In this document: piece after piece, positions 1 to 64,000 of the stretch
Layout: each line of letters begins with the position of its first letter
Numbering within the stretch: position 1 is the stretch's first letter
Assembly: GCA_041662125.1 (NCBI GenBank)
Contig: JBAZTA010000003.1
Span: 7,992-71,991 of the forward strand
Length of the DNA stretch: 64,000 bases
Direction of reading: 5' to 3'
From: Candidatus Omnitrophota bacterium
Lineage (GTDB): Bacteria; Omnitrophota; Gorgyraeia; Gygaellales; Profunditerraquicolaceae
Program-made: the position numbers and the translations under genes
Notes under the pieces: generated by a model
What the model was told of the DNA's origin: nothing
Databases searched by the model: none
Seen by the model: the letters and a program-made list of their open reading frames with translations, nothing else

Positions 1-60
1 ATCGTGTCAAAGATATTTCCCGGGATAGAGTTGTTCTGGAATCAGAAGGAAAAATATTAG
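1..60 (+). CDS. 3' end of an upstream gene (partial, ...IVSKIFPGIELFWNQKEKY*)
   Basis: Open frame running off the left edge and ending in TAG at 58-60, directly upstream of the secretin gene. Could be a pilus/T2SS inner-membrane component, but this cannot be shown from 19 residues. Confidence 0.2.
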   Translation: MVSKIFPGIELFWNQKEKY

Positions 61-70
61 AAATAACACG

Positions 71-1603
71 ATGAAGAAATTCCCTGTATTACTTATATGT
101 TTTGTTCTTATGTTCCCGTTACTTGCGCCTGCTCAAGGGGTAACGGGAAAAGTCATAACGTTAGATGTTAAAGATATCGATATTGCTGATGTTATCCGTA
201 TGATCGCTGATCAGAGCGGGATGAATATCGTTGCTTCGAAAAATGTGCAGGGGGCGGTATCGATCAGTTTAAACAATGTCCCGGTAGAGGTCGCGCTTGA
301 ATCCATATTAAAAGTAAATAATTGCGCCTATATTAAGGAAGGCGATGTTTTGGAGGTTTATACCCTCGCTGAACTAAAGCAGAAAGAGCAGTTTGCCCGT
401 CAGACGACGCGTATTTTTACCTTGCAAAATGTGAAGGCTGTTGATCTTAAGCCGATGTTGCTGTCGCTTAAATCCCCGTTAGGAAGGGTTGAAGTCGAAC
501 CGAAATCCAATCGTGTCATTGTCAGCGATATTGAAGAAAATATGAACACCTTTGATGAGGCGATACGCGAAATCGACCGAAAGATGGAGACGAAAGTTTA
601 CCGCCTTAATTATGCTAGGCCTATTGATCTGCAGAAAAATATCCTGGGGATCATTCCTGCTACTGAAGGGGATGTCCTCGTTGATGACCGCACGAATAGC
701 CTTGTGGTTACTGCTTCGCCGCTTTTATTGAATAAGCTTGATGTATTAATACGCAGCTGGGATAAGCAGGTCCCGCAGGTGTTGATAGAAGCTAAAATCA
801 TGCAGGTCACGTTGGAAAAAGGAAAATTTGTCGGATTGGATTGGAAGTATCAAAATCCCGAATCTTATTCCGTTACTGTGGGCGCAAAAGATTTGCCTAT
901 ACCGACAGGCGCGACCTACGTTGAAGCTTTTAAGATCGGTGTCCTTGATCAGGATGATTATCAGGTTACCTTACGGACCCTGGAGAAATCAAGTGACGCG
1001 AACTTGATCTCAAGCCCCAGTATCGTCGCACTTGAAAACCAGGAGGCGCGGATCCTGATAGGATCGAGTGAGCCTTATGAGGTGTTTCATTACGACGCTG
1101 AAGGCCATGTAACGGGTAAGGAGCTTAAGTTTGTGGAAGTCGGTATAAAGTTGACGGTAATTCCTAAAATTTCCGATGACGGCTATATTACGATGACTAT
1201 TCATCCGGAAGTAAGTACTCCCCGGATAGGGACGGCAACTAACGCTTTAGCTATTGATACCACCGAAGCAACGACTGTGATGACTGTTAAAAACGGCAAT
1301 ACCGTGGCCTTAGGAGGCCTCATAAAGGATGAAAAAGAAAAGCATATTGCGCGCGTTCCGATACTGGGTGAGATCCCGCTTATTAAGTACTTGTTTCAAA
1401 ACAGTTTTACAAAAATCGTAAAAAAAGAGATCATTATTTTTATCACTCCGCACATTATAGGTGGGGACCGAAAAACCATCCCCTTTACCGAATCCGGGTT
1501 TTCAGCAATGAGGGATGACGCAATGGTAAAAGCTATAGGTATATTCGCGCCTCAGGCGACCGCCGATATCAGAAATAAACGTGAGAAAAAAAATAAAAAA
1601 TAA
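71..1603 (+). CDS. Secretin (PilQ/GspD family) outer-membrane channel
   Basis: N-terminal signal peptide (MKKFPVLLICFVLMFPLLAPAQG). Secretin_N-like repeats and a C-terminal secretin domain (VTASPLLLNKLDVLIRSWD, ISSPSIVALENQEARILIGSSEPY, VPILGEIPLIKYLF). Confidence 0.85.
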   Translation: MKKFPVLLICFVLMFPLLAPAQGVTGKVITLDVKDIDIADVIRMIADQSGMNIVASKNVQGAVSISLNNVPVEVALESILKVNNCAYIKEGDVLEVYTLAELKQKEQFARQTTRIFTLQNVKAVDLKPMLLSLKSPLGRVEVEPKSNRVIVSDIEENMNTFDEAIREIDRKMETKVYRLNYARPIDLQKNILGIIPATEGDVLVDDRTNSLVVTASPLLLNKLDVLIRSWDKQVPQVLIEAKIMQVTLEKGKFVGLDWKYQNPESYSVTVGAKDLPIPTGATYVEAFKIGVLDQDDYQVTLRTLEKSSDANLISSPSIVALENQEARILIGSSEPYEVFHYDAEGHVTGKELKFVEVGIKLTVIPKISDDGYITMTIHPEVSTPRIGTATNALAIDTTEATTVMTVKNGNTVALGGLIKDEKEKHIARVPILGEIPLIKYLFQNSFTKIVKKEIIIFITPHIIGGDRKTIPFTESGFSAMRDDAMVKAIGIFAPQATADIRNKREKKNKK

Positions 1604-2360
1604 CCTTTGGGTAATTATTTCTTTTTTAGTAATTATCTTTTTGACCAGCGTTAGCCTCCAAAATAAGAAGTTCCTATCTTTGAGTTTTTCCAAAAGCCGC
1701 GATATCCCATTATTAAGCCAGGTTGACAAGAACCAAAGCCTTAATAAAAGCGTATTAAAAATCGGGGCAAAAAATAATGCGCGTTTTGATCCGCGCCTAA
1801 AATTGTTAGGCACTATAGTGGGTAATCCTTCGCTTGCGTATGTTTTTAATCTTGCAAGCAATAAAAATGAGTTTTATCGAGTTGATGATATGATCAATGA
1901 TGTCCAACTTGTCGGTATTGGATCAGGGAAGATCCTTTTGAGTAAGTTGGGTGTCACTCAAGAATTAGCATTGGGCCGAGAGGGGGCAAGGTTTGAGAAT
2001 CCGTATATTGCCGAAGAGAAGAGTAGGGATAATGAAATCGTGATCAGTAAGTCTTTTGTGTTTGAAGAGGTTAAAAGAGCAAATGAAATATTAAGGACGG
2101 TCAAGATCCTTCCTATACCGGATGAGGGTCCTACTAATCGATTAAAAGGATTCAGGATCGATAATGTGCCTGGAGGAAGTATTTTTGATAAGGCTGGATT
2201 AAAAAGTGGAGATGTGATCTGTTTTATTCAGGGGCAGAGGCTGGAAAGCGCTTTAGAAGCTGTCCGCATATTCCATACGGTTCAGAATCAGCCTGAGGTT
2301 AAGGTTGATTTGATGAGGAATAATGAAATGTTGACATTGCGATATAAAATCAGAAACTAG
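1581..2360 (+). CDS. GspC/PilP-like secretin-associated protein with C-terminal PDZ domain
   Basis: N-terminal TM helix, a central region similar to a GspC homology-region beta domain, and a PDZ-like C-terminus (GGSIFDKAGLKSGDVICFIQGQRL). Its position between the secretin and GspE supports the assignment. Confidence 0.45.
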   Translation: MRKKIKNNLWVIISFLVIIFLTSVSLQNKKFLSLSFSKSRDIPLLSQVDKNQSLNKSVLKIGAKNNARFDPRLKLLGTIVGNPSLAYVFNLASNKNEFYRVDDMINDVQLVGIGSGKILLSKLGVTQELALGREGARFENPYIAEEKSRDNEIVISKSFVFEEVKRANEILRTVKILPIPDEGPTNRLKGFRIDNVPGGSIFDKAGLKSGDVICFIQGQRLESALEAVRIFHTVQNQPEVKVDLMRNNEMLTLRYKIRN

Positions 2361-2371
2361 CCAGGGTAGAA

Positions 2372-4072
2372 GTGAAGATGAATAAAAAAATCGATCTAGA
2401 AAAAGAATTAAAGGAAAATCTTAAAATAAAAGATAATCTCTGGAAGGAATGCCTGCAAGAACAGGAAAATTCAGGTGATCTTTTAAGTAGGATCATGATC
2501 AGTAAAGGATTAGCGAGTGAAGATGACCTGCTTTTCTTGTTTTCTCGCCTGTTGAAGATCCCCTATATAAGAATTAAAGAACTGGATATCGATATTGAAT
2601 GTATTAAGAAAATCCCCGCGAAATTAGTAAAACATTATAATTTCTTCCCCCTTAAACAAGTTAACGGAAAGTTAAAGGTCGCGATCAGTGACCCCAGCGA
2701 TATCGTGCTGCTTGATGAGATCAGGCTTTTTTTAGGTGAGAATATTGAGTTTGTTATCGCTAGTTCTAAGAATATTTTAGAGTCAATTCAAGAGTTCTAT
2801 GGCTTAGGCGCGGAAACGTTAGAAAAGATGGTTACGGATGCGTCTATTGACCTGGAAATATTAAAGACGAAAAGCGATGAAGATATAAAAGATGCCACTC
2901 TTGATCCTACGGTTATTAAATTCCTCAATGAAGTTCTTGTTGAGGCAATAAAAAAACGGGCGACCGATATCCATCTTGAACCCTTTGAAGAAGAGTTGAG
3001 GATCCGCTATAGGATAGATGGCGTTTTGTATGAAGTGCCGTGTCCGGCTTCAATCAAACATTTTCAATCTTCGATCGCATCCAGGATTAAGGTTATGGCA
3101 AGCCTTGATATTACGGAAAAGCGCAGGCCCCAGGACGGCAGGATCAAGGTCCGTATGGGAAATGAAGTTTTTGATCTGCGTGTTTCGGTGTTACCGACTC
3201 CTTTTGGGGAAAGTATCGGGATAAGGATACTTTCACGGGGGACTCCGTTAATTGGGCTCGAACAATTAGGAATGCCTGTGGAAACGTTGAATATTATTGA
3301 AGAGGCGATTGTTAGGCCGTATGGGATAATTTTAGCTACCGGGCCAACGGGGAGCGGTAAAACAACCACGCTTTATTCTTGTTTAAGTAAAATAAATTCC
3401 GCACAACGAAAAATAATTACCGTTGAAGACCCCATAGAGTATCAATTAAAGGGTATTACTCAGATGCAGGTGGAGCCGAAGATCGGCTTTACCTTTGCCA
3501 CTGCGCTGCGTTCAATGTTGCGCCATGACCCTAATGTCATGATGGTTGGCGAGATCCGCGATACCGAAACTGCGGAATTGGCGGTAAGGACTTCTTTGAC
3601 CGGGCATTTGGTTTTTAGTACCCTGCATACAAATGACGCTGCCGGGGCAATCGCGCGGCTTTCAGATATGGGAGTTGATACATTTTTGGTTTCTTCTTCG
3701 ATCAATCTGATCATCGCGCAGAGATTGGTAAGGCTTATTTGCCCTGATTGTAAAGATGAAGTTTCTCCTCAGCAAGAATTTTTGCAGAAATTTGATGCTA
3801 ACGATAAACTTAATATACAGTTTTACCATGGCAGCGGATGTGAAAAGTGTCGTTTTACCGGATATCAAGGCAGAAGTGGTATTTTTGAAGTGCTGGTTGT
3901 AAATGATGATATAAAGGCAATGATCCTTAATAATGTCGCCCCGAATAAGCTGAAACAAAAAGCCATTTCTTTAGGGATGAAGACATTACGTGATGCTGGT
4001 TTGGAAAAGGTAAAAAAAGGGTTGACTACGTTAGAAGAAGTAGTCAGGGTGACGCAAGAAGAAGAGGGGTAG
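2372..4072 (+). CDS. gspE: Type II secretion / type IV pilus assembly ATPase (GspE/PilB family)
   Basis: T2SSE N-domain and Walker A GPTGSGKTTT. Asp and His boxes (VMMVGEIRDTETAELAVRTSLTGHLVFSTLHTND). Tetracysteine Zn motif CPDC...CEKC. Confidence 0.9.
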   Translation: MKMNKKIDLEKELKENLKIKDNLWKECLQEQENSGDLLSRIMISKGLASEDDLLFLFSRLLKIPYIRIKELDIDIECIKKIPAKLVKHYNFFPLKQVNGKLKVAISDPSDIVLLDEIRLFLGENIEFVIASSKNILESIQEFYGLGAETLEKMVTDASIDLEILKTKSDEDIKDATLDPTVIKFLNEVLVEAIKKRATDIHLEPFEEELRIRYRIDGVLYEVPCPASIKHFQSSIASRIKVMASLDITEKRRPQDGRIKVRMGNEVFDLRVSVLPTPFGESIGIRILSRGTPLIGLEQLGMPVETLNIIEEAIVRPYGIILATGPTGSGKTTTLYSCLSKINSAQRKIITVEDPIEYQLKGITQMQVEPKIGFTFATALRSMLRHDPNVMMVGEIRDTETAELAVRTSLTGHLVFSTLHTNDAAGAIARLSDMGVDTFLVSSSINLIIAQRLVRLICPDCKDEVSPQQEFLQKFDANDKLNIQFYHGSGCEKCRFTGYQGRSGIFEVLVVNDDIKAMILNNVAPNKLKQKAISLGMKTLRDAGLEKVKKGLTTLEEVVRVTQEEEG

Positions 4073-4083
4073 TTGTTGGTCGT

Positions 4084-4896
4084 ATGAAGAATAAAGATCA
4101 CATGAAACTCATAATTCTGGCAGTATTAACGCTGGTAACTTATATTCCGACATTTATCTGGATGGTTCAGCGATGGAGCGCTGCTGATACTTACTATAGC
4201 CATGGATTCCTTATTCCTTTGATAAGTTGTTTCATTGTTTGGCGTAAGAGGGAGATTTTATGTAAATTACTTAAAGAATCTTCTGGTTGGGGGTGGTTGT
4301 TTTTTATTGTTGGGGTAGTTATCCATAGTATCAGTGCTCTTTGGCAAGTGTCTTTTTCTTCCGGGTTTTCTTTAATTCTTGTTTTGATCGGTTTAATCCT
4401 GTTGTTTTATGGAAAAGATTTTTTAAAGCATCTAATGTTTCCTGTGTTGTTTTTAGTTTTTATGATCCCCTTGCCCATGGTTGCAATTGCGAATTTAAGC
4501 TTTCGCTTAAAGATCTTCGCTTCGCAGATAGCAACGATAATTGTTAATAAGCTGGGCATTTTGGCAATACGGGAGGGAAGTGTCATAAAAACAGCGCACT
4601 CTTATGTTGTGGTGGAAGATCCGTGTTCCGGAATACGTTCACTGATCGCTTTGATCGCTTTGGGTGTTTTGATGGCATATCTAAGCAATGTGTCTCGCAC
4701 AAAAAAGATGATCCTGTTTTTATCTTCAATCCCAATCGCATTATGCGCAAACATAATAAGAATAACTGTTTTAGCGTTAATCAGTGAAATCTACGGTTCG
4801 GCGGTTGCCACAGGAAAGGTCCATGATGTTATGGGAGTCCTGGTTTTTGTTTTTGCTTTTGCTGGGCTTGCGATGGTCAGAAAGATATTAGAATAA
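4084..4896 (+). CDS. Exosortase (EpsH/Xrt family transpeptidase)
   Basis: Polytopic membrane protein with the hallmark YSHGFLIPLI motif and the active-site-like DPCSGIRSL (Cys-x-G-x-R-S-L). It is followed by an EpsI-like gene and PEP-CTERM substrates. Confidence 0.78.
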   Translation: MKNKDHMKLIILAVLTLVTYIPTFIWMVQRWSAADTYYSHGFLIPLISCFIVWRKREILCKLLKESSGWGWLFFIVGVVIHSISALWQVSFSSGFSLILVLIGLILLFYGKDFLKHLMFPVLFLVFMIPLPMVAIANLSFRLKIFASQIATIIVNKLGILAIREGSVIKTAHSYVVVEDPCSGIRSLIALIALGVLMAYLSNVSRTKKMILFLSSIPIALCANIIRITVLALISEIYGSAVATGKVHDVMGVLVFVFAFAGLAMVRKILE

Positions 4897-4897
4897 G

Positions 4898-5518
4898 ATG
4901 AATAATAAAATTTATTCAATTGTTGTGGTAATCTTAGTTTTTGCGGCATTAATTAGTTATGCCGCTTATTTTCCCACCAAACTTGCTTCTCAGACAGAAA
5001 GGATGATCTCTGATTTTCCTTTAGTAATCGGCGAGTGGACTGGTGAGGATATGGTTTTAAGTGACAGGGTGTATGAGTTATTAGAAACCAGGAATTTGAT
5101 CATGCGTAACTACCATAATAAAAAGGGCGAAATCATCAATCTTTATATCGTTTATTCTCAAGATAACCGAAAGGTCAGTCATCCTCCGGAAATTTGTTTG
5201 CAAGGAGATGGCGCAGCTATTGTTGATAAATCTACTCTTCAAGTAACAGATTCGATAGTAGCAAATAAATTAGTTATAGAGAAAGAGTTATCCCGGGAAT
5301 TAGGCGTTTATTGGTATAAAGCGGGAAAAGTGTATTCAAATAATTATATATTACAGCAATTGAGGTCATCTTTAGGGGGGATGTTTGGAAAGCGGGTATC
5401 TTCCGCGTTAATCAGGGTATTAACTTCGGTTGAAGGTGGAAAAGATGATCTGGCGTTAACTAGAATTAAGGAGTTTTGTAGGCTTATTGAGCCTTTGTTG
5501 CCGCAGTATGTGCCGTAA
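4898..5518 (+). CDS. Exosortase-associated EpsI-family protein
   Basis: About 200 aa with one N-terminal TM helix, immediately downstream of the exosortase with a 1-nt gap. This is the typical EpsH-EpsI arrangement. Confidence 0.55.
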   Translation: MNNKIYSIVVVILVFAALISYAAYFPTKLASQTERMISDFPLVIGEWTGEDMVLSDRVYELLETRNLIMRNYHNKKGEIINLYIVYSQDNRKVSHPPEICLQGDGAAIVDKSTLQVTDSIVANKLVIEKELSRELGVYWYKAGKVYSNNYILQQLRSSLGGMFGKRVSSALIRVLTSVEGGKDDLALTRIKEFCRLIEPLLPQYVP

Positions 5519-5528
5519 TTTGTAATTT

Positions 5529-5582
5529 AAGACCCGGTCTTATCTGTAACTAAGTGTTACATGCCAAGACCGGGTCTTTTTA
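5529..5582 (+). terminator. Hairpin plus T-run terminator; also copy A of the REP-like palindromic repeat family
   Basis: AAGACCCGGTCTT ... AAGACCGGGTCTT inverted repeat with about a 24-nt loop, followed by TTTTT, just after the EpsI stop. Confidence 0.6.
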
Positions 5583-5621
5583 TGTTGTTGCTACCCGTAT
5601 AATTTGTTTATAATAGTAAAG

Positions 5622-5650
5622 AGTAGTTATCTTATTTATTTATAACTACT
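5622..5650. promoter_or_regulatory. Perfect 9-bp inverted repeat AGTAGTTAT-N11-ATAACTACT (candidate enhancer/UAS)
   Basis: Lies about 180 bp upstream of a sigma-54-like -24/-12 element, in a 300-bp AT-rich leader. Confidence 0.3.
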
Positions 5651-5818
5651 TATGATAATATCACCTGAAAACGCTTTCAATGATGTTGAAATTAGTGAAC
5701 AACCGCATTCTATAGTATTTCCCCTTTTCTAATTAATTATTTTTTAACAAGAAAAACAATAGAAGTATCTGCAGTATATATACTTAAAAACTTAATAAAA
5801 TTATTTATAAATATAGGG

Positions 5819-5835
5819 TTGGCATGGATAATGCT
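5819..5835 (+). promoter_or_regulatory. Candidate sigma-54 (-24/-12) promoter TTGGCATGGATAATGCT
   Basis: GG and GC dinucleotides spaced exactly as in TGGCAC-N5-TTGC. Sits about 45 bp upstream of the sugar-transferase start. rpoN and a sigma-54 activator are encoded nearby. Confidence 0.45.
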
Positions 5836-5880
5836 CTTAAGAAGATGATGGATTCATAGAAAATGAATTAAAAGGAAAAG

Positions 5881-6753
5881 ATGGGTAAAAAGACTATAAA
5901 AAAGAGAAAGTTTGAACGAACAATGAAAAGAATCAGTGTTGGCATATTATTAGTAATGTTGCTTTTTGTTTTAGAGCCTGTTTTGAGGGGTAAAGATATC
6001 TTTGCTATCACTTATTTGGGAAATCCGATTTCCTATGAACAAAACAATCAAATGAGCGTAGAATTTACTCAAACTCCGATTAAGAAGACTTTTGCCCCGG
6101 AACCGAGCTCATTTTTACTCATTTTGGGCGGTATTGGCGGGATCATTATTAGTTTTGTCCGCAGAAGCTTTGATAAGATTAAAAGAGGTTTGGACCTTAT
6201 TTTGGCTATTATTGGTTTGATCATTGGTTCTCCATTACTTATTCTAGCTGCAATCTTTATTAAGATCGATTCCCGAGGGCCTATTGTATATCAACAGAAC
6301 AGAGTTGGCAGGCGCGGGAAGATCTTTAAGATATATAAGCTTAGGACAATGAGGTTGGATGCAGAAAAAGGGACCGGTGCTGTTTGGGCAAAAAGAAACG
6401 ATCCTCGTATTACCGAAATTGGCAAGTTCTTAAGAAAAACGAGAATTGATGAAATTCCTCAATTAATTAATGTTTTAAAGGGTGAAATGAGTATTGTTGG
6501 CCCTCGTCCGGAAAGGCCTGAAATGGTTGTGGATTTTAAGAAGCTTATTTGTGACTATGAGAAAAGGCTTATTGTTAAACCTGGTATAACCGGACTTTCC
6601 CAAATATATAATAGGTACGATGAAACAATAGCTGATGTTAGGAAAAAGGTTAAGTATGATCTTTTATATATAAGGAAAATGTGCTTGTGGGTAGAGATGC
6701 GGATTTTAGCTCAGACTGTCTTTGTTGTTTTTACAGGAAAAGGCGCTAATTAG
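5881..6753 (+). CDS. Bacterial sugar transferase (polyprenyl glycosylphosphotransferase, EpsB/WbaP-C family) with an N-terminal signal peptide and an internal PEP-CTERM-like segment
   Basis: The C-terminal 200 aa carry sugar-transferase motifs (KRGLDLILAIIGL..., DEIPQLINVLKGEMSIVGPRPE). Residues ~72-96 read APEPSSFLLILGGIGGIIISFVRRS, which is a PEP-CTERM signature: PEP, a TM stretch, then Arg-Arg. Confidence 0.8.
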   Translation: MGKKTIKKRKFERTMKRISVGILLVMLLFVLEPVLRGKDIFAITYLGNPISYEQNNQMSVEFTQTPIKKTFAPEPSSFLLILGGIGGIIISFVRRSFDKIKRGLDLILAIIGLIIGSPLLILAAIFIKIDSRGPIVYQQNRVGRRGKIFKIYKLRTMRLDAEKGTGAVWAKRNDPRITEIGKFLRKTRIDEIPQLINVLKGEMSIVGPRPERPEMVVDFKKLICDYEKRLIVKPGITGLSQIYNRYDETIADVRKKVKYDLLYIRKMCLWVEMRILAQTVFVVFTGKGAN

Positions 6754-6768
6754 AAAGGGAATGAAAAT

Positions 6769-7293
6769 ATGAAGAAATTATTAATAGCGTTATTGTTAGT
6801 TGTAGGAGTATTTGCTCTTTCCAAGTCTGCGTTCGCAATACCGTACGCTGATGTCATTAACTACAATTCTCTTATGACAATTGGAATGAGCCACACGTAT
6901 AATTTTAATCTCAATACTGATACTTTGCTCGATGGGGATATTAATGCTGAAGACCAAATTAATTCAGCTGCACTGGCAATTAGCTTTTTTGATGATGAGA
7001 CTGATACGTGGAGACCATCTACTTGGGAACTATCATTGATTGATGTCGATAGTGACCTATACTTATGGGATACTGGTACTTTTCAGGCTAATGTTTACAA
7101 TAGAGTGGTCAATGATCATCAGTTGGAAGTTACCGTTACTAGCTTGTGGGGTGATTTTAATTTAGGTAATGCTTCGTTATCTGGTGATTATACGAATTTG
7201 CCTACTACAGCTCCGGTTCCTGAACCGGCTTCATTGTCTCTTTTAGGTATTGGTTTGTTGGGTTTATTGGGTGGTTTACGAAGGATTAACTAG
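6769..7293 (+). CDS. PEP-CTERM sorting-domain secreted protein
   Basis: Signal peptide. C-terminus reads TTAPVPEPASLSLLGIGLLGLLGGLRRIN followed by stop. Confidence 0.88.
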   Translation: MKKLLIALLLVVGVFALSKSAFAIPYADVINYNSLMTIGMSHTYNFNLNTDTLLDGDINAEDQINSAALAISFFDDETDTWRPSTWELSLIDVDSDLYLWDTGTFQANVYNRVVNDHQLEVTVTSLWGDFNLGNASLSGDYTNLPTTAPVPEPASLSLLGIGLLGLLGGLRRIN

Positions 7294-7356
7294 TTAAGGA
7301 AGATTCTTAGAGCTTAACTAATTGAAAATAGAGAAAAAGAGAGGGGGTGAGAAATA

Positions 7357-7986
7357 GTGAAAAAAGTTATTTTTTTCTTAATTGCGGTTTCGTTTGTTTT
7401 AGGGCTAAACGCAAGTGCTTTTGCTCTTCCGTTTAGTTCTTTAGGTTGGGTTGATCCTAATTATAGCAATTCATGGGATCCTACTACGTCAACTGGTACT
7501 GCAAGGTACCATTTTGATTGGAGTGATCCAGATGTTAGCGTCACATCATTAGAGTTACAATTCGAAGGAGACATTTTTAATTTAAGTCTTCTCGATGCGA
7601 GTGATTTTAATGTAGTAGCGCCTCCATCATGGACTACGACAATGTGGATAGATAATGGAGTGTCTCATTGGGGAATTTCGAGTGGATTAGGAGTTGATTT
7701 TACTCAGTCACCAATAGTAGTTGATGTGAACTATACACTTCTTTCTTCTAGTCGTTATTCATTTGGAGATAGTACTTATGCTGGAGATCTTAATCAATGG
7801 GGATGGGATGAAGCTCAGGGGGCCAATAATGCTTGGTCGCAGAAATATGATTTAGTGGGTACTAGTATTTCGAGCGGCAGGTTGTATACAAGCCCTGGTT
7901 CAACAGCTCCAGTTCCAGAGCCAGCTACAATGTCGTTATTAGGGATAGGTATTTTGGGATTATTTGGTTTACGAAGAAAGTCCTAG
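7357..7986 (+). CDS. PEP-CTERM sorting-domain secreted protein
   Basis: Signal peptide. C-terminus reads STAPVPEPATMSLLGIGILGLFGLRRKS followed by stop. Confidence 0.88.
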   Translation: MKKVIFFLIAVSFVLGLNASAFALPFSSLGWVDPNYSNSWDPTTSTGTARYHFDWSDPDVSVTSLELQFEGDIFNLSLLDASDFNVVAPPSWTTTMWIDNGVSHWGISSGLGVDFTQSPIVVDVNYTLLSSSRYSFGDSTYAGDLNQWGWDEAQGANNAWSQKYDLVGTSISSGRLYTSPGSTAPVPEPATMSLLGIGILGLFGLRRKS

Positions 7987-8053
7987 GCTTTCTTTCGGTG
8001 AAATGATTCTAAAATGCCACCCTCAGAAGTGCATTTTCGAAACTGCAAATAAG

Positions 8054-8090
8054 AGGGGGCAAATCAATATGGTTTGCCCCTTTTTTTTTC
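8054..8090 (+). terminator. Rho-independent terminator
   Basis: GGGGGCAAA-loop-TTTGCCCC followed by a T9 run. Confidence 0.65.
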
Positions 8091-8128
8091 GAAATATGTA
8101 ATATGCTGTGAATTATAAGGTTGCAAGC

Positions 8129-8157
8129 TTGACAAATAAACTTGGTAATGGTATACT
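8129..8157 (+). promoter_or_regulatory. Sigma-70-like promoter TTGACA-N17-TATACT
   Basis: Consensus -35, a 17-nt spacer and a near-consensus -10, about 50 bp upstream of the 8206 gene. Confidence 0.45.
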
Positions 8158-8205
8158 TAAACAAGTTGTTTCAAATTATCAACATTATGATCAATAAGAG
8201 GTTTA

Positions 8206-9129
8206 ATGAATCCTCAGACCACTAAATTCCCTTCACTAAAGAAAGTATACAATAATACTTTTAGCTTCTTAAAACACAATAAGTTACTATTTATTCCCTT
8301 TATTATCTTTTCAATCCTTGAACTGCTCGCGTTGATTTTTATCTACATTTCTCCCCGTATGCCGTTTGTTATTGTTTTAGGACCGCCTATCAAAGCATTT
8401 TTTGGAGCGCAATTCTTGCATTATCCCATGAATTTTGTTTTAATTCCAAAATTAGCGGGTATCTCGCGAAGTGTTTTGTCGATATTAGTGGGGGCACTTT
8501 TAAGCGCGGTGGCAGTGCAAGTCATTTTTAATCTTTATGAGAAGAAAACGGTAAGGATGATCAATGTCTTTAAAGCGTTACTGAAGAAATATGCTTCTTT
8601 GTTTCTTGTCGTATTGGTCATAACTATAGTATTTCATGGAGCTTTACAATTACCCGCATTAGGTTTAAAGTCATATTTTCTCACCGGCCACAAAACACTC
8701 TTATTTTTAAAACCAGCCATGTGGTTTGGTTCGATTTTAGCAGGTATTAGTTTTATAATTTCAATCTTTGTTCAGGGTTGTTTTGCTTACGTGATCCCGG
8801 TTTTGGTGATTGAAAAAGTAAATCCCTTCAAAGCGCTCTTGAGATCATGCGGTTTATTCTTTAAGTCTTTCTTTCCAACCATTATGTTAGTCGGTATCCC
8901 CATGTTGGCGTATGTGCCAATTATTATTTTGCAGTATAATACGCTTTTCATCATAAATAAGTTTTACCCGGAATTAGTGTTGTTTGTTGCTTTGCTAAAT
9001 GTGTTGGTTACTTCTTTGTTTGTCGATGTATTGATCACTGTTTCTACAACTTTGTTTTACCTTACCTATAAAGATAACTTAACACAAGGTAAGAAAACGT
9101 TGAATATAGCTCAAGAGACGCAAAAATGA
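8206..9129 (+). CDS. Polytopic integral membrane protein, function unknown
   Basis: Roughly 8 predicted hydrophobic helices. No recognisable catalytic motif. Confidence 0.5.
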   Translation: MNPQTTKFPSLKKVYNNTFSFLKHNKLLFIPFIIFSILELLALIFIYISPRMPFVIVLGPPIKAFFGAQFLHYPMNFVLIPKLAGISRSVLSILVGALLSAVAVQVIFNLYEKKTVRMINVFKALLKKYASLFLVVLVITIVFHGALQLPALGLKSYFLTGHKTLLFLKPAMWFGSILAGISFIISIFVQGCFAYVIPVLVIEKVNPFKALLRSCGLFFKSFFPTIMLVGIPMLAYVPIIILQYNTLFIINKFYPELVLFVALLNVLVTSLFVDVLITVSTTLFYLTYKDNLTQGKKTLNIAQETQK

Positions 9130-9974
9130 AAAAAACATTGTTTTCTAAAATTGTTTTTATTTTTATGGTTGTCTTCCTGGTTGGATGTTCATCGAATGAT
9201 CAATATTCTGTTGAGAGAAAATACTGGAAGATCAAAAAGCTGGCGGAGAAAGTTTTTAAAAATCCGGTAGCAACTCCTCCAAACGAATTAGAGCGTGTTG
9301 TCAGCCGTTCTGAAGAATTCATTAAGGAATATGCGGCCAATCCCTTATCAATAGAAGCCTCTTTTAATATTGCTCGTTTATATATTGTAAAAGAAGAATA
9401 TGAATCGGCCCGTAAGCAATTGCAGAAGATACTTCAGGCAAATAAGAAGTCGCCGGTCATTTGTTCTGAAGCTCTGTTTTTAATCGGTAACGCCTATCAG
9501 TTGCAGGATAAATGGAGCTTGGCTTTAGAGCAGTATAAGAAGATCACCCGGGAATATCCGACTACGGTCAAGGCCCTTGATATACCTATATTTATTGCCC
9601 AGAATTATAAGGTTAAAAATCAACCTGAAAAAATGATCGTGGCGTATCAGGATGCAATAGGGCAATATAGGACGCTCATTGAAACGTATCCAAATTCTTT
9701 GTTAGCATTTAATGCCTATTTGTTAGTAGCTCAATGTCATATAGCTTTAAAAGATTGGCAAATGGCCGTTAAAACTTTTGAAACGGTCATTGAAAAGTTT
9801 AACGGTAAGGCAAAAATGGACGGGGCGATGTTTGAGATGGCGATTATATATGCCAAGCAATTAAAAGATACAGGGAAAGCTAAAGAAATACTTGATAGAT
9901 TGAACAAAGAGTATCCAAAGAGCAGGTATAGTAAAGTATCGTTGCTTTTAATTAAGGAGTTGGATAAACAATGA
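9126..9974 (+). CDS. TPR-repeat lipoprotein
   Basis: Lipobox FLVGCSS. Several TPR-like helical repeats. Overlaps its neighbours by 4 nt, so it is co-translated with the two-component system. Confidence 0.6.
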   Translation: MKKTLFSKIVFIFMVVFLVGCSSNDQYSVERKYWKIKKLAEKVFKNPVATPPNELERVVSRSEEFIKEYAANPLSIEASFNIARLYIVKEEYESARKQLQKILQANKKSPVICSEALFLIGNAYQLQDKWSLALEQYKKITREYPTTVKALDIPIFIAQNYKVKNQPEKMIVAYQDAIGQYRTLIETYPNSLLAFNAYLLVAQCHIALKDWQMAVKTFETVIEKFNGKAKMDGAMFEMAIIYAKQLKDTGKAKEILDRLNKEYPKSRYSKVSLLLIKELDKQ

Positions 9975-11179
9975 CAGAACTTCGGATATTAGAGAATAAA
10001 GATTCCGGCGGGATACTTAAGCATTTCTTAAGCAGGACGCTTAAAGAGATAATGTCAGTGGTGCACGCGGAACGCGGGTCTTTGTTTTTGTTTGATTGCG
10101 AGCATAAGGAACTTGTTTTAAACACTTTTTATGTGCCTGAAAATACTGCTTTAAAAGAACTTCGCCAGAGGCTAGGGGAAGGTATTGCCGGGAAAGTTGC
10201 TGATATTAAAATCCCTATTTTAGTAAAAGATATAAAATGCGATTCTCGTTTTAAGCAGAATGGGTTCAGCCATTATCAGACGAATTCATTTATGTCGATA
10301 CCAATTTTTACCTCTGAGCGGCTCTTGGGATTGATCAATTTAGCGGATAAATCAACGGGTGGGCATTTTTCAGAAGAAGACCTGAATTTAGCGGTGACGA
10401 TCTCAAAATACGCCTGCCTTGCCCTTGAAAGCTTGAATAGTTATACCGGATTGAAACAGGAAAAAGAGGCTTTAGACAAGCAGAAAGCGTTATTAGAAAA
10501 GTATGCTTCAGTAGGAAAGCTTGCCGCCGGTATCGTTCATCAGATCAATAATCCTCTTGACGGGGTTATCCGATACGCCAATATTCTGCTCGATCAGATG
10601 GAAGATAATTCCGCGACGAGGGAGTATCTTTTAGAAATTACCAAAGGGCTCAACCGTATTGCTAAGATCACTCGCTCGCTTTTGGAGTTTTCACGCCAGA
10701 TCAATTTAAGTACCTCACATCATAAACACTATGTTGATATCCATACTTTGATAGAGGAATCTTTAGATGTCTTTGGAGAAGTTATTGACGGTACTATTAA
10801 GATCGAGAAGAATTTTGTTGCTGATCTGCCGAAAATCCTGGATTTTGGGTTGTCCCATGTGATAATTAATATAATTGAAAACGCCTTGGATGTTATGCCT
10901 AAAGGAGGCGTTTTATCGATAGAAACCGCGCTTAAAGAGTCCTGGGTTGCTATTACGATCATGGATACAGGTTGCGGTATCCCTGAAGAGGTCTTAAAAC
11001 GGATCTTTGAGCCGTTTTTTACGACCAAAAGTATGGATAAAGGCACGGGGTTAGGCTTGGCGATCAGCCAGGAGATCATTAATAAGTACGGCGGGTCAAT
11101 TAAAGTGCAGAGCGTTGTTAAAAAGGGGAGTTCTTTTACCATTTTAATTCCGAAAACATTCTTAAAAAATGCTGAATAA
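9971..11179 (+). CDS. Cytoplasmic sensor histidine kinase (GAF-HisKA-HATPase_c)
   Basis: N-terminal GAF domain. H-box IVHQINNPLDG. N, G1 and G2 boxes (DTGCGIPEE, GTGLGLAI). Confidence 0.85.
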   Translation: MTELRILENKDSGGILKHFLSRTLKEIMSVVHAERGSLFLFDCEHKELVLNTFYVPENTALKELRQRLGEGIAGKVADIKIPILVKDIKCDSRFKQNGFSHYQTNSFMSIPIFTSERLLGLINLADKSTGGHFSEEDLNLAVTISKYACLALESLNSYTGLKQEKEALDKQKALLEKYASVGKLAAGIVHQINNPLDGVIRYANILLDQMEDNSATREYLLEITKGLNRIAKITRSLLEFSRQINLSTSHHKHYVDIHTLIEESLDVFGEVIDGTIKIEKNFVADLPKILDFGLSHVIINIIENALDVMPKGGVLSIETALKESWVAITIMDTGCGIPEEVLKRIFEPFFTTKSMDKGTGLGLAISQEIINKYGGSIKVQSVVKKGSSFTILIPKTFLKNAE

Positions 11180-12569
11180 CACAAATTTAAATAAAAACGG
11201 GCATATACTTGTTGTTGATGATGAGCCTTTAGTGCGCGGTTCTCTTACGGAACTCTTGACGCTTTCCGGTTATACTGTCAGCGCCGCAAATAACGGTAAA
11301 GAAGCGATCGATTTCTTGAAGAATTATACCGTTGATCTTGTGATAAGCGATATTAAAATGCCGGAAATAGATGGGACACAATTATTAAAACAAATTAAGA
11401 AAGATCATGCGGATACTCCGGTCATTATGATCACCGGGTATGGAAGTATTGAAAATGCGGTCGAAGCGGTAAAAGAAGGGGCGTATGATTATATCACCAA
11501 GCCTATCGTAGACAGCGAAATAAAGCTTGTTATTGAACGATTGTTGAAAGACCGCCAGCTTCATGAAGAAAACATTAAGCTTAAAGAACAATTGTCTATT
11601 TCACAAAGGACGCGTTTTCATAATATTGTCGGTAAAGATGAAAAAATGCAGAAAATTTATTCGTTGATCGAGGCTATTGCCAAAACGAGAGCGACTATTC
11701 TGATACAGGGAGAAAGCGGGACCGGCAAGCGTATGATCGCGCATGCGATACATAAATATAACGAAGTTGAGCGGGAAAAGCCTTTTGTTGAAGTAAGCTG
11801 TGGGGCTTTGACTGAAACTTTGCTTGAGGGCGAGCTTTTTGGCCATGTTAAAGGAGCTTTTACCGGAGCCATTAGAGACAGGATCGGGCGGTTTGAATTA
11901 GCCGATGGGGGGACGATATTCTTAGACGAAATCGACGCTTTTTCGCCGGCGTTACAGGTAAAATTATTACGGGTCCTGCAGGAAGGGGAGTTTGAGCGCG
12001 TTGGCGATACTAAGACTTTAAAGGTTGATGTGCGGGTGATTGCCGCGACAAATCAGAATCTCCAGGATTTGATCAGTAAAGGAACGTTTCGTATGGATTT
12101 ATACTACCGGTTAAATATTATTGCAATTGACCTTCCTCCCTTGCGGGAGCGAAGAAATGATATCCCGCTTTTGGCTGAAGATTTTATTCTGAAACACTCC
12201 CAGCATATCAACAAGAAAATTGAAGGGTTATCTGATGAGGCGTTGTCAATATTAAAAAGTTATCAGTGGCCCGGTAATGTCAGGGAATTAGAAAATGTCA
12301 TAGAGCGGGCGATCATTTTATCCCAGGGGCCGGTGATTACGCGTGAAGATCTGCCGGAATATTTGCATAAGCTCGGGAATACAAACCTGTTGACTTCTGA
12401 AGAAAACTATCTAAAATTAAGAGAAGCTTTAAAATCACCTGAGAAGGATTTAATAGTAAAAGCTCTTGAGTCGGTGAATTGGAGCCGTAATGATGCCGCC
12501 TCGGTGTTGGGGATCAATAGGACGACCTTATATAAAAAGATGTGTAAATATGGACTCTTAAAGAAATAA
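11169..12569 (+). CDS. Sigma-54-dependent response regulator (REC-AAA+-HTH, NtrC/PrsR-like)
   Basis: REC domain with phospho-Asp DIKMPEIDG. Walker A GESGTGKR. GAFTGA motif. C-terminal Fis-type HTH. Confidence 0.9.
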   Translation: MLNNTNLNKNGHILVVDDEPLVRGSLTELLTLSGYTVSAANNGKEAIDFLKNYTVDLVISDIKMPEIDGTQLLKQIKKDHADTPVIMITGYGSIENAVEAVKEGAYDYITKPIVDSEIKLVIERLLKDRQLHEENIKLKEQLSISQRTRFHNIVGKDEKMQKIYSLIEAIAKTRATILIQGESGTGKRMIAHAIHKYNEVEREKPFVEVSCGALTETLLEGELFGHVKGAFTGAIRDRIGRFELADGGTIFLDEIDAFSPALQVKLLRVLQEGEFERVGDTKTLKVDVRVIAATNQNLQDLISKGTFRMDLYYRLNIIAIDLPPLRERRNDIPLLAEDFILKHSQHINKKIEGLSDEALSILKSYQWPGNVRELENVIERAIILSQGPVITREDLPEYLHKLGNTNLLTSEENYLKLREALKSPEKDLIVKALESVNWSRNDAASVLGINRTTLYKKMCKYGLLKK

Positions 12570-12582
12570 CCTTGAGAAAAGC

Positions 12583-13569
12583 ATGAATACAGATGAATTA
12601 GATATAAGAAGTATTATCGATATTAAGAAGTGGCAGCAAATTCAGGATAGTTTTTCCGCTATTACTGAATTGGGGTTACGTGTTGTCGATTCTAAAGGTA
12701 ACGCGCTTACTTTTTCCAGCGGTGAGCCCAGGCTTTGCAGGGAACTTTTGGATGACCCTGCCATTAAAAACCGGGTGTGCGGCAGGTGTTTGCCGACTTT
12801 CCTGGGGGGGAAAGGCGTTGTGGACAGAAATTTGAATTTTGTTACCTGCGCGGGCATGCATAATTGCATAGCCCCGTTGAAAGTAGATAATAAAGTGTTT
12901 GCGTATTTGGTGATGGGCCCGGTTATTTTGGTGAGGCGTAATGCAAAAGAACAATACAAATCGGCTGCTGAAGAATTGGGTTTAGACCTGGATGATCTCT
13001 GGAATGCTTTATTGGAAATAAAGGTTGTTTCTTTTAATTGGGCGCAGTCATTGGTAGAATTTATCAGGGATATTTATGAATATGTCCTTAAACTGGCATA
13101 TCAGGCAAGGTTTAAGAGTAAAGATGTAGTTTCAGTTGATATATTGAAACTCAACCGTATATTAGAGGTTTTACTTGACGCTGCTTTTCAGATCAGCGGC
13201 GCTGATATTGGATCGGTGATGTTTCTTGATGAAAGTAAGAATAAGCTTACTATCCGCGCCTCAAAAGGGCTTTCTGATGAGGTGGTCAGGACTACCAATA
13301 TCGGGTTAGAAGAGGGGGTTTCCGGCATTGCGTTAAAAGAGAAAGCGTCTCTGTTAATCGATGATAACCTCAAAGATAATAGGGTGAAACGGTATCTGCA
13401 CCGTCCGTATATCAGTTCTTCGATGATCATTCCGATCAAGATCAAAAGTGAGATGCAGGGGGTTATTAATTTAGGGACTTTAGCGAGTTCGTCAGTCAAG
13501 TTTAATCTGAGTAGTATGAATTTGATCAATAGGATCGTTGATTTGGCAAGTGTGGCATTGCATTCGTAG
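12583..13569 (+). CDS. Sensory protein with PocR-like N-terminal domain and C-terminal GAF domain
   Basis: N-terminal Cys/His-rich PocR-like segment (CRELL..CGRC..CAGMHNCIAP). C-terminal GAF-like region. No output domain. Confidence 0.45.
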   Translation: MNTDELDIRSIIDIKKWQQIQDSFSAITELGLRVVDSKGNALTFSSGEPRLCRELLDDPAIKNRVCGRCLPTFLGGKGVVDRNLNFVTCAGMHNCIAPLKVDNKVFAYLVMGPVILVRRNAKEQYKSAAEELGLDLDDLWNALLEIKVVSFNWAQSLVEFIRDIYEYVLKLAYQARFKSKDVVSVDILKLNRILEVLLDAAFQISGADIGSVMFLDESKNKLTIRASKGLSDEVVRTTNIGLEEGVSGIALKEKASLLIDDNLKDNRVKRYLHRPYISSSMIIPIKIKSEMQGVINLGTLASSSVKFNLSSMNLINRIVDLASVALHS

Positions 13570-13593
13570 ATTGTAAGTATAGTTTAGCTGTTA

Positions 13594-13727
13594 AAGACCC
13601 GGTCTTGGCTGTAATTTAAAAATACCAGTTAAGACCGGGTCTTTTTGCGTATAAGACCGGGACTTGAATTGTAGTATTTTATCATTGATAAGTCCCGGTC
13701 TTGAAATGTGATTCAGACCGGGTCTTA
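13594..13727. repeat. REP-like palindromic repeat cluster, copy B (three hairpins)
   Basis: AAGACCCGGTCTT...AAGACCGGGTCTT, AAGACCGGGACTT...AAGTCCCGGTCTT, CAGACCGGGTCTTAG. Sits between convergent genes and abuts the rpoN stop. Confidence 0.7.
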
Positions 13728-15065
13728 GCGTTCTTTTCGGAAAGTTGAAGAGAGGATCTTAAGTTCTTCGCGGTATTTTGCGACAGTGCGCCTGGCGAGG
13801 TTTAAGTTATCTTCACTAGAGAGGATCTTTACTATATCCTGGTCGCTTAATGGTTGTTTTTTGTTTTCTTTGTCGATTAATTCTTTAATGCGGCTTTTAA
13901 CTACGGTTGAAGAGATAGATTCGCCGTTTTTATGATGGATGTGGCTTGAGAAGAAATTCTTAAGCGCGATAACCCCGCAGGGAGTTTTCGCGTATTTGTT
14001 CATTACTACCCGGCAAACGGTAGATTCGTGTAAGTCAAGTTTGTCGGCGATCTCTTTGAAGGTGAGCGGCTTCATTTGAGAGAGGTCTTCCCGTATTGCT
14101 TCTCCTTGGATCTCGGTGATCGTATTGACTACCCTGCGTAACGTGCTTTTCCTTTTTTCAATGGCTTTTATCAGTTCAAGGGCTTTACGTAATTTATTGG
14201 TGATGAATTCTCTGGTTTTCGGGTCAAGATCCTCTTTTTTAAGCAGATCTTTGTATAGTTTACTGACAGTCAGGCGAGGGATATATTCATGGTTTATAAT
14301 TATTTCGAATCCATCGCTTTTTTCTTCGATGAGGATGTCGGGGACGATTCTGTGAGCTTCATCAAGGGAATAATTCCGTCCCGGTTTCGGGTTTAATTTC
14401 ATGATCTTTTTAATTGATACTTCGATCTTCTCCAGCGGTTCTTTTAATACTTTCGAAATATGGTTATAGTTTTTTTTGGCAATGTCGTCAAGATGGTGCA
14501 GGCAGATCGCTTTTGTGAGAGGATCGAGTTCATTCAATAATTTTAATTGTATGAGTAAACATTCAGAAATGGTCCTGGCGCCCACGCCTGAGGGCTCAAA
14601 TTGTTGTATTAAGGAAAGCACTTTTTCGATCTTTGCCTCTGAAGCGTGTATTTGAACAGCCATTCCTTCCGTCGAAGATTGTAAATATCCATTTTCGTCT
14701 ATATTCCCGATAATTTCCTGGCCTATTTTAAGCTCTTCGTCTGAATTGGTAAACATGCCTAATTGCCGCAATAAGACATCTTGAAGAGATACTTTGTTCA
14801 TCAAAAGAGACGTGTTGGTTTCGTTATCTTGAGTTTGGGTATTATTGGGTAATGAAGGAGGAGAGTTTAATCTTGCAAGATCTTCCGGTGAAAGAGGGGA
14901 GGTGATCTCTTCTTGAGAAGAAAATTCCTCCAGAACAGGGTTAGTAAGAAGTTCTTCTTCTACCACTTGGTTTAGGTCTAGCAGATGCAGCGTTAAGATG
15001 TTTAACGATTGCCGCATTTCGGGAGCTAAAACCCGCCTGAATTCGAACCTTTGTCTTAATTCCAT
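13725..15065 (-). CDS. rpoN: RNA polymerase sigma-54 factor
   Basis: Acidic/Gln-rich region, core-binding domain, and the C-terminal RpoN box ARRTVAKYRE. Confidence 0.9.
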   Translation of the reverse strand: MELRQRFEFRRVLAPEMRQSLNILTLHLLDLNQVVEEELLTNPVLEEFSSQEEITSPLSPEDLARLNSPPSLPNNTQTQDNETNTSLLMNKVSLQDVLLRQLGMFTNSDEELKIGQEIIGNIDENGYLQSSTEGMAVQIHASEAKIEKVLSLIQQFEPSGVGARTISECLLIQLKLLNELDPLTKAICLHHLDDIAKKNYNHISKVLKEPLEKIEVSIKKIMKLNPKPGRNYSLDEAHRIVPDILIEEKSDGFEIIINHEYIPRLTVSKLYKDLLKKEDLDPKTREFITNKLRKALELIKAIEKRKSTLRRVVNTITEIQGEAIREDLSQMKPLTFKEIADKLDLHESTVCRVVMNKYAKTPCGVIALKNFFSSHIHHKNGESISSTVVKSRIKELIDKENKKQPLSDQDIVKILSSEDNLNLARRTVAKYREELKILSSTFRKER

Positions 15066-15148
15066 TTAATAAGTATAGCATAAAATGTGCCAATTTGCCT
15101 GTTTTGGGGGTATTTTTATAGGAAAGGCGGGTGTGCGGCTTACTGCGT

Positions 15149-15282
15149 CAAGACCCGGTCTTGGCTGTAAATAAGCATACCTGTCAGTGTCATTGCGAGG
15201 AGCCGAAGGCGACGAAGCAATCTTTTTAAAGATTGCTTCGCCCCTACGGGGCTCGCAATGACACGAGCAAGACCGGGTCTTA
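15149..15282. repeat. REP-like repeat copy C with a nested 74-nt compound hairpin
   Basis: Outer arms are CAAGACCCGGTCTT / AAGACCGGGTCTT. The inner unit GTCATTGCGAG...CTCGCAATGAC encloses GAAGCAATCTTtttaAAGATTGCTTC. Confidence 0.65.
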
Positions 15283-15311
15283 TTGACAGTCGTAGTAATC
15301 CATGTTAGTAT
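15283..15311 (+). promoter_or_regulatory. Sigma-70-like promoter TTGACA-N17-TAGTAT
   Basis: Consensus -35 with a 17-nt spacer, about 25 bp upstream of the GTG start at 15334. An AAGGAG RBS lies at ~15323. Confidence 0.4.
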
Positions 15312-15333
15312 AAACACTAATAAGGAGTTATGA

Positions 15334-16068
15334 GTGCATAAAGAAACCATAGGACATAGTGAATTTACCTTTAAGTTTGTTGAAGAACCTGTTTTAATGG
15401 ATCAGGTCTACCGCCTGCGTTTTCAGGTATATTGCGAAGAATGCAAGTTTATTAGAGAAGAAGAATACCCTGATAACCGCGAACAGGATAAATATGACCA
15501 GTACGCGCTTCATTTTGTCGTGGAAGACAACTTTGAAGTAATCGGCACTATGCGGCTGATCCTTGATTCTTCTGTAGGCTTTCCGATCGAAGAGCGCTGT
15601 GGTGCTGACTTAAAATTCGATAAAAAAAGTGTAGCCCGCAATAAGATAGCGGAGATCTCCCGCCTTGTTATCAGTAAAGATTATCGGCGTAGAAAAGACG
15701 ATGGGTTGTATTATACTCCTGAATTTGATGAGAAATCTCTCCTGGGGAATTCGAATAATCCTTTTCGCCGGATCAGGACTATGACCTTTGGGATGTATCG
15801 CGAACTATATCATGAAAGCAAACGTCGGGGCCTGACGCATTGGTACGCGCTCATGGAGAAATCATTGTGGAAATTATTGGACTTGAATGGGTTTACTTTT
15901 AAGCCTATCGGCCAAGAAATTGATTATTATGGTGTGGTGACCCCGTATATTGGAGTTATTGAAGAAATCGAGCGGGAATTTTATAAGAAGTATCCGCAGT
16001 TCTTTACTAAGTTTTTTCTTGATGGTTTAGAAACCCAATTTCATCCGGAATTCCTTTCTTCTGCATAA
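15334..16068 (+). CDS. GNAT-fold N-acyl amino acid synthase-like acyltransferase (FeeM / autoinducer-synthase-like; exosortase-system-associated type)
   Basis: About 240 aa. Sequence pattern FTFKFVEEP...YRLRFQVYCEEC...GTMRLILD...EISRLVISKDYRR is typical of long-chain N-acyl amino acid synthases. It sits directly upstream of an acyl-activating enzyme. Confidence 0.5.
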   Translation: MHKETIGHSEFTFKFVEEPVLMDQVYRLRFQVYCEECKFIREEEYPDNREQDKYDQYALHFVVEDNFEVIGTMRLILDSSVGFPIEERCGADLKFDKKSVARNKIAEISRLVISKDYRRRKDDGLYYTPEFDEKSLLGNSNNPFRRIRTMTFGMYRELYHESKRRGLTHWYALMEKSLWKLLDLNGFTFKPIGQEIDYYGVVTPYIGVIEEIEREFYKKYPQFFTKFFLDGLETQFHPEFLSSA

Positions 16069-16073
16069 AAAAT

Positions 16074-18767
16074 ATGGCTCAAAACCGCCTCAGTATATTT
16101 GAGGAATTTGCTCAAGTAGCCAAAACGTATCCTTCCAAAACAGCTGTTTTCTTTAAAAATAATAATGATTATTCTGAAGTATCGTACCTTGAGATCTATC
16201 AAAAAGCGCTAAAGCTAGGTAATTTCCTGATCCATTGGGGTGTGCAGAAATCCGATAGGATCGCCATTTTAATTGGTAACCAGCTTGAGTGGCCGGTATC
16301 TTTTTTTGCGGTACAGTTTGCGGGTGCGGTTGCGGTGCCTATTGATGTTCGCCTGCCAGCTCCTGACATTACCCAGTTGGTAATACATTCTTCTTCGAAA
16401 ATAATTCTCTGCGCAGAGAAAGTCTACGCTCAAAATACCGCGTTCCTGGACGGTTTAAAAAGTGTCAAAATACTGCTCATTGATTCGGTTTCTTTTCAGG
16501 AACAGTTTGTCAATTATTCTCTCAAGATGCAGGAAGCGCCGGTTTTCAGGGCTCTGGATACTGTTGCAGCTATGTTTTATACCTCCGGTACAACAGCCCT
16601 TCCTAAAGCAGTCATGCTCTCGCAGGTTAATCTTTTAGCCAATGTAGAATCGATACGAAAAATAAAAATAGTGACTCATCAGGATTGTTTAATTTCATTT
16701 CTGCCGCTTCATCATACCTATTCATGCATGGTCACCTGTTTGGTGCCGCTTCTTTTAGGCGCGCAGATCAGTTATCCGGCAAGTTTAAATTCTGATGATC
16801 TGCTGAATTGTATGCAAGAGACAAAAGTGAGTATTTTAGTCGGGGTGCCGCAATTCTTCTCAATTTTCCATAAAGCTATAAAACAAAAGTTTAAGAAGAT
16901 CCCTTTGCTTCTCAGGGCCGGAATAAATGTTTTGATCTGGATATTGTGGGTTTTTCGTAAATTAACAGGTGTTAATTTGAATAAATACCTGCTGCACAAA
17001 ATGCATTCCGTGTTCGGGAATAAATTGCGTTTTATGACTACAGGCGGTGCTAAGATTGAAACAACGATAATAGTTGATTTTTTCAAATGGGGATTTACGA
17101 TCTTAGAAGGGTACGGGTTGACGGAAACGTCTCCCGTGGTTACGTTTAATCCTCCTCTTAAGCCAAAAATCGGCACTGTCGGTAAGCCAATACCCGGAGT
17201 ACAGGTAAAGATATTAAATCCCGATGAGCAGGGGGTAGGTAAAGTTGCTATTCGTGGTGAGAATGTCATGTTGGGGTATTATCAGTTGCCTCAAGAGAAT
17301 GCGCGGGTGCTTAAAGATGGATGGTTTTTGACAGAAGATCTCGGGTATTTTGATAAAAGCGGCTACCTTTGTATTAAGGGCAGGAAAGATGAAATTATTG
17401 TCTTAAGCTCAGGAAAGAAGATAAACCCGGAAGAGATCGAACGGGAGTACCTTTTAAGCCCCTATATTAAAGAAATATGTGTTTTTGTTGCTTCGCGGGT
17501 AGGTTTTATTGGTGAGGCAAAGCAGTTGATGGCAGTAATTGTCCCTCATGAAGAATATTTCACCGCCCGGGGAGTACTCAATATTGAAGAAAAAATACGC
17601 TGGGAATTAGATAATTTATCCCATCAGATAAGTCATTATAAGCGTGTTACCGGTATTATTATCAGTAAAGAAAAGCTTCCGCGCACCGCATTAGGCAAGA
17701 TCATGCGCCATAAAATAGAAGAAAAATATGTTCAAGAGGGAGGTGGGGTTTTTCAGAATGGGAAGGGGGGGAGACTCAGTGAAGATGTGAGCTCATTCTC
17801 TTCGGAAATTTCCAAGAAAATACTTGAACAGATATCAAAGCGGCTTAATCGAAATGTTAAGTTGGATGATCATTTAGAGTTGGATCTAGGGCTTGATTCT
17901 TTGGGCAGGATCGAATTGCTTTTGGAGCTTTTCAAGTTTCTGAATATCCAGGCTTCAGAGTCAATACAGTCAGAATTCTTTTTCGCTCATACTATAAGAG
18001 ATTTACTGCTTAAACTGGAGCCTTTTATACCGCAGGATGTCAAATATGGCAATCAGGATGAGTTTTTATGGTCAGAAACTCTTCATGAGCGGCCATCTTC
18101 GAAAACTTTGAATATGGTAAGGTTTAAGCCGTTTTTTATTGATAAAATTGCGGCGTTACTTGTTATTACTATTGTGCGGTATGTCTTACGGGTATTTTTT
18201 CTTCTTTCAATTAAAGGCCGGGGAAATCTTCCCAAAAACGGGCCGTATATAGTTTTCGCGAATCATTCCAGTTATTTGGATGGTTTTGTTATAGCCGCAC
18301 TATTGCCGTTTCATGTGCTGCTTAAAACATATTTTGTAGGGTTAAAACGGATTTTCTTGAAGCCTTTTATCAGGGATTCGATTAAATTAGCGAGGTTAAT
18401 TCCTATAGATGTGACTTTGGACCTGGTTGAGGCAATGCGCATATGCGCCTATTTATTGGCTCAAAAGAAAATAGTCAGCTTTTTCCCTGAGGGCCAGCGT
18501 AACCCGGAAGGAGGAGTGATCAGGTTTAAGAAAGGTATAGGGATCTTAGCTAAGGAGCTCAATATTCCGCTGGTACCAGTTTATATTGATGGTACATTTC
18601 AAGCCTGGCCGAGGCACGCGAAATTGCCGCGTTTTCACGCGATAAAAGTTACAATTGGGAAACCCCTGAGTTATGCTGAATTAGTAAGTCAAAAGGTACT
18701 TAAAAGCGATGATTATGACGCGGTTGCCGAAGCTTTGCGGCAGGAGTTGCTTGCGTTGAAGAAATAG
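16074..18767 (+). CDS. Tri-domain fusion: AMP-dependent acyl-CoA/acyl-ACP ligase + acyl-carrier (phosphopantetheine) domain + PlsC-type lysophospholipid acyltransferase
   Basis: AMP-binding motifs (YTSGTTALPKAVMLSQ, TEDLGYFDKSGYLCIKGRKDE). ACP Ser motif LDLGLDSLGRIELL at ~17890. PlsC HX4D motif NHSSYLDG at ~18257 and FPEGQRN. Confidence 0.8.
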   Translation: MAQNRLSIFEEFAQVAKTYPSKTAVFFKNNNDYSEVSYLEIYQKALKLGNFLIHWGVQKSDRIAILIGNQLEWPVSFFAVQFAGAVAVPIDVRLPAPDITQLVIHSSSKIILCAEKVYAQNTAFLDGLKSVKILLIDSVSFQEQFVNYSLKMQEAPVFRALDTVAAMFYTSGTTALPKAVMLSQVNLLANVESIRKIKIVTHQDCLISFLPLHHTYSCMVTCLVPLLLGAQISYPASLNSDDLLNCMQETKVSILVGVPQFFSIFHKAIKQKFKKIPLLLRAGINVLIWILWVFRKLTGVNLNKYLLHKMHSVFGNKLRFMTTGGAKIETTIIVDFFKWGFTILEGYGLTETSPVVTFNPPLKPKIGTVGKPIPGVQVKILNPDEQGVGKVAIRGENVMLGYYQLPQENARVLKDGWFLTEDLGYFDKSGYLCIKGRKDEIIVLSSGKKINPEEIEREYLLSPYIKEICVFVASRVGFIGEAKQLMAVIVPHEEYFTARGVLNIEEKIRWELDNLSHQISHYKRVTGIIISKEKLPRTALGKIMRHKIEEKYVQEGGGVFQNGKGGRLSEDVSSFSSEISKKILEQISKRLNRNVKLDDHLELDLGLDSLGRIELLLELFKFLNIQASESIQSEFFFAHTIRDLLLKLEPFIPQDVKYGNQDEFLWSETLHERPSSKTLNMVRFKPFFIDKIAALLVITIVRYVLRVFFLLSIKGRGNLPKNGPYIVFANHSSYLDGFVIAALLPFHVLLKTYFVGLKRIFLKPFIRDSIKLARLIPIDVTLDLVEAMRICAYLLAQKKIVSFFPEGQRNPEGGVIRFKKGIGILAKELNIPLVPVYIDGTFQAWPRHAKLPRFHAIKVTIGKPLSYAELVSQKVLKSDDYDAVAEALRQELLALKK

Positions 18768-18775
18768 ATAGTTTT

Positions 18776-18845
18776 AAGACCCGGTCTTGGCTGTAATTAA
18801 AAACTACCTGTTAAGACCGGGTCTTGTTAGTAAGACCGGGACTTA
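18776..18845. repeat. REP-like repeat copy D
   Basis: AAGACCCGGTCTTGGCTGTAATTAAAAACTACCTGTTAAGACCGGGTCTT followed by TAAGACCGGGACTT. Confidence 0.7.
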
Positions 18846-18857
18846 ACAAAGAAGCTC

Positions 18858-19700
18858 ATGCAAAAATTATCTGACTTAACTAAAGATATATTAATAGGGT
18901 TATATATAAACTCAAGGAGTTCTCTTGCTGACATAGCAGCAATTTATGGGGTTTCTCGGACAGCCATTTACAAAAAACTTAAAGAATACGGCATTAAATT
19001 GCGTTCGAAATCAGAGGCAAGGATTGAAGCGCAAAAACAAGACAAATTGCCACAAAAGTTCTTTGATATAAATGATGATTTCTTTTCGAAATGGGCACCA
19101 GAGATGGCATATGTCTTAGGTTTGATTATAACGGATGGATGTGTGTCTATGGCTGGTACAGTTTCTTTATGTATTAATGATAAAGAATTACTTGAAAAAG
19201 TTAAGAAAGTTATGGGGTCTGAGCATAAAATTGAGCTGTCGAAACACCAAAAAGGCTTATATTATTTTCGCTTTTCAAGAGAAAAATTAGTCAAGGATTT
19301 GGAGAAATTATGTGTTGTGCCTAGAAAAAGTCTTATTGTTAAATTTCCTGATGTGCCAAAAGAACACTTACCTGATTTTATTAGAGGAGTGTTTGATGGT
19401 GATGGCAGCGTATTTTTTGATAAACGACGGCCAAAATTTCCTTTAAGATCGAAGTTTGTGAGCAGTTCAGAGGTTTTTATAGTAGAATTACAAGTAGCAC
19501 TTGAAGGCTTAGGTATGCCTAAACGGACGATTTATAAACAAAAAACAAAGAATGGTTGGAGTTATATGATTATTTATGATCATAAAAATAGCATAGATTT
19601 ATTTAATTTACTATATAGTAATGTTAAAAATTGTCTATATTTAGAGCGAAAACATCAATGTTTCTTGGAGGGGTTAGATATGTCTAAAAGGATTTTATAA
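18858..19700 (+). CDS. Free-standing double-motif LAGLIDADG homing-endonuclease-like protein with N-terminal HTH
   Basis: Two LAGLIDADG motifs (AYVLGLIITDGCVS, FIRGVFDGDGSVFF). N-terminal sigma-70 region-4-like HTH (LADIAAIYGVSRTAIYKKLKEYGI). The gene is markedly AT-rich compared with its neighbours. Confidence 0.75.
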   Translation: MQKLSDLTKDILIGLYINSRSSLADIAAIYGVSRTAIYKKLKEYGIKLRSKSEARIEAQKQDKLPQKFFDINDDFFSKWAPEMAYVLGLIITDGCVSMAGTVSLCINDKELLEKVKKVMGSEHKIELSKHQKGLYYFRFSREKLVKDLEKLCVVPRKSLIVKFPDVPKEHLPDFIRGVFDGDGSVFFDKRRPKFPLRSKFVSSSEVFIVELQVALEGLGMPKRTIYKQKTKNGWSYMIIYDHKNSIDLFNLLYSNVKNCLYLERKHQCFLEGLDMSKRIL

Positions 19701-19907
19701 ATGGATAAAGAACTTGAAGATTGGTATATGTTACACAAATTTCATTTTTATGCCGGTAATTATGAAACTAAAGATTTAGCTGCTTTTTTAGGTATTAACT
19801 CGCGGACAATCCAGAGATGGATTAAAGAGACGACCAAGCCAACCAAAGACCAATTAGCCAAAATCAAAACGTATTTGGACCAAAAGAAGCAAAAAGATTC
19901 ATTATAA
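19701..19907 (+). CDS. Small HTH protein (68 aa)
   Basis: LAAFLGINSRTIQRWIKE helix-turn-helix. Its start abuts the stop of the LAGLIDADG gene. Confidence 0.4.
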   Translation: MDKELEDWYMLHKFHFYAGNYETKDLAAFLGINSRTIQRWIKETTKPTKDQLAKIKTYLDQKKQKDSL

Positions 19908-20153
19908 ACAAGGCTTTATTTTGTTTTTCTATATGTCGCACTAGTGCCTATAATATATCTTATGTTAACTTGAGAATATTGCTGAACTGTGTTCAACATG
20001 TTGTTGAATAAAGGTTTACAATCATTGTTATTTCCTTGTGGATAAGCCATGTTGGACTTACTTCTGTTTACTTAGATTTATGTGGTTTTCTTATGATTAA
20101 CATTGGTAAGCAGATTATACGGTGTTTTGTTCTTAGGTTGCTTTTGTAGGTTA

Positions 20154-21302
20154 TTATGCTATTTTTCTGGAAAGAGTAATTACTGCGGGAATAATGCTGC
20201 CTTCGCCAAGTTTGGTATTGATTTTATCCATGGCTTTGATCAATGCCTCCCTTCTTTTTTGTTCGGTAAATAGAGGGGGGTAATCTGGGGTATGTAATGA
20301 GCTGCAGGTTATCCCTAATGCCCGTACAAGGGCCGGTCTTGGGGCTATTTTGACCATTATTCTTAAAGTTCGGGCATATATTTCATACCCATCATTGGTT
20401 GCTTGTTCCTGGGTTCTTTGTGCCATAAGATTGCCGATTTCCGGGCCGTTTAACCATAGATGTGTGGTTTGGCTGGTGAGGTTTTTTTGCCGTAATCTTT
20501 CCGCTACCATTTCAGATAAAAGCCGTAACCAGGATTTTATAAACCGGGGGGTTTTTGATGCTCTTGGTAAGGTGTATGAATGGCCTATTGATTGCGGGGC
20601 CTCTTCTTTGATCTCTTGGCTGAAATGTTCAGTTGCATGTAATGCGGCATAGAGATTAAGCCCGTTTTTTCCTGAAAAACGTTGCAAGAAATCAGGTGTT
20701 TTTTCGTATAGATCAAGGCAGGTTTGAATGCCTAAACTATTAAAGGATGTCTGTGATTTCTTACCGACACCGCAGAGCTTTTGAACTGGGGTTTGAGCCA
20801 GGGCCTGAGTCAGGTTTTTTTCGGTTAATATGGCTATACCGTTTGGTTTCTTAAGTTTTGAGGCTAATTTAGCTAAAATGCAATTCTTGGCTATGCCGAT
20901 CGATGCGGTAATGTGAAATCTGTCTTCTATTTGTTTTTGTATGGTTTTGGCTAAAATAAACGGCTGGGGTTCTTTGTCTATGTCCATGCGAAATTCGTCA
21001 ATCGATGCGTAGGATACTTCAAATCCGTAGGTTTTTACCATTTCAAAGATCTGTTCCGATGTCCAGATATATTTACTTTGTTCCGCGGGGACAAATTCTA
21101 GGTTTGGGCATAATTGATACGCGTCTTTTGAAGCCATGCCAGAGCTGATACCGTACGCTTTGGCTTCATAGCTTGCAGCGCAAACAACGGTGTACATTTT
21201 ATTGTTTCTTGAGCCGACAATTAATGGTTTGCCTTTTAGCCGGGGATTGATCGCTTGTTCTATGGATGCGAAAAACGCGTCCATGTCAATATGGAGAATC
21301 AT
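20154..21302 (-). CDS. dinB: Y-family translesion DNA polymerase (DinB/UmuC-like)
   Basis: MILHIDMDAFFASIEQ and SIDEFRMD catalytic acidic motifs. Little-finger region. Last gene of a lexA operon. Confidence 0.85.
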   Translation of the reverse strand: MILHIDMDAFFASIEQAINPRLKGKPLIVGSRNNKMYTVVCAASYEAKAYGISSGMASKDAYQLCPNLEFVPAEQSKYIWTSEQIFEMVKTYGFEVSYASIDEFRMDIDKEPQPFILAKTIQKQIEDRFHITASIGIAKNCILAKLASKLKKPNGIAILTEKNLTQALAQTPVQKLCGVGKKSQTSFNSLGIQTCLDLYEKTPDFLQRFSGKNGLNLYAALHATEHFSQEIKEEAPQSIGHSYTLPRASKTPRFIKSWLRLLSEMVAERLRQKNLTSQTTHLWLNGPEIGNLMAQRTQEQATNDGYEIYARTLRIMVKIAPRPALVRALGITCSSLHTPDYPPLFTEQKRREALIKAMDKINTKLGEGSIIPAVITLSRKIA

Positions 21303-21311
21303 GGGAAGAAG

Positions 21312-21626
21312 TTATGCGATTATTCTATCAAGTTGCCAGCTGAAACTGATGTTCGTAAAAGATATTTGGTAAAGATCAATGCCGGTGTTAACCGAAAAGT
21401 AAGTGATAAGCTCTTGGCCGCGGCGCTCCTGCCAGGTATAGGAAATGTTCTTGATCTTGTATTTCTTTTGCTTCCAGGTGAAGATGCGTGGAAGAATCTT
21501 CCCGTTTTTAAACCAGGCAAGAACATCGATTCTTTCATCGAGTAATCCGCTGGTTTCTTCCGGGTTGTTCTCTTGCTGCGGCATATTTCTATCCCAACGC
21601 GCTTTTGGATTAAAAGTCTGTTTCAT
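21312..21626 (-). CDS. Hypothetical 104-aa protein within the SOS operon (possible UmuD'-substitute / YolD-like accessory)
   Basis: Located between lexA and the polymerase, with short intergenic gaps. No motif recognised. Confidence 0.4.
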   Translation of the reverse strand: MKQTFNPKARWDRNMPQQENNPEETSGLLDERIDVLAWFKNGKILPRIFTWKQKKYKIKNISYTWQERRGQELITYFSVNTGIDLYQISFTNISFSWQLDRIIA

Positions 21627-21666
21627 AGGTATGGATTAGGGACGGTTCTCGTAGGTATCGTTTAAA

Positions 21667-22260
21667 TTAATACTTCCTGATTATCGTAAGCAGCTTACCG
21701 ATAATGCTGAATTCCGCGCGGATAGGTTGATAGTTTTGATTCGCCGGCTCAAGAAACGCGGTATTGCTTTTGGTTTTAAGCCGTTTCAGGGTGACTTCAT
21801 TATTATCTAAGAGCGCGGCAATGATATCGTTGTTATCAGCCACAGGCTGTTTCTTGATGACCGCGATATCCCCGGAAATGATACCTGCATCAACCATGCT
21901 GTCGCCTTTAACCCTTACGGCAAAGACGTCATTGAAGCTTAAGCGCCCAAGGAATAAGTCGTAGGTATCCACATAACCTTCAATGTCCTCATAGGCAAAG
22001 CTTGGCTTGCCGGCGGCAATGGTGCTTATGATCGGGATCTTGTTGAACGTATGCAATAATTCGATAGCCCGGGATTTATTACTGCCGCGTTTTACATAGC
22101 CTTTTTTCACCAGGGCGTTTAGATAATCCCTGACTGTGCCTGTTGAGGAAAATCCTAAGCCTTTGGCGATTTCGCGGATCGTGGGCGGAATGTTTTCGCG
22201 CACCTTTTCGCAAATAAACTCCAGTACTTTCTTTTGTTTCTCTGTTAATTCTCGAACCAT
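21667..22260 (-). CDS. lexA: LexA repressor
   Basis: N-terminal winged HTH. Ala-Gly cleavage region. S24 peptidase Ser (VKGDSM) and Lys (AVIKKQ). Confidence 0.85.
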   Translation of the reverse strand: MVRELTEKQKKVLEFICEKVRENIPPTIREIAKGLGFSSTGTVRDYLNALVKKGYVKRGSNKSRAIELLHTFNKIPIISTIAAGKPSFAYEDIEGYVDTYDLFLGRLSFNDVFAVRVKGDSMVDAGIISGDIAVIKKQPVADNNDIIAALLDNNEVTLKRLKTKSNTAFLEPANQNYQPIRAEFSIIGKLLTIIRKY

Positions 22261-22263
22261 GCG

Positions 22264-22316
22264 GCACCTCCTGTAATTTTACTATATACCACACATTTGT
22301 GTGGATGTCAAGGGTA
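22264..22316 (-). promoter_or_regulatory. lexA promoter (TTGACA-N17-TATATA) with the palindrome CCACACA-AA-TGTGTGG filling the spacer; candidate LexA operator
   Basis: Read in gene orientation: cccTTGACAtccacacaaatgtgtggTATATAgtaaaattacAGGAGGtgccgcATG. The palindrome core is at 22289-22304. Confidence 0.5.
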
Positions 22317-22396
22317 TTTTACCCCCTCTTCTCTTTAAAAGCCTCTTCCCTGCTTGGTTTTTAAGGGGTTTTTTGTGTTTTTGGGGGATGTATGTA

Positions 22397-22981
22397 TTAC
22401 CTTTGGAAGTTTGTTAAATGGAGCCACCAGTCTTTTGACTCCATAGCGAGGATCTGTTTAAACAGCTGTTGCGCGGATCTTGTTTTGAGGAACTTCCCTA
22501 TTTTAAGAAAACTTTTTGCCTGTTTAAAGCCGAATTCCAGGTATTCTTTTGCCTGAAGCGCGCATTCAAGGATATCGGCGTCCCTGGCAATGATCGATTC
22601 TTTTGAACTCTGAGTGTAATATTTTTCCAGGATCACGGTTAATTCCCGGGCTATTGTTTCGGGAAGCAGCTTTAATTGTTCCTTGGAAACTTTTGGGTCT
22701 ATTTTTTTAAAGTCAATATAGCGGCTGCTTACTTTATGAGAATCATTGATACGCGCTTCATGCATGTCATGAAAAAGTGTCGCCAGCAATACTTCAGAAG
22801 AATCTGCTTTTTCCATTTTAGCGAGCATATAGCCGATGACGCAGCAGCGGAAAGAATGTTCCGCAACACTTTCAGGGTCTTTGATACCAACGACCCACCA
22901 GCCGCTTCTTTTTACCCGCTTAAGCTGGCCGGCTTCAGCAAGAAAGCAAATAATGTTCTGGGTAGGTTTATTTTTGCGCAT
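22397..22981 (-). CDS. HD-domain phosphohydrolase (YfbR-like 5'-nucleotidase family)
   Basis: H...HD...H...D metal ligands (HSFRCCVIG, LFHDMHEARINDSHK). Confidence 0.6.
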   Translation of the reverse strand: MRKNKPTQNIICFLAEAGQLKRVKRSGWWVVGIKDPESVAEHSFRCCVIGYMLAKMEKADSSEVLLATLFHDMHEARINDSHKVSSRYIDFKKIDPKVSKEQLKLLPETIARELTVILEKYYTQSSKESIIARDADILECALQAKEYLEFGFKQAKSFLKIGKFLKTRSAQQLFKQILAMESKDWWLHLTNFQR

Positions 22982-23690
22982 TATTGTATCTTTGACAGGT
23001 TATTTCGTAGCAGAATATACCAACTGCCATAGCGACATTAAATGAAAGGCCTGCCCCATGCATGGGCAGGGTTAATGAATAATCGATATGTTTGATCAAT
23101 CCGGTACGTATCCCTTCTCCTTCTGAACCGAATACAAGGCACAGGGGGAAATTTAAATTGACTTGCCTGGGGTTTTCTCCTCCTTTAACAAGGGTTGCTC
23201 CTACCCAGTAACCTGCTTCTTTTGCTTTCTGAATCACCATACTCAGCGTATTGACTTGAACCACCGGGACGTAATTCTCAGCTCCGCAGGCGACTTTCAG
23301 GACAGCTTCGGTGATCTCGACAGTTTCCCGTTTGGGTAATACAATGCAAAAGTTGCCAAAACAGGCGCAGTTGCGCAGTATGACACCTAAGTTTTGCGGG
23401 TCATTGATCCGGTCAAGGCAAATTAATGTTGGTTTTGTTTCTTGAGTAATAATATCATCAAGGTCAGCATAGGGAAAATCATCGATCTCCGCCATGACCC
23501 CTTGAGCGTTGACTTTTTGGGCAAGCTGGAGAAACCTTTTTTCGGGAAGCATCTCAACGAAAATATGGTGTTTGCGTGCCATGCCTATTACTTCAGGGCG
23601 AGATATTTTTTCCTGCAGATAGATGCGTTTTATTGTCTTGGGGTTTGTATGCATTCTTTCAGTGACTGACCTTTTTCCGTAAAGTCTCAT
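22968..23690 (-). CDS. rlmB: SpoU/TrmH-family RNA 2'-O-methyltransferase (RlmB-like)
   Basis: SPOUT motifs NLGVILRNCACFG, LVFGSEGEGIR and SLNVAMAVGIFCYE. Confidence 0.8.
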   Translation of the reverse strand: MRLYGKRSVTERMHTNPKTIKRIYLQEKISRPEVIGMARKHHIFVEMLPEKRFLQLAQKVNAQGVMAEIDDFPYADLDDIITQETKPTLICLDRINDPQNLGVILRNCACFGNFCIVLPKRETVEITEAVLKVACGAENYVPVVQVNTLSMVIQKAKEAGYWVGATLVKGGENPRQVNLNFPLCLVFGSEGEGIRTGLIKHIDYSLTLPMHGAGLSFNVAMAVGIFCYEITCQRYNNAQK

Positions 23691-23706
23691 ATTTTTACCT
23701 CTCGTT

Positions 23707-24195
23707 TTATGTTCTTGATTTAATTTTTTTTCTACTCAAGATAAGCAGTATCGCGCAATAAACCATAAGTGCCAGTATAAACGCAATTGAAATATAACCG
23801 ATGAGCACGGGGAGAATGATTTTAAGGGCCGTTAATTGCAACAGGTTTTGCCAATGGAAATATTTGAGTATCTCTATCCACTGTTGTTGGATTTCTTGCC
23901 ACGGTACGCCGATTAAAAAAGATCCTATTTTGATTGATAAGAGGAATGTTATCAGGCTTAACCAGGTGTTGCTCAAGAAGCTGCCTAAAAGAGCGCTGGC
24001 GCGGTTTACGCGGAAAATGATTGCTAAGGTTAAAGCCGCAAGAGGGCCGATACCGGGCATGATCCCGGTAAAAACGCCTAAGCCGAACCCTAATGCTATT
24101 TTCTGGGGTGTATCATTGATCCTGAAAATCTTTAAATAGATTAATTTCAGGAATCGCAAGAGTTTATTGTTGCCGTTTTTTGCAGGCACTTTCAT
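23707..24195 (-). CDS. DUF2062-like small membrane protein
   Basis: GFGLGVFTGIMPGIGPL...IFRVNRASALLGSFLSNTWL pattern with three TM helices. Confidence 0.45.
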   Translation of the reverse strand: MKVPAKNGNNKLLRFLKLIYLKIFRINDTPQKIALGFGLGVFTGIMPGIGPLAALTLAIIFRVNRASALLGSFLSNTWLSLITFLLSIKIGSFLIGVPWQEIQQQWIEILKYFHWQNLLQLTALKIILPVLIGYISIAFILALMVYCAILLILSRKKIKSRT

Positions 24196-24197
24196 CC

Positions 24198-25175
24198 TTA
24201 TATTTTTGGCTTGTCTTCTTCCATTGCCGGCTTAATATTGACACCGGCAAACCGTTCTAAACCAAATGATTCCTGCATCCAGCCATTTTCTAAGTCATGG
24301 CGCTGCATGATCTCTTGGGCTTTATTATATTCTTCCTGCCTGAGACGGCGTGAGATTTCTTTGAATTCTGCTGCTTTATAATACGGGTGGTATTGGCTCA
24401 TCAGGCTTATATAAGTTTGCGGCGATATTTCTTGAGCGATAAATTTCATGATCGTTTCAGTCCCTGAGATATTACCCGGTAAGACCAGATGCCGGATGAT
24501 GAGCCCGTGTTTAATGATCCCGTGTTCATCAAAACGTGCCGTCCCTGTTTGGTCCTGCATTTCTTTGACCGCAGCCTGATTGTATTTTGGATAATCGGGG
24601 GCGTTTGAATATTTCTTTGAATTCCTGGTGTCGGCATAACGCATATCAGGGAGATAAATATCAACGATCCCCGCCAGCATTTTTATGATCTCCGGCCGTT
24701 CATATCCGCTGGTATTATACACCAGCGGTATGTTGAGCCCTTGGGGAATTGCCAGCAACAGCGCTTTTAATATCTGTGGCAATACATGGGTAGGTGTTAC
24801 GAGATTAATATTGTGAGTCCCCCTGTGCTGAAGATCGATCATTATTTTAGCAAGTTCATCGTAACTGACCGGTTTTCCTTTGCCTTCCTGGCTAAATTCA
24901 AAATTCTGGCAGTAAACACAGCTCATCGTGCAGCGTGAAAAGAAGATCGTCCCGGAGCCGCGTTCACCTGAGATGGGGGGCTCTTCTCCGTGATGCGCTA
25001 AAAAGTTGTAAATCTGCGGCAGGAACCCTGTTTTACAGGCTCCCGTTTTTCCTTTTAAACGGTTTACCCCGCATTTACGCGGGCAGATGCTGCATGCTTC
25101 AAGCATCGTGAATGCCTCTTCTGTTATTTTCTGCAAGGAACCGTTATGATAAGCATTTAAATATGATGGGTACAT
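24198..25175 (-). CDS. Radical SAM enzyme (PflX / AmmeMemoRadiSam-type)
   Basis: CxxxCxxC cluster CTMSCVYC plus extra N-terminal Cys pairs. The ORF track start at 25262 overlaps the upstream gene; the internal Met at 25175 avoids that overlap. Confidence 0.75.
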   Translation of the reverse strand: MYPSYLNAYHNGSLQKITEEAFTMLEACSICPRKCGVNRLKGKTGACKTGFLPQIYNFLAHHGEEPPISGERGSGTIFFSRCTMSCVYCQNFEFSQEGKGKPVSYDELAKIMIDLQHRGTHNINLVTPTHVLPQILKALLLAIPQGLNIPLVYNTSGYERPEIIKMLAGIVDIYLPDMRYADTRNSKKYSNAPDYPKYNQAAVKEMQDQTGTARFDEHGIIKHGLIIRHLVLPGNISGTETIMKFIAQEISPQTYISLMSQYHPYYKAAEFKEISRRLRQEEYNKAQEIMQRHDLENGWMQESFGLERFAGVNIKPAMEEDKPKI

Positions 25176-25708
25176 GATGGTTTTATTTGTCCGGCATAGA
25201 GTTCTCTTATCGTATTGAAAATGGATATGTATTCTCCTGTTGCATAGTCCCGGTAGGTCCATTCCCAGCTTTTAAACGAGTTTTTCTGGTAATAAAGCGT
25301 TATTTCCGCGTATATGCCGCAGTCTAGGTAGATGCGGTGTTTATAATCTTTGGTCGAAGCAAGGACTAGCTTTGCCATGTCCAGGTATCCGGGATCGATA
25401 TTAATACGGCGTTTTTTATCGTGAGATGATCTTTCTTCAAGGCGGTTAGTTATATTTTTTATTCTTGCGATCCTTGAAGGTAAGACAAGTTTCTTAAAAC
25501 TGATGAATTTTCGTTTTAAGTCTCCTCCAAACTCTTTCTGATAATAATCTGTTTGGGTAAAGGGCAGAATTTGGCTTTCAAAATCGGTCTGGCCAAAGTA
25601 TTTTGTAAGGGTTTTTTGAGCCTGCGCAAGAATAGTTTCGTCTTGGAAAATAAACCCGATAATAAGTTTTACAGCTTGCGGTTTCTTTATGAGCCCCATG
25701 GTTATCAA
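25157..25708 (-). CDS. Conserved hypothetical protein (DUF4416-like)
   Basis: 183 aa, with no TM helix or catalytic motif. Co-directional with and abutting the radical SAM gene. Confidence 0.4.
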   Translation of the reverse strand: MITMGLIKKPQAVKLIIGFIFQDETILAQAQKTLTKYFGQTDFESQILPFTQTDYYQKEFGGDLKRKFISFKKLVLPSRIARIKNITNRLEERSSHDKKRRINIDPGYLDMAKLVLASTKDYKHRIYLDCGIYAEITLYYQKNSFKSWEWTYRDYATGEYISIFNTIRELYAGQIKPSCTHHI

Positions 25709-25753
25709 GTAGTAATAACTGACCAGGTGAGAATAACGGTATCAGTTAAGGTT

Positions 25754-26125
25754 TTAAGAGGGAGTGTTTTCAGGCAAGGTCTGGTTTATATATTCTGTTA
25801 TTTTCTTGTGTGAGGTTTCTTGAATACCGTTAAAGAATATCGCAATGTTGTATCCGCCTTTTGCCTCATCTTCAGTTCTGACAATAACACCTTTACATTC
25901 GACCGTATTAGTTTTATTCTTGCTGTTTCTTGCGGCAGGAAGGCTGACCGTGATCATGACTTTCGTAAAAGGCGGAACATACTTATTAATATGGCAGTAT
26001 GCCCCGACACAACTGATGTTTTGAGTCTGTGTCGCGAAATCATAGCCGTTGGCGATTACTTTAAGCGGAAGCTCTTGCTGGAGCCTGGGATAAAGCCTAC
26101 GTTCGCTTTTTGAAGATTTCATCAT
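25754..26125 (-). CDS. PilZ-domain c-di-GMP binding protein
   Basis: RxxxR (ERRLYPR) and D/NxSxGG-like (QNISCVGA) motifs. Confidence 0.55.
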   Translation of the reverse strand: MMKSSKSERRLYPRLQQELPLKVIANGYDFATQTQNISCVGAYCHINKYVPPFTKVMITVSLPAARNSKNKTNTVECKGVIVRTEDEAKGGYNIAIFFNGIQETSHKKITEYINQTLPENTPS

Positions 26126-26319
26126 TTTGCCTCTTCAGTTGCTTTCTTGGTTGCGTTTATCCAGCAGCGTTTGCTGCAGTAATACTTATTGTTTCGATAA
26201 TACTGTTTTATTTTCTTGAGCTGTTTGTTGCATGCCAGACAATTTGTTTGTTTTTCTTCTACCGGTTTAGTTTCTGCGCTTGCGGTTGCGCCTTCATTTT
26301 TGGTTTCTTGAGCAGACAT
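26122..26319 (-). CDS. Small zinc-ribbon protein (65 aa)
   Basis: CLACNKQ...CSKRC double CxxC. Sits between two PilZ genes and overlaps both by 4 nt. Confidence 0.35.
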   Translation of the reverse strand: MSAQETKNEGATASAETKPVEEKQTNCLACNKQLKKIKQYYRNNKYYCSKRCWINATKKATEEAK

Positions 26320-26328
26320 TTTTATTTA

Positions 26329-26679
26329 TTACCCTCCATGCGCTTGCATAATCATTTTTAAATATTTATCAAGATAGTCTTTTTGGATCGGGTCTATCTC
26401 AATAAATTCTATTCCTAATTGGTATCGGTCAGAGTACGGCAATGATGTTGACCTGATGATCTTTCCTACCGGTTTGATTATCTGCGATAACACATTAAAT
26501 TCCAGCATTACCGTTGATAAACGAGGAACCCCCGCGTCGGTTATAAAAGCCATTCCGCCCAGGCTGACATTATCTCCTATCGCATTATTAACAACAGAAT
26601 TTCCTCTGATTTGATAACGCAAAGGGCTAGAAAACTTTATCCGTGCGGATTGCCTTTTTTCCTGCGAAAATAATGCCAT
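26329..26679 (-). CDS. PilZ-domain c-di-GMP binding protein
   Basis: RxxxR (QSARIKF) and DxSxGG (DNVSLGGMAF) motifs. Confidence 0.6.
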   Translation of the reverse strand: MALFSQEKRQSARIKFSSPLRYQIRGNSVVNNAIGDNVSLGGMAFITDAGVPRLSTVMLEFNVLSQIIKPVGKIIRSTSLPYSDRYQLGIEFIEIDPIQKDYLDKYLKMIMQAHGG

Positions 26680-26860
26680 ACTTACCTTTTCTTTGCGAGT
26701 AAGCCGTGGCTTCTTCCTCTTATTTGTAAATTATAACACATAAATTCTATTTGTCAATAGCGATGCTGCAGAAAGTAGCAAAAAATTGTTCTATCTTTAC
26801 AAACCAGATAAATTTGTTATAATACAGCTATGAAGTGTAAAATTTTAAGGACGTAAACCT

Positions 26861-27328
26861 ATGAGTAATATACCTGAAACAGGTTCACCTGTTCCTCTGA
26901 AACCAAAACGTGATCCGATCATTTATCTTATCTGTGGTGTTGTCGGTTGTGTGGGGTTTTTGACGGCAAAAACAGCGTATACCTTCATTAATTCCTATTT
27001 TTCAGCCCAGTTTCGTCAAGGAAAGACGCTGGAGAAAAACATACGTTTGCCTGCTCCTCTTCCTCTGAGCCCTCAAGCTCAGGGCAAAGAAACAAAGAAA
27101 GCTGTTTTGCAAACGGCTCCCGCAACGCCTCCCGCAACGCCTGATGCGTCAGGTTTTGTCTTAAGCGGTGTTTTTTTCTCCGACAATGAAGGTTTTGCGC
27201 TGATCAATAATCATATTGTGAAAGAAGGCGATTTTATTGAAGGGGCAATAATTCAGCGGATTACCATTGATGAGGTCGTCTTGATCAGTAATGGCCAGGC
27301 AATCAAAATATATACCTACTCGAAATAA
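26861..27328 (+). CDS. Membrane-anchored hypothetical protein with a C-terminal beta-domain resembling GspC-HR / PilP
   Basis: N-terminal TM helix, a Pro/Ala-rich linker, and a C-terminal FALINNHIVKEGDFIEGAIIQRITIDEVVLISNGQAIKIYT. An upstream sigma-70 promoter reads TTTACA-N16-TATAAT. Confidence 0.35.
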   Translation: MSNIPETGSPVPLKPKRDPIIYLICGVVGCVGFLTAKTAYTFINSYFSAQFRQGKTLEKNIRLPAPLPLSPQAQGKETKKAVLQTAPATPPATPDASGFVLSGVFFSDNEGFALINNHIVKEGDFIEGAIIQRITIDEVVLISNGQAIKIYTYSK

Positions 27329-27330
27329 CG

Positions 27331-28416
27331 CTACGATCTTTTCTGCAGCGCCTGTTTTATCACTTCCAAAGGAATATCCTGTTTAATGACTGTTTTTCCT
27401 ATCGCTTTTATAAGGACGAATTTGTTCCTGGAACCGGTGAATTTTTTGTCGCGGTAGTGAGTTTTGAGGATATCGCCTATCGCAATATTTTTAATTCTTG
27501 TCGGTAAACCGGCTGCGCCAATCAGCCTCTCGATCTTTTTTACGGGATCAGCAGCAAGTAATCCTAATGCGTTGCTTATTTCACAAGCAACAAGCATCCC
27601 CAGCGCTATGGCTTCTCCGTGATTGTACCCGCTAAAATGCGCAGCTGCTTCAATTGCGTGGCCAATGGTGTGGCCGAAGTTGAGGATCGTGCGGATACCT
27701 TTTGTTTCAAATTCATCCCTTTCGATAATGCGGGCTTTAATAGAACTGCATTGTTTGATGATGAATTCCAGGCTGGATTTATCCCGCGCGAGAATTTTGA
27801 GGCAATTTCTTTCCAGATAGTGAAACAATCCCAAATCACCGATAATAGCGTATTTTACTACCTCAGCCAGGCCCGCGCTGATTTGTCTTTTATCGAGTGA
27901 GGAAAGAAAACGTATATCACTCCAGACTAATCGGGGCTGATAAAAAGAACCAACCAGATTTTTTCCTGACTCCAGGTCAACTGCGGTTTTACCTCCAATA
28001 CTTGAATCTACCTGCGCTAAAAGTGTGGTAGGGATGTTGATATAGGGAACCCCTCGTTTGTAAATTGAAGCGATAAACCCGGATAAATCGCCAATAACCC
28101 CTCCCCCTAACGCAGTAATAAATACCGATCTTTTTTTATCATAAAAAGCCAGGTCATTTAGAATGCGCGCGGCTATCTCAAGTGATTTGCTTTTTTCCGT
28201 GTCTGATACGCAGGTAAACTTTACCGTGAAATTTTCTTTGCGCAAGGTTTCTGCTATCAAAGGCCCGTATTTATTCTTGATCAGCGTGTTGGTGATAATA
28301 TAGGCGTCATTGCCAATCTGTAATTTTCGTAAGAATTTTCCAAGGTGGGAGATGATATCTGTCCCAATAATGACGGGATAGCTTTTGCAAGGCAAATTGA
28401 CTGTGATAGTTTTCAA
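27331..28416 (-). CDS. aroB: 3-dehydroquinate synthase
   Basis: GGGVIGDLSGFIAS NAD-binding motif and the metal-binding HxxxH region. Confidence 0.9.
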   Translation of the reverse strand: MKTITVNLPCKSYPVIIGTDIISHLGKFLRKLQIGNDAYIITNTLIKNKYGPLIAETLRKENFTVKFTCVSDTEKSKSLEIAARILNDLAFYDKKRSVFITALGGGVIGDLSGFIASIYKRGVPYINIPTTLLAQVDSSIGGKTAVDLESGKNLVGSFYQPRLVWSDIRFLSSLDKRQISAGLAEVVKYAIIGDLGLFHYLERNCLKILARDKSSLEFIIKQCSSIKARIIERDEFETKGIRTILNFGHTIGHAIEAAAHFSGYNHGEAIALGMLVACEISNALGLLAADPVKKIERLIGAAGLPTRIKNIAIGDILKTHYRDKKFTGSRNKFVLIKAIGKTVIKQDIPLEVIKQALQKRS

Positions 28417-29207
28417 TCTAACGCCTCTATTTTGTCGATCTGGATGAGTGGAGTTGATTCTTTTTCTGAAGGGATGATTTTACCGACAATTCTGGTCTTG
28501 TGGTTATTAAGCGCGTTTAATGTTTTCTTATCGCCTTTTAATAAATATACCGTATCGTTTTTATCAATGAGTTTGTGAGTGGCAATTCTGCGAAAAACTC
28601 TCCCGTAAGGTTTAATAATGCCTTCTAAGGTGACGTATTTTTCTGTTTTCGCATCAGCAACAGGTTTGTTGATCACTACTTGAGTCCCTGCGCTGGTCAT
28701 AACAGAGGTGGTATTTGCCGGTGGAGGGGTATAGGTAGCTTTTTTGACAAATCTTTTATTAACCCATCCAAAACTGTTGTCAATTGGTTCGATCTTATAC
28801 CATTGGCCATCTTGCGATTCAAGGATCGTGATTATTTCATCTTGATAGGCTTTGCCGACGATAGGCGAAGCTTCGTTTGGTGAAAGCCGTATATTGACGC
28901 TGTTTTTGGTGACTTTCGCAGCGCGGTTGCTGATAAGCGCGATGAGGTCTTTTTTTATGTAGGATGGGGCGGTTTTTGGAAGTTTAATCCTGTACCAATC
29001 ATATAATTCCCGCGTGACGTTTATATAATCTCCTTTGTTGAGTGTATAGATGATGGGCGCGGTAACCGTTGAATCAGAGCGGATATTGATATTAGCTGAA
29101 GTGATTTCACCTAAAAAAGCCTTAAAATCTTCAGCCCTGCCGTAACCGGATTGTATTGCCAGGCAGGCGCATATAATCAGAAATAATTTGATGGTTTTTC
29201 CAAGCAT
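28413..29207 (-). CDS. Secreted protein with two bacterial SH3 (SH3b) domains
   Basis: Signal peptide and two SH3b-like repeats (NINIRSDSTVTAPIIYTLNKGDYINV, VNIRLSPNEASPIVGKAYQDEIITI). Confidence 0.5.
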   Translation of the reverse strand: MLGKTIKLFLIICACLAIQSGYGRAEDFKAFLGEITSANINIRSDSTVTAPIIYTLNKGDYINVTRELYDWYRIKLPKTAPSYIKKDLIALISNRAAKVTKNSVNIRLSPNEASPIVGKAYQDEIITILESQDGQWYKIEPIDNSFGWVNKRFVKKATYTPPPANTTSVMTSAGTQVVINKPVADAKTEKYVTLEGIIKPYGRVFRRIATHKLIDKNDTVYLLKGDKKTLNALNNHKTRIVGKIIPSEKESTPLIQIDKIEALD

Positions 29208-29290
29208 AGAAAAGGTAGCAATAATTTCGGGAACGGCTTAATCTGATCTTTCAAGCCATTCCCGAAATGTAAGTTTTTGCTTAATTCGGT

Positions 29291-29590
29291 TTATTTCTTT
29301 TCAGGAGCTTTTGCAGCAGCCCCTTTAGCAGCTGGAGCGGCTCCTTTAGCAGCTGGAGCAGCGGCTTTTGCATCGCCGGCAGCAGGTGTGCCAGCAGCCG
29401 TTTCAGCCTTCTCTACTTTTTCTTTCTTTATCTTAATACGTACTGTTTTTATTTTAGGAAGGCCGAATACGTCTTCTCCCTCTTTCCAGCTATTCTTTTC
29501 AGCCATGAGCTTCAGGCGTTCGATCCGCTTTAACACTGAACGTTGTTTATTATTTTTATCCGATAATTTTAAAGATGGGTGTATTGACAT
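29291..29590 (-). CDS. Small basic protein with an Ala/Lys/Pro-rich histone-H1-like tail
   Basis: C-terminus reads AAGTPAAGDAKAAAPAAKGAAPAAKGAAAKAPEKK. The N-terminal 60 aa are not recognisably repetitive. Confidence 0.4.
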   Translation of the reverse strand: MSIHPSLKLSDKNNKQRSVLKRIERLKLMAEKNSWKEGEDVFGLPKIKTVRIKIKKEKVEKAETAAGTPAAGDAKAAAPAAKGAAPAAKGAAAKAPEKK

Positions 29591-29594
29591 GCCT

Positions 29595-30191
29595 TTATAA
29601 CCTCCTTATGAAACAATCTCGATATTGTTTTCTTATTTCAGTTAATAATGATTTTGCTTTTTCCTTATTAGAAAAACTGCCTACGCAAATGACACTGTAG
29701 CCATTGAGAGGGATGACCGTTGTCGTAAAGCCCTTTTTCTTTAATTGTGTCGCTTCTTTTTGAGCAGACAATTTTTGCTTGTAGGAAGCTATTTGAATCG
29801 TGAATTTGCTGTTTGAGTTCTTAGGTGCCGTAGTGATATTCATAGCCAATTCATTTGTTACAGAAGGCGGACGTTTTTTTGACGCAAGAGTTGCATCTGC
29901 CTGTACTTCAACCGTACGGGGGGGTATGTTTTCTTGTAGTATTGGCTCATCTTTTAGAGGAACAGCGAGTTCAACGGGAGTCCCTATATTAAAACGGGCG
30001 ATTTTTTTACCCCGCTCTACTCCCAGGCAATAACAGACCAGGCCGCTGACAATGAATCCAATAATTAGAAAGATCAGTTTTTCGTAATTCCATAGCGAAG
30101 TTAATAATGATCCAGAGGCAGAGGCTTTGAGCGCCTGTGTGCCTTTTTCTTTTGAAAATAACTCTAATTGGTTCGTTTCCTCTTGTGCCAT
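29595..30191 (-). CDS. SPOR-domain protein (septal peptidoglycan binding, DedD/FtsN-like)
   Basis: TM helix and a C-terminal SPOR domain (FTIQIASYKQKLSAQKEATQLKKKGF...VICVGSFSNKEKAKSL). Confidence 0.65.
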   Translation of the reverse strand: MAQEETNQLELFSKEKGTQALKASASGSLLTSLWNYEKLIFLIIGFIVSGLVCYCLGVERGKKIARFNIGTPVELAVPLKDEPILQENIPPRTVEVQADATLASKKRPPSVTNELAMNITTAPKNSNSKFTIQIASYKQKLSAQKEATQLKKKGFTTTVIPLNGYSVICVGSFSNKEKAKSLLTEIRKQYRDCFIRRL

Positions 30192-30240
30192 TTTTTATCC
30201 TCAAGCTTCAGGAATAATTCAACTCTATATTATAACGCGA

Positions 30241-31302
30241 TTATTTACTAAGTTGCAAGTATTTTTTAGACATTTTCTTAATAATACGCAAAAATGCTTC
30301 TACGACTTTTGGGTCGAATTGAGTGCCGCTTTTCTTCTTTATTTCTTTGACCGCTAAATCGATACATATCCTTTCTTTATACGGCCTTCCGTATACCATT
30401 GCTTCAAAAGCGTCGGCAACTGCCATGATCCGCGCGCCAATGGGGATCTGTCCTTTTTTTAACCGTGATGGATAGCCTGTCCCGTTATATTTTTCATGGT
30501 GGTGCATGATGATCGATATAACCGGCCGCAATGACTGTATCGGCCGCAAGATCTGAGCGCTTTTGAGCGGGATGCCTTTAATGATCTTAAATTCTTTCGG
30601 CGTTAGCTTGGTAGTTTTAGAGAGGATTTCAATGGGTATATCAGCTTTGCCCGCGTCATGCAAAAGGCTGGCATATTGAATGCATTCAATTTGTTTTTCG
30701 TCAAGCTGCATTTGATGCGCGATTGCTTTAACTAAACGTATAAAATAAGGCGAGTGTGTTTCTTCTCGCGGGATACGGGCGTCAAGAATGGTAACCAGTG
30801 ATTTGATCGACCCGAAAATGATCTTCTGCTGTTCTTCATACAATTGGAGGTTTTTTATCCCTGTCATAGCTTGTTCAAGCACGGTAGTTAATATCTCCTG
30901 TTCACAGCGGTCAAAAGCGGCATCGTTTTTCCCTCGTTTAACGATCATCAGCCCCATGATATCTTCAGATACCAGTGGCAATGCCAGCATGTTATTCCGG
31001 CGGATCGTGGCGAACGATTTGATGATCTTGCGTTCAAGGCGGGCCATAATTTTAACTTTGCGGTCAATGACATGCTTTTTCTTGTCAGCGACCATGCATT
31101 TTATCGTTGAATATTGCTTTGATGGATCAAGGATGACGATATAGCATGAACGCGCGTTGAATATTTGGCAAATAAGCCGGGCGAGGCGGCAGACCAGTTC
31201 TTTAAGCTCAAAAGTTGAATTGACCAGCCGATAGATACTGTGGATGGCGGAAATGAGTGTCTTATACTTTTTCGTAGGGGTCAAAAAGCTTTTTGTATTC
31301 AT
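30241..31302 (-). CDS. HD-GYP domain c-di-GMP phosphodiesterase with N-terminal GAF-like sensor
   Basis: HD (LLHDAGK) and HHHEKYNGTGYP motifs. Confidence 0.8.
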   Translation of the reverse strand: MNTKSFLTPTKKYKTLISAIHSIYRLVNSTFELKELVCRLARLICQIFNARSCYIVILDPSKQYSTIKCMVADKKKHVIDRKVKIMARLERKIIKSFATIRRNNMLALPLVSEDIMGLMIVKRGKNDAAFDRCEQEILTTVLEQAMTGIKNLQLYEEQQKIIFGSIKSLVTILDARIPREETHSPYFIRLVKAIAHQMQLDEKQIECIQYASLLHDAGKADIPIEILSKTTKLTPKEFKIIKGIPLKSAQILRPIQSLRPVISIIMHHHEKYNGTGYPSRLKKGQIPIGARIMAVADAFEAMVYGRPYKERICIDLAVKEIKKKSGTQFDPKVVEAFLRIIKKMSKKYLQLSK

Positions 31303-32416
31303 CTAACGCGTACCGATCGGTCATTCCCGCGATATAATCAGATACTACGCTTTTTACTCCGTAAGAGCTGATCCTTTTCTGGATCTGGGGCGGTAATGCG
31401 TTCGGTTTATCAATATAAAAGTTAAACAATTCTTGTATGAAACGTTTCGCTTTGTTGCTCATCCTCATCACGCGATAGTGATGATATAATTTCTCAACCA
31501 GGAGCGCGCGTAAGGGCGAGCGTAATTCCTGCATTTGCTTGCTGAAAGAAACGATCTTTTTGTCTGTCCTTTTAACATCAAGGTGCGTCTTTAATTTACG
31601 TTTGGCGATCTGTTTCTCTGTTTCCTTGATCAGGTCAGTTACCTGAATATCGATCAATGAGCGAATGATCATGTATTTACGTATCTGACTATCTATTGTA
31701 TCATATTTTCTTGAGATTTCTTTACAAATATTATCCCAAAGCGGTAATTTTTCTAAATCCGATTCTTTTAATAACCCTGAGGTCAATCCATCGTCAACAT
31801 CGTGGTTGTCATATGCTATTTCATCGGCAATATCAGTGACTTGGGTCTCCAGGGTAGGCAGCTCATCAGGTGCCAGCTCGCTTATTTCGACTGATGTATC
31901 AAATTGCGACGAGTGTTTTACTATCCCTTCCCTTACTTCCCATGTTAAGTTAAGCCCCGGGAAATCAGGATAGCGTTCTTCGAGGAGATCAACGACGCGC
32001 AGCCCCTGCAGGTTATGGTTGAAGCCTCCGCTGTCTGCCATGAGTTCGTTGAGCGCGTCTTCTCCGGAGTGCCCAAACGGAGTATGCCCTAAATCATGAG
32101 CAAGTGAAATAGCCTCCGTGAGGTCAACGTTGAGGCGAAGCGCGCTGGCAATGGTCCTGCCGATTTGAGAAACTTCCAAGGTGTGGGTCAAGCGTGTCCG
32201 GTAATAATCGCCTTCGTGATTTACAAAGACTTGAGTTTTATATTCCAGCCTGCGAAACGCCGCCGAATGAATTATGCGGTCGCGGTCCCTTTGATATGCC
32301 GAGCGGTAAGGATGGGTTTTTTCGCTATGCACGCGCCCCCGGGAAAGCGAGCTTTTCATCGCATAGGGCGCTAAAAATGTGTCTTCGAGTTTTTTAATTT
32401 GTTTTTGCGTAAGCAT
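31262..32416 (-). CDS. dgt: dGTP triphosphohydrolase-like HD protein
   Basis: FRRLEYKTQVF, RLTHTLEV and AHDLGHTPFGH motifs. Confidence 0.85.
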   Translation of the reverse strand: MLTQKQIKKLEDTFLAPYAMKSSLSRGRVHSEKTHPYRSAYQRDRDRIIHSAAFRRLEYKTQVFVNHEGDYYRTRLTHTLEVSQIGRTIASALRLNVDLTEAISLAHDLGHTPFGHSGEDALNELMADSGGFNHNLQGLRVVDLLEERYPDFPGLNLTWEVREGIVKHSSQFDTSVEISELAPDELPTLETQVTDIADEIAYDNHDVDDGLTSGLLKESDLEKLPLWDNICKEISRKYDTIDSQIRKYMIIRSLIDIQVTDLIKETEKQIAKRKLKTHLDVKRTDKKIVSFSKQMQELRSPLRALLVEKLYHHYRVMRMSNKAKRFIQELFNFYIDKPNALPPQIQKRISSYGVKSVVSDYIAGMTDRYALDEYKKLFDPYEKV

Positions 32417-32873
32417 TTTTAAGAAGGGTAAATAATTCTTTTAACGATTGTGAAATTATCTTGGTATTGGCAATAACCGGCATAAAGTTCGTGTCGCCTT
32501 TCCATCGAGGGACAATATGAATATGCAGGTGCCCCGGGATGCCTGCTCCTGCAAATTCTGAAAGATTGATCCCTATATTGTATCCATCCGGTTGTAATAT
32601 CGTATCGAGCAATTTGGTGGCGCTGGCAACTGTTTTAAAGACTTCAAGTGTTTCTGTGTCGGTTAAGTCCGAGAGTTCCCCCACATGCCGAAGTGGGGAA
32701 ACCATGATGTGCCCGTTATTATACGGGAAAATATTCAAGAGGCACAGGCAATTCTTTTTTTTAAAAATTACGGTATTCTTCTTTTTTCCGCGCGCCGCTT
32801 CGCAAAAAATGCACGTCGTGCTTTTTTTAGCCTTCAGGTAATTGATCCTCCATGGCGCCCAAAGTTTATCCAT
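32394..32873 (-). CDS. HIT-family (histidine triad) nucleotide hydrolase/transferase
   Basis: HLHIHIVPR histidine triad. Confidence 0.8.
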   Translation of the reverse strand: MDKLWAPWRINYLKAKKSTTCIFCEAARGKKKNTVIFKKKNCLCLLNIFPYNNGHIMVSPLRHVGELSDLTDTETLEVFKTVASATKLLDTILQPDGYNIGINLSEFAGAGIPGHLHIHIVPRWKGDTNFMPVIANTKIISQSLKELFTLLKNAYAKTN

Positions 32874-32881
32874 ATCTTGCC

Positions 32882-33373
32882 TTAGAATTTTATTATCCGC
32901 GCTTTGATCTTGTCGTCGATCTCGATGATGCCGTATGAATTGTATGCGGAAAATATTTTATCAGTCGCGCTTCCCGGATTAAAATAAAGGACGTTGCCTT
33001 TTTTTTCATTGAAGCCTTCATGGGAATGGCCGAAAATAACCATGTCGACAGCATCGTTTTTAAATATTTTCGCTAGAACATCAAGAAGTTTATTGGGATG
33101 CCCGTAACCATGGGTGACCCCTATTTTAAAATCATTGACCGATATAACTTCTTTCTCCGGCAATTTCCTTTTTACTTCATCTTGGTCCATGTTCCCGGAA
33201 ACCGCTTTTACATTCTTGCAAACCGTACGCAATTGGTCTAATACCGAAAGGGATACCAGGTCTCCGGCATGAATGATCATATCAACGTCTTTAAGGCCGG
33301 CGAGTACTTCTTTTGGGACGCTACCAGCTCTGTCCGGTATATGGGTATCTGCCAAAACTCCGATCTTTACCAT
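32882..33373 (-). CDS. Metallophosphoesterase (YfcE/MJ0936 family)
   Basis: DTHIP, HAGD and GHSHE metal-binding motifs. Confidence 0.8.
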   Translation of the reverse strand: MVKIGVLADTHIPDRAGSVPKEVLAGLKDVDMIIHAGDLVSLSVLDQLRTVCKNVKAVSGNMDQDEVKRKLPEKEVISVNDFKIGVTHGYGHPNKLLDVLAKIFKNDAVDMVIFGHSHEGFNEKKGNVLYFNPGSATDKIFSAYNSYGIIEIDDKIKARIIKF

Positions 33374-33374
33374 A

Positions 33375-34970
33375 TTAAGCTACCGTAATCCTTTGTTTCG
33401 AGAATAAATCAAGGACATGGTTAACGTTATTGATGTCCCACGTCCAGATCTTTTCCTGGAGAGCTTTCAAGCGGCTGTTTGCGTCAACATCTTGAAAGGT
33501 TATAATTATCTTTTGTTGTAGTTTATGCCGGAACTTCTTGCATTCTTTCGCGAATTCTCCTATATCTTCTTCGGTGAGCGCGTCGTATTTAAAGGCGATG
33601 ACCCAGATACAATCTTCCGAACGGCATAAGAGCCCCTGGTTGAGGCTACTATTCTTAAACTCAACGAATTTGATCTCCCTGAAATGGTTTAACCGTAATT
33701 TCTTGCGTTCGATCTGTATCTGGTCGTCTTGGAACAAATGGAGCAGTTCCATCATTCGTTCGCTTACCGGTTTTTGCGTAGTTGCGATAAATTCCTGGAT
33801 CATGGAATTTATTTTAAGACGGAAAAGATTCTTCTGGTTTTTAGCGTCAACGGTAAGCGAGTTAAGCCTTTCAGAATATACAAATTTAAGCCAAAAGCTT
33901 AATACCCGGTCATTGATCTTTAAGAAATCCCCGCTTTGGGTTATCGTATCTAATTCCAGGAGTGTAGCAATTGAATTACTGAGTTCTTTCTTGGTCTTGC
34001 GTAAAAGGTGCGCTATCTCTTTTATTTTATTATGGCCGTCAGCGATCATGAAAAGGATAGCCTGTTGCTCGTTTTTGGCTGTGCTGCCCTGAAAACGGTT
34101 TACATAATTAGAGAAATTCTGGAATAAAAGCCCTGCAGGGTCAAAAAGCAATTCTTCGAGTATGCTCACTAAATCGTCCTGGGGGGATTTAGTGAGCATT
34201 TCAGATATGACCTTAAGATATAACGGGCAGCCTCCCGTAAAATTGACGATAAAATTCTTAAGCGCATCATGGAGTGATATTGAGCGCAGTGCGTGCGCTA
34301 AATAATCGTGAGCCGTTTTTATATCGAACGGTTCTATCGTGATGACCTCAAAGTTGCCGAAAAGGAGGCTTAAGTCTTTCGATAAAATGGCGCGCGATCT
34401 ATGTTTTAAGGAACTGATGATAATGTAGAGTGTTGCTTTCTGTAAAATCAAAATTTTTGCCCATTCAGCAAAGATCTTTTTTACTCCTATATTCTCAAGT
34501 TTATGGAACTCATCAAAGATGATAACGCAATGCTTTCCTGTTTCCTCATGTATGATCTCGGTAAGCGATAAGAGTTCGGTAAATACGGAATCTTTCTTTT
34601 TTTTGGAAAGGCCGTGCAAGAGCGCTTTTACTTTCTCTATTGTCTTGGGGATATAGAAACTTGATTTCGCGATTAGGAATTCGAGGTCTTCTTTGAGCGG
34701 CATCTCGCTGTTTAGCAGGAAATTATAGAGTAAGACTGCGATAAAACGTTTACACAGGCAGTCCAGCGGCTCTTGCCTTACTTCAATATAGATAGGTATG
34801 ATGCGATTATCGCAGAATTTATGTAAGAACTTAAAAATAATTGATGTTTTTCCAACATGCTCGTCTCCGATAATAGCAAGGTTTTGACGGTATCCGTCTT
34901 TAAGGTCACGGATCCGTTTTTCTAAAATAGAAAGCTGTTGTGTCCGGGCAAAAAACATGTTTTCGTCCAT
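33375..34970 (-). CDS. AAA+ ATPase of the Arch_ATPase (PF01637-like) family
   Basis: Walker A GDEHVGKTS and Walker B VIIFDEFH. Long helical C-terminal region. Confidence 0.5.
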   Translation of the reverse strand: MDENMFFARTQQLSILEKRIRDLKDGYRQNLAIIGDEHVGKTSIIFKFLHKFCDNRIIPIYIEVRQEPLDCLCKRFIAVLLYNFLLNSEMPLKEDLEFLIAKSSFYIPKTIEKVKALLHGLSKKKKDSVFTELLSLTEIIHEETGKHCVIIFDEFHKLENIGVKKIFAEWAKILILQKATLYIIISSLKHRSRAILSKDLSLLFGNFEVITIEPFDIKTAHDYLAHALRSISLHDALKNFIVNFTGGCPLYLKVISEMLTKSPQDDLVSILEELLFDPAGLLFQNFSNYVNRFQGSTAKNEQQAILFMIADGHNKIKEIAHLLRKTKKELSNSIATLLELDTITQSGDFLKINDRVLSFWLKFVYSERLNSLTVDAKNQKNLFRLKINSMIQEFIATTQKPVSERMMELLHLFQDDQIQIERKKLRLNHFREIKFVEFKNSSLNQGLLCRSEDCIWVIAFKYDALTEEDIGEFAKECKKFRHKLQQKIIITFQDVDANSRLKALQEKIWTWDINNVNHVLDLFSKQRITVA

Positions 34971-35007
34971 AGTGCGTATTGTTTGCAGTTTTACCGATTA
35001 ATACGGT

Positions 35008-35715
35008 TTAACTATATCGAGGCAGATAAAAAACAGGATTTCTGGGCACATGCCCTTTTCGTATCTCAAAATGCAGGTAGATTTTTTTATCCCTGCCTGC
35101 CTGTCCGGCTTTTGCGATCATCGCCCCTCTATTTACATAGTCGCCCGTTTTTACCAGTATTTCAGCATTCCGGGCGTAAACCGTTGAAAATCCATCTGCG
35201 TGGTCTATGATGATTGTTTTTCCAAAACTCAGGAAATTATCGTTGCAATACACCACTTTACCGCTTCGGGAGGCGATAACTTCCTGATTTCTTAAAGGCG
35301 CTATATTAATGCCTTTATTGACCATGTTATTGAAACTTTGACCGAATAAGGTGATTGTTTTTCCTTGCAGGGGCCAGATGAAGTCATCAGTGCTGAATGT
35401 CTTTTTTTGTGTCGGCAGCGCTTCTGCCGGCCGTGCCGGTATAAAAATCAATTGTCCTATTTCAATAGTAGTCACATCGGTTATTTTATTGATCTTTACT
35501 ATTTCATCGAGATCAACGTTGTACATCTTTGAAAGTTTCCAGAGCGTTTCGCTTTTTTCGATACGATGGTATTTTCCTGGTATGTTTGGCGGTATTGATT
35601 GAGCATTCGGTTTCAGAGAAGGAACAGTTGCGCAACCAATAAAAGCACACATTAAAAAGCATAAAGATAGAAGTACAAACAGGTATTTATGTGATAAGTT
35701 TTTTATCACTTTCAT
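35008..35715 (-). CDS. LysM + M23 peptidoglycan metalloendopeptidase lipoprotein
   Basis: Lipobox FIGC. LysM (YHRIEKSETLWKLSKMY) and M23 (HADGFSTVYARN...GQAGRDK...LHFEIR). The ORF track start at 35772 reads through the tRNA-Gly; the true start is the internal Met at 35715. Confidence 0.8.
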   Translation of the reverse strand: MKVIKNLSHKYLFVLLSLCFLMCAFIGCATVPSLKPNAQSIPPNIPGKYHRIEKSETLWKLSKMYNVDLDEIVKINKITDVTTIEIGQLIFIPARPAEALPTQKKTFSTDDFIWPLQGKTITLFGQSFNNMVNKGINIAPLRNQEVIASRSGKVVYCNDNFLSFGKTIIIDHADGFSTVYARNAEILVKTGDYVNRGAMIAKAGQAGRDKKIYLHFEIRKGHVPRNPVFYLPRYS

Positions 35716-35723
35716 ATTTACAA

Positions 35724-35794
35724 AGCGGGTGAGCGGAATCGAACCGCCATATACAGCTTGGGAAGCTGTCATTCTACCACTGAATTACACCCGC
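35724..35794 (-). tRNA. tRNA-Gly (anticodon CCC)
   Basis: Cloverleaf GCGGGTG/CACCCGC acceptor, D-arm ATTCAGTGGTAGAAT, anticodon arm ACAGC-TTCCCAA-GCTGT, T-arm GGCGG-TTCGATT-CCGCT, discriminator U. The loop sequence was confirmed from the ORF-track translation MTASQAVYGG, which spuriously reads through it. Coordinates are +/-1. Confidence 0.75.
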
Positions 35795-37095
35795 GTTTTT
35801 TTGTCATGGTTACACTGCTCCATTAATTTAATGGAACAGTAATTCCCGCACATCGTGCAGACATCGGATAGTAGCGGTTTTGATGAAGCGCGATACTCGT
35901 AAGCTTTATCAGGATCTATCGATAAGGCGATCTGTCTTTTCCAGTCACGTTTTTGGCGCGCCAGAGACATAAGCGTGTCTTTACGTATTGCCTGGGGTAT
36001 GCCTTTGGCGATGTCGGCGGCGTGCGCTGCGATTTTCGAGGCAATAACACCAACGCGCACATCTTCAAGCGAAGGCAGCCGTAAATGTTCAGCTGGCGTC
36101 ACGTAGCATAAAAAATCAGCTCCATGACTGGCTGCGATGGCTCCTCCGATAGCAGCCGTGATATGGTCATAGCCGGCGGCAATATCAGTAACCAGAGGCC
36201 CTAAAACGTAAAAGGGCGCCCCGTGGCAGAGTTTTTTTTCTAAGAGTATATTTTCTTTGATCTGTTGGAGCGGGACGTGCCCGGGCCCTTCAATCATTAC
36301 TTGGACGAACTTCTTTTTCGCGCGCACAGCGAGTTTTCCTAAAATTGCCAGTTCACTGATCTGCGCTTGGTCTGTCGCATCCAAGATCGAGCCGGGACGA
36401 AGCCCATCTCCCAGGCTTAAGGTTACATCGTGTTTATACGCGATATCCAGAATTTCATCAAAATACTCATAAAAAGGGTTTTCTTTTTTGTGCCGAGACA
36501 TCCAGCTGGCAATGATCGCTCCACCGCGTGAAACTATTCCCATGATCCTTTTTTTAGTTTTAAGCTTAGATAAACTTTCTTGCGTGACACCGCTATGGAT
36601 AGTAAAAAAATCAACCCCCTCTTTTGCTTGCTTTTCTAAAACCTCAAGCATGTCGCTGCCGCTAAATTCCAGGAAATCGCCTTTTTTTCTCTGGGCGTTG
36701 ACAGCAATTTCATATACGGGAACGGTACCAAGCGGGACCGGCGAAGCTGCCCGTATTTTGTTCCTGATTTGAGCGATGTTGCCTGCGACACTCAAATCCA
36801 TTACTGCATCAGCGCCGTATTTCAGTGAAACCGCCAGTTTTTTTAATTCAAGTTTAAGATCCGTTTTGTCAGGAGAGGTCCCGATATTAGCGTTGATCTT
36901 GGTGGTGAGTTTATAGCCGATACCGCAGGGTTTTTTGAGCGTGTGGTTTTTGTTGCAGGGAATAACGATCTTTCCGCAAGCGATAAGTTCTGATATTTCC
37001 TTAGCTTGTATGCCTTCAAGAGCCGCAATTTGTTTTACAAGCGGCGTAATGGTTTTTTTAACCGCTGATTCTAGTTGAGTCATAGAGAGTATCAA
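35785..37095 (-). CDS. thiC: Phosphomethylpyrimidine synthase
   Basis: ThiC family with the C-terminal CTMCGNYCS Fe-S motif. The last 3 codons overlap the tRNA-Gly 5' end. Confidence 0.9.
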   Translation of the reverse strand: MILSMTQLESAVKKTITPLVKQIAALEGIQAKEISELIACGKIVIPCNKNHTLKKPCGIGYKLTTKINANIGTSPDKTDLKLELKKLAVSLKYGADAVMDLSVAGNIAQIRNKIRAASPVPLGTVPVYEIAVNAQRKKGDFLEFSGSDMLEVLEKQAKEGVDFFTIHSGVTQESLSKLKTKKRIMGIVSRGGAIIASWMSRHKKENPFYEYFDEILDIAYKHDVTLSLGDGLRPGSILDATDQAQISELAILGKLAVRAKKKFVQVMIEGPGHVPLQQIKENILLEKKLCHGAPFYVLGPLVTDIAAGYDHITAAIGGAIAASHGADFLCYVTPAEHLRLPSLEDVRVGVIASKIAAHAADIAKGIPQAIRKDTLMSLARQKRDWKRQIALSIDPDKAYEYRASSKPLLSDVCTMCGNYCSIKLMEQCNHDKKTRV

Positions 37096-37116
37096 TTGAA
37101 AGCCAGTAAACTGCTT

Positions 37117-37746
37117 TCAAAATTGGTTTAATGAGGTAACTATTTTTAAAGTGTCACTTTTGTTATATGCTGCCCTGCAAAGAGCGGCTCTGGTTGCTCC
37201 GTATGCGATACAATCGCTGATAGTCAAAGGATTTATCCCGCCGATAGCAAAAAAAGGTATTTTAATTTTTTTCGCGCATGTTGCAAGTAATGATAAACCA
37301 ACGGCTTTATAGTCGGGCTTTGTCGGTGTCGCGTAAATCGGGCCGATACTGATATAATCAGCTCCCTCTTCTTGAGCCTTTAACGCCTGCCGGAGGCTAT
37401 GACAGGAAATCCCGATGATCTTTGATCTTCCTGTTAATTTCCTGACAGCCTCAAGCGGCAAATCATCCTGCCCGAGATGAATGCCGTCGCAGTCAACAAG
37501 CAGCGCGATATCGACATGATCATTGATGATAAAGAGCTTATTGCTTTTTGAGAATACTTTCTGAAAGATCTTTGCATCCTGGAATACTTCTTTTTTGCAG
37601 GATACTTTGTCCCGTAATTGAACAATATCGAGCCCGGAACTTTTGATGCGTACAAGATGCTTTAATAAAGACGCGCTGCCTAAAACTTCTTTATCAAGTA
37701 CGGCGTAAGCACGGCAGTTTAGTAATAACTTTTTTCTCGAGTTCAT
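37117..37746 (-). CDS. thiE: Thiamine-phosphate synthase
   Basis: HLGQDDLP, IGISCH and FAIGGI motifs. Confidence 0.85.
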   Translation of the reverse strand: MNSRKKLLLNCRAYAVLDKEVLGSASLLKHLVRIKSSGLDIVQLRDKVSCKKEVFQDAKIFQKVFSKSNKLFIINDHVDIALLVDCDGIHLGQDDLPLEAVRKLTGRSKIIGISCHSLRQALKAQEEGADYISIGPIYATPTKPDYKAVGLSLLATCAKKIKIPFFAIGGINPLTISDCIAYGATRAALCRAAYNKSDTLKIVTSLNQF

Positions 37747-38128
37747 AGATTTCGTAGCGTATCTTCTTAAATCCTAGTGCTTCAGAGCTTCTTTTAAGTT
37801 TCGCGAATTCTTCTAAGACGCGTGTGGATTCTTTGACGCGCTGAATATTAGCATAAAAAATATCAGCTAAATCGTTTCTTTTGAGTTCTGTTTCAAGGTG
37901 GACGTTTTTACCTACGTCTTTGAGGCTTTTTCTCCCCCTGAGGCGTTGCGCAATCGGCGCAAGCCGGCAAGCCAGGCTGTCGAGTGAGTGCCTGGTTTTC
38001 TTAAATTGAACGGTCAACTTCCTGTCATTCATGATGAAGCGGCTTATTTCTTCACAGACCCTTAGTCCTTCTTTGAGCCGGTTAATATTAGCGTCAATAA
38101 TTCTGTTTATACCGTTTGATTTAAGCAC
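37694..38128 (-). CDS. Hypothetical protein in the thi operon
   Basis: 144 aa, overlapping thiE by about 50 nt and rfaE by about 20 nt. No motif recognised. Confidence 0.3.
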   Translation of the reverse strand: MLKSNGINRIIDANINRLKEGLRVCEEISRFIMNDRKLTVQFKKTRHSLDSLACRLAPIAQRLRGRKSLKDVGKNVHLETELKRNDLADIFYANIQRVKESTRVLEEFAKLKRSSEALGFKKIRYEIYELEKKVITKLPCLRRT

Positions 38129-38625
38129 GCCTGCGCAATTTTTTTGATTAAATTTGTCGTCGAAAGGCCTTTGACAAATTGAATAGTTATAACTTTCCCT
38201 GCGTATGATTCTACAAAATCTTTCCCGACAATCGCATTGGGGTTCCAGTCCGCGCCTTTAACTAATATATCCGGCTTTAAAGCTTTTATGACCGCCAAAG
38301 GAGTGTCTTGATTGAAAACGACCACAAAATCGACACTGGCAAGGCCGGCAATGACCTTTACTCTGTCTTTAACTGCCACGATCGGCCGGCTATCTCCTTT
38401 GAGTTTTCTTACTGATGCGTCGCTATTGACGGCGACCACAAGGGCGTCCCCTTTATTCCTGGCATCTTGTAAATATTTTACATGCCCGTAATGCAACAAA
38501 TCAAAGCAGCCGTTGGTAAATACAATTCTTTTGCCGCGTGATTTCAATGAGCGAATGATTTTCTGCAGTTGCCGAAGGTTCTTTATTTTTACTTCTAATC
38601 GAATTCCTGTTCTACCAGTTCGCAT
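38107..38625 (-). CDS. rfaE: D-glycero-beta-D-manno-heptose-1-phosphate adenylyltransferase (RfaE domain II / HldE C-terminus)
   Basis: Cytidylyltransferase fold with FTNGCFDLLHYGHVKYL (HxGH). Confidence 0.8.
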   Translation of the reverse strand: MRTGRTGIRLEVKIKNLRQLQKIIRSLKSRGKRIVFTNGCFDLLHYGHVKYLQDARNKGDALVVAVNSDASVRKLKGDSRPIVAVKDRVKVIAGLASVDFVVVFNQDTPLAVIKALKPDILVKGADWNPNAIVGKDFVESYAGKVITIQFVKGLSTTNLIKKIAQACLNQTV

Positions 38626-39161
38626 ATAATGTGTCCTAAAGTAATATGAGCTTCTTGAATCCGCGCGGTAACCAGTGATGGGACGATGAGCGATATATCA
38701 GCTAATTTTGCCAGTTCTCCTCCGTCTCCTCCGGTTAACGCAACGGTTTTAATGCCCATTTTTTTGGCTTGTTTTATCCCCGCGGCAACATTTTTTGCTT
38801 TTCCGCTGGTAGAAATACCTATGGCAATATCGTTTTTTTGCCCGAGCGCCTCAATTTGCCTCGCAAAGACTATATCATAGCTGTAATCGTTTGACAGGGA
38901 AGTTAAGATCGAGGTGTTGGTGGTAAGGGCGATGGCCGCTAAAGCGCTTCTTTCTTTTCTGAATCTGCCGACTAATTCAGCGGCGATGTGCTGGCTGTCG
39001 CTGGCTGAGCCGCCATTTCCAAAGAGCATCACTTTCCCTCCTTTTTTGATCGATTCGATCATAAGGGTGGTGATGTCAATGATCTGCCCAATGCTTGAAT
39101 GAAGCAGGTCTTCTTTTACTTGTATACTTTCTAAAAATAGATCTTTGATTTTGTCACGCAT
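38595..39161 (-). CDS. gmhA: Phosphoheptose isomerase (SIS domain)
   Basis: GNGGSASDSQHIAAEL and surrounding SIS motifs. Confidence 0.85.
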   Translation of the reverse strand: MRDKIKDLFLESIQVKEDLLHSSIGQIIDITTLMIESIKKGGKVMLFGNGGSASDSQHIAAELVGRFRKERSALAAIALTTNTSILTSLSNDYSYDIVFARQIEALGQKNDIAIGISTSGKAKNVAAGIKQAKKMGIKTVALTGGDGGELAKLADISLIVPSLVTARIQEAHITLGHIICELVEQEFD

Positions 39162-39208
39162 AGTAGCTTAATCCTCCGCAGTTATCATAGAGATATTCTG
39201 TACAAATC

Positions 39209-40240
39209 TTAACCGAAAAACACTTTCGCGATCTCATAGAGTTCCATGTCGACCGTTTTTAAGGATTTGACTGCGTCTTCTAACGCAACAGCAATGATTT
39301 TATCTCCTTTTAATGCTACCATTTTACCGAAGTTTTTGTTTTTAACTAATTCTACGGCTTTGACGCCGAATCTGGTCCCCAGTACCCTGTCAAATGCAGT
39401 GGGAGACCCTCCTCTTTGAATGTGTCCCAATACGGTCACCCTGGTTTCATACCCGGTGCGTTTTTCAATTTCTTTGGCGAGCCGGTCTCCGATGCCTCCG
39501 AGGCGCACATGGCCGAATTCGTCTAATTTTTCTTCCTGGGTGATCAATGATGTATCTTTAAACTGAGCGCCTTCTGCTACGACCACAATGCTGAAGGTTT
39601 TTCCTCGGGAATGCCTTTTTTTGATGAGGGAACAAACCTCTTCAATATCGATCGGCAGTTCCGGTATCAGGACGACGTCTGCGCCTCCGGCAATCCCTGC
39701 TTCAATGGCGATCCAGCCTGCGTGGCGGCCCATGACTTCGGCGACCATGATACGATGATGGCTTTCGGCTGTCGTGTGCAGACGGTCGATACATTCGGTG
39801 GCTATATTTAAAGCTGTGTCAAACCCAAAGGTATAATCAGTAGAAGATAAGTCGTTATCAATAGTTTTGGGGACGCCGACAATATTCGTTATTCCGTCTT
39901 TTGGTAATTTTGACGCTACTCCTAAAGTATCTTCTCCTCCAACAGCGATCAAAGCGTCGAGCCCGAGTTTTTTGTATGTCTCGATGACTTTCTCAACCCC
40001 TTTTTCTTTCTTATACGGATTAGTGCGGCTTGTCCCTAAGATCGTTCCCCCTTTGGGTAAAATACCTGAGATCGTATCGAGATTTAATTCCATAGTATCA
40101 TTTTCAATGAGGCCTTTCCATCCATTTTTGATCCCGATGACTTGATATCCTTCATTGTATGCTTTTCTCACAACTGCTCTGATAACGGGGTTTAATCCGG
40201 GGCAATCTCCTCCGCCGGTAAGAATTCCAATCTTTGCCAT
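39209..40240 (-). CDS. pfkA: 6-phosphofructokinase
   Basis: GILTGGGDCPGLN, GGEDTL, and the MGR substrate loop. Confidence 0.9.
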   Translation of the reverse strand: MAKIGILTGGGDCPGLNPVIRAVVRKAYNEGYQVIGIKNGWKGLIENDTMELNLDTISGILPKGGTILGTSRTNPYKKEKGVEKVIETYKKLGLDALIAVGGEDTLGVASKLPKDGITNIVGVPKTIDNDLSSTDYTFGFDTALNIATECIDRLHTTAESHHRIMVAEVMGRHAGWIAIEAGIAGGADVVLIPELPIDIEEVCSLIKKRHSRGKTFSIVVVAEGAQFKDTSLITQEEKLDEFGHVRLGGIGDRLAKEIEKRTGYETRVTVLGHIQRGGSPTAFDRVLGTRFGVKAVELVKNKNFGKMVALKGDKIIAVALEDAVKSLKTVDMELYEIAKVFFG

Positions 40241-40268
40241 GGTGCCAGTTCCTCCTTAATCATGTTTG

Positions 40269-40874
40269 TTATACTCTGCCGTAGCCGCCAAACGGTATCG
40301 CAGATTCGTTTTTATCGATGTCTTTTCTTTTTTTCTCTTTTTCTTCTTTTGCAATGATCTTGGTTATATGTATTTTAATGATAATTTCTTCTTCAAGCCC
40401 GAGTACCTCTTGTATCTTTGCCTTGGTGATATCCTGGAGGCGGGCAGTTAATTCTGGAAGGTTAGCCTCTGATTTTAAAACGACATTTAATTCTACTTTG
40501 ATCCCTTTTTTATCGGCGATCACATCCGGGCGCAACTCTTTTATTTCCGGGATCACCGATGAAAGCTGTTTGATCAAGTCTTCAACGACGTTGAGGGCTA
40601 TGGTGACTTCTCCGGAAGATGTGGTGAATGCGATAGTTTTCTGCCTTTGGTATCCGCCGAGTATTAAGCGGGCAAAAGAAATGCTGACCAATATGAGTAA
40701 GAGGCCGGAAAGGCCGACAATGATCCGCGAATTTAAACTGTTTTGGAGATAGACAAAGAGCTGATTAATGTCTTGGGGCTGCAATATATTAAATGAGGAG
40801 ACGATCAGGGCTGCTCCTATTAAAATGAGGATACTCGCGTAAAAAATAATTCCCAGGACCGTAAATATTCTCAT
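40269..40874 (-). CDS. Asp23-anchoring membrane protein (AmaP-like)
   Basis: Two N-terminal TM helices with a soluble C-terminus. Sits immediately downstream of Asp23. Confidence 0.45.
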   Translation of the reverse strand: MRIFTVLGIIFYASILILIGAALIVSSFNILQPQDINQLFVYLQNSLNSRIIVGLSGLLLILVSISFARLILGGYQRQKTIAFTTSSGEVTIALNVVEDLIKQLSSVIPEIKELRPDVIADKKGIKVELNVVLKSEANLPELTARLQDITKAKIQEVLGLEEEIIIKIHITKIIAKEEKEKKRKDIDKNESAIPFGGYGRV

Positions 40875-40910
40875 CAGTATTGCCTCCCTCTTGGTAGCTA
40901 AAAGAACGTA

Positions 40911-41264
40911 TTAACTTTTTTCGATTCCTTGGACGGTTATATTTATGTTTTTTATCGATAAATTAGTCATTTTCTCCAGGGCAAGCCGGACGTTTTCCTG
41001 GACTTTGTTAGAAATTTCCGGAATATTGCAGCCATATTTAATGACCAAAGGGATCTCTACCGATACATACCCTGCGGCATCAATATCAACTTTTATGGAA
41101 GAAATTTTCTTTCCAAGAAGTTCCCATAATCTGCTTTTCAGGCCAGAGCCTATGTTTTTGACTCCCTCAATTTCAGTGGCAGCGGCTGAGGCAATAGAGG
41201 CTATGACATTATTATGTATGCTGATAGTTCCATAATGAGACTGGGATTCTTCTCTATGCATCAT
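40911..41264 (-). CDS. Asp23/Gls24 family alkaline-shock protein
   Basis: [25 protein letters not shown] pattern over the family length of about 115 aa. Confidence 0.7.
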
Positions 41265-42628
41265 GTTTTAGTGTTCTCCGTTTCTTCGGTATTCAACATT
41301 TCCGGTACGAAATGGGTAGATATATTACCTTTGATAAATAACGGGTTACCGAGCAATTGTATGTGAAAGGGGATCGTTGTTTTGATCGGGGAGATCTCAA
41401 ATTCATGCAGTGCTCGCTGCATGATCGTGATCGCTTCTTCCCGGGTATTGCCGTGTACGATCAGCTTTGCCACCAATGAATCATAGAACGGCGGGATCAC
41501 ATACCCGGGGTAGATGTGGGTGTCGATACGCACCCCGGGTCCTCCGGGAAGGTTTAAAACTTCGATTTTTCCCGGACACGGCATAAAATTGTTCTCGTGA
41601 TCTTCGGCGTTAATGCGGCATTCGATCGCAACACCCTTCATTCTAATATCTTCTTGTTTAAAGCGCAGCCGTTCTCCTGCGGCAACAGCGATCTGTTCTT
41701 TTATCAGGTCAATTCCGGTTACCATTTCTGTTACCGGATGTTCAACCTGGATACGGGTATTCATTTCCATGAAATAAAAATTCTTTTGCGCGTCTACTAA
41801 GAATTCAATGGTGCCGGTACTGACGTAATTGACTGCTTTTGCGGCTTTTATGGCGGCTTCCCCCAAACGTTTGCGTAATTTATTATCAACGATACATGAA
41901 GGGGATTCTTCCAGCAGTTTTTGGTGGCGCCTTTGAATGCTGCAGTCCCTTTCTCCTAAATGGACAATATGGCCGTATTTATCCGCTAAAATCTGTATTT
42001 CTATGTGCCGTGGTTTTTCAATATATTTTTCAATATAGACATTGGAATTCCCGAAATTTGCTTCCGCTTCTGACTGGGCGGTCATGATGCTTGAAACTAA
42101 ACGTATTTCATTATGGCATATTCTCATGCCTTTCCCGCCGCCACCCGCTGCCGCTTTGATTATGACGGGGTACCCGATTTTCTTGGCGGTTTTGATGGCA
42201 TCTTCCTTGTTCTTGATCGCGGTCATGCTTCCGGGTATGATAGGAACCCCGATTTTCTGCATATTTGCCCGGGCAGCCATTTTATCACCCATGAGTTTGA
42301 TATTTTCCGGTGTCGGGCCTATGAATTTTATGTGACAGGATTCGCAAATTTCGGCAAAATGCGCGTTTTCTGCGAGAAATCCGTAACCGGGATGGATCGC
42401 TTCAACATCGGTGATCTCAGCCGCGCTGATAATTGCAGGGATATTGAGGTAACTTTTACTGCTGGCTGCTTGTCCGATACAGATGGCTTCATCAGCAAAG
42501 CGGACATGCAGGCTGCTCCTGTCAGCTTCAGAATAGACAGCAACTGTGCGTATACCGAGTTCTCTGCACGCTCTGATGACCCGCAGCGCTATTTCTCCTC
42601 TATTAGCGATTAAGATTTTGGAAAACAA
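41261..42628 (-). CDS. accC: Acetyl-CoA carboxylase biotin carboxylase subunit
   Basis: [19 protein letters not shown]-grasp motifs, and [14 protein letters not shown]. Confidence 0.9.
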
Positions 42629-42689
42629 TATATTTTCTTAGGTTATGAGCTGGTACTTTTTTAATAAAAGCCACACGCTTATATTCTCA

Positions 42690-43145
42690 TTAAAGCGGTT
42701 CTATGATCAACATCGATTGTCCGAATTCAACGGGTTCAGAATTATCAACAAGGATCTCTACGATCTTCCCCCTGACTTCCGATTTGATCTCATTCATCAG
42801 TTTCATTGCTTCAATGATACAGAAAACCTGTCCGGGTTCGATTGTTTGTCCGACTTCGACATAGGGAGGCGCTTCTGGTGAAGGCGCTCGGTAAAATGTC
42901 CCTACCATCGGCGCTTTAATTTCTACTGTTTTTACCGGAGGTTTTTCTATTGTTTGCGGGATTTCCTGCGGCCGGGCCTGGGGCAGTTTTTCTCGTTCAA
43001 TGACCATCGGACCGTTATATACGCCTGTTTCTCCTGTTGCCGTTTTTTTGAGCCTGATACGCATGCCATCTTTTTCAACCTCTAATTCAACGAGGCTGTT
43101 TTCGTTCATCAGGTTGATCATTTCTTTTATTTCTTTAATATTCAC
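42690..43145 (-). CDS. accB: Biotin carboxyl carrier protein
   Basis: Biotinyl-lysine motif EAMKLMNEI. Confidence 0.85.
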   Translation of the reverse strand: MNIKEIKEMINLMNENSLVELEVEKDGMRIRLKKTATGETGVYNGPMVIEREKLPQARPQEIPQTIEKPPVKTVEIKAPMVGTFYRAPSPEAPPYVEVGQTIEPGQVFCIIEAMKLMNEIKSEVRGKIVEILVDNSEPVEFGQSMLIIEPL

Positions 43146-43231
43146 GCGTGAGCCTCCTTGTACCTGTTCGCAGTTGCCTTGGACATAAGGATCTTGATCT
43201 CTTTGTATCTAACAGGGGTGATTTTAGACGC

Positions 43232-43795
43232 TTAGTTGATCCTTTCAACGTATGACGAGCTTCTGGTATCTACCTTTATCCTATCATCCATACCCACAAA
43301 CAAAGGGACTTGAATAATAGCTCCTGTTTCAATTTCCGCAGGTTTGGTCCCGCTTTTGGCAGTATCTCCTTTTATACCAGGCTCAGTAAAGACAATTTTG
43401 ACTTCAATAAAATTGGGCAAATTAACGTTTAAGATCTCTTCTTTATAGGAATAGGACGTTACTTCCATGTTATCTTTTAAGAATTTAATTTTGTCTCCCA
43501 GTGAGTTTTTGGGAATTGCGACTTCTTCATAATTATCCTGCGCCATAAAATGGTACATATCTCCTGAGGTATAGAGATATTGCAATTTTCTTTCTTCTAT
43601 GAAGGCTTCTTCTATTTTTTCATCGCCTCTAAAGGTCTTTTCCAAGACATTTGATGTCCGTAAATTCCTCAATTTTACGCGGACAAATGCCGCGCCTTTA
43701 CCTGGCTTGACATGATTAAATTCAATGATAGCATAGATTTCGCCGTCAACTAATATTGTTAAACCTGATTTTACTTCATTGATTGAGAGTGACAC
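43232..43795 (-). CDS. efp: Elongation factor P
   Basis: KPGKGAAFVRVKLRNL loop in a 187-aa protein. Confidence 0.9.
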   Translation of the reverse strand: MSLSINEVKSGLTILVDGEIYAIIEFNHVKPGKGAAFVRVKLRNLRTSNVLEKTFRGDEKIEEAFIEERKLQYLYTSGDMYHFMAQDNYEEVAIPKNSLGDKIKFLKDNMEVTSYSYKEEILNVNLPNFIEVKIVFTEPGIKGDTAKSGTKPAEIETGAIIQVPLFVGMDDRIKVDTRSSSYVERIN

Positions 43796-44834
43796 TGAGT
43801 ACCTCTACCCCTTTCTCGGTAACTAAAACCATATCTTCGATCCTGATTCCACATGTGTTCGGGACATATATACCCGGTTCTACGGTAAATACCATCCCGC
43901 AGGCAAGTTTGTTTGTATCTTTTGCTGATATTGATGGTGCTTCGTGTGTTTCTAAACCGACCCCATGGCCGGTACTATGGCTAAAAAAACTGCCATATCC
44001 TGCCTGTTCAATATGCATACGGGCAGCATTATCAATATCCCGTGTTCCAATTCCCGGTTTTATCTTCTGTATTGCTTGTTTTTGAGCTTCTCGAACGATG
44101 GCATATATCTTTTGTTCGAAGGTATTAATTTTACCTGAAAAGAAAACCCTTGTCAAGTCAGATTTGTAGCCCAGGTAGTCTGTTCCTATATCGATCAAAA
44201 CAGCTTCATTTTTCCTGATTTTTCGTGTTGAAGTCAAATGATGGGGGAACCCTGAGTTTGGCCCAGATGCAACGATGATATCAAAAGCGCTTGCGTATGC
44301 CCCATGGTAGCGTATAAAACGCTCTAATTCTGCGGCAACTTCGATCTCTCTTATGCCGTTTTTGATGATTTTACGTACAAAGTTAAGCGCGGCTATGGTT
44401 ATTTTGGTTGATTTTCTGATCTTTTCAATCTCATCTGGGCTTTTTACCTGGCGTGATCGCTCAATCAGGTTATCAGTTGGGATTAACGCGGTTTGTTTCG
44501 TGCATGATTGCCGTAGTTTTTGGTAGTGCGCATAGGGCAGCTTTGCTGCTTCAAATCCAATCCTTTTGAGCTTAAGGGCAGCGCAGGTATCCGTGATTGC
44601 CTTAAAAACAGGCCCTTTGACCTCTTGCAGTTTGAAACTTTTTAGGTGTTGTTTTATTTCTTCGCTGTAGCGGGCATCGGTGAAGTATATATTGCCTTGT
44701 TTTGATATGATCGCGCAGGCATCACGGCTTGAAAATTCAGTCAGGTATGAGATATTCGCGGCTGAGGAGACCAGCAAAGCGTCTAAATTCGTTTTTTCTA
44801 ATTGAGTATAGGTTTTTCTTATTCGGGGGGTCAT
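43776..44834 (-). CDS. pepP: Xaa-Pro aminopeptidase (M24B)
   Basis: HGVGLETHEAP and other M24 metal ligands. Confidence 0.85.
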   Translation of the reverse strand: MTPRIRKTYTQLEKTNLDALLVSSAANISYLTEFSSRDACAIISKQGNIYFTDARYSEEIKQHLKSFKLQEVKGPVFKAITDTCAALKLKRIGFEAAKLPYAHYQKLRQSCTKQTALIPTDNLIERSRQVKSPDEIEKIRKSTKITIAALNFVRKIIKNGIREIEVAAELERFIRYHGAYASAFDIIVASGPNSGFPHHLTSTRKIRKNEAVLIDIGTDYLGYKSDLTRVFFSGKINTFEQKIYAIVREAQKQAIQKIKPGIGTRDIDNAARMHIEQAGYGSFFSHSTGHGVGLETHEAPSISAKDTNKLACGMVFTVEPGIYVPNTCGIRIEDMVLVTEKGVEVLSVTLNQ

Positions 44835-44865
44835 GAGTTACGTTCTTTTAGCTTTTGACTTATTT

Positions 44866-45297
44866 CTAAATTAGATCTAACAGGGCTTCTAATCCTAAGC
44901 TGTAGCTCTGCGGGCCAAATCCTAAAATGGTGCCTTTAACCACAGGGGTGATCAAGGATGTATGCCTGAATTCTTCCCGTGAATAAATATTTGAAAGATG
45001 CACTTCTATTGTTATGATCCCCGCGGCAGCTAACGCATCTCTTATGGCGACACTGGTATGGGTGTAGGCTGCCGGATTGATCAATATCCCTTGATAGGCG
45101 CGTTTATTTTTTCCGATCAAGTCTACGATCTGACCTTCGTGGTTTGATTGGACAATAGTCAGGCTCGCCTTCCTGTTTTTAGCGATTTTTCTTAACGCGT
45201 CGTTTATTTGTTTAAGGGTGACTTTCCCGTAAATGCCAGGTTCTCGTGAGCCTAATAAATTTAAGTTCGGTCCGTGAATAACCAGTATTTTTTTCAT
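44866..45297 (-). CDS. aroQ: 3-dehydroquinate dehydratase type II
   Basis: ILVIHGPNLNLLGSREPGIYG motif. The likely start is the internal Met MKKILVIH; the ORF track extends to 45342. Confidence 0.85.
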   Translation of the reverse strand: MKKILVIHGPNLNLLGSREPGIYGKVTLKQINDALRKIAKNRKASLTIVQSNHEGQIVDLIGKNKRAYQGILINPAAYTHTSVAIRDALAAAGIITIEVHLSNIYSREEFRHTSLITPVVKGTILGFGPQSYSLGLEALLDLI

Positions 45298-45322
45298 CTT
45301 TAAAAGAGGGTTACCAGCGTTA

Positions 45323-45478
45323 TTAATTTTGGGCTTCGTCAATCAACATGATCGGGATGCCGTCTCGAATAGGGTATTTCTTACCGCATTTCTTGCAGAC
45401 AATTTGTTCTTCTTTTAGTTCAACGTCAGCCTTACAGGCCGGGCAGGCGAGAATATTGAGCAGTTCTTTATCGATCAT
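45323..45478 (-). CDS. Trm112/YcaR-like (UPF0434) small zinc-ribbon protein (51 aa). Not in the ORF track
   Basis: Hand translation gives MIDKELLNILACPACKADVELKEEQIVCKKCGKKYPIRDGIPIMLIDEAQN, which matches the YcaR pattern ...ILACPxCKG...YPIRDGIPVLL. Confidence 0.6.
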   Translation of the reverse strand: MIDKELLNILACPACKADVELKEEQIVCKKCGKKYPIRDGIPIMLIDEAQN

Positions 45479-45515
45479 GGATCCTCCTCACGTATGATCC
45501 TTTTGAGAATTTTTT

Positions 45516-45866
45516 CTATGGTTTCTTTTTGCTTTCAGAAACTGTTATATATTGCATGCGCAATTCATACAGCACATTTTCCGATAGGTCTTCTTCTTCG
45601 CTGGTTAAGTTCCCTTTCGTCTTATCTTTGAGCATGGCGATGGTATCAATAAGAAATTTAGCCTGAGTAAGATTCTCTTCTTTTTTATTGGTTGCGGGGT
45701 TAGGAATGAGCCCTAAGAAAATAGTTGCCTGCAGGGAAAGCGTAGAAACAAAGAAATTAAAATCAGGCTCAGGAGGGATCAGGTCTTCCTGTCCTTTGAG
45801 GGTTTCTTTTTCTTGTTTAGCTTTTTCTTTCCAAGTCTCGTCAATGTTCTTTTTTTGTTCTTCCAT
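45516..45866 (-). CDS. DUF1844-like hypothetical protein
   Basis: PPEPDFNFFVSTLSLQATIFLGL core. Confidence 0.4.
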   Translation of the reverse strand: MEEQKKNIDETWKEKAKQEKETLKGQEDLIPPEPDFNFFVSTLSLQATIFLGLIPNPATNKKEENLTQAKFLIDTIAMLKDKTKGNLTSEEEDLSENVLYELRMQYITVSESKKKP

Positions 45867-45888
45867 GGTTCTCCTTATTTAAAGAAAA

Positions 45889-46710
45889 CTAATATATGAT
45901 CACTCCCGCGTAGCCAACCACACTGCTCGTGTCTTTACTGGCTTTTGCGCTGGTTTGGTAACCGGTTACTTGAGCATGTTCTGCCCCCAATATTTTAGCT
46001 GCGACAATGGTGGTTATGACAGGAGCTTTTCCGCACATTGAAATATCATATTGGTTGATTTTTTCAAATAACGCGTTTTCATCCAGTGCTTTGATGGCAG
46101 TCAGGGCTTCATGGTCTTTTTTGCTGGCTTGTTCTTGTGATTCATAGTGTGTCATATCAGAACTTGCGATAATGAGCGTTGAGTCAGCAAGCTTTAATTC
46201 TTTGATGATCGAGCCGATTTCCTGCCCCAGGTTTTTGAGGTCTTTGAAGTTTTCAGACAGGATAGTAATCGGGATTATTTCAAATTTTTCTTTGCAAAAC
46301 TGCAAAAATGGCAATTCAACTTCCAAGGAATGCTCATCAATGTGGGCAAGAGGGTCGTCTTTGAGATAATGAGATTTGTTTAATATTTGCGTGGCAAGCT
46401 CAGTGTTGATTGTAACATCACCCAGGGGGGTCTGCCAGCTGCCTTCGGTCATTATACTAAATGGAGCCCCACGGCCGGTATGATTAGGCCCGATCAGGAT
46501 GATCGTATTTTTTATTTTAAGGCGTGAAACAGTCATGCCTGCGACTTCCCCGGAATATATATATCCGGCGTGAGGAAGCATACAGGCGATGGCATTGATT
46601 TTATCAGCTTTTTTATTGATAAAACTGCCTAATTGATGTTCAAGTTGCTGCCGGTTTGAAGGATAAAATTGGCCGGCGACCACAGGTTTACGTACGTTAG
46701 ATTTTCCCAT
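45889..46710 (-). CDS. MEMO1-family protein (AmmeMemoRadiSam system protein B type)
   Basis: AGQFYP N-terminal motif. MLPHAGYIYSG. His/Asp metal ligands. Confidence 0.75.
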   Translation of the reverse strand: MGKSNVRKPVVAGQFYPSNRQQLEHQLGSFINKKADKINAIACMLPHAGYIYSGEVAGMTVSRLKIKNTIILIGPNHTGRGAPFSIMTEGSWQTPLGDVTINTELATQILNKSHYLKDDPLAHIDEHSLEVELPFLQFCKEKFEIIPITILSENFKDLKNLGQEIGSIIKELKLADSTLIIASSDMTHYESQEQASKKDHEALTAIKALDENALFEKINQYDISMCGKAPVITTIVAAKILGAEHAQVTGYQTSAKASKDTSSVVGYAGVIIY

Positions 46711-47620
46711 TGAAGAGTTTTTCTAATAATTTCTTGCTTTTTTTTAAATCGCCAGGAGCTGCGGGATAATGAGCTTCGATAACTTTAATTGTTTCTTTGG
46801 ATATATACGGCAGCAGGGTTTTGAAATCAAAGTTTCCTTTTCCCGGAGCCTTGTGATCGTGATAGCCGCTGATATCATGGAGATGAATTCCCAACAGCCT
46901 TTTCCCATATAAGTCTAAGAATGCCTTATGGTTAACAAAACCAAAGTTTTCCAGTACTTGGGCATGGCCGACATCATGCCAATAGAAAATATTGCTCTTG
47001 TTAAACTTGTTTAAGATAATGCCGATTTCTTCAAAGGTAGGTATTTCTCTGTAGTAATATCGTGTTTCAATGCCTAATTGAACGTTACAAAAGATAGCGT
47101 GTTGGTTTAGTTCTTCCAGGCTTTTGAGCGATTTTTCAAAGAACGCAGTAGCGGCATTGCGCCGTTCCCGTATGATTTCCTGCCGTAATACTTCAAATGC
47201 AGGGGTATCTTTAAGATCTCGGACATAGAGATCGATCAATTCTGTGGTCCTGTCAGGAATTTCAACTCTGCCACAATGGAGAATGACTGCTTTGGCGTTT
47301 AGGCGCTGGGCTGTCTCGATAGTCCGTTTTGTAAAATCAACTGCCGTCTTACGCTTCTCTTCGTCCAGAGAAGCCATGTTATAACAATCAGGCAATGCTG
47401 CTTCCCGCCGTAAGCCATCGGGAATCGGGCAGAAATTATGAAGGCTGCTCACGGATACTTCACCAGCTTTAACCAGCTGAGCTATTTCTTCTACGATTTC
47501 GCCTGTAAGATTAAAACTTAGTTCAATCTCTTTAAAACCGATCTTCTTTACTTCTGCAATTATGTCCCGGCCGCGATCTTTACGAAATGCATTCCAAGAG
47601 GTTGAAATGACTAATCCCAT
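46697..47620 (-). CDS. Sugar phosphate isomerase/epimerase (xylose-isomerase-like TIM barrel)
   Basis: GIHLHDISGYHDHKAPGKGNFDF and the upstream ILHCG / HD metal-site pattern. Confidence 0.65.
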   Translation of the reverse strand: MGLVISTSWNAFRKDRGRDIIAEVKKIGFKEIELSFNLTGEIVEEIAQLVKAGEVSVSSLHNFCPIPDGLRREAALPDCYNMASLDEEKRKTAVDFTKRTIETAQRLNAKAVILHCGRVEIPDRTTELIDLYVRDLKDTPAFEVLRQEIIRERRNAATAFFEKSLKSLEELNQHAIFCNVQLGIETRYYYREIPTFEEIGIILNKFNKSNIFYWHDVGHAQVLENFGFVNHKAFLDLYGKRLLGIHLHDISGYHDHKAPGKGNFDFKTLLPYISKETIKVIEAHYPAAPGDLKKSKKLLEKLFNGKI

Positions 47621-47622
47621 CG

Positions 47623-47784
47623 TTATATTCTTTGTTTTGCTTTCCTTCTTTTTTTCTCACTGGGTTTTTCGTAATGTTTACGGTTTCTTACCTCACGCAA
47701 AATCCCTTCTTGTTCGATCTTCCGTTTAAAACGGCGCATAGCCGATTCAAAGGACTCTCCTTTTCTAATCTCAATTTCTGGCAA
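47623..47784 (-). CDS. rpsU: 30S ribosomal protein S21. Not in the ORF track
   Basis: Hand translation from a TTG start, with an AAGGAG RBS 9 nt upstream: MPEIEIRKGESFESAMRRFKRKIEQEGILREVRNRKHYEKPSEKKRRKAKQRI. Confidence 0.75.
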   Translation of the reverse strand: MPEIEIRKGESFESAMRRFKRKIEQEGILREVRNRKHYEKPSEKKRRKAKQRI

Positions 47785-47910
47785 TCTGATCATCTCCTTT
47801 CGGTTTGGATTTTAGTCATAAATTTAATTTTTCAGCTTTTTAATATAACATTAATTTCTGGCTGTGTCAATCATATCTTATGAGGAGGAGTAAGTACAGC
47901 TTTTTTATTT

Positions 47911-48117
47911 AAGACCGGGACTTGCGGCAGAAAGCCGCACACCCGGCATTCCGATAAGCCGGGTGTAAGTTAATCAATCTCTCAAGTCCCGGTCTTATTG
48001 GATAGGCCGGGTGTAAGTGACAATCGTTCAAGACCCGGTCTTGAGTTGTTACCTTAGTTACAGATAAGACCGGGTCTTAGCTTACACCCCGCGCTTATTG
48101 GAATTGCGCGGGTGTGT
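47911..48117. repeat. REP-like repeat cluster, copy E (several hairpins)
   Basis: Core arms AAGACCGGGACTT...AAGTCCCGGTCTT and AAGACCCGGTCTT...AAGACCGGGTCTT. Additional hairpins ACACCCGGC...GCCGGGTGT and ACACCCGCGC...GCGCGGGTGT. One loop is the reverse complement of the copy A loop. Confidence 0.7.
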
Positions 48118-48205
48118 TGCTTTCTGCAACAAATTAGTGGACAAATACGCTATTACAGGTAGAATATTTCATTAGTGTACTATATAAAAAAAGGAGTTTA
48201 TTTCA

Positions 48206-51200
48206 ATGAGTATTGCAAAGCCAAAATATTATCTTAATGCCGCCAATGAATTTGTCATAGAAAACTATAATCTTGCTAAGCCGTTTGCTAATTTTTTTCC
48301 CGGTATTGCGGGCAAATATGGTATACCGATGTGGGCTTTTTATGTCAACCGGGGCCAGGCGATCGCCAGTTTTGGCATAAAAGATAAAGATAACGCGATA
48401 CTTGAATTTCAGCCTGCAAATAAAGCCTGGGAATCGGTTTTTTCTCATGGTTTTCGTACGTTCTTGAAAGTTATGACTAAACAAAGCTTTAGGATCTATG
48501 AGCCATTTCGCTGTGGGTTCGTCAATGAGTCATATGTGGTGTCTAATAAAATGGTTATGACTTCATATGGTTTGAGGCTGGAAGAAATTAATCGGACCTT
48601 GGGATTACGCATTACGGTAGAATATTTTACGGTCCCTCAGGATTCTTACGCAGGGCTTGTCAGGAATGTGACTATTTCTAACTTGTCAAAATCAGCGAAG
48701 TCAATCGAACTTATCGATGGCCTGCCTCAAATCGTTCCCTTTGGCGTCAATAATTTTTTCTTAAAGAAAATGAGCCGGACGATCGAAGCCTGGATGGTTG
48801 TGGAAAACTTAAAATCCGGAGTCCCTTTTTATAAATTAAGCGTTGATCCTGCCGATAAGCCTGAAGTGGTCCATATTGAGCAAGGAAATTTCTATTTGGG
48901 TTTCCACTATGAAAATGGATCGCCTCAGATCATTACTCCTTTGGTTGATCCGGAGTCTGTTTTCGGACCCGGTAATGATTTTTCATATCCTCGAGCTTTT
49001 ATCGCTGCCCGGAAATTTACCTCCTCAGGCACGATGAGCTTTCGCAATAAGACTCCCTCTGCGTTTATCCCGTTATCCTTCCAGCTGCCCGGGGGAGGGC
49101 ATAAGGATTTCCACTGTGTAGCCGGAAATATGCGTAATCTCGGTACCCTGAACGCTTCGATCAAACGGATAACTGCGTCAGGATATCTGGAAAAGAAGAA
49201 AATAGAGAATAAAAGCACGATCGAAGAATTAGAGGTGAATATCAATACCAAAAGCGCAAAGAGGGAATTTGACCTTTACGCGCGTCAGACCTATCTTGAT
49301 AATATTATGCGCGGCGGTTATCCGATCATTTTTGTTTCTCCTCAGTTTGCCCGTAAACCTTTGAAAGCGGAATATCACGCCGCAGTTTTCTACCTGTATT
49401 CCCGTAAACACGGAGATTTAGAACGGGATTATAACCGGTTCTTGATCCAACCGAGTTGTTTCTCTCAAGGCAACGGTAATTACCGCGATGTAAATCAAAA
49501 CAGGCGTTGTGATGTATGGTTTAACCCAAATATTAAAGAAGAGAACATTGTTTCTTTTTTTAATTTACTTCAGTCAGACGGGTATAATCCTTTAATGGTT
49601 AAAGGCGATAGGTTTGTATTAAAAGATCCGGATATGTTCAAAGATGTATTGCTCAGCGTTATGTCAGAGCAGGATACCGTGCTTTTACTTTCCTTTTTGC
49701 GCCACCCTTTCAACCCGGGAGAATTGATCTTTTTCCTTGAAGAGCATGGCATTAAGTTGAGCGTTTCCCAGGACCAGTTCCTTAATATCATTTTGTCTCA
49801 CTCCAGCAAAAACCAGGAAGCAGAGCATGCTGAGGGGTTTTGGACCGATCATTGGACGTATAATCTTGATTTGCTTGAAAGTTATCTTGGAGTCTATCCT
49901 GAGAAGCTAAAAGAAATCGTATTTGAAAACAGGAAATTCACATTTTTTGATAACGCTGAAGTCGTTAATCCCCGAGATAGGAAATATGTCCTCTCTGGTG
50001 ATTCTGTGCGTCAATTCCACGCGGTTTCTCTTGACCATGACAAGAAAAATATGATAGCTCAAAGGGTAACTGATGCGCATCTCCTCCGTGCTTCTTATGG
50101 GACAGGTGAAATCTATAGGACGACGTTGATCAATAAGTTGGTTTGTCTTGTGTTTAATAAGATGTCTTGCCTTGACCCGTTTGGGGTAGGTGTTTCGATG
50201 GAAGCAAATAAGCCTAACTGGTTTGACGCGTTAAACGGCCTGCCTGCCCTCTTTGGCTCTTCGTTGTGTGAGACATTCGAATTAAAACGGTTAGTGCAGT
50301 TTATTCGGGATACGCTGGTGAGCTTGAGCGTACAAACGATAGGTTTGGAAGAAGATATTTGCGCTTTTCTTGTCAAACTGGGAGCATTGATAGAAGCGTC
50401 TCTATCCGGCGGCAGCGATGCTGATTTTCTTTATTGGGATGCCAGTAATACTCTTAAAGAGGAATATCGTCAGAAAACAAAGCTGGGTTTGAGCGGGAAA
50501 GAATCAGAAATAAACGCTCAAGAATTGCTCTCTATTCTTTCGCACGCATTGGTGAAACTTGATCAGGGCATCGCGAAAGCCTTTGATAAAAAATCACAGA
50601 CATATTCTTCATATTTTATTAATGAAGTTGTAGCGTATGAGCCTTTAGAAAAACCGTATGTTCGAGCGACCAAGTTTCAACAAAAGCCTCTGCCCCTCTT
50701 TTTGGAAGGACATATGCATGCGTTACGTTTAACCCGGGATAAAGAAAGCGCCCAGGCGTTATACCAGGCAACCAAAAAAAGCCCGCTTTACGACAAAAAA
50801 CTGAAAATGTATAAAGTTACTGCCTCTCTTAAGACTATGCCTGAAGAGATCGGCAGGTGCCGTATTTTTACTCCCGGGTGGCTTGAAAATGAATCTATAT
50901 GGCTGCATATGGAATATAAATATATATTAGAGCTTTTGAAACGCGGATTGTATAAAGAATATTTTGCGGAATTTAAGTCGGTACTTATTCCCTTTCAGAA
51001 CCCCGAGCGTTACGGACGCAGTATCCTGGAAAATTCATCCTTTCTTGTCAGCAGTGCTTTCCCTGACAAGAAACTGCATGGAAACGGTTTTGTCGCCAGG
51101 CTTTCCGGTTCTACGATCGAATTTATCAATATGTGGTTGATTATGAACCTGGGGCATACTCCCTTTTGCTTAGATCAAACAGGACAGTTGCAATTGCGGA

Positions 51201-51457
51201 TCAATCCTATTTTACCGGGATGGTTATTTGACGTGAAAGGCTCGTATATGTTCCATTTCTTAAGTTCCGTTGTGATAACCTATCATAATCCGAAAAAGAA
51301 AGATACCTTTGGGAACGCTGGCGTATCAGTTAAACGGATCAGTTTTAAAGATGAATCTGGTTATCAGGTCATCCTTGATTCTGATATAATTCCTGCGCCC
51401 TACGCCCTTGGCGTGCGTAACCGCCAGATAACCGCTCTTGATATATACTTGGAATAA
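48206..51457 (+). CDS. Large cytoplasmic protein (1083 aa), function unknown; possible glycoside hydrolase/phosphorylase-like fold
   Basis: Long uninterrupted ORF preceded by an AAGGAG RBS. No signal peptide or TM helix. Only weak, unverifiable resemblance to the N-terminal region of GH94-type phosphorylases. Confidence 0.55.
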   Translation: MSIAKPKYYLNAANEFVIENYNLAKPFANFFPGIAGKYGIPMWAFYVNRGQAIASFGIKDKDNAILEFQPANKAWESVFSHGFRTFLKVMTKQSFRIYEPFRCGFVNESYVVSNKMVMTSYGLRLEEINRTLGLRITVEYFTVPQDSYAGLVRNVTISNLSKSAKSIELIDGLPQIVPFGVNNFFLKKMSRTIEAWMVVENLKSGVPFYKLSVDPADKPEVVHIEQGNFYLGFHYENGSPQIITPLVDPESVFGPGNDFSYPRAFIAARKFTSSGTMSFRNKTPSAFIPLSFQLPGGGHKDFHCVAGNMRNLGTLNASIKRITASGYLEKKKIENKSTIEELEVNINTKSAKREFDLYARQTYLDNIMRGGYPIIFVSPQFARKPLKAEYHAAVFYLYSRKHGDLERDYNRFLIQPSCFSQGNGNYRDVNQNRRCDVWFNPNIKEENIVSFFNLLQSDGYNPLMVKGDRFVLKDPDMFKDVLLSVMSEQDTVLLLSFLRHPFNPGELIFFLEEHGIKLSVSQDQFLNIILSHSSKNQEAEHAEGFWTDHWTYNLDLLESYLGVYPEKLKEIVFENRKFTFFDNAEVVNPRDRKYVLSGDSVRQFHAVSLDHDKKNMIAQRVTDAHLLRASYGTGEIYRTTLINKLVCLVFNKMSCLDPFGVGVSMEANKPNWFDALNGLPALFGSSLCETFELKRLVQFIRDTLVSLSVQTIGLEEDICAFLVKLGALIEASLSGGSDADFLYWDASNTLKEEYRQKTKLGLSGKESEINAQELLSILSHALVKLDQGIAKAFDKKSQTYSSYFINEVVAYEPLEKPYVRATKFQQKPLPLFLEGHMHALRLTRDKESAQALYQATKKSPLYDKKLKMYKVTASLKTMPEEIGRCRIFTPGWLENESIWLHMEYKYILELLKRGLYKEYFAEFKSVLIPFQNPERYGRSILENSSFLVSSAFPDKKLHGNGFVARLSGSTIEFINMWLIMNLGHTPFCLDQTGQLQLRINPILPGWLFDVKGSYMFHFLSSVVITYHNPKKKDTFGNAGVSVKRISFKDESGYQVILDSDIIPAPYALGVRNRQITALDIYLE

Positions 51458-51683
51458 TGTGTTTAGGGTAAAATGATACAGGTTGACTTTGGTAAAATAA
51501 TACTTTCGAAAAAGTGGCAATTTGTGTAAATATGTGTTATATTTAAATTGGAGATAGGAACAAGGGCGTTTGGCCCAAGTTTGGTTTGACAATTTCGAGT
51601 ACTGTAAAAGGCAAACTAGCAGTAATGCTAGGGCGCAAAGCGACAGCCCCGATTAAGTAATCGGGGGGCTGCGTTGCCAGAAG

Positions 51684-51716
51684 GAAACCCTAAAGAATTC
51701 CTTTAGGGTTTTTTGT
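51684..51716 (+). terminator. Rho-independent terminator GAAACCCTAAAG-AATT-CTTTAGGGTTTTTT
   Basis: Perfect 11-bp stem, tetraloop, and a T-run. Confidence 0.65.
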
Positions 51717-51721
51717 TTTAT

Positions 51722-51761
51722 GCCCTGGCCCTGTTTGCCTAAACAAGACCAGGGTTTTTTA
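51722..51761 (+). terminator. Second hairpin plus T-run (CCCTGG...CCAGGGTTTTTT) immediately upstream of a small ORF
   Basis: 6-bp GC stem with an inner TGTTT/AAACA pairing, followed by T6. Confidence 0.4.
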
Positions 51762-51774
51762 TTTGGGGGGTTGT

Positions 51775-52035
51775 ATGAAAAATAACTTTTATCAGGATAA
51801 AAGTCAAAGGGTGGTTACCTTCTTAAACAGGGATGAAGTTGATTTCCTGGATAAATTAGGCAAAGATGCCCTTTTTTCTTCAGGATTAAAACTTTCCCGG
51901 GCAAAATTGATCGCCTGGTTGATAGATTTTACCAAAAAACTGAATATTGACGGTCAAAACTTAAGGTCAGAAGAAGATTTTGAAAACAGGATCCTGGAGG
52001 TTTTGGGCTATACTAAATCCCACCAGCCACGGTAA
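51775..52035 (+). CDS. Small hypothetical protein (about 86 aa)
   Basis: ATG at 51775 (MKNNFYQDK...). The ORF track begins at an upstream in-frame TTG at 51763. Confidence 0.35.
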   Translation: MKNNFYQDKSQRVVTFLNRDEVDFLDKLGKDALFSSGLKLSRAKLIAWLIDFTKKLNIDGQNLRSEEDFENRILEVLGYTKSHQPR

Positions 52036-52096
52036 GGGATTAACTCATTTGGACGATGGGTCAGCCAAATGAGTTTAATGTTAGAGGAGGCACCAG

Positions 52097-52429
52097 ATGA
52101 AAAGAGATCTTATGATCGCAGCGATTATATCCTTAATGGTGATGGGTAGTGTGTATGCAGAAGGCGCATCTTTTTCAATGAGCTGTACCATCCCTTCTAT
52201 TCCTGGAGTAAATGCGCCGATGATCGCCACTGATACGCAAAAGGTTCAAAATGACTCTGCTCAAAGCCAGAGCGGACAAGAGACTTCAAGTGACATGCCT
52301 CATATACAGAAGGATGGCTCAAGTGTTCAGGGCCAGGCAACAGACATAATCCAGCAGGAGAACAAAAAAGAACAGGAATTAAATACTACAGGTGTTATTG
52401 TTATGGTAAAGACATTATACAGCCGTTAG
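52097..52429 (+). CDS. Small secreted Ser/Gln-rich protein
   Basis: Signal peptide MKRDLMIAAIISLMVMGSVYA followed by a low-complexity mature region. Confidence 0.4.
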   Translation: MKRDLMIAAIISLMVMGSVYAEGASFSMSCTIPSIPGVNAPMIATDTQKVQNDSAQSQSGQETSSDMPHIQKDGSSVQGQATDIIQQENKKEQELNTTGVIVMVKTLYSR

Positions 52430-52441
52430 AAAAAAACACTG

Positions 52442-55234
52442 TTATGATTGGATTTTTTTAAGCGGGATATTGTAGATGTATGTAGCGCCTTCAAAGAGTT
52501 GAAATTCGTGGGTAATCGCTGACTTTGGCAGGTAGTAGATAGGCAGGCTGTTGAGGTCCAGGTTAATGGTATGCTTGCCAACGCTGACGTTGGGATAATA
52601 AAATTTACCTGTGCTGTCCGTAGTTATTTGTTTGCCGTTTTCTAATGTAATTACTGCTCCTGATACAGTTTTATCCTTAGCAAGAGTGTACTTGCCGTCA
52701 TTGTCGGTATCTTCAAAAACCGTGCCGGATACTTCCGCGCGTGAAATAATGCCGAAATCCACTCGAGCGATACGATGCTGTGAAAGAAGCACCTCTTGGC
52801 TTACCGGGACGGTTAATACAAAGCCCGGTAATAAGCTTGAAGTATCAAAGCTTACGTATGCTTTATGAGCTTTGATCTTCCTGAAGCTATAATAACCAAA
52901 GACATCGGTTGTCATATAATCATCATTTCCTAACCAGATCTTTGCTTGATATACGGGAGCTTCATTTTTCTGCATTAACCCATCGGAATTCTCATCTTTA
53001 AATACGTATCCTTCAATATTGCCTACGGTTTCCCAGCGATAGTTGCTATCCCACATGCAGCGCATGCCGACGTTAAAGTTTGCTTCAATACGTTTATCTA
53101 CCGTTTCTTTATCAGCCCAGATGTTCCTGATCGTCGTTGCAGCGTAAATTTCATTATAGTCAGTTGCCCTGTAGGTTAATTCAAGGTGGCCTTCTATTGA
53201 ATCTTCTCCAGAAAGAAACCCTAACGTGGAATCAGCGCTTTCTTCGTCACGGTAATAAAATCGCATGTTCCCATAAAAAGGAGTGGCGCCGATTTGACTG
53301 TAGTAGTCAACTCCGGTTTCAGTCGCATGCGGGTGATAGTGCACACCCGAGGCATCTTCTTTCAGCAAATTAAGTTCTTTATTGGCGTAAAAGTAAAGCG
53401 CGTCAATTAAATTAAAACGAATTCCCGCGAAGAACCTGTCATTTACGTAGTCAGAAGCAGGGGAAGAAAAATTATTGCTGATCTGATGGTAATAATTAGC
53501 AAAACCATACATATCTTTCATGAAATACATTTTCTGCGTGATGCCTAAGCCGGTTGTAATGTAACGGCTTTGCGCTAGTTTACCTAGATCATTCTGTAAA
53601 GAATAGTTAAAATTAAGGTTAGTATCGGGGGTAGACTGATAAGAAGTGTTCCAGTTGAAGTCTTCATTCAGGCGGTTGGGCTTCTCTTCTGCGGGGTAAA
53701 GCCGCTCTTTATAAATATCAAGGCTGCCATAGGTATTCCATAATTCATCGGGTTGATAATTGACGCTCAATATCCCGCCTATTTGTCCTTGTGCCCAACC
53801 GTTTCCGGTAATGCTTTGAAAAGCAGTATCCACATTCCTGAATGAGATGCTTGAGTTAGCCAGCGGCCATTTTTGATGAGTTTCAAAAACATGGGCAAAA
53901 GTTTCTGAATCATTGGCAATTTCATAATGTGCTCCCCATTTGTCAAAATTCCAGGTATTATAGAGGTCATATCCATAGGGGTTCAAGTCTTCTCCCCGGT
54001 CTCTTCCGTGTCCGTGTACAACGGTAAATTTATAGTTTTGGTGTTGTGTGGGTGTAAGGCTGACATTGGCACCTTCAAGGAAGGAGTTCTTAGTTTTACC
54101 TAAACTGGGTGATAAATTGCCATAACGCCCGCCGCCTTCTCTTCCCCAAAATAGAGTGTAATCGAGTTTTTTGTTAAATACAGGAGTGTTGAAGCTGATG
54201 CCGCGTAATTGTGAGCCGGAAAAAGCTAAATTGGAAAATGGCAATGAATAATCAAATCCGCGCAGGGAAAAATCTTTAAAGAATTTAAATCTGCCATTGG
54301 TCAAGCCTATGGTATAGTACGTAAGATCCGTGCTCGTAGCTACAGATCTTACGGTTGCCGCTGAGTCAAAATCTCCGTATGGTGTTTGTCCGGTTACTCT
54401 CAGGCCGTGGATCCATGAGTATGCAGTCCTGCGTAACGTGTTTTTTCTTAACCTCCTGCCTGTTTCAAAGGAAGACCAGTCAATAGAATAATACCATTTG
54501 AAGCTGCGGGCTAATTCTTCCTCTTGCTTGCGTAATTCTTCAAAGGTAGGCGCTTCAGGTTTAGGAAATATACCTAAGAAATCAACTGTCCAGCGGTCTT
54601 GAGCATCCCATACATGCACATAGGAATAACCGATCTCTTTGCAGGTTACTAAAACTTCATTATCATTTCTTCTGGTGACCGTAACGATATCAGGCTGGGT
54701 GGCTAAGAATCTTTGAATATTGCTCCCTCTGATAATTATGCTCCGGTCTTGTTCCAGTTCAATGGGTTTCGGGATATCTTTAAAGGTTTCATCCAAAACC
54801 ACGAGGCCAGGCACAGAGGTTTTTTCTATACTTACTTTGGCAGTGTCAAATTCCGGTATATATGATTGCCGGGTTTCTTGCGGGATAGCTTTATATCCAG
54901 GGCTTACTTTTGAATAATCAGCATCTGGTATTAGATCAGAAGCTTCTTGAAGGCCGGAACTTTCTGTTTGGATAGGATAAATGGAATCTGGTGTTTGTGG
55001 TTGCTCTCCTTGTTCTTCTTGAATGATGGCGATGTATTTTAAAGCGAGTTTATTATCGGGTTGCGCTAAAAGAGCATTTTTAAATTCATAGAGCGCGTCA
55101 TCGTATCTTCCTTCGAGGTAAAATTGCAGCCCGAGCTGGCAGAGGTATTCCGGTACACAGGTATATGCGTATACAGGTAAAATAGCTGCGTGTAAAAAGA
55201 CAGATATAAGAATAAGAGCAAAAAATTTACGCAT
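52442..55234 (-). CDS. Large outer-membrane protein: signal peptide, TPR region, central aromatic/Gly-rich predicted beta-barrel, two C-terminal CarboxypepD_reg/Cna-B-like beta-sandwich domains
   Basis: Signal peptide MRKFFALILISVFLHAAILPVYA. TPR region (YLCQLGLQFYLEGRYDDALYEF). About 550 aa rich in Y/W/G/N alternating strands. C-terminal domains VSGTVFEDTDNDGKYT and GYVFKDENSDGL. Confidence 0.6.
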   Translation of the reverse strand: MRKFFALILISVFLHAAILPVYAYTCVPEYLCQLGLQFYLEGRYDDALYEFKNALLAQPDNKLALKYIAIIQEEQGEQPQTPDSIYPIQTESSGLQEASDLIPDADYSKVSPGYKAIPQETRQSYIPEFDTAKVSIEKTSVPGLVVLDETFKDIPKPIELEQDRSIIIRGSNIQRFLATQPDIVTVTRRNDNEVLVTCKEIGYSYVHVWDAQDRWTVDFLGIFPKPEAPTFEELRKQEEELARSFKWYYSIDWSSFETGRRLRKNTLRRTAYSWIHGLRVTGQTPYGDFDSAATVRSVATSTDLTYYTIGLTNGRFKFFKDFSLRGFDYSLPFSNLAFSGSQLRGISFNTPVFNKKLDYTLFWGREGGGRYGNLSPSLGKTKNSFLEGANVSLTPTQHQNYKFTVVHGHGRDRGEDLNPYGYDLYNTWNFDKWGAHYEIANDSETFAHVFETHQKWPLANSSISFRNVDTAFQSITGNGWAQGQIGGILSVNYQPDELWNTYGSLDIYKERLYPAEEKPNRLNEDFNWNTSYQSTPDTNLNFNYSLQNDLGKLAQSRYITTGLGITQKMYFMKDMYGFANYYHQISNNFSSPASDYVNDRFFAGIRFNLIDALYFYANKELNLLKEDASGVHYHPHATETGVDYYSQIGATPFYGNMRFYYRDEESADSTLGFLSGEDSIEGHLELTYRATDYNEIYAATTIRNIWADKETVDKRIEANFNVGMRCMWDSNYRWETVGNIEGYVFKDENSDGLMQKNEAPVYQAKIWLGNDDYMTTDVFGYYSFRKIKAHKAYVSFDTSSLLPGFVLTVPVSQEVLLSQHRIARVDFGIISRAEVSGTVFEDTDNDGKYTLAKDKTVSGAVITLENGKQITTDSTGKFYYPNVSVGKHTINLDLNSLPIYYLPKSAITHEFQLFEGATYIYNIPLKKIQS

Positions 55235-55251
55235 ATGCTTATGATTGCTGT

Positions 55252-56169
55252 CTATTTGAGCGCTCCGATCTTTGTTACTTCCCCGTTTTGGTTAATTTCG
55301 ATCTCTGTTTCTTTAAGCATGATAGGCCCGCGGCCTAAACTTGCTTCCTCCACTGCTTTTCCCAGATTAATGGTTAAGACGACATTATAGACTCCTGCGG
55401 GGATGGAATCTTTCCAGGTAGAAGATATTTCCGCTGTATCGCCGGGCAGTGTATAGACAGGGTTAAATTCTCCGCGCGCGTAAATCATGCCTTTTCTATC
55501 CGTGATATGATAGGTGCTTGCGGTCGTAATATCAGCATCTCCGGTATTCTTTAGATCAGCAGAAATGATGAAATACTTATTTTTTGAATCTTTAGTGATA
55601 GAGAGTTTTTGCAGTTCCGCGCTGCGGTTTATCGCTCCTTTTACATCAACATAAAACAATGAGCCCAGCCGGATATCAAGGCCAACTCCTGATTTTATTG
55701 TTTCTTGCGATTGACCGATCTCAAAGCCTCTGCTATCCGCAGTACTGGTTTCAAAAAACATAACTCCTACATGGCTGCCTTTTGCGTTAGCCGGCACGGT
55801 AATCACATAGTTGATCGCTTGAACGCCGTAAGGAGAAAGCGTGAATTCTGCGGGGCTGAATTGTATCCAGCTGGCACAGGTGAACGCGGAAGTATTGGCA
55901 GGCATAAATTCTTTAGAGCCATCTTGTATTTTTTCATAGATCCAATCTTCAAAATAAACCTTAAATCTTAAGGTTTCGTTGGTCTGGCTGTACGCTTTTA
56001 CGATCCCTGATTGTGAGCCGCCCGGCGCCAGGAGCGCGCGGACTTTAGATTTATCGAGCCTATAAGAAATACCCTGGGCATTAACCGTTGTTATGAAACA
56101 ACAGGCAAGAATCGACATAAAACTATTGCATACTATCCGCTTTAACACTCTATCAACTCCTTTAAGCAA
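55252..56169 (-). CDS. Secreted two-domain beta-sandwich protein; candidate periplasmic chaperone-like component
   Basis: Signal peptide (the true start is probably MSILACCFITTVNAQG at ~56118). N-domain pattern R..L.......G.V.......L.F.V.FEDW is reminiscent of PapD-like chaperones. Confidence 0.4.
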   Translation of the reverse strand: MLKGVDRVLKRIVCNSFMSILACCFITTVNAQGISYRLDKSKVRALLAPGGSQSGIVKAYSQTNETLRFKVYFEDWIYEKIQDGSKEFMPANTSAFTCASWIQFSPAEFTLSPYGVQAINYVITVPANAKGSHVGVMFFETSTADSRGFEIGQSQETIKSGVGLDIRLGSLFYVDVKGAINRSAELQKLSITKDSKNKYFIISADLKNTGDADITTASTYHITDRKGMIYARGEFNPVYTLPGDTAEISSTWKDSIPAGVYNVVLTINLGKAVEEASLGRGPIMLKETEIEINQNGEVTKIGALK

Positions 56170-56278
56170 AAATTAAAAAACCTCAGGATACTAAAGAATT
56201 AAATCCTTTAGTATCCTGAAGTTATGTTATTTCTATACTGTTAGCCTGTAGTGTTCCATTAGGCAATAGTATAAAATA

Positions 56279-56980
56279 TTATTGCCATTCTGTCAATGTA
56301 ATTCTAACACTGCCAGAATAGGTTCCTGCTAAGGTTCCTTTGTCTATGGCAGTCCAACCAGTAGGCCTGGTTTCACCTGTTTTCGCAAACGGAGGAATTC
56401 CGTATTCAGCGCGAACAATCCTTGCCCTCTTGGCTTTTAAAATGCGGTTATGGCCGGTAGTTATATCTTTTGCAAGATACGTAACACCTAATTGAGGATT
56501 CAAGGTTATTTCCGCTGCGGTCAAAGCGCCTTGTTCTGGCCCGGTTGTAGAGTATTTGTCTTCTTTGGCATATACGGCAGTCCTTACAACTGCATCATCA
56601 ATTGCACTTGGAAAAGTTTGCGTGGTCTGCTGAAGGTCATATCCTTTTCCGCCCCAGCAATCAGGGAACATATAGATGATGAAAAAATCTTCAGCGTAGA
56701 AACAACCTGCGTCTCCTGTTTCAACGCCTGCAGTGTCTTTGAGTGAATGTGTTAAGGTGCCGAAATTCATGGTTGTTACTGAGCCAAGATTGGTGCATTG
56801 TGTCCAGGGGTTACCGGTTGCAACATAACTATACCCCTTGCATTTGAGCACTGCGTGGTCTCCAAAGCTGCTGCCAGAGTCAGCTACGGCATTGACACTT
56901 AAAGTAATGTCGGCAAACGCCAAAGTTGCGACTCCCAGCGCGCAGAGTACTATGAGCATTATTCCTAGTGTTTTCTTCAT
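56279..56980 (-). CDS. Secreted subunit-like protein with C-terminal AGTYSGSVRITLTEWQ strand
   Basis: Signal peptide MKKTLGIMLIVLCALGVATLAFA. C-terminal G-x-Y-x-G-x-(V/L)-x-(I/V)-T-L motif like the SCPU/DUF4402 family. Confidence 0.5.
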   Translation of the reverse strand: MKKTLGIMLIVLCALGVATLAFADITLSVNAVADSGSSFGDHAVLKCKGYSYVATGNPWTQCTNLGSVTTMNFGTLTHSLKDTAGVETGDAGCFYAEDFFIIYMFPDCWGGKGYDLQQTTQTFPSAIDDAVVRTAVYAKEDKYSTTGPEQGALTAAEITLNPQLGVTYLAKDITTGHNRILKAKRARIVRAEYGIPPFAKTGETRPTGWTAIDKGTLAGTYSGSVRITLTEWQ

Positions 56981-57053
56981 GTTTACTGCCCTCCTTTTAG
57001 GGTTGTGAATAGTTAGTTTTTTGAAATTTAAAGCTTAAATCAAACCACCTCCT

Positions 57054-58466
57054 TTATATTTCCGACAAGGAATATGTGATTCTGGTTGAATAGTTTCCAG
57101 CTTTGAGCTCTTTAGGAAAATTTAATTCGTAAATTATTTTAAATGAATCAGGGGATCCTTCTGCGTCTGAGAGAAGCAGGGTCATTTCTCCTTCTTTTAT
57201 CGCTTGAGGTTGCAGGTAACGTAAGCTCCCCTTTGTTGAAAGGCTTTCAGTTTTTAAGGTAAAGTTTGCTTCAGGGACAATTTGCCCTTCTCTGCTGGTC
57301 AGAAGCGTGAACAGCTTTTGATTGACTTGATAGCGCTTTCCTATATTTGATTTTATTGTTAAGGTAACTTCTCTTGGTTTTGCGGGTTGATTGGGTTTAA
57401 GATTACGAAACTCCAGCGAACCGAGTTGATCCTCGGGAGCTATGGTTAAGTCAAAGGCGCGTTCATTTTCCAACTCTAGGGTAAAAGTGTCAAGATTTGT
57501 CAGGTTACCCATTTCTTCCAGGGAGAATTGGATCTTAGTAGTATAATTACCCGCGGTTTGTTTAGTCAGGTCATTGAGCGAGTAGGTAATGATAAACGTC
57601 TTGTCAGCTTTTCCGTCAGGCAGTGAACTATAGAGAATTTGTCTACCGGAAGATAAATTTTTCTCTAAACTTTCCGCTGTTCCCATAGTGGCTTCTTTTA
57701 TTGCGAATTTAACGGCTTCATAACCAAGACTGTTGCCTTCTTTTGATTCCAATGGCTGCAGGATTGTCTGCACTATCTTGAATTGTTGAGAGAACGTGCC
57801 GCTTATGGTAACCAAAATATCGCCTGATTGGGTCTCGGTTTTCTTGGGATTTAAGGCGATCCTTTTGTTCCCTGAAACTGTCGAGAATTGGATGCTTTTG
57901 TTCTCATCTTTTGTTTGAGCTTGCGGGACAGTTGCCGATATATCAATGTATTTAACTACGTACGGCCTGGATGAACCGATCGGTTTAAGGGTTACACTGA
58001 GCTGGCCTGTATAGTATCCCGCTTGCAAGGTGGTAATATCGTTTACACTCAGAACCAAGGTTATGCTGTCGGCGCTGCCTGTTGTGTTGGAAACATATAT
58101 GGCCTGAGAAGTTCTTACTGGTGCATCGTTTGAAGGTAAGCGAAAGTCTCCGAATTGGTTGGTTCCCCGGATCCCTCTGACGACAAAGTTGTCTCTTATG
58201 GTGACATTGGGTTTATCCCTGTTTTCTAAGGGCCTGACAAGCGCTAATTCAATCTCATAGCGCGTAGCTACGTTTGAAGTAACGTTGATTTTGATACCTT
58301 TAGCTGGATTGACCTGGTTAAACTCTACTCGAAAACCGCCTTCAGTAAGGCTGTAGGATATGTCAAAAATATCCGCAGCTGATGCAGTTATAACAGAGCA
58401 GAAAAGCATTACGCTGCACAGTATTAGTATGTTCTTTAAGGTTGTTTTTTCTGATGTTTTAATCAT
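57054..58466 (-). CDS. Secreted protein with three tandem subunit-like domains, each ending in a G-x-Y-T-x-x-(I/L)-x-(V/F/Y)-(T/S)-L motif
   Basis: Signal peptide. Internal repeats AGYYTGQLSVTLKPI, AGNYTTKIQFSLEEM and AGNYSTRITYSLSEI. A sigma-70 promoter TTGACA-N18-TATAAT lies upstream at ~58475-58505 on the minus strand. Confidence 0.5.
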   Translation of the reverse strand: MIKTSEKTTLKNILILCSVMLFCSVITASAADIFDISYSLTEGGFRVEFNQVNPAKGIKINVTSNVATRYEIELALVRPLENRDKPNVTIRDNFVVRGIRGTNQFGDFRLPSNDAPVRTSQAIYVSNTTGSADSITLVLSVNDITTLQAGYYTGQLSVTLKPIGSSRPYVVKYIDISATVPQAQTKDENKSIQFSTVSGNKRIALNPKKTETQSGDILVTISGTFSQQFKIVQTILQPLESKEGNSLGYEAVKFAIKEATMGTAESLEKNLSSGRQILYSSLPDGKADKTFIITYSLNDLTKQTAGNYTTKIQFSLEEMGNLTNLDTFTLELENERAFDLTIAPEDQLGSLEFRNLKPNQPAKPREVTLTIKSNIGKRYQVNQKLFTLLTSREGQIVPEANFTLKTESLSTKGSLRYLQPQAIKEGEMTLLLSDAEGSPDSFKIIYELNFPKELKAGNYSTRITYSLSEI

Positions 58467-58740
58467 TGTCTCACCCAGGCTTATTATAGTACTATTTGCC
58501 TTAAAATGTCAATAACTTTATTAAACTTTTTACGTTCGTTCTGGTATAAAAAACAAAAAGCCGGATTGACCCTTTTCGTCAATCCGGCTTGAATTTCCGT
58601 GGCATTTCCCGATTACCTCCATAATCGAGAACACCGGACCCAAAAGATTTTAAAACATTTTTTAAAGTTTACAACTTCTTTACTATTTTGTCAAGCTGTT
58701 TCTTCCTTTTTTTTTGTAATAGGCTGTGGCAAATATCCTA

Positions 58741-59073
58741 TTAACAATGAGTTGTTTTATTTATGGCGCTCAGGTTTATTTTTAGTGAATGAGTGAAAAG
58801 TACAAGTGCCGGAGTGCCATTGTTAATAATATAAAAACCGCCTTTTATCTTGCAAAAGAACTTCTCCATCTGTCTTTTTTGGTTCTTTTCTTTTAAGACG
58901 TAAAGATATGGTTTTGGTTTAGCCGGTATTTTCCCATTTATTCTTTTGACAATATATATGAAATGCCGTTGAATTACAGTCCTGATCCCTTCTTTGTCTG
59001 CGGTTTCGGAACTGGTAATTATCCTTCGGTTTTTGTTTGGTGACGTTAAGTTCCGGTATAATAGGTCTCGCAT
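58741..59073 (-). CDS. Hypothetical 110-aa protein
   Basis: Open frame bracketed by two related hairpins. No motif recognised. Confidence 0.25.
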   Translation of the reverse strand: MRDLLYRNLTSPNKNRRIITSSETADKEGIRTVIQRHFIYIVKRINGKIPAKPKPYLYVLKEKNQKRQMEKFFCKIKGGFYIINNGTPALVLFTHSLKINLSAINKTTHC

Positions 59074-59461
59074 AGTAACCTCGTTTTGAGCCTGTGGACC
59101 TTTAATGAAGCCGGGTTGTCACCTTGTCAAGTTTTATTCAACCCGGCTATCCCCTCGATCTTCCTAGCTGGTGGGGATCTTTAAATAATACTTTATTAAA
59201 GTGTTTATTAAGATGTTAAAAAAAATCACTTTGCAAGTTGTTTAATATTTTCTTATTGCTTAGTTAGAGTATAACACCTTAATTTACATGTTTTCAAGGA
59301 GTTTCAGTGTTTTATAGAAAGCGTTTTCAAAGTATCGTTAATCCCGTTATTACCGTTAGTTTCGTCAAATTCGTTGATCGATAAATGTAATATTAACGAA
59401 CAAAATGAGCGAAACGCGTTAACAGTCTATGCTTTACTAAACCTTACTATTTGAAAGTGAT

Positions 59462-60100
59462 CTACTGCTTCTTGAAGGACATGCGGGGTTCTTTTTTTTG
59501 CAGGATGCGTTTAATGTTGGGAATATGGCGCACAATGATAAAAATGGATAGGATAAAACTTGATAGAATGAGTGTTGGTGAACGGTGCTTGAGAACCATG
59601 TACGCGGGAAAAGATATCGCTGCTAAAAGTGATGCCAGGGAAATTATTCTGGTTGCCAGGAAGCTTACAATCCAGGTAAGGATCACCAGAACTAATACAA
59701 GGCTGATCCCGGGGATCACCCAAGCGGATCCAAGTAAGACGCCTAAGGTAGTGGCTACTCCTTTACCTCCTTTGAAATTCAGGAATATTGTCCAATTATG
59801 GCCGGCGATACACCCTAATCCTATGATGATCCGCAGCAGCGCGGGGTCTAAAAGATGGGGTGATTTTGTAAGCGCTAGATCACCCAAAAGAATTACGGTA
59901 ACCAGGCCTTTGAGAATGTCCAGGATTAAAACAATAATGCCTGTTTTCTTACCGAGCAGGCGTGAGGCGTTTGTTGCTCCAACATTTCCTGACCCGAATG
60001 TACGTATATCAATGCCTTTTAAACATCTGCCAAAAATATACGCGGTAGGTATTGATCCGATAAGATAACTAATGGCTATTGCGAGTAGTATCCAAAGCAT
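59462..60100 (-). CDS. plsY: Glycerol-3-phosphate acyltransferase
   Basis: GSGNVGATNASR and other PlsY motifs, with 5-6 TM helices. Confidence 0.9.
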   Translation of the reverse strand: MLWILLAIAISYLIGSIPTAYIFGRCLKGIDIRTFGSGNVGATNASRLLGKKTGIIVLILDILKGLVTVILLGDLALTKSPHLLDPALLRIIIGLGCIAGHNWTIFLNFKGGKGVATTLGVLLGSAWVIPGISLVLVLVILTWIVSFLATRIISLASLLAAISFPAYMVLKHRSPTLILSSFILSIFIIVRHIPNIKRILQKKEPRMSFKKQ

Positions 60101-60620
60101 ATAATATCTTAAACCCCCTCATGATGTAGTCGATCCCTGATATAAGAGTAAAGAAAACGGCGATAGTCCAGAAAACATTCGAGATCTTTAATTGTAACAG
60201 TACGCTAACCACTGATGCCATTTGAAAGGTGGTTGTTAATTTGCCCCAGCGTGTCGGGGCAACATTGAGGTCTTTCTTGACAATAAAAATAACGATCGCT
60301 CCTAAGAGTATAATAATGTCCCTGCTGACGACGATAAGGGTGACCCAGAGGGGAAGGTGCAGGAATAAATACAGGCAAATAAAAGCGCTGGTTAAGAGCA
60401 GTTTATCTCCTAAGGGGTCGAGTATGAGCCCGGCTTTTGATATTTGCTTGGATTTCCTGGCAATGTAGCCGTCTATCGCATCGGATAAAACCCCGAGCAA
60501 AAAAATAGCCAGGGCGACAAAACGTAAAAAATCTTTTCCGGCAGAATAATAAATGAGGCTGGAAACAAAGAACGGAACAGTTAGAATACGGAATGTTGAG
60601 ATCTTATTAGCGAAGTTCAT
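60069..60620 (-). CDS. pgsA: CDP-alcohol phosphatidyltransferase (phosphatidylglycerophosphate synthase-like)
   Basis: DAIDGYIARK ... GLILDPLGDKLL, i.e. the Dx2DGx2AR...G...D...D pattern. Confidence 0.85.
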   Translation of the reverse strand: MNFANKISTFRILTVPFFVSSLIYYSAGKDFLRFVALAIFLLGVLSDAIDGYIARKSKQISKAGLILDPLGDKLLLTSAFICLYLFLHLPLWVTLIVVSRDIIILLGAIVIFIVKKDLNVAPTRWGKLTTTFQMASVVSVLLQLKISNVFWTIAVFFTLISGIDYIMRGFKILYALDTTRNSH

Positions 60621-61244
60621 TTATTGGATTAATCTTATCCGGTTAAGCGGCCAGTATATGATAAAAGCTTTTCCGATGACATTTTTTTCGGGGACAAATC
60701 CCCAATACCTGCTGTCTTGAGATGATTGCGAATTATCACCGAGTACATAATAACAGTTCTTTGGCACGACGATCTTCTGCCCTTCTTGTCCGTAGTCACC
60801 GCGGTTATAGTAATATTTTTTGCTAAAGACCGGGTCTAACAGGGGCCTGTCGTTTATATAAATGGTCCCATCTTTTATTTCGATACTTTCGCCTTCTGTG
60901 GCGATGAGCCGTTTGATAAAGTCTTTTTTCGGGTTTTCAGGATAAATAAAAACAATCACATCGCCCCGCTGCGGTTTTCTTACTGCCGGCAATCGGATAT
61001 CGGCTAAAGGCAGTTTAGCGCCGTATAAGAATTTGTTTACCAAAATAATATCCCCTTCGACCAAGGTCAGCCGCATGGATCCCGTCGGTATCTTAAAAGC
61101 TTGCACCACAAAAATACGGATGATCATCGCCAGAATAAAGGCAGTTATGATCGATTCAGACCATTCTTTGATGACTAATTTGATCTTTTGTTTCCGTGGT
61201 TCTTTTACATTGCCGGTACGTGAAGTTGGTTTGTCTATGCTCAT
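60621..61244 (-). CDS. lepB: Signal peptidase I
   Basis: Ser box (GSM), Lys box (RGDVIVF), and GDNSQSSQDSRYWGFV. The likely start is Met MSIDKPTS at 61244, overlapping the lepA stop by 4 nt; the ORF track extends to 61370. Confidence 0.85.
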   Translation of the reverse strand: MSIDKPTSRTGNVKEPRKQKIKLVIKEWSESIITAFILAMIIRIFVVQAFKIPTGSMRLTLVEGDIILVNKFLYGAKLPLADIRLPAVRKPQRGDVIVFIYPENPKKDFIKRLIATEGESIEIKDGTIYINDRPLLDPVFSKKYYYNRGDYGQEGQKIVVPKNCYYVLGDNSQSSQDSRYWGFVPEKNVIGKAFIIYWPLNRIRLIQ

Positions 61245-63031
61245 AATTTTAATACCTCCAAAAATGCTTCTTGCGGGATCTCTATTTTTCCCACTTGTTT
61301 GAGGCGTTTTCTCCCTTTTTTCTGATTTTCCCAGAGTTTGCGTTTTCGGGTGATGTCTCCCCCTGAACATCTGCTCGTTACATTCTTGCCCATGGGGCGG
61401 ATCTTTTCAGATGCCAGTATCTGGCTGCCGACTGTTGCCTGGATTGAGATTTCATAGAGTTGCCGGGGGATCAATTCTTTGAGTTTCTTGACCAGCGCGT
61501 GTGCCTTGGCATAAGCTTTTTCTTTGCAGATCAGCATGGAGAATGCGTCACAGACCACCGAGTTCAACATAATATCGAGTTTAACCAGTTGCGTTGCGCA
61601 ATAGTCTTTAAATTCATAATCAAGAGAGCCGTATCCTTTGGTCAAGGATTTAATCCTGTCATAAAAATCAACGATTATCTCAGAAAGCGGGATATTAAAA
61701 ACGAGTTTAACTCTATCGATACCCAGATATTCGGTTGAGTGAAATGTTCCCCTGCGTGATTTTACAAATTCACATACCACTTCAATGGATTCTACCGGTA
61801 TAATGGTTAAGAGGCTTACATAGGGTTCAAAGGATTCCGCGATATCTCCAGCGATAAATTTTGCCGGCGTATCGATATCAAGGATCTGCCCGTCTTTATT
61901 CTTGATCCGGTAAACGACATTAGGAACGGTAAGGATCAGATTTAAGTCGTATTCGCGTTCCAGCCGCTCCTGGACGATCTCCATATGGAGAAGCCCCAGA
62001 AATCCGCAGCGAAATCCTGAACCGAATGATTGGCTGTTTTCCGGTTCGAACTGGAATGACGCGTCTGAGAGTTTGAGTTTATCCATTGCTTCCCGTAAAC
62101 TGGTGAAATCTCCCGGGTTTACCGGGTAAATCCCGCAAAAAACGAGCGGTTTCAAGGTGCGGTATCCGGGTAACGGCGCGTCACAGGGATTTTTTATGTC
62201 AGTGATGGTATCGCCAATGATAATTTCACGAGGGTCTCGTATATTTGCGATAAAATAACCTACTTCCCCGCAGGTTAACTCATCGACTTTGGAATATTTA
62301 AGGTTAAAGGTTCCGATCTCTTCTAATTTGTAGATCTTCCCTGAGTGCATCATAATGATCTGTGAGCCGGCAGTGATTTTTCCGTCAACAACCCTGACAA
62401 AGACAACTACCCCGCGGTAGGGGTCAAAACGACAGTCAAAGATCAGCGCTTTTAAAGGATTGCTGATGACCCCCGGCGGAGCAGGGATGACTTTGATCAC
62501 TTCCTCAAAGATCTCTTTGATGCCGATCCCCTCTTTTGCCGAAGCCAAGAGTATTTCTTCGTCTTTATACCCTAAAACCGAAATGATCTGGTTTTTCGTG
62601 CGAGGGATATCTACGGTGTTAAGATCAATCTTGTTTATCAGAGGTATTACCGCCAGGTTTTTATCCATCGCTAAATAGTAATTAGCCACGGTTTGCGCTT
62701 CTATTCCCTGACCGGCGTCAACGACCAAAATAGCGCCTTCGCATGCCGCAAGTGATTTTGATACTTCATAGGTGAAATCGACATGGCCGGGAGTATCAAT
62801 AAGGTTAAAAATATACTCTTTTCCGTCTTTGGCAGTATAGGGGAGCCGGACAGTTGAGGCTTTGATCGTGATCCCCCGCTCTCTTTCCAGGTCCATATCG
62901 TCTAACATCTGGTCGTGAGAGTTGCGTTTATCAATGACTCCGGTGATCTCCAGCATCCGGTCAGCCAGGGTTGATTTTCCGTGGTCAATGTGAGCGATGA
63001 TACTGAAATTGCGAATACGTGATTGGTCCAT
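61241..63031 (-). CDS. lepA: Elongation factor 4
   Basis: NFSIIAHIDHGKSTLADR G-domain and the LepA-specific C-terminal domain. Confidence 0.95.
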   Translation of the reverse strand: MDQSRIRNFSIIAHIDHGKSTLADRMLEITGVIDKRNSHDQMLDDMDLERERGITIKASTVRLPYTAKDGKEYIFNLIDTPGHVDFTYEVSKSLAACEGAILVVDAGQGIEAQTVANYYLAMDKNLAVIPLINKIDLNTVDIPRTKNQIISVLGYKDEEILLASAKEGIGIKEIFEEVIKVIPAPPGVISNPLKALIFDCRFDPYRGVVVFVRVVDGKITAGSQIIMMHSGKIYKLEEIGTFNLKYSKVDELTCGEVGYFIANIRDPREIIIGDTITDIKNPCDAPLPGYRTLKPLVFCGIYPVNPGDFTSLREAMDKLKLSDASFQFEPENSQSFGSGFRCGFLGLLHMEIVQERLEREYDLNLILTVPNVVYRIKNKDGQILDIDTPAKFIAGDIAESFEPYVSLLTIIPVESIEVVCEFVKSRRGTFHSTEYLGIDRVKLVFNIPLSEIIVDFYDRIKSLTKGYGSLDYEFKDYCATQLVKLDIMLNSVVCDAFSMLICKEKAYAKAHALVKKLKELIPRQLYEISIQATVGSQILASEKIRPMGKNVTSRCSGGDITRKRKLWENQKKGRKRLKQVGKIEIPQEAFLEVLKL

Positions 63032-63037
63032 AAATAT

Positions 63038-63724
63038 CTATGAGTGGCTTTGCGAAGGAGCGGCTTTGGCCGTTATCTTTTTTAATAATTTCTCTACTAC
63101 TTTTTCGATGCTCATATGTGTTGTGTCTATGTAGATGGCGTCAAAAGCTCTTTTAAGCGGAGCGCATTTTCTCGTCGAATCAATAGTGTCGCGGTTACTC
63201 AGGTCAGAGGCGACATCGGTGACTGTTACCCCTTTTATTTTTAAGTCTTTCATGTCTTTATACCGGCGTTGTACCCGTTCATCAAATTGCGCGTCGATAA
63301 AAAACTTAATATCGGCATCAGGGAATACCACGGTGCCGATATCCCTTCCTTCGAGGATACAGTTATGTTTTTTTCCGACCTGCCGCTGGAGCTGGAGCAT
63401 GATCTTGCGCACGCCGGGAATTTTGGCGATATCCGAAACATGCTGCGTGATCTGCGGCTGGCGTATTTCCCGGGAAACATCCCGCTCGTCAAGGTAAACT
63501 TTTAACGGCCCGTTTGCCGCTTCCCGCAGGTCTATTTTTGTTTTCCGCGCTAAAGCGGCAACAGAGCGGCTTTTCTTAATATCGGTTTTTGTCTCCAGTG
63601 CTTTAAGCGTAAGGGCGCGGTACATTGCCCCTGTATCTATATGCAAAAAACCCAATTTTTTCGCTAATGATTTTGTTACGGTACTTTTTCCTGAACCGGC
63701 AGGCCCGTCAATAGCGATGATCAT
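63038..63724 (-). CDS. cmk: Cytidylate kinase
   Basis: IIAIDGPAGSGKSTV P-loop and the Cmk family pattern. Confidence 0.9.
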   Translation of the reverse strand: MIIAIDGPAGSGKSTVTKSLAKKLGFLHIDTGAMYRALTLKALETKTDIKKSRSVAALARKTKIDLREAANGPLKVYLDERDVSREIRQPQITQHVSDIAKIPGVRKIMLQLQRQVGKKHNCILEGRDIGTVVFPDADIKFFIDAQFDERVQRRYKDMKDLKIKGVTVTDVASDLSNRDTIDSTRKCAPLKRAFDAIYIDTTHMSIEKVVEKLLKKITAKAAPSQSHS

Positions 63725-64000
63725 TTCAGGATGCCTCGTTTGTTTTTTGCTTTTTCAAGCAGGGCGATGAGCTTTCTCTTGTCGTTTCTGCGTATTGCTG
63801 ACTGAAAAAGCGCAAGGTTTTCTTGAAATATTTTTATCGTCTTCTCGAGGTTAACGCGATTAGTTAAAAATATATCAGCCCAAAGCTCGGGCTCTGAAGA
63901 GGCAACGCGCGTTGTATCACGCAGGCTGTTAGGCGCGATTGGCAGATATTGAGAGGGGACGGCATTTATTAATGCAAAAGCGATAATATGGGGAAAATGG
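63721..64000 (-). CDS. tyrA: Prephenate/arogenate dehydrogenase, C-terminal part (truncated by window edge). Not in the ORF track
   Basis: Hand translation gives ...HFPHIIAFALINAVPSQYLPIAPNSLRDTTRVASSEPELWADIFLTNRVNLEK...KRGILK*. It carries the TyrA HxPHxxAFAL and ELWxDIF motifs. The stop overlaps the cmk ATG (ATGA). Confidence 0.6.
   Translation of the reverse strand, partial: HFPHIIAFALINAVPSQYLPIAPNSLRDTTRVASSEPELWADIFLTNRVNLEKTIKIFQENLALFQSAIRRNDKRKLIALLEKAKNKRGILK

Follow-up and report, generated by a model that had tools for sequence, protein, structure and literature searches.

Exosortases have been described in the XrtA/PEP-CTERM-EPS systems (Haft et al. 2006; the Zoogloea and Aquincola floc systems), which combine an exosortase, EpsI, PEP-CTERM proteins and a priming sugar transferase with a histidine kinase, a sigma-54 response regulator, a TPR protein, sigma-54 promoters and an exosortase-associated acyltransferase. 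The route by which PEP-CTERM proteins cross the outer membrane was left open (Haft et al. 2006). For other C-terminal sorting signals, a T2SS is required for the surface display of rhombosortase (GlyGly-CTERM) and myxosortase (MYXO-CTERM) substrates, and a divergent, special T2SS subclass co-occurs with the Synerg-CTERM sorting signal. Here we describe a PEP-CTERM locus of an uncultured Candidatus Omnitrophota bacterium in which exosortase and EpsI genes are joined to a T2SS-type operon, represented by its 3' half. In the literature searched, we found no description of a secretin/GspE operon joined to an exosortase, in agreement with an earlier note on this DNA, which held that the described exosortase models have no secretin and GspE upstream. 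Such an operon leads to a testable idea for the outer-membrane crossing of PEP-CTERM proteins.

The locus has all the components of the XrtA/PEP-CTERM-EPS systems listed above. However, the XrtA, PrsK, PrsR, PrsT and EpsB_2 models all score below their cut-offs here, a T2SS operon precedes and is fused to the exosortase genes, a PEP-CTERM-like motif lies inside the transferase, and Wza, Wzc and GspA-like genes were not seen in the locus. With the rhombosortase and myxosortase systems, it would share a common scheme of a C-terminal tripartite signal, an inner-membrane sorting enzyme and an anchored protein moved by the T2SS. The sorting enzyme differs, since an exosortase (Cys/Arg/His) is unrelated to rhomboid or Rce1-type proteases. 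Furthermore, the T2SS genes here lie physically in the sortase operon, whereas in the rhombosortase, myxosortase and Synerg-CTERM systems the two are linked by co-occurrence or genetics.

Within the window, that is, the whole 64-kb stretch of DNA analysed, positions 71-7986 of the plus strand hold eight genes, which encode, in order, a secretin, a GspC-like protein with a PDZ domain, an ATPase of the GspE/PilB type and an exosortase, then EpsI, a priming sugar transferase and a pair of PEP-CTERM proteins. All eight of these open reading frames were confirmed on the plus strand at the positions given for them, and the family E-values of the locus proteins are far beyond chance. The secretin and PDZ genes overlap by 23 nt, the PDZ and GspE genes are separated by 11 nt, the exosortase gene follows GspE after another 11 nt, and EpsI follows the exosortase after 1 nt. 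The tight one-strand packing from secretin to EpsI had thus been described correctly, with the exception of the GspE-exosortase distance, which had been given as 12 nt.

A gap of 362 nt lies 3' of EpsI. It contains an intrinsic terminator-like hairpin followed by a U-run (5529-5585, plus strand), which is the predicted end of the secretin-to-EpsI operon; the hairpin folds with -29.1 kcal/mol (z = -7.6), and 0 of 200 shuffled sequences folded as well. A sigma-54 type -24/-12 promoter, TGGCATGGATAATGCT, is predicted at 5820-5835 on the plus strand, 45 nt 5' of the transferase ATG, at the head of the transferase/PEP-CTERM unit, and 18 of 27 distinct loci carry the pattern TGGCA[CT]-N5-ATGCT 5' of their transferase orthologue. 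Because of the 11-nt and 1-nt gaps, the position of the first strong terminator of the operon 3' of EpsI, and the separate sigma-54 promoter before the transferase, we infer that the T2SS-type genes, the exosortase and EpsI are in one transcription unit. The original co-operonic claim therefore holds for secretin through EpsI, but the same terminator and promoter leave the priming transferase and both PEP-CTERM genes outside the unit.

The secretin (71-1603, plus strand) belongs to the GspD/PilQ family and, by Pfam and NCBIfam, consists of an N0/STN domain, two Secretin_N domains and a secretin domain, without AMIN. Pfam Secretin matched at 2.1e-43, together with Secretin_N, STN and GspD N0 matches. 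The NCBIfam scores fell below the cut-offs for both PilQ and GspD (251 bits with the GspD equivalog versus a cut-off of 351), and the best solved-structure match was a T2SS GspD, 5wln. The secretin orthogroup in Omnitrophota comprises ~78 protein clusters with 54-69% identity. The next gene (1581-2360, plus strand) encodes a GspC-like protein with a TM segment, an HR-like region and a C-terminal PDZ domain (PDZ2, the second of the operon's GspC paralogues). It matched TIGR01713 (3.6e-15; 56 bits versus a cut-off of 101.6, aligned over residues 63-247) and NF041515 (1.1e-20; 74.6 bits versus a cut-off of 150), and a PDZ_2 domain is present. Among related loci (L numbers), PDZ2 is kept in its place between secretin and GspE in L001, L007, L025, L050, L086, L088, L090 and L093. 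The third gene (2372-4072, plus strand) encodes a GspE/PilB-type secretion ATPase with an MshEN N-domain (T2SSE, 4.6e-132, plus MshEN), in which the Walker A, Asp box, Walker B, His box and tetra-Cys motif are all intact. Its scores were 603.8 with TIGR02533 (GspE; cut-off 630) and 603.3 with PilB (cut-off 675.65), and by these profiles it is not assignable to GspE over PilB.

Family profiles agreed with the proposal that the gene at 4084-4896 (plus strand) encodes an exosortase (Exosortase_EpsH, 1e-62). It passes TIGR02602 (162.9 versus a cut-off of 105.55), and its catalytic residues Cys181, Arg226 and His247 do not vary among 30 homologues. With a score of 179.4 on the XrtA-specific model (cut-off 208), it is XrtA-like but below the XrtA cut-off. 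The exosortase-associated protein EpsI (DUF3485; 4898-5518, plus strand) passes TIGR02914 (88.3 versus 42.8).

The earlier note regarded the three secretion genes as a minimal trio but guessed that pilM/N/O/P-like genes might lie upstream. Positions 3-71 of the plus strand encode the C-terminal 23 codons of a PilP/GspC-HR-like gene, RVKDISRDRVVLESEGKILEITR, whose stop codon overlaps the secretin ATG (ATGA). Of these residues, 21/23 are identical to the C-terminus of the PilP/GspC-HR-like protein of the nearest relative, L001 (L001 5518-5991), a protein with T2SSC and GspC_delta matches, both weak. In L001, the genes 5' of the secretin are GspC-PDZ1, a PilM-PilN fusion, PilO and the PilP-like gene; the PilM-N fusion is predicted to be GspL-like and PilO to be GspM-like. 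The tail at 3-71 and the L001 gene order back the guess, and the trio is in part an effect of the window edge, being the 3' part of a larger operon. Nevertheless, the operon is truly reduced relative to its orthologues in that it is without GspF and GspG.

No homologue of GspF was found in the window by tblastn, and, among the matches listed, orthologues of GspF and GspG were absent from both the window's 395,841-bp contig and the 676-868-kb contig of L001. Neither a prepilin motif nor a GspG homologue was found in the window or L001. In contrast, GspF sits between GspE and the exosortase in L007, L025, L050, L086 and L088, and 3' of GspE with no exosortase downstream in L090 and L091; in L023, only its C-terminal end is visible, upstream of the exosortase. 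GspG is present in L025, L086, L088, L091 and L094, and the L088 pseudopilin passes the GspG equivalog TIGR01710 (155.9 versus a cut-off of 88.85). The GspF proteins of the orthologous operons score higher with the T2SS GspF model than with the PilC model. Judged from their sequences, the orthologous operons are T2SS-type, and the window operon is assigned to this Omnitrophota T2SS orthogroup, which, when complete, also has GspG as major pseudopilin and GspF as platform protein.

The operon family shares with a canonical Gsp T2SS the N0 secretin, GspC-like HR and PDZ proteins, and GspE, as well as GspG and GspF in the orthologues, and a PilM-N fusion and PilO take the places of GspL and GspM. 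It differs in having two GspC paralogues and a PilP-like protein. Another difference is that the minor pseudopilins GspH-K and the prepilin peptidase GspO were found in no fetched locus, neither in the Pfam-labelled gene lists of L086, L088, L090, L091, L093 and L094 nor in the window; these may be encoded elsewhere in the genome.

The secretin-gspE-exosortase adjacency is not unique to one genome, as secretion genes are arranged with exosortase/PEP-CTERM genes in at least 10 other distinct Omnitrophota loci from independent lineages. Viewed from the exosortase, the adjacency recurs in relatives but is a minority state: T2SS genes are upstream in 6 of 44 related exosortase loci, most of which have a GT2 glycosyltransferase there. 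Viewed from the secretin, PEP-CTERM-system genes directly follow in 11/11 informative orthogroup loci, which do not represent 11 separate events because the loci share ancestry. Six of these loci were reached via the exosortase (the window, L001, L007, L023, L025 and L050) and five via the secretin alone (L086, L088, L090, L091 and L093), the latter from six orthologue look-ups in a secretin-centred sampling. In these five, Xrt-EpsI, PEP-PGT (the transferase) or PEP-CTERM genes begin within ~0.6 kb of the last T2SS gene, and in L090, L091 and L093 the link to the PEP-CTERM system is kept even though the exosortase gene is absent from the locus. Matches to secretin, GspF and exosortase were also found on same-sized contigs of 124,574 and 19,173 bp, and to secretin and exosortase on contigs of 15,807 bp. 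In the phylogeny, the T2SS-linked exosortases form the basal grade of the exosortase clade, as an ancestral linkage would predict. Among the matches listed, no orthogroup secretin or GspF was on any of seven long contigs (180-650 kb) with T2SS-less exosortase loci, indicating that the T2SS is dispensable for most of the exosortase clade.

Beyond the sigma-54 promoter, the priming polyprenyl-phosphate sugar transferase PEP-PGT (5881-6753, plus strand; Bac_transf, 3.2e-66) has an N-terminal extension that includes a signal anchor and a periplasmic linker of ~40 aa. At residues 73-95, the extension also holds an internal PEP-CTERM-like motif made up of APEPS, a TM helix and RR. This motif scores 17.3 bits with Pfam PEP-CTERM, below the cut-off of 20.7, and is kept in 23 of 25 distinct orthologues. 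PEP-CTERM protein 1 (6769-7293, plus strand) has a signal peptide and a C-terminal VPEPAS, TM segment and RR, and passes TIGR02595 (20.9 versus a cut-off of 16), as does PEP-CTERM protein 2 (7357-7986, plus strand; 25.0); the motifs of both were also read straight from the sequence. There follow on the plus strand a multi-pass membrane protein with no family match (8206-9129), which is conserved in most loci, in every case with the PEP-CTERM genes on one side and the TPR gene on the other, and a TPR lipoprotein in the PrsT position but much smaller (9126-9974; PrsT model 32 versus a cut-off of 312). A sensor histidine kinase occupies the PrsK position (9971-11179, plus strand; 104 bits versus 300), and its L003 orthologue has GAF, HisKA and HATPase domains. 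Next are a PrsR-like sigma-54-dependent response regulator (11169-12569, plus strand; TIGR02915, 416 bits versus 502.6) and a PocR + GAF sensory protein (12583-13569, plus strand), which follows the response regulator in other loci as well. RpoN (sigma-54) is encoded on the minus strand (13725-15065; TIGR02395, 393 versus 277). Back on the plus strand, a PEP-CTERM/exosortase system-associated acyltransferase (15334-16068; TIGR03694, 189.9 versus 111.95) precedes an AMP-dependent acyl ligase fused, by profile matches, to a PlsC-type acyltransferase (16074-18767), which may make a lipid acceptor or anchor.

From the genes observed and their order, together with their transcription signals, conservation and selection, we infer a functional scheme in which a dedicated, modular T2SS would move exosortase-processed PEP-CTERM proteins across the outer membrane, a reading that we favor tentatively, at a little short of an even chance. 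An export route for exosortase substrates, as first suggested, is plausible by analogy and from the conserved gene context. The PrsK/PrsR-like two-component system and sigma-54 would turn on PEP-PGT and the PEP-CTERM proteins, and the latter would be exported by Sec and held in the inner membrane by their C-terminal helix. The exosortase with EpsI would then cut at the PEP motif and pass the protein to a lipid or glycolipid acceptor, possibly made by PEP-PGT and the products of the neighboring acyltransferase and ligase genes; PEP-PGT could reach the exosortase via its own PEP-type helix. Finally, the protein, folded and still anchored in a membrane, would be taken by the T2SS through the secretin and onto the cell surface, in the manner of GlyGly-CTERM and MYXO-CTERM proteins. 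In the window lineage, from which GspG and GspF have been lost, the operon would have to borrow both from a different T2SS or a type IV pilus system, or else function in reduced form.

The PEP-CTERM proteins are not the only candidate cargo adjoining the T2SS operon. A large protein that ends in a Gly-run, CFIATAAYG and an NF041770 domain is encoded just 5' of GspC-PDZ1 in L001, L088, L091, L093 and L094, and the T2SS could export this CFI-box-CTERM adhesin-like protein of the operon head (0.9-2 kaa), with the exosortase beside it as part of one co-regulated surface/adhesion island. T2SS-like loci adjoining giant genes have been reported in the same phylum, with a putative adhesin of very large size beside T2SS-type genes (West-Roberts et al. 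2023 preprint). However, that locus is made up differently from the operon here, with more than 10 subunits including rcpC and PPIase, and neither the text of the preprint nor that of a 2026 Omnitrophota genome survey mentions PEP-CTERM or exosortase. Furthermore, the large protein of L086 is without the CFI-box, and near-zero spacing is seen at the GspE/GspF-exosortase junctions but not at the adhesin gene. The CFI-box protein is linked to the exosortase as well, since the two are direct neighbors in L013 without an intervening T2SS. We consider export of this cargo in place of the PEP-CTERM proteins unlikely. It is improbable that the secretin machine instead exports a polysaccharide or glycoconjugate begun by the adjacent priming transferase, in place of a Wza-type exporter, even though the T2SS module is always near PEP-PGT and profile searches revealed no Wza-like gene in the locus. 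In L093, the transferase comes immediately after secretin and PDZ2, and GspE, GspF, exosortase and PEP-CTERM genes are all missing there; a 43%-identical secretin (L092) stands alone before Wzz, tyrosine-kinase-like ATPase, Wzx and Wzy genes; yet L095, also of this second secretin group, is outside any EPS cluster. The GspG, GspE, GspF and GspC of the complete operons are protein-secretion machinery, L091 has four PEP-CTERM genes and no transferase 3' of GspF, and the 64-kb window is without Wzx, Wzy or GT2/GT4 homologues.

Finally, a general T2SS/type IV pilus-like system might sit beside the exosortase by inherited synteny with no specific functional link, the operon here being a decaying remnant. 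This we regard as quite unlikely, although GspF and GspG are absent in both the window and L001, L093 is even more reduced, the module is absent from most exosortase loci, and the ATPase is as close to PilB as to GspE. A paralogous GspF group with 37-44% identity indicates that the phylum has a general T2SS or T4P system distinct from this one. The linkage survives secretin divergence to 54% identity, and where several rearrangements removed the exosortase, the PEP-CTERM genes stayed adjacent. Decay is made less likely by the dN/dS values between the window and L001, the two GspF-less genomes, which were 0.07 for the secretin and 0.08 for GspE (dS 0.7-0.9): both genes are under strong purifying selection.

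Eight plus-strand ORFs fill positions 71-7986 of the window, and ORF calling together with HMM families bore out the eight-gene arrangement proposed in the earlier note. The secretin (71-1603) matched Pfam Secretin at 2.1e-43 and carries two Secretin_N domains and an STN/N0 domain. It is followed by PDZ2, a GspC-like PDZ protein (1581-2360) whose matches to TIGR01713 (3.6e-15) and NF041515 (1.1e-20) both fall below cut-off, and by a GspE/PilB ATPase with an MshEN domain (2372-4072; T2SSE, 4.6e-132), in which the motifs are intact. Control of this ATPase by c-di-GMP was considered and is unsupported (MshE-type motif model, 16.7 bits versus a cut-off of 38). The ORF at 4084-4896 was confirmed as an exosortase by TIGR02602 (162.9, exceeding the cut-off of 105.55); it keeps Cys181, Arg226, and His247, which are invariant across 30 homologues. 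EpsI (4898-5518) scored 88.3 against TIGR02914, whose cut-off is 42.8, and HMM searches further identified a Bac_transf priming sugar transferase (5881-6753) and two PEP-CTERM proteins (6769-7293 and 7357-7986).

The head-to-tail packing is as tight as had been described, except that the gap between GspE and the exosortase is 11 nt rather than 12. From secretin to EpsI, five genes overlap or lie 1-11 nt apart. A strong hairpin with a U-run is present 3' of EpsI (5529-5585; -29.1 kcal/mol, z = -7.6), and a sigma-54 promoter motif was matched at 5820-5835 (TGGCATGGATAATGCT), 45 nt ahead of the transferase ATG. The same motif also occurs 5' of the orthologous transferase in 18/27 distinct loci; a sigma-70 promoter scan was uninformative (47 sites versus 37.5 expected). 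Because of the spacing, the hairpin after EpsI, and the sigma-54 promoter, the secretion genes are predicted to be co-operonic with the exosortase and EpsI, with the transferase and PEP-CTERM genes forming a separate sigma-54 unit. Thus, the earlier claim of a shared operon holds for secretin to EpsI but not for the transferase and the PEP-CTERM genes.

The secretin, PDZ protein, and ATPase had been called a minimal T2SS-like trio. All three genes are there, but the apparent minimality is partly an effect of the window edge, which cuts a larger operon, because bases 3-71 encode the final 23 residues of a PilP-like gene and further genes lie upstream in L001. This nearest relative, the only one obtained from a scan of genome contigs, has an exosortase 77% and a secretin 92% identical to those of the window; its upstream order is CFI-box-CTERM protein, divergently oriented HTH-cupin regulator, first GspC-PDZ, PilM-PilN fusion, PilO, PilP/GspC-HR-like protein, and secretin. 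The pilM/N/O/P-like genes that had been guessed upstream are therefore in evidence: the 3-71 tail matches the C-terminus of the L001 PilP-like protein (21/23 residues identical), which PilM-N and PilO precede in L001.

Fuller versions of the operon occur in related loci. GspF (399-400 aa) sits between GspE and the exosortase in L007, L025, L050, L086, and L088, and in L023 the C-terminal end of GspF alone lies immediately 5' of the exosortase. A highly conserved pseudopilin is found ahead of PilM-N in L025, L086, L088, L091, and L094; that of L088 scores above the GspG equivalog cut-off (155.9 versus 88.85). Because orthologous operons contain GspF and a pseudopilin passing the GspG cut-off, the orthogroup, meaning the Omnitrophota operon family defined by the window secretin and its orthologues, is classed by predicted components as T2SS-type. 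Neither the window nor L001 contains a GspF or GspG homologue, nor does either contain a prepilin motif under a pattern relaxed to allow Ala at position -1, as found in some orthologues. A relocated orthogroup GspF was likewise absent on the long contigs of the two among the best 120 matches listed. L093 is more reduced, being without GspE, GspF, and GspG. The dN/dS values between the window and L001 (secretin 0.07, GspE 0.08, PDZ2 0.20, exosortase 0.09) speak against decay of their reduced operon. A complete form, a form without GspG and GspF, and a secretin-only module all occur, and this modularity bears on how far T2SS parts can be shared between systems in small-genome Omnitrophota.

Several loci are interrupted by genes of mobile or defence type (AbiEii, HepT/MNT toxin-antitoxin pairs, ORF6N, Fic, AAA_14/DUF4143, 23S rRNA IVP). 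The insertion sites differ, lying inside exosortase and T2SS loci at L005 8512-12995, where the exosortase is separated from EpsI, at L088 2305-4686, and at L093 5125-7697; the exosortase/T2SS locus tolerates insertions.

A metagenome scan with the exosortase yielded 80 loci, and the count of neighbours took 44 distinct close-clade loci whose upstream flank is 400 nt or longer. T2SS genes lay upstream of the exosortase in 6 of these, a GT2 glycosyltransferase in 25, a GT4 in 1, a CFI-box protein in 1, and other genes in 11. L023, on a shorter flank, is a seventh T2SS case outside this count, and GT/Wzy clusters lie upstream in L003 and L005. In a neighbour-joining tree, the T2SS-linked exosortases branch as the basal grade; a single large derived clade is entirely without T2SS. 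Conservation of the adjacency was thus found in relatives, but as a minority state (6/44), and we reject the idea that it is universal for the close relatives of the window exosortase: the T2SS is optional within this clade and incomplete in the window genome. A second, differently arranged adjacency was seen in L078 (2-2869), where the exosortase (68% identical to the window's) and EpsI are followed by a paralogous GspE-type ATPase (41%).

Neighbourhoods were also inspected from the secretin side. Secretin orthologues comprise ~78 clusters at 54-69% identity, after which there is a break to 47% or less, and six of them were looked up independently of the exosortase. In L086 and L088 the full operon is followed by the exosortase, EpsI, transferase, and PEP-CTERM genes; in L090 the transferase and two PEP-CTERM genes come after GspF, and in L091 four PEP-CTERM genes do; and in L093 PDZ2 precedes the transferase, a kinase, and a regulator. 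L094 stops within GspF and was left out as uninformative. With the exosortase-derived loci included, the link recurs in every informative locus, the T2SS module being joined to PEP-CTERM-system genes in 11/11 loci, which share ancestry and are not 11 independent events. Because the link persists after rearrangements that lost the exosortase gene itself, it points to an association of the T2SS orthogroup with the entire PEP-CTERM system.

The priming polyprenyl-phosphate sugar transferase (PEP-PGT, 5881-6753) begins with a signal anchor and a periplasmic linker; an internal PEP-CTERM-type motif comes next, ahead of the re-entrant helix and catalytic domain. The motif (residues 73-95) consists of APEPS, a TM helix, and RR. 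It is kept in 23 of 25 distinct orthologues, among them those of L001, L007, L016, L020, L086, L088, and L090, and the other two have APEF. No description of a PEP-CTERM-like motif in a priming transferase was found in the literature searched. The motif has the predicted topology of a genuine exosortase substrate and could either dock PEP-PGT on the exosortase or be cleaved by it; the conserved helix hints at a candidate pathway for the acceptor.

Since the 2006 description, two questions have stood: by what way PEP-CTERM proteins exit the periplasm, and to what the exosortase joins them. Haft et al. (2006) proposed that these proteins cross the outer membrane and left the route open; GspE ranks only 34th in their profiling list for a reference genome. 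GlyGly-CTERM and MYXO-CTERM proteins depend on a T2SS for display at the cell surface, and Synerg-CTERM is tracked by a divergent T2SS. The coupling of T2SS and C-terminal sorting is hence of a known kind, and the exosortase version is what is new here; no description of a T2SS operon linked to exosortase was found in the literature searched. Going solely by gene context in an uncultured phylum, we suggest that the T2SS may carry exosortase-processed PEP-CTERM proteins over the outer membrane, a reading that we hold at a little under an even chance. The exosortase-fused operon, whose tie to PEP-CTERM genes is kept over deep divergence, would name candidate genes for the outer-membrane step, a concrete candidate answer to the export question. 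A wider proposal, which we consider rather unlikely as a whole, is that the orthogroup is a dedicated PEP-CTERM translocon and that PEP-PGT docks on the exosortase via its PEP helix, supplying a lipid-linked sugar acceptor, so that sorting, glycolipid anchoring, and secretion form one coupled pathway. If true, such a pathway in one locus would give the first genetic lead on the route that exosortase substrates take as well as on their acceptor.

A candidate cargo of another kind is the adhesin-like CFI-box-CTERM protein, which heads the T2SS operon in L001 (167-1138), L088 (1-2160), L091 (1-572), L093 (1-4192), and L094 (735-6437). In L013 (2-2686), however, it directly abuts the exosortase, and no T2SS intervenes. 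These proteins are 0.9-2 kaa long and end in a Gly-run, CFIATAAYG, and the CFI-box-CTERM domain (NF041770); the term "CFI-box" is absent from the literature searched. Alternatively, the secretin machine might export polysaccharide, as favoured by L093, with PDZ2 then the transferase, and by the context of L092 (10001-20257). There, a lone secretin, 43% identical to the window's, occupies the position expected of a Wza exporter, ahead of Wzz/GNVR, an AAA_31 tyrosine-kinase-like ATPase, Wzx, glycosyltransferases, and Wzy. Against polysaccharide stand the four PEP-CTERM genes after GspF in L091, the lack of Wzx, Wzy, and GT genes in the window, and L095, whose secretin, of the same group as that of L092, adjoins SecY and SecDF instead; a general role of the 43% group in EPS export was accordingly dropped. 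Finally, the linkage could be non-specific synteny or the module a decaying remnant, views disfavoured by the dN/dS values and by the count of informative loci.

Next after the PEP-CTERM genes is a family-less, 307-aa multi-pass membrane protein (8206-9129). Orthologues occur in most loci of the exosortase clade, throughout which they keep the same position between the PEP-CTERM genes and a TPR lipoprotein, and we regard the protein as an uncharacterised core component of the exosortase system. Beyond it, HMM searches identified the TPR lipoprotein, a histidine kinase, a sigma-54 response regulator, and a PocR/GAF protein, followed by minus-strand rpoN, an acyltransferase of the exosortase-associated family (TIGR03694, scoring above cut-off), and an acyl-ligase/PlsC acyltransferase fusion. 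This layout is like that of the XrtA system, yet none of the XrtA, PrsK, PrsR, PrsT, and EpsB_2 models reaches its cut-off. A sigma-54-like motif, TGGCACATTTTATGCT, at 15077-15092 on the minus strand, ~12 nt ahead of the start codon of rpoN (15065), may reflect rpoN autoregulation or a chance match. After the acyl-ligase gene, a plus-strand ORF (18858-19700) contains a LAGLIDADG_3 domain, and a similar ORF lies at the edge of L093 (21245-21518). Much farther along, a 930-aa protein (52442-55234, minus strand) combines T2SS-T3SS_pil_N (RcpC/CpaC-type), SdrD_B, and CarboxypepD_reg domains; it is flanked by large ORFs without a Pfam family (1083 aa and 470 aa; neighbours at 55252-58466, minus strand, and 48206-51457, plus strand), and the region may represent a further surface locus, related to pili or secretion.

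Follow-up and report, generated by a model that had tools for sequence, protein, structure and literature searches.

Genes and predicted control of the locus

The window, by which we mean the whole 64,000-nucleotide stretch of DNA analysed here, encodes an exosortase and its EpsI-family partner, a small sugar transferase and two PEP-CTERM proteins, followed by a polytopic membrane protein, a GAF-histidine kinase and a sigma-54-dependent response regulator, all on the same strand (Table 1). The exosortase also exceeds the cut-off of TIGR04178 (67.2 against 23) and contains the conserved Cys/Arg/His as C181 (in CSG), R226 (in NIIRI) and H247 (in HDVMG). It reached the cut-off of none of the named Xrt subtypes (XrtA, 179.4 against 208). 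Homologues of the polytopic membrane protein are encoded in the same operon, 3' of the transferase gene, at about 45 listed loci.

Table 1. Features of the exosortase/PEP-CTERM locus, in positions of the window
Feature	Position (nt)	Strand	Evidence or remark
Exosortase, 270 aa	4084..4896	+	PF09721, E 1e-62; TIGR02602, 162.9 > 105.55
EpsI-family exosortase partner, 206 aa	4898..5518	+	TIGR02914, 88.3 > 42.8
Near-palindrome GAAAACGCTTTC	5667..5678		conserved about 150 nt 5' of the promoter
Sigma-54 type -24/-12 promoter, TGGCAT-N5-ATGCT	5820..5835	+	45 nt 5' of the start codon
PEP-anchored small phosphoglycosyl transferase, 290 aa	5881..6753	+	full ORF, open across 290 codons
N-terminal hydrophobic segment, aa 18-35	5932..5985	+	column statistics
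Spacer, aa 36-71, 36 residues, predicted periplasmic side	5986..6093	+	
PEP-CTERM-type unit APEPSSFLLILGGIGGIIISFVRRS, aa 72-96	6094..6168	+	profiles, conservation, tail comparison
Transferase domain, presumed re-entrant membrane helix, aa 101-129 (K101-R102, D105, S117-P118)	6181..6267	+	
Bac_transf (PF02397) catalytic domain, aa 101-284	6181..6732	+	Pfam, E 3e-66
PEP-CTERM protein 1, 174 aa, signal peptide, tail VPEPASLSLLGIGLLGLLGGLRRIN	6769..7293	+	PF07589, 25.1 bits
PEP-CTERM protein 2, 209 aa, tail VPEPATMSLLGIGILGLFGLRRKS	7357..7986	+	PF07589, 33.4 bits
Polytopic membrane protein	8206..9129	+	no Pfam or NCBIfam match
GAF-histidine kinase (9971-11179) and sigma-54-dependent response regulator (11169-12569)	9971..12569	+	

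The promoter ahead of the transferase gene is matched by a sigma-54 pattern search, a pattern that by itself is no rarer in the window than expected by chance; the block TTGGCA(C/T)-N5-AATGCT does not vary between the window and three aligned homologous loci. The near-palindrome upstream of it is a candidate site for the sigma-54 activator. The kinase and regulator encoded downstream likely control this promoter; against PrsR (TIGR02915), the regulator reaches 416 bits, short of the 502.6 that the cut-off requires.

The PEP unit and the transferase behind it

The first-pass annotation of the transferase gene described a signal-peptide-like N-terminus of about 50 residues, then a PEP-CTERM-like segment serving as the first membrane helix and, behind it in frame, a complete sugar transferase. 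The last point was borne out, with the frame open throughout and a full Bac_transf domain in place. A hydrophobic segment is indeed present near the N-terminus, preceded by a K/R-rich stretch and ending in a conserved L-E-P; however, the PEP motif is preceded by 71 residues rather than about 50, and the PEP unit is the second hydrophobic segment, which would become the first only if the segment at aa 18-35 were cleaved off. This latter segment is predicted to be either the h-region of a signal peptide or a first transmembrane helix. The spacer behind it begins with the family motif [TSI]-F-A-[VI]-T-[YF]-[FL], of which F41 and A42 (nt 6001-6006) are kept in 111 and 117, respectively, of the 120 closest homologues. 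The motif is a possible signal-peptidase site at F41-A42, with the conserved [TSI]-F-A at residues 40-42, yet the c-region is long and charged. Outside the motif, the spacer is variable and disordered in the AF2 model (pLDDT <50 for aa 46-62). The model as a whole (pLDDT 73, pTM 0.53) has a helix at aa 3-35 (pLDDT about 91) and a single unbroken helix from 75 to 130, in which the Ser-Pro break of the re-entrant helix is not resolved; it is silent on the packing between this helix and the PEP helix.

The PEP unit consists of A72-P-E-P75, Gly-rich hydrophobic residues 76-93 and R94-R95. PF07589 matches the window protein at aa 73-95 with 17.3 bits, or 19.5 bits if the N-terminal 100 residues are searched by themselves, just below the gathering score of 20.7; TIGR02595 was not listed at E≤0.01. 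Across the family, PF07589 matches 55 of 59 N-terminal segments by themselves (E≤0.1, best E 2e-6), and its gathering score is exceeded by four relatives (L118, 23.5; L020, 22.1; L111, 26.4; L014, 22.9), as is the cut-off of TIGR02595 by L014, L047 and L118. In the 120 closest homologues, E74 and G84 occur without exception, F97 in 118, A72 in 116, P73 in 115 and P75 in 111 (A72, P73 and P75 thus in at least 92%), whereas the spacer before it is variable. Among Planctomycetota-type relatives, the sole P-D-P variant noticed is P0215.

A relaxed regular expression for PEP, a hydrophobic stretch and basic residues found only three units in all six frames of the 64-kb window, namely aa 72-96 of the transferase and one at the C-terminus of each of the two genes downstream (7216 and 7912). 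The first-pass annotation likened the transferase unit to the two downstream tails; this unit and 131 genuine tails of the listed loci have a common register, P-E-P-x-[ST]-[ML]-x-L-[LF]-G-x-G-x-x-G, and in both the first basic residue follows at an equal distance. Immediately ahead of PEP the two differ systematically, with Ala (68%) or Met (19%) in the transferases as opposed to Val/Ile/Thr (94%) in the cargo tails, which could reflect another kind of interaction, or none. Together, profiles, conservation and register support the view that the segment is a real PEP-CTERM-type unit and more than a generic transmembrane helix.

The unit of the window protein is followed by 194 residues and thus does not stand at the extreme C-terminus. 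A count over the window and roughly 1 Mb of fetched loci gave 109 internal PEP units, every one of them in a transferase of this family, and 157 C-terminal ones; as the loci had been chosen by the transferase pattern, this count shows only that no other family in them has an internal unit. Locus-specific co-variation between the PEP helix and the tails of its own locus was not detected (mean BLOSUM score 19.5 against own and 19.1 against other loci; observed value reached in 2126 of 10000 permutations). In Elusimicrobia-type loci, PEPGTM... occurs in both transferase and tails, an apparent match that is anecdotal.

Small Bac_transf enzymes of the PglC type load the first sugar-phosphate onto a polyprenyl-phosphate carrier. 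The domain behind the PEP unit scores 222.7 bits on PF02397 (cut-off 27) and covers positions 1-178 of the 179 profile positions. Across 99 aligned family sequences, K101, R102, D105 and P118 never vary, nor do D190-E191 (nt 6448-6453) and P208-R209-P210-E211 (nt 6502-6513). From what is known of PglC, we take aa 101-129 to be the re-entrant helix and the D-E dyad and P-R-P-E to be catalytic. Judged by its sequence, the window gene is a member of a large, as yet unnamed family of small monotopic phosphoglycosyl transferases of the PglC type. Its best NCBIfam match is TIGR03025 (EPS_sugtrans; 291.5 bits, below the cut-off of 295.55, which the relatives L014 with 311.8 and L047 with 297 pass), followed by a score of 247 against TIGR03013 (EpsB_2, the glycosyltransferase of the XrtA/PEP-CTERM system; cut-off 393.35). 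Both matches are confined to profile positions 253-445 and are not full length. The nearest relatives without the PEP helix are ordinary small transferases of 204 aa (P0246, P0249, P0269, P0270), which identifies the helix as an add-on of about 25 residues.

Homologues, N-terminal classes and gene order

Two database entries, P0001 and P0003, are 100% identical to the window transferase; P0003 carries the annotation 'sugar transferase, Candidatus Omnitrophota bacterium'. All of the 120 best database homologues (56-100% identity) have the same uninterrupted architecture, including the N-terminal PEP unit whose presence in homologues the first-pass annotation had proposed to check. They derive from independent assemblies (JGI, NCBI, ENA, Logan), and the same unbroken frame recurs at no fewer than about 117 independent genome loci. 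A frameshift, missed stop or misassembly joining two genes, also raised at the time, is thereby excluded for practical purposes. The spacing from PEP to K-R-x-x-D is identical in the 120 homologues and the genome loci listed.

Genome loci were collected with a hand-built DNA pattern with fixed spacing (PEP-x8-G-x12-[FY]-x3-KR-x2-D-x12-P), chosen because an alignment of the N-terminal segments offered no sufficiently conserved stretch. The pattern gave one match in the window and none in shuffled sequences, and recovered four known loci; since it forces P-E-P and one Gly, the conservation figures for those columns given above were taken from the unbiased protein search only. The exact-spacing pattern places the architecture in at least 115 species-level genomes with several phylum-level labels. 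Such spread indicates that the architecture is old and speaks against the earlier suggestion of a recent fusion of a small PEP-CTERM gene onto the transferase. A profile of the N-terminal 100 residues, searched against 1.84 billion representatives, retrieved 33 matches and no convincing free-standing homologue, and a donor gene for a fusion is thus not identifiable; most matches were fragments of the PEP-transferase architecture or of its signal-peptide classes, and two were weak small PEP-CTERM proteins (P0141, P0152). We found neither a dedicated NCBIfam model for PEP-anchored transferases nor, in the literature searched (without the 2012 archaeosortase/exosortase paper), a description of a PEP unit ahead of a sugar transferase.

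What stands before the PEP unit differs among relatives and may be an uncleaved-looking anchor (class A, the window type), a signal peptide, a long ectodomain or nothing. Classes B and C have a typical cleavable signal peptide and 5-30 residues before PEP, for example ...AWA/TVSFVKP..., ...CYAQ/... and ...VSA/D... (slash, predicted cleavage site); textbook A-x-A sites occur among them. In the long-ectodomain class, 245 residues precede IPEPGTMVLFGSG... (L118). Relatives that have M-P-E-P as their very first residues form a large group, with in-frame stops 0-14 codons upstream in most and a Shine-Dalgarno sequence in many; independent gene calls by JGI, NCBI, ENA and Logan begin at M-P-E-P too, in at least 65 of 120 cases.

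Gene order was counted in fetched 8-kb tiles, among the matches listed; the upstream counts cover loci whose upstream sequence extends for 2.2 kb or more. A same-strand exosortase gene lies upstream in 48 and an EpsI gene in 49 of the 52 listed loci of classes B and C, and both are present upstream in all three class A loci. On the downstream side, 37 of 48 loci of classes B and C and six of six loci of class A among the matches listed have PEP-CTERM genes. For the M-P-E-P-start group, an exosortase gene was present within the fetched 8-kb tile in just six of 16 listed loci; loci of this group in which the transferase gene lies 3' of exosortase-EpsI are L005, L012, L024, L028, L044, L061, L086 and L102. 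No exosortase gene was found in the fetched 8-kb tiles of an M-P-E-P subgroup (MPEPITMAVMGGG..., 10 listed loci) or in the three listed loci of the long-ectodomain class.

Possible roles of the PEP helix and known systems

We propose that the PEP helix is an exosortase recognition handle that docks the priming enzyme to the sorting enzyme and so couples the two processes, a reading to which we assign a probability of roughly 50%. Given the topology expected of such a protein, the PEP motif would lie on the outer side of the inner membrane, with the Gly-rich helix following and the basic cluster on the cytoplasmic side. The basic cluster leads directly into the cytoplasmic enzyme, and the topology of a sorting signal thus fits that of the transferase. 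The window gene, which would be the first of a sigma-54-driven operon, stands between exosortase-EpsI and the PEP-CTERM cargo genes, and its handle would tether, and possibly process, the priming enzyme of its own locus; docking would put glycan priming and PEP-CTERM protein processing at one site. Selection would act on the handle itself and not on the parts in front of it. The M-P-E-P-start proteins have no cargo to sort, which suggests that the handle alone suffices. Recognition, tethering or processing by the exosortase is what we infer here, with strong synteny behind it. Weighing against the proposal are the lack of locus-specific co-variation between PEP helix and own-locus tails, the low counts of exosortase genes in the fetched 8-kb tiles of the M-P-E-P-start (six of 16 listed loci) and long-ectodomain (none of three) classes, the PF07589 score of the window protein just under the gathering score, and the Ala or Met ahead of PEP.

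An alternative that we consider rather unlikely is that the exosortase uses the N-terminal part as a true substrate and cuts it at PEP after Sec export and removal of the signal peptide. The exosortase would then remove or transfer a short ecto-peptide, or an ectodomain of 245 residues in some relatives, and leave the transferase behind as a membrane-anchored 'leaving group'; the cut might mature, activate or time the priming enzyme, such that glycan would be synthesized only with an active exosortase. The classes with signal peptide, spacer, PEP, transmembrane stretch and basic cluster do have the full layout of a PEP-CTERM precursor, L118 combines its long ectodomain with a PF07589 score above the gathering threshold, and [TSI]-F-A/[VI]-T-Y-F of the window family is similar to the xFA/ sites in both cargo proteins encoded downstream. 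Yet the M-P-E-P-start relatives keep the unit with nothing to remove, the ecto-part is unconserved between classes and disordered in the model of the window protein, and the -1 residue is Ala or Met and not the Val/Ile/Thr of the cargo tails. Similarly doubtful in our judgement is that the helix is a purely structural anchor that has no interaction with the exosortase left, whether it was captured long ago from a PEP-CTERM tail or arose by convergence as a Pro-capped helix. Adjacency to the exosortase gene would then merely reflect shared membership in polysaccharide loci, in which sugar transferases are common anyway (PMC1569441), and both the absence of locus-specific co-variation with neighbouring tails and the MPEPITMAVMGGG... 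subgroup, with no exosortase gene in its fetched 8-kb tiles, are consistent with it. However, the Glu of P-E-P is kept throughout the window family (120/120), a single P-D-P having been noticed among the Planctomycetota-type relatives (P0215), and structure alone gives no obvious reason for a charged residue at a helix cap. The glycine register is common to transferase units and real tails, gene order is near-constant in the signal-peptide classes among the matches listed (48/52), and ordinary small transferases manage without the helix.

A more far-reaching form of the recognition-handle proposal, which we regard as a long shot, is that the PEP helix is a built-in adaptor through which exosortase and priming transferase form one complex, whose polyprenyl-linked glycan or operon product would be the exosortase acceptor. 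The M-P-E-P-start enzymes would represent the minimal form of such an adaptor. If this were true, the family would be the first sequence-readable handle on the long-sought acceptor of exosortase cargo.

A glycan-initiating enzyme family that carries an exosortase recognition unit would offer a concrete and testable physical link, and it bears on two questions, i.e., the acceptor of exosortase cargo and the tie between sorting and polysaccharide synthesis. The family provides a natural series of constructs for binding or cleavage work, with no, a short or a long ecto-part, and in the M-P-E-P-start class the recognition unit is everything ahead of the enzyme. It also suggests that a sorting signal regarded as 'C-terminal' can be put to use, under selection, away from the C-terminus. 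Domain models and annotation rules assume that sorting signals are not internal, and the family is annotated plainly as 'sugar transferase'.

Exosortases were predicted in 2006 by co-occurrence with PEP-CTERM proteins and polysaccharide loci (PMC1569441). The PEP-CTERM domain is defined as ending no more than about 10 residues from the C-terminus; in the same study, Haft et al. found 87% of the domains within 10 residues of it and remarked of copies in atypical positions that they 'may represent non-functional examples' (PMC1569441). The transferase unit resembles this domain (PF07589, TIGR02595) in P-E-P, in a Gly-rich helix of equal length, in the basic cluster and in G-x-G-x-x-G, as well as in the adjoining exosortase gene and, in most transferase classes, a signal-peptide-like N-terminus ahead. 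It differs in the whole cytoplasmic enzyme of 194 residues behind it, in the Ala or Met before PEP and in the existence of one transferase class without anything before the unit. With the small transferases of the PglC type, the window family shares the full-length domain, K-R-x-x-D ... S-P, the D-E dyad and P-R-P-E; whereas ordinary members of 204 aa begin directly at the re-entrant helix, the window family adds 25 to more than 100 residues that include the membrane-spanning PEP helix. The TIGR03013/TIGR03025 transferases have the same catalytic domain and a genomic association with exosortase systems, but these models describe longer proteins, of about 445 aa, whose N-terminal half contains several helices, and the window protein matches the last 190 or so positions. 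A precedent from another sorting system is the archaeosortase ArtA of Haloferax volcanii, which acts jointly with two lipid-synthesis enzymes, PssA and PssD, and shares their location in the cell (PMC7157517). These partners, unlike the window transferase, are separate proteins without a sorting-signal-like helix, and their product is a lipid rather than a polyprenyl-linked sugar. The likeness is functional only: a sorting transpeptidase of the same superfamily depends there on enzymes that make the anchoring molecule, which is the logic we propose for the window locus.

PEP unit and transferase domain in one conserved reading frame

The transferase ORF is open for 290 codons and encodes a K/R-rich start, a hydrophobic segment (aa 18-35) with an L-E-P end, a spacer of 36 residues, the unit A72-P-E-P75-SSFLLILGGIGGIIISFV-R94-R95 and, five residues after R94-R95, the opening of the transferase domain (K101-R102-x-x-D105 ... 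S117-P118). The Bac_transf domain is complete (Pfam PF02397, aa 101-284, E 3e-66), and Pfam PEP-CTERM matches aa 73-95 with 17.3 bits in the full protein and 19.5 bits in the N-terminal 100 aa alone, slightly under the gathering score of 20.7. A relaxed PEP/hydrophobic/basic regular expression, applied in six frames to the whole 64-kb window, returned three units, namely that of the transferase and two true C-terminal tails, which are encoded by the two genes downstream. The open frame and Pfam matches thus bear out the first-pass annotation in placing the unit in frame before a complete sugar-transferase domain, and the scan confirms its likeness to the two downstream C-termini. However, the stretch before the motif is 71 residues long, not about 50, and the PEP helix is therefore the second hydrophobic segment rather than the first membrane helix. 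A database entry identical to the window protein (100%), from a Candidatus Omnitrophota MAG, is annotated only as 'sugar transferase'.

Because positive charges stand before segment 1 and after the PEP helix and the transferase domain must be cytoplasmic, we propose that the N-terminus lies inside, segment 1 crosses outward and the spacer lies outside; the PEP motif would then be at the outer interface and the following helix would cross back, leaving R94-R95 inside before the re-entrant helix. This orientation would match exactly the one modelled for PEP-CTERM tails (PMC1569441). The AF2 model (pLDDT 73) has helices at 3-35 and from P75 onward and a disordered spacer, and does not resolve helix packing.

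All of the best 120 database homologues (56-100% identity, 256-316 aa; JGI, NCBI, ENA and Logan assemblies) carry the N-terminal PEP unit in the same continuous architecture, which excludes a frameshift, missed stop or misassembly and equally rules out the earlier suggestion of a recent fusion of a small PEP-CTERM gene. E74 and G84 are conserved in 120/120, F97 in 118, A72 in 116, P73 in 115, R91 in 113 and P75 in 111. The alignment is gap-free from residue 67 to the catalytic domain, the spacer being variable, and in a full-length alignment of 99 sequences only E74 and G84 are invariant among the columns that lie outside the enzyme domain. Pfam PEP-CTERM matches 55 of 59 isolated N-terminal segments at E<=0.1 (best E 2e-6).

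Breadth, N-terminal classes and likeness to genuine tails

A DNA pattern fixing PEP-x8-G-x12-[FY]-x3-KR-x2-D-x12-P matched the window once, each known homologous locus once and shuffles never. In a scan of one genome per GTDB species it matched at least 119 stretches; those listed are transferases with the unit, except for one chance match (L009). Most matches listed are labelled Omnitrophota or 'uncultured Planctomycetales/Planctomycetota', others Brocadiia, Elusimicrobia, Auribacterota and PVC group, and a few odd labels may be binning errors. Paralogous pairs occur in some genomes: L059 (5668-6513) and L098 (986-1840) belong to one locus, ~3.3 kb apart on contig JBAZMA010000001.1, where the interval between them contains a PEP-CTERM gene and has space for a second one, and more PEP-CTERM genes lie downstream of L098; L020 and L111 share the Elusimicrobia MAG UBA6262.

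The transferases were grouped by what precedes PEP. Class A, the window type, has ...L-E-P-x-L-R-x-K-x-[TS]-F-A-V-T-Y-F-D; class B carries ~30 residues after a textbook cleavable signal peptide (...A-W-A|T-V-S-F-V-K-P...); in class C only 5-10 residues follow the signal peptide (...C-Y-A-Q|, ...V-S-A|D); and class E has a long ectodomain, which measures 245 residues in L118 (485 aa in total) and less in L020, L053 and L111. Class D has nothing before PEP and starts with M-P-E-P, and this short end would have to be the part outside. Class D is real: in most loci in-frame stops lie 0-14 codons upstream (immediately before the ATG in L079 and L102), many loci have Shine-Dalgarno sequences (e.g. 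aggaggtgatttaaaATG in L083), and independent gene calls start at MPEP in at least 65 of 120 relatives found by a protein search with L005, with additional MPEP starts in subfamilies whose transferase motif escaped the regular expression. The nearest helix-less relatives in that search are ordinary small transferases (P0246, P0249, P0269, P0270; 204 aa, 57-60% identity) that begin directly at the re-entrant helix, so the PEP helix appears to be an add-on of ~25 residues to a standard small transferase.

Compared with 131 genuine PEP-CTERM tails from the same loci, the units share the register P-E-P-x-[ST]-[ML]-x-L-[LF]-G-x-G-x-x-G, two of whose three glycines are free of the DNA-pattern constraint, and the distance to the first basic residue is equal. 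One position differs systematically: transferases have Ala (68%) or the initiator Met (19%) immediately before PEP, tails Val/Ile/Thr (94%). No co-variation of the transferase helix with its own locus's tails was found (2126/10000 permutations reach the observed score). The unit fits the sequence definition of PEP-CTERM but lacks the C-terminal position that defines such domains, and its score in the window protein is below the profile cut-off; several relatives pass the curated cut-offs of Pfam PEP-CTERM (L118, L020, L111, L014) and of NCBIfam TIGR02595 (L014, L047, L118). A profile search with the N-terminal 100 residues also retrieved P0134 (2500 aa), P0145 (928 aa), P0150 (1038 aa) and P0151 (1235 aa), each with 4-10 complete PEP-CTERM units ~200-300 residues apart (e.g. 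VPEPSTALLLGLGLVGL..RRRR), every unit being followed by an Ala-rich, signal-peptide-like stretch; these represent either tandem PEP-CTERM genes that were read through in gene calling or genuine polyproteins with sorting units inside the chain.

Gene neighbourhood and promoter region

Features of the window around the transferase gene
Feature	Position	Strand	Remark
Secretin	71-1603
PDZ protein	1581-2360
GspE/MshE-type ATPase	2372-4072
Exosortase	4084-4896		C181, R226, H247 present
EpsI	4898-5518		362-bp gap to transferase
Inverted repeat	5519-5600		GC-rich; AAGACCCGGTCTT ... AAGACCGGGTCTTTTT
Near-palindrome	5667-5678		GAAAACGCTTTC
Sigma-54 -24/-12 element	5820-5835		TGGCAT-N5-ATGCT
PEP-anchored transferase	5881-6753	+	290 codons
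PEP-CTERM protein	6769-7293
PEP-CTERM protein	7357-7986
Polytopic membrane protein	8206-9129		307 aa; no Pfam/NCBIfam match
TPR protein	9126-9974
GAF histidine kinase	9971-11179
Sigma-54 response regulator	11169-12569
PocR-GAF protein	12583-13569
Sigma-54 (rpoN)	13725-15065	-
Exosortase-system acyltransferase	15334-16068		TIGR03694, 189.9 bits, above cut-off
LAGLIDADG_3 ORF	18858-19700		280 aa; E 3e-14

The window's gene order also holds in three loci fetched through homologues, and no named Xrt subtype in NCBIfam fits its exosortase. Counted on the same strand in loci with at least 2.2 kb upstream, exosortase precedes the transferase in 3/3 class A, 48/52 class B/C, 6/16 class D and 0/3 class E loci; EpsI is upstream in 3/3, 49/52, 5/16 and 0/3, and PEP-CTERM genes are downstream in 6/6, 37/48, 4/15 and 2/2, missing neighbours being weak evidence because the loci are fixed 8-kb tiles. 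The polytopic protein is kept downstream of the PEP-CTERM genes in ~45 fetched loci (phmmer E down to 1e-85) and is an uncharacterised core component of the exosortase operon. Secretin, PDZ protein and MshE-N/GspE ATPase genes, which resemble type II secretion and type IV pilus systems, directly precede exosortase in conserved order (also L001 1-6150, L003 1-5807), which suggests a dedicated outer-membrane export route for PEP-CTERM cargo; a GspF-type platform gene lies between ATPase and exosortase in L001 and L003 but not in the window. Within 15334-18767 the gene after the acyltransferase encodes an 897-aa protein in which an AMP-binding enzyme is fused to a phospholipid-acyltransferase domain (L002 has equivalent FeeM-like and AMP-binding genes), and these lipid-modifying enzymes may bear on the attachment target of the cargo. 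The LAGLIDADG_3 ORF that directly follows the acyl-ligase gene could be an element of the homing-endonuclease type.

The block TTGGCA(C/T)-N5-AATGCT around the sigma-54 element is invariant in the window, L001 (about 7800-7830) and the L002 and L003 equivalents, and the near-palindrome ~150 nt upstream is conserved as GAAAACG(C/T)TTTC. Since both elements share the window with a sigma-54 activator and rpoN, the arrangement looks like a self-contained regulon. The inverted repeat directly after the EpsI stop, which a scan of 5400-8300 did not list, looks like an intrinsic terminator, and the transferase operon would then be a separate transcription unit. Some loci have a small conserved ORF (43-45 aa; MSRLLVFIKEIKEGLIEAQRHLEIYMFLQRFHAR...) between promoter and transferase start (L001 7864-8001, its stop overlapping the transferase start codon; L003 7677-7847), which is absent from the window; in P0054, P0062, P0081, L021, L054 and L091 its sequence forms an in-frame cytoplasmic extension at the N-terminus of the transferase. 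An ORF ending ...IQRYARNTRKDKNA* stops immediately before the M of M-P-E-P in L102.

Possible role of the unit and relation to known systems

All classes, cargo-less class D included, have one element in common, the PEP-helix-basic unit. Because of this retention, its strong constraint with an invariant Glu, its mimicry of genuine tails and the adjoining exosortase gene, the unit itself would seem to be selected, as a handle recognised by exosortase, by which the priming and sorting enzymes would be tethered together; we assign this reading a probability of about 0.5. Exosortase might in addition cut at PEP and thereby mature or time the transferase, for which classes A-C and E have the complete precursor layout, yet this serious alternative is less probable given that class D has nothing in front of M-P-E-P and that the -1 residue differs from that of genuine tails. 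It is likewise less probable that the helix is purely a structural anchor: the absence of co-variation and the lack of a visible exosortase in the 8-kb tiles of some class D loci would agree with such a role, but the invariant Glu, the glycine register common to genuine tails and the synteny with exosortase are hard to reconcile with it. What makes the architecture valuable is that it suggests a testable physical link between exosortase and glycan priming.

The PEP-anchored transferase brings together two known modules in an architecture that is real and conserved and seems not to have been described before. No description of a PEP unit before a sugar transferase was found in the searchable literature, and NCBIfam release 20 holds no dedicated model; a few database entries already carry the precomputed Pfam pair PF07589 and PF02397, and databases therefore contain the architecture implicitly, without interpretation. 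The few atypically placed PEP-CTERM copies seen earlier 'may represent non-functional examples' (Haft et al. 2006, PMC1569441); the family described here, being conserved, runs counter to that suggestion. In its catalytic part the transferase is a regular Bac_transf member (PglC-type small monotopic transferases); the window protein falls below the cut-offs of TIGR03025 and TIGR03013 and matches their C-terminal halves only. Functionally, the closest parallel is ArtA with PssA/PssD in Haloferax (PMC7157517).

Follow-up and report, generated by a model that had tools for sequence, protein, structure and literature searches.

Two adjacent genes in a 64,000-nucleotide stretch of DNA from an uncultured Omnitrophota bacterium, hereafter the window, encode a GNAT acyltransferase and an 897-amino acid protein in which an adenylating ligase, an acyl carrier, and a PlsC-type acyltransferase are joined. 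The same window carries an exosortase locus, and this raises the question of whether both genes form a lipid-building unit that belongs to the exosortase system, and of what such a unit would make. The features are listed in Table 1.

Table 1. Features of the exosortase locus and of the GNAT/tri-domain gene pair (window positions)
Feature	Position	Strand	Support or remark
Exosortase	4084-4896	+	TIGR02602, 162.9 bits (cutoff 105.6)
EpsI	4898-5518	+	TIGR02914, 88 bits (cutoff 42.8)
Polyprenyl glycosylphosphotransferase	5881-6753	+	
PEP-CTERM proteins (two)	6769-7293, 7357-7986	+	TIGR02595, 20.9 and 25.0 bits (cutoff 16)
Conserved polytopic membrane protein	8206-9129	+	CysZ/choline-transporter-like fold
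TPR protein	9126-9974	+	Analogue of PrsT
Histidine kinase	9971-11179	+	Analogue of PrsK
Sigma-54 response regulator	11169-12569	+	Analogue of PrsR
PocR/GAF sensor	12583-13569	+	
rpoN (sigma-54)	13725-15065	-	TIGR02395, 393 bits (cutoff 277); divergent from the GNAT operon
Nested palindrome, REP/MITE-like, 135 nt	15148-15283	.	Between rpoN and GNAT; outer arms are AAGACCSGGTCTT
Sigma-70-like promoter match, TTGACA-17-TAGTAT, TG extension	15283-15311	+	10/12 consensus
GNAT, exosortase-associated acyltransferase	15334-16068	+	TIGR03694, 189.9 bits (cutoff 111.95)
Tri-domain protein (adenylation, carrier, PlsC/LPLAT)	16074-18767	+	Pfam, NCBIfam, alignment, AlphaFold
ANL adenylation domain, residues 12-555	16107-17738	+	PF00501 and PF23562
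Acyl carrier domain, residues 578-651	17805-18026	+	PF00550, TIGR00517, PDB, motif, model
Hydrophobic helix, residues 688-709, FIDKIAALLVITIVRYVLRVFF	18135-18200	+	AlphaFold helix ahead of the acyltransferase core
PlsC/LPLAT acyltransferase core, residues 713-838	18210-18587	+	PF01553, 84 bits
Three AAGACCSGGTCTT copies	18774-18844	.	Immediately 3′ of the tri-domain stop codon

Organization of the Gene Pair

Both open reading frames and the 5-nt gap between them were found as originally predicted. The first encodes 244 amino acids, begins with GTG, and is preceded by the Shine-Dalgarno sequence AAGGAG at 15323-15328, 5 nt upstream of the start codon, while the second follows the spacer AAAAT, which has no Shine-Dalgarno sequence of its own. 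The short gap and the missing second Shine-Dalgarno sequence are compatible with translational coupling of the two genes. In the window, the immediate neighbors of the tri-domain gene are the GNAT gene and a gene for a LAGLIDADG/HTH protein.

REP-like repeats on both sides of the pair and a sigma-70 promoter of its own had also been proposed. The repeats do exist: AAGACCSGGTCTT gave 17 matches against 0.04 expected, and the DNA fold of the palindromic element ahead of the GNAT gene had a value of -49.8 kcal/mol (z = -10.9). However, they are not specific to the pair, since they are scattered over the window in intergenic clusters at about 5.5, 13.6, 15.2, 18.8, and 48 kb, with a single copy with one mismatch at 60.8 kb. 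The promoter sequence was likewise detected, but it should be read as a consensus match and not as proof of a promoter, because such sites were no commoner in the region than in shuffled sequence (6 versus 8.8 ± 3.3). No sigma-54 promoter-like site was found upstream of the GNAT operon.

The GNAT Protein Belongs to a Known Family

The GNAT protein grouped with the N-acyl amino acid synthases and not with ordinary acetyltransferases, as had been proposed, scoring above the cutoffs of both TIGR03694 and the Pfam family FeeM (43 bits; cutoff 27); Acetyltransf_5 gave 63 bits. The GNATs of the relatives were also above cutoff in a profile search. When the PDB was searched with phmmer, matches were weak, the best being an acyl-HSL synthase (E = 3e-3), and the FeeM structure was not recovered. 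This half of the pair is already known: NCBI holds it as MFA6217024.1, 'PEP-CTERM/exosortase system-associated acyltransferase', JGI names it 'N-acyl amino acid synthase of PEP-CTERM/exosortase system', and the link of such synthases to the exosortase was published in 2011 by Craig, Cherry and Brady. Going by published work on members of this family, the enzyme would acylate an amino acid on its amino group, with a long-chain acyl carrier thioester as the donor, to generate an N-acyl amino acid.

The Second Gene Encodes a Three-Domain Protein

In databases, the tri-domain protein is named only 'AMP-binding protein' or 'long-chain acyl-CoA synthetase', the family to which it belongs has no curated model, and none of its 25 best-scoring NCBIfam models was above its own cutoff. 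The domain HMM scan indicated that all three proposed domains are real. The adenylation domain is composed of AMP-binding PF00501 (261 bits, residues 12-403) and AMP-binding_C_3 PF23562 (34 bits, residues 439-555), and contains the motifs YTSGTTALPK (16578-16607) and GYGLTE (17109-17126) and the catalytic Lys542 (within 17691-17708), all of which were unchanged across the A1 alignment. The best Foldseek matches to this region were acyl-, malonyl-, and oxalyl-CoA ligases, and A-PCP didomain structures aligned across 690-800 columns of the protein.

The Pfam score of the embedded carrier was borderline, just under the cutoff (PF00550, 20.7 bits, cutoff 20.8, residues 582-630), yet we consider this domain real because four further lines agree. 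First, the phosphopantetheine-attachment residue, Ser609, lies within LGLDSLGR at 17898-17900, exactly where the DSL serine had been predicted; the motif D599-H-x-ELDLG-x-DSL-x-R-x-E was unchanged in 12 relatives with 42-54% identity, and ELDLGxDSL was kept in 31 of the 32 full-length relatives compared, which span about ten phyla. Second, most homologues have precomputed PF00550 matches. Third, phmmer against the PDB matched acyl carrier proteins (NDUFAB1, E = 1e-3), beside the PlsC structure 5KYM (8.5e-10). Fourth, the AlphaFold model (pLDDT 80) folds residues 578-651 into a four-helix bundle in which Ser609 lies at the N-terminal end of the second helix. The isolated carrier region also matched TIGR00517 with E = 2.6e-4. 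No PPTase gene was found among the window ORFs scanned, and this counts against the explanation preferred below.

The PlsC domain contains motif I, NHSSYLDG, at 18261-18284, slightly displaced from the original estimate of about 18257, and motif III, FPEGQR, at 18483-18500. No clade-specific substitution was found in the PlsC motifs when the exosortase clade was compared with the rest of the family, and the sole clade-specific residue in the whole protein was Trp339, adjoining the A5 motif; this, too, counts against the preferred explanation. The hydrophobic helix at residues 688-709 is presumed to be a membrane-interface anchor, and may be likened to the N-terminal two-helix motif of PlsC. 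The domain order is indeed the reverse of that in Aas: the Aas model NF005959 has the transferase at model positions 2-140 and the ligase at 479-619, whereas here the ligase comes first.

The fusion had been regarded as unusual, and this part of the original prediction did not hold. With clustering at 50% identity, the carrier-PlsC module was found in at least 256 clusters; the matches listed included more than 120 full-length homologues of the tri-domain protein, and about ten phyla have full-length copies. The literature also mentions the A-ACP-AT order, described as 'ElbD-like without the reductase domain', for ElbD homologues that are FAR-less or split. As the order is that of ElbD, and such homologues are reported from anaerobes and other phyla, we considered ether-lipid synthesis as in Myxococcus xanthus. 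This is scarcely credible and the least probable of the readings weighed here: the protein has no reductase (FAR/NAD-binding) domain, its immediate neighbors are not elbB/elbE-type genes, no such genes were found among the window ORFs scanned, and the 150 best carrier-PlsC relatives included no protein of ElbD-like length, the longest having 1115 amino acids.

Conservation in One Omnitrophota Clade

In one Omnitrophota clade, the tri-domain gene directly follows the GNAT gene in eight of ten genomes (GNAT-first loci: the window, L001, L002/L003, L085, L086, L087, L088, and L090), with gaps of 3-33 nt in the relatives. The two other members, L084 and L004, have no adjacent GNAT, and this counts against the preferred explanation. 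A neighbor-joining tree placed the eight linked and two unlinked members in one clade, apart from other Omnitrophota and other phyla.

In the relatives, the pair is followed by genes for a membrane protein (the polytopic protein of Table 1, encoded directly 3′ of the tri-domain gene), a TPR protein, a GAF-kinase, a sigma-54 regulator, and a PocR/GAF protein, and rpoN is the last gene of the module in L088 and L090. Genes for an exosortase, EpsI, and PEP-CTERM proteins lie directly upstream of the pair in L085 and L088, and PEP-CTERM genes are also near it in L086 and L090. In the window, the exosortase, which gave 179 bits with the XrtA model (under its cutoff of 208), is about 10 kb upstream of the pair, and rpoN, on the opposite strand, sits between the pair and the rest of the module, another point against the preferred explanation. 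Because the synteny is conserved in eight of the ten clade members at 42-54% protein identity, we accept the proposed tie of the pair to the exosortase system as real.

A historical accident, with the adjacency to GNAT and exosortase reflecting shared descent within one clade, is improbable. It would be in keeping with the sampled genomes coming from one phylum only, with the loss of the arrangement in two clade members, and with the mobility of the window pair relative to the module; nevertheless, the arrangement survives at 42-48% protein identity, the pair stays while the surrounding genes differ (ABC transporter modules, a second GNAT, exosortase present or absent), and both genes moved together when relocated in the window. 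The best explanation, judged from the sequences, is that the GNAT and tri-domain genes constitute a putative operon of an exosortase/PEP-CTERM locus in an Omnitrophota lineage. What appears to be novel is a single Omnitrophota clade that keeps this pair within an exosortase-side regulatory module, and the conserved pair suggests that the exosortase system needs a membrane lipid made to order.

Proposed Pathway and Alternatives

We tentatively favor, at somewhat less than an even chance, a two-step pathway in which the pair would build an acylated membrane lipid, the acceptor being the product of the GNAT, either as such or hydroxylated. After N-acylation by the GNAT, the ANL domain would adenylate a free long-chain fatty acid, the chain would be loaded onto the phosphopantetheine arm of the protein's own Ser609, and the PlsC domain (His731/Asp736), which the helix 688-709 would keep at the membrane face, would esterify it onto a hydroxyl of the lipid acceptor. 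We detected the domains, motifs, and fold directly, and the chemistry is predicted from the ANL, ACP, and LPLAT families; the homologous domain pair of ElbD has ACS and ACP activity in vitro. The GNAT product is proposed as the acceptor because of the N-acyl then O-acyl logic of OlsB/OlsA and GlsB/GlsA (ornithine, glutamine, and glycine lipids), in which the second enzyme has a PF01553 domain and PlsC motifs (PMC11631085). The product would be a two-chain aminolipid, under the adjacent TPR, kinase, and sigma-54 regulators and alongside PEP-CTERM proteins, and it could hypothetically serve as the lipid signal or anchor first suggested. The embedded carrier may also be the acyl donor of the GNAT.

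Against an aminolipid acceptor, the PlsC domain alone was much nearer to the Aas-type models PRK08633 (81 bits) and PRK06814 (65 bits), followed by AGP_acyltrn (63.5 bits), than to the OlsA models (about 18 bits). Moreover, members of the family are found with no adjacent GNAT in about ten phyla, and therefore the ancestral acceptor was probably not the GNAT product. The same scores speak for a close rival of the two-step aminolipid pathway. This rival, which we regard as possible, although on balance unlikely, is Aas-type membrane repair or fatty-acid salvage, where a free fatty acid would be activated and a lysophospholipid (lyso-PE, lyso-PG, or LPA) re-acylated with a built-in carrier, and GNAT adjacency would mean shared regulation or acyl supply, not a shared product. 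In agreement, the full protein gave 231 and 206 bits with these two Aas-type models, the Arg of motif III is kept throughout the family, members of the family appear in many phyla and in unrelated contexts, as for a general lipid enzyme, and Aas itself makes acyl-ACP and then donates that acyl chain to lysophospholipids. In three sister-clade loci (L005, L007, and L008), an MFS transporter gene directly upstream of the tri-domain gene is reminiscent of lplT-aas, but these neighbors did not match the LplT model; in addition, all the Aas equivalog cutoffs were missed widely, and the domain order is reversed.

The idea of the carrier as acyl donor can be taken further, in a manner compatible with the other readings: as FeeL is the dedicated carrier of FeeM, the main task of the adenylation and carrier domains would be to supply the GNAT with one specific fatty acid, possibly of exogenous origin, as acyl-S-carrier, the PlsC domain being secondary or editing. 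N-acyl amino acid synthases do use acyl-ACP as the donor, binding of acyl carrier protein is mentioned in the title of the paper on the FeeM structure, the two genes are tightly coupled, and the carrier motif is unchanged in the relatives. We find this doubtful all the same, since the PlsC catalytic motifs are conserved as strictly as the carrier motif, and the transferase is therefore under selection and not vestigial. Furthermore, TIGR03694 enzymes were reported to function with the host ACP in E. coli, and most members of the tri-domain family have no GNAT partner.

The order GNAT, A, ACP, AT would also fit a colinear route, in which the carboxylate of the N-acyl amino acid would be adenylated, carried on Ser609, and transferred by the PlsC domain as an ester to a hydroxyl of a lipid or polysaccharide-lipid. 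N-acyl amino acids are amphiphilic and shaped like fatty acids, and Trp339, beside the A5 motif, is invariant and specific to the clade; however, the adenylation domain belongs with the ordinary ligases of long-chain fatty acids, and the family is widespread without GNAT, making this route very improbable.

Comparison with Known Systems

Compared with the known exosortase N-acyl amino acid synthases, this GNAT shows nothing essentially different: it scored above the cutoff of the curated model, its locus also encodes an exosortase, EpsI, and PEP-CTERM proteins, and only the Omnitrophota host and the fixed partner gene are added. The proposed pathway would share with E. coli Aas the coupling of ANL fatty-acid activation to a PlsC-type transferase using an acyl carrier thioester, and the transferase domain is nearest to Aas-type models. 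In contrast, the carrier is built in here and Aas works with free holo-ACP, the tri-domain protein gave 149 bits against the Aas equivalog cutoff of 886, and, unlike in lplT-aas, there is no lplT neighbor in the window. The A-ACP-acyltransferase order is shared with ElbD of Myxococcus xanthus (UniProt Q1DC43), as judged by its described architecture, but the elb operon partners are absent and the context is that of an exosortase and N-acyl amino acid synthase.

A gene for a GNAT/autoinducer-synthase-like N-acyltransferase beside one for a PF01553 O-acyltransferase is the canonical layout of OlsB/OlsA, GlsB/GlsA, and OlsF. Nonetheless, the OlsB and OlsA models reached 14 and 18 bits, far below their cutoffs of 300-350, and the O-acyltransferase of the known aminolipid pathways lacks the fatty-acid-activating and carrier domains of the protein described here. 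In Proteobacteria, the acyl-CoA ligase of exosortase A (type 1) systems, TIGR03098, is accompanied by separate genes for a carrier protein and a PLP decarboxylase. Like that set, the Omnitrophota locus ties acyl activation and carrier functions genomically to an exosortase; unlike it, these functions are in one polypeptide, a PlsC domain is present, and there is no decarboxylase. TIGR03098 was outside the 25 best NCBIfam matches of the tri-domain protein, and thus below 139.6 bits.

Finally, the grouping of TPR, histidine kinase, and sigma-54 regulator genes beside exosortase and PEP-CTERM genes is like that of PrsK/PrsR/PrsT (Haft 2006). All three proteins were under the equivalog cutoffs, and the regulator, with 416 bits for PEP_resp_reg TIGR02915 (cutoff 503), is therefore related to PrsR and not an equivalog. 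The Omnitrophota module further differs in the GAF domains on the kinases of the relatives, and in having an extra PocR/GAF protein and rpoN attached.

Domain architecture of the tri-domain protein

The 897-aa protein, which stems from a metagenome-assembled genome of Candidatus Omnitrophota, was 100% identical to NCBI MFA6217025.1, encoded on a 395-kb contig and publicly annotated only as 'AMP-binding protein'. Domain mapping placed an ANL adenylation domain first, followed by an acyl carrier and a PlsC-type acyltransferase, and this ligase-first order is, as anticipated, the reverse of that in E. coli Aas. Since the Pfam score of the carrier was borderline, this domain was assessed by several further lines. 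The stretch D-H-x-E-L-D-L-G-x-D-S-L-x-R-x-E was invariant in 12 relatives with 42-54% identity, and of 32 full-length relatives, drawn from about ten phyla, 31 kept ELDLGxDSL. Precomputed PF00550 matches were present in most homologues, the isolated region matched the ACP model TIGR00517, and acyl carrier proteins with solved PDB structures matched it with E = 1e-3. In the AlphaFold model (mean pLDDT 80), the carrier was a four-helix bundle (helices 578-591, 609-623, 629-636 and 641-651) in which helix 2 begins with Ser609, and A-PCP didomain structures were aligned by Foldseek across 690-800 columns. The motif conservation, the ACP matches and the predicted bundle bear out the embedded carrier, whose DSL serine had been placed at ~17898. 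The HX4D acyltransferase was found in the same polypeptide as a PF01553-type domain, with the NHSSYLDG motif close to its expected position of ~18257. The adenylation motifs YTSGTT..PK and GYGLTE, Lys542, and the PlsC motifs I (NHxxxxD) and III (FPEGxR) were invariant among relatives; all three domains are thus intact, conserved and equipped with their catalytic motifs. None of the 25 best NCBIfam matches to the protein reached its own cutoff. Among the window ORFs scanned, no PPTase was found, and the search for extra lipid genes returned only accB and accC.

Positions of the genes, domains and sequence elements (window nucleotides unless marked otherwise)
Feature	Position	Strand	Remark
T2SS/T4P-like secretin, GspC-like, GspE/PilB-like	71-4072	+	directly upstream of exosortase
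Exosortase	4084-4896
EpsI	4898-5518
Sigma-54-type match TGGCATGGATAATGCT	5820-5835	+	45 nt upstream of priming glycosyltransferase
Priming glycosyltransferase and two PEP-CTERM proteins	5881-7986		PEP-CTERM at 6769-7986
Membrane protein	8206-9129		CysZ/choline-transporter-like
TPR protein, histidine kinase, sigma-54 response regulator, PocR/GAF protein	9126-13569
AAGACCSGGTCTT clusters at junctions	13594-13726; 15150-15281; 18776-18844
rpoN	13725-15065	-	followed by GNAT and tri-domain gene
Spurious 94-aa ORF	15066-15350	-
Sigma-54-type match TGGCACATTTTATGCT	15077-15092	-	~12 nt upstream of rpoN start codon
Nested hairpin	15148-15283		135 nt
Sigma-70-like match	15283-15311
GNAT gene	15334-16068	+	244 aa
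Tri-domain gene	16074-18767	+	897 aa
AMP-binding core	residues 12-403		261 bits (Pfam)
AMP-binding C-terminal subdomain	residues 439-555		Pfam
PP-binding PF00550	residues 582-630		20.7 bits, gathering cutoff 20.8
Ser609 codon	17898-17900		carrier domain
PlsC-type acyltransferase	residues 713-838		84 bits (Pfam)
NHSSYLDG	18261-18284		PlsC motif I
LAGLIDADG/HTH protein	18858-19700	+	280 aa
Four-copy AAGACCSGGTCTT cluster	47911-48078
1083-aa ORF	48206-51457	+	no Pfam match
c-di-GMP-I-GGC riboswitch aptamer	51601-51682	+	62.3 bits, gathering score 59
Small ORFs	51763-52035; 52097-52429		90 aa; 110 aa, hydrophobic N-terminus
Divergent module in relatives (locus coordinates)	L001 948-4842; L002 1784-7138; L086 2815-8192; L090 1757-7553

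The GNAT gene and its exosortase locus

In the NCBIfam scan, the GNAT protein matched TIGR03694 with 189.9 bits (cutoff 111.95; model positions 8-231 of 241). With Pfam, FeeM (PF21926) reached 43.2 bits (cutoff 27) and Acetyltransf_5 also passed, while Acetyltransf_1 stayed below its cutoff (17.6 against 20.7 bits). [quoted passage not shown] This half of the pair is not new, being both known and already annotated: NCBI uses the TIGR03694 name 'PEP-CTERM/exosortase system-associated acyltransferase', and JGI 'N-acyl amino acid synthase of PEP-CTERM/exosortase system'. The link between such synthases and exosortases reportedly goes back to Craig 2011, and later papers cite it for this. The start codon of the gene is GTG, with AAGGAG before it. 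The 5-nt spacing between its stop and the start of the tri-domain ORF was confirmed by the ORF coordinates, and translational coupling of the two genes would fit, because the second has no Shine-Dalgarno sequence of its own. Neither gene had a second copy within the 64-kb window.

The window holds a complete exosortase locus, with exosortase, EpsI and PEP-CTERM proteins all within ~11 kb of the GNAT gene, and the same was seen in two loci of relatives in other genomes (L085 and L088). The exosortase passed only the general model TIGR02602 and missed the subtype models XrtA (179 vs 208), XrtW (176 vs 425) and XrtD (175 vs 400). The T2SS/T4P-like genes at the start of the locus may provide the route by which PEP-CTERM proteins are exported across the outer membrane. 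The opposite end of the module in L088 holds genes for T2SS E and F (18873-20703), placed after rpoN.

Elsewhere in the window, the tri-domain gene and a repeat cluster are directly followed by a gene for a homing-endonuclease-like protein, in which an HTH at the N-terminus is combined with two LAGLIDADG_3 stretches; dinB and lexA come next, encoded on the other strand. The c-di-GMP-I-GGC aptamer lies upstream of two small ORFs, beside an oppositely oriented gene for a 930-aa protein with SdrD/CarboxypepD_reg repeats.

Conserved synteny in relatives

Synteny was analyzed in nine relatives of the tri-domain protein with 42-54% identity. A TIGR03694 GNAT gene lay directly upstream of the tri-domain gene in seven of them and was doubled in five of these seven; the series of genes also present in the window, for a membrane protein, a TPR protein, a GAF-kinase, a sigma-54 regulator and a PocR-GAF protein, then followed, and in two of the seven linked series the last gene was rpoN, on the minus strand. 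The genes directly upstream of the pair encode exosortase or EpsI and PEP-CTERM proteins in L085 and L088, and PEP-CTERM genes were nearby in L086 and L090. The two genes thus show operon-like linkage and conserved embedding in an exosortase module.

In a neighbour-joining tree of full-length relatives, built without bootstrap, the linked relatives and the window protein formed one clade together with the unlinked L084 and L004, separate from another clade of Omnitrophota and Planctomycetia and from other phyla. None of ~20 full-length loci outside the exosortase-linked clade had a GNAT neighbour. Given the linkage in seven of nine relatives and in none of these outside loci, the exosortase tie put forward in the original prediction is real, being upheld by conserved synteny, but specific to one Omnitrophota clade. 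A search of the available literature combining Omnitrophota and exosortase found nothing relevant, and the stable coupling of the fusion to the exosortase N-acyl amino acid synthase, seen in this clade, appears new.

Three members of the Omnitrophota/Planctomycetia clade (L005, L007 and L008) carry an MFS transporter gene directly upstream. These gave generic MFS matches only and none to an LplT model, and their identity as LplT was rejected. L005 (JAIWAR010000031.1) is assigned to a 'Methanosarcinales archaeon' MAG; it carries the bacterial-type MFS and tri-domain gene pair, its protein clusters with Omnitrophota homologues in the tree, and the archaeal assignment is probably a binning error. 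In the sister-clade Omnitrophota locus L089 (1684-5234), a 485-aa protein with PP-binding and Acyltransferase domains is encoded upstream of the tri-domain gene, adjoining a glycosyltransferase/alpha-beta-hydrolase fusion, and a PEP-CTERM/ice-binding protein is encoded downstream.

Several relatives also carry a module divergent from the GNAT gene, which encodes a PaaK/F390-synthetase-like ligase (weak matches), an uncharacterised protein, an ABC transporter of the MacB type (ABC_tran and FtsX/MacB_PCD) and a TP_0789-like LolA-like protein, often with a second TIGR03694 paralogue. The 64-kb window has no such ABC/LolA-like module.

Gene order, repeats and promoter-like sites

The order in L085, L087, L088 and L090 is GNAT, tri-domain gene, membrane protein, TPR, kinase, regulator, PocR and rpoN on the minus strand. 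The window differs at 13590-18850, where the pair stands beyond rpoN, at the opposite end of the regulatory block from its place in the relatives; therefore, both genes moved as a unit. The three junctions of the rearranged segment hold clusters of the palindrome AAGACCSGGTCTT, suggesting that repeat-mediated rearrangement may lie behind the changed order. This palindrome occurs 17 times in the window against 0.04 expected, in intergenic clusters at ~5.5, 13.6, 15.2, 18.8 and 48 kb and in a lone one-mismatch copy at 60.8 kb, and is a dispersed REP-like element. The repeats do flank the pair on both sides, as had been noticed, but they are not specific to it; as borders of a mobile unit they were rejected, with clusters in four other intergenic regions and the isolated copy. 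The four-copy cluster near 48 kb precedes the 1083-aa ORF.

Upstream of the GNAT gene lies a nested hairpin (DNA fold -49.8 kcal/mol, z = -10.9), whose outer arms are a AAGACCSGGTCTT copy and whose inner palindrome is GTCATTGCGAGGAGCCGAAGGCGACGAAGCAATC...GATTGCTTCGCC; this element explains the spurious 94-aa ORF. Its 3' end overlaps the -35 hexamer of the sigma-70-like match. The operon had been credited with its own sigma-70 promoter, and the match to the consensus is good (10/12 with a TG extension), but such matches were no commoner in this region than in shuffled sequence. A sigma-54 site was sought as a tie between the operon and the PrsR-like regulator, and none scoring >=9 was found on the plus strand upstream of the GNAT gene. 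Throughout the window, sigma-54-type sites were not in excess (15 vs 11.2 +/- 3.1 in shuffles), the best two -24/-12 matches being those before rpoN and the priming glycosyltransferase gene.

Distribution of the fusion

Among the homologues listed in a first search, more than 120 were full-length relatives of the same Pfam composition. The exhaustive search with the carrier-PlsC half returned at least 256 representatives of 50%-identity clusters (E <= 1e-30); in the best 150 of these 256 matches, 72 were proteins of 830-960 aa in which the module was C-terminal. The half also occurs free-standing at ~340 aa (proteins P0209 and P0242), and protein P0221 has a second PlsC domain. Full-length copies were found in species-level genomes of Omnitrophota, Planctomycetia, Methylomirabilota, Nitrospirota, Desulfobacterota and Spirochaetota, and further in Ignavibacteriota, Fusobacteriota, Acidobacteriota, Wallbacteria and Geobacter. 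With so many clusters, about ten phyla, and ElbD-type homologues without the reductase in the literature, the fusion cannot be called unusual, as it originally was. It is a widespread, uncharacterised architecture with a logic related to those of Aas and ElbD; no published characterisation of a member without the reductase was found.

Discussion

Judging from the ANL, ACP and LPLAT families, the ANL domain would adenylate a fatty acid, the phosphopantetheine arm of Ser609 would take over the acyl chain, and His731/Asp736 would pass the chain on, at the membrane face, to an acceptor hydroxyl. Because the genes are operon-coupled across a deep clade, this acceptor could be the GNAT product, in a coupled aminolipid pathway with OlsB/OlsA-like logic; we rank this reading first, tentatively and at somewhat short of an even chance. 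Re-acylation of a lysophospholipid, as by Aas, comes second and seems doubtful to us. It would agree with a transferase domain whose nearest models are Aas-type (81 and 65 bits vs ~18 for OlsA), the conserved Arg of PlsC motif III and the broad distribution of the family without the GNAT gene. Clade-specific changes in the PlsC motifs, which would hint at a new acceptor, were sought across the relatives and none was found, in line with re-acylation; however, OlsA-type enzymes retain the PlsC motifs (PMC11631085), and therefore the missing change carries little weight. That the carrier serves as acyl donor for the GNAT protein is improbable, and compatible with either the aminolipid or the lysophospholipid acceptor. 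Fatty-acid auxotrophy of Omnitrophota was rejected as a rationale, since their biosynthetic pathways are reported to be generally complete and accBC lies in the window.

The main importance of the pair is that the literature does not yet define what exosortase-processed proteins become attached to, and that the pair offers a direct experimental entry. Since 2011, the co-occurrence of N-acyl amino acid synthases and exosortases has gone without explanation; a further acyl-transfer enzyme, self-sufficient and kept beside the synthase in one lineage, makes it concretely and cheaply testable, and candidate partners are indicated, namely the transporter-fold membrane protein and, in relatives, the ABC and LolA-like export module. 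It is conceivable, at long odds, that the GNAT protein, the tri-domain enzyme and the CysZ/choline-transporter-like membrane protein make the lipid that receives cleaved PEP-CTERM proteins, one candidate being a two-chain aminolipid whose free amine or hydroxyl acts as nucleophile. If true, this would explain why the synthases track exosortases across bacteria. Lipid attachment has been seen for archaeosortase ArtA, and for rhombosortase attachment to a phosphoethanolamine lipid is proposed; the present one would be a parallel case. Beyond this system, the A-ACP-PlsC family, labelled in annotations only as 'AMP-binding protein', is a logical 'all-in-one Aas', and characterising one member would improve annotation in hundreds of genomes. 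Overall, the original prediction was confirmed as an observation, and its interpretation found partial support: the exosortase tie holds in one clade, the GNAT protein was already known and the fusion is not rare.

Comparison with known systems

Like Aas, the tri-domain protein joins a PlsC-type HX4D transferase and an ANL ligase in one chain; in Aas, however, the transferase is N-terminal, the ligase C-terminal and there is no carrier, whereas here they stand the other way round, with an embedded carrier. The protein also misses the Aas equivalogs (NF005959, 149 vs 886 bits; PRK08633, 231 vs 1221), and Aas pairs with LplT, whereas the window pair has no adjacent MFS gene. TIGR03098, the exosortase A-associated acyl-CoA ligase, was outside the best 25 of 115 NCBIfam matches and thus scored below 139.6 bits.

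ElbD, the Myxococcus ether-lipid enzyme, is reported as reductase-A-ACP-acyltransferase and shares the order of the last three domains; reductase-less homologues are reported in anaerobes and other phyla, as are split forms with A-ACP-AT as a separate ORF. ElbD has a FAR-like reductase and the partners elbB/elbE, whereas the tri-domain protein has no such Pfam domain and is flanked by the GNAT and LAGLIDADG/HTH genes. Lacking both reductase and elb partners, it is unlikely to act in ElbD-type ether lipid synthesis. As for candidate ElbD-like proteins, the Myxococcaceae locus L077 was rejected (743-aa ORF, too short, matching the adenylation half only), and so were L029, L032, L035, L040, L047 and L051 from Poribacteria and Acidobacteriota (600-620 aa, adenylation half only).

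The adjacent genes for an N-acyltransferase and a PF01553 O-acyltransferase, here 5 nt apart, resemble the layout and follow the logic of OlsB/OlsA-type aminolipid synthesis (PMC11631085), but the proteins miss both models (OlsB, 14 bits vs 320-350; OlsA, 18.5 vs 300). Set beside these systems, the GNAT/tri-domain pairing in one Omnitrophota clade is a fresh variation on a known theme.
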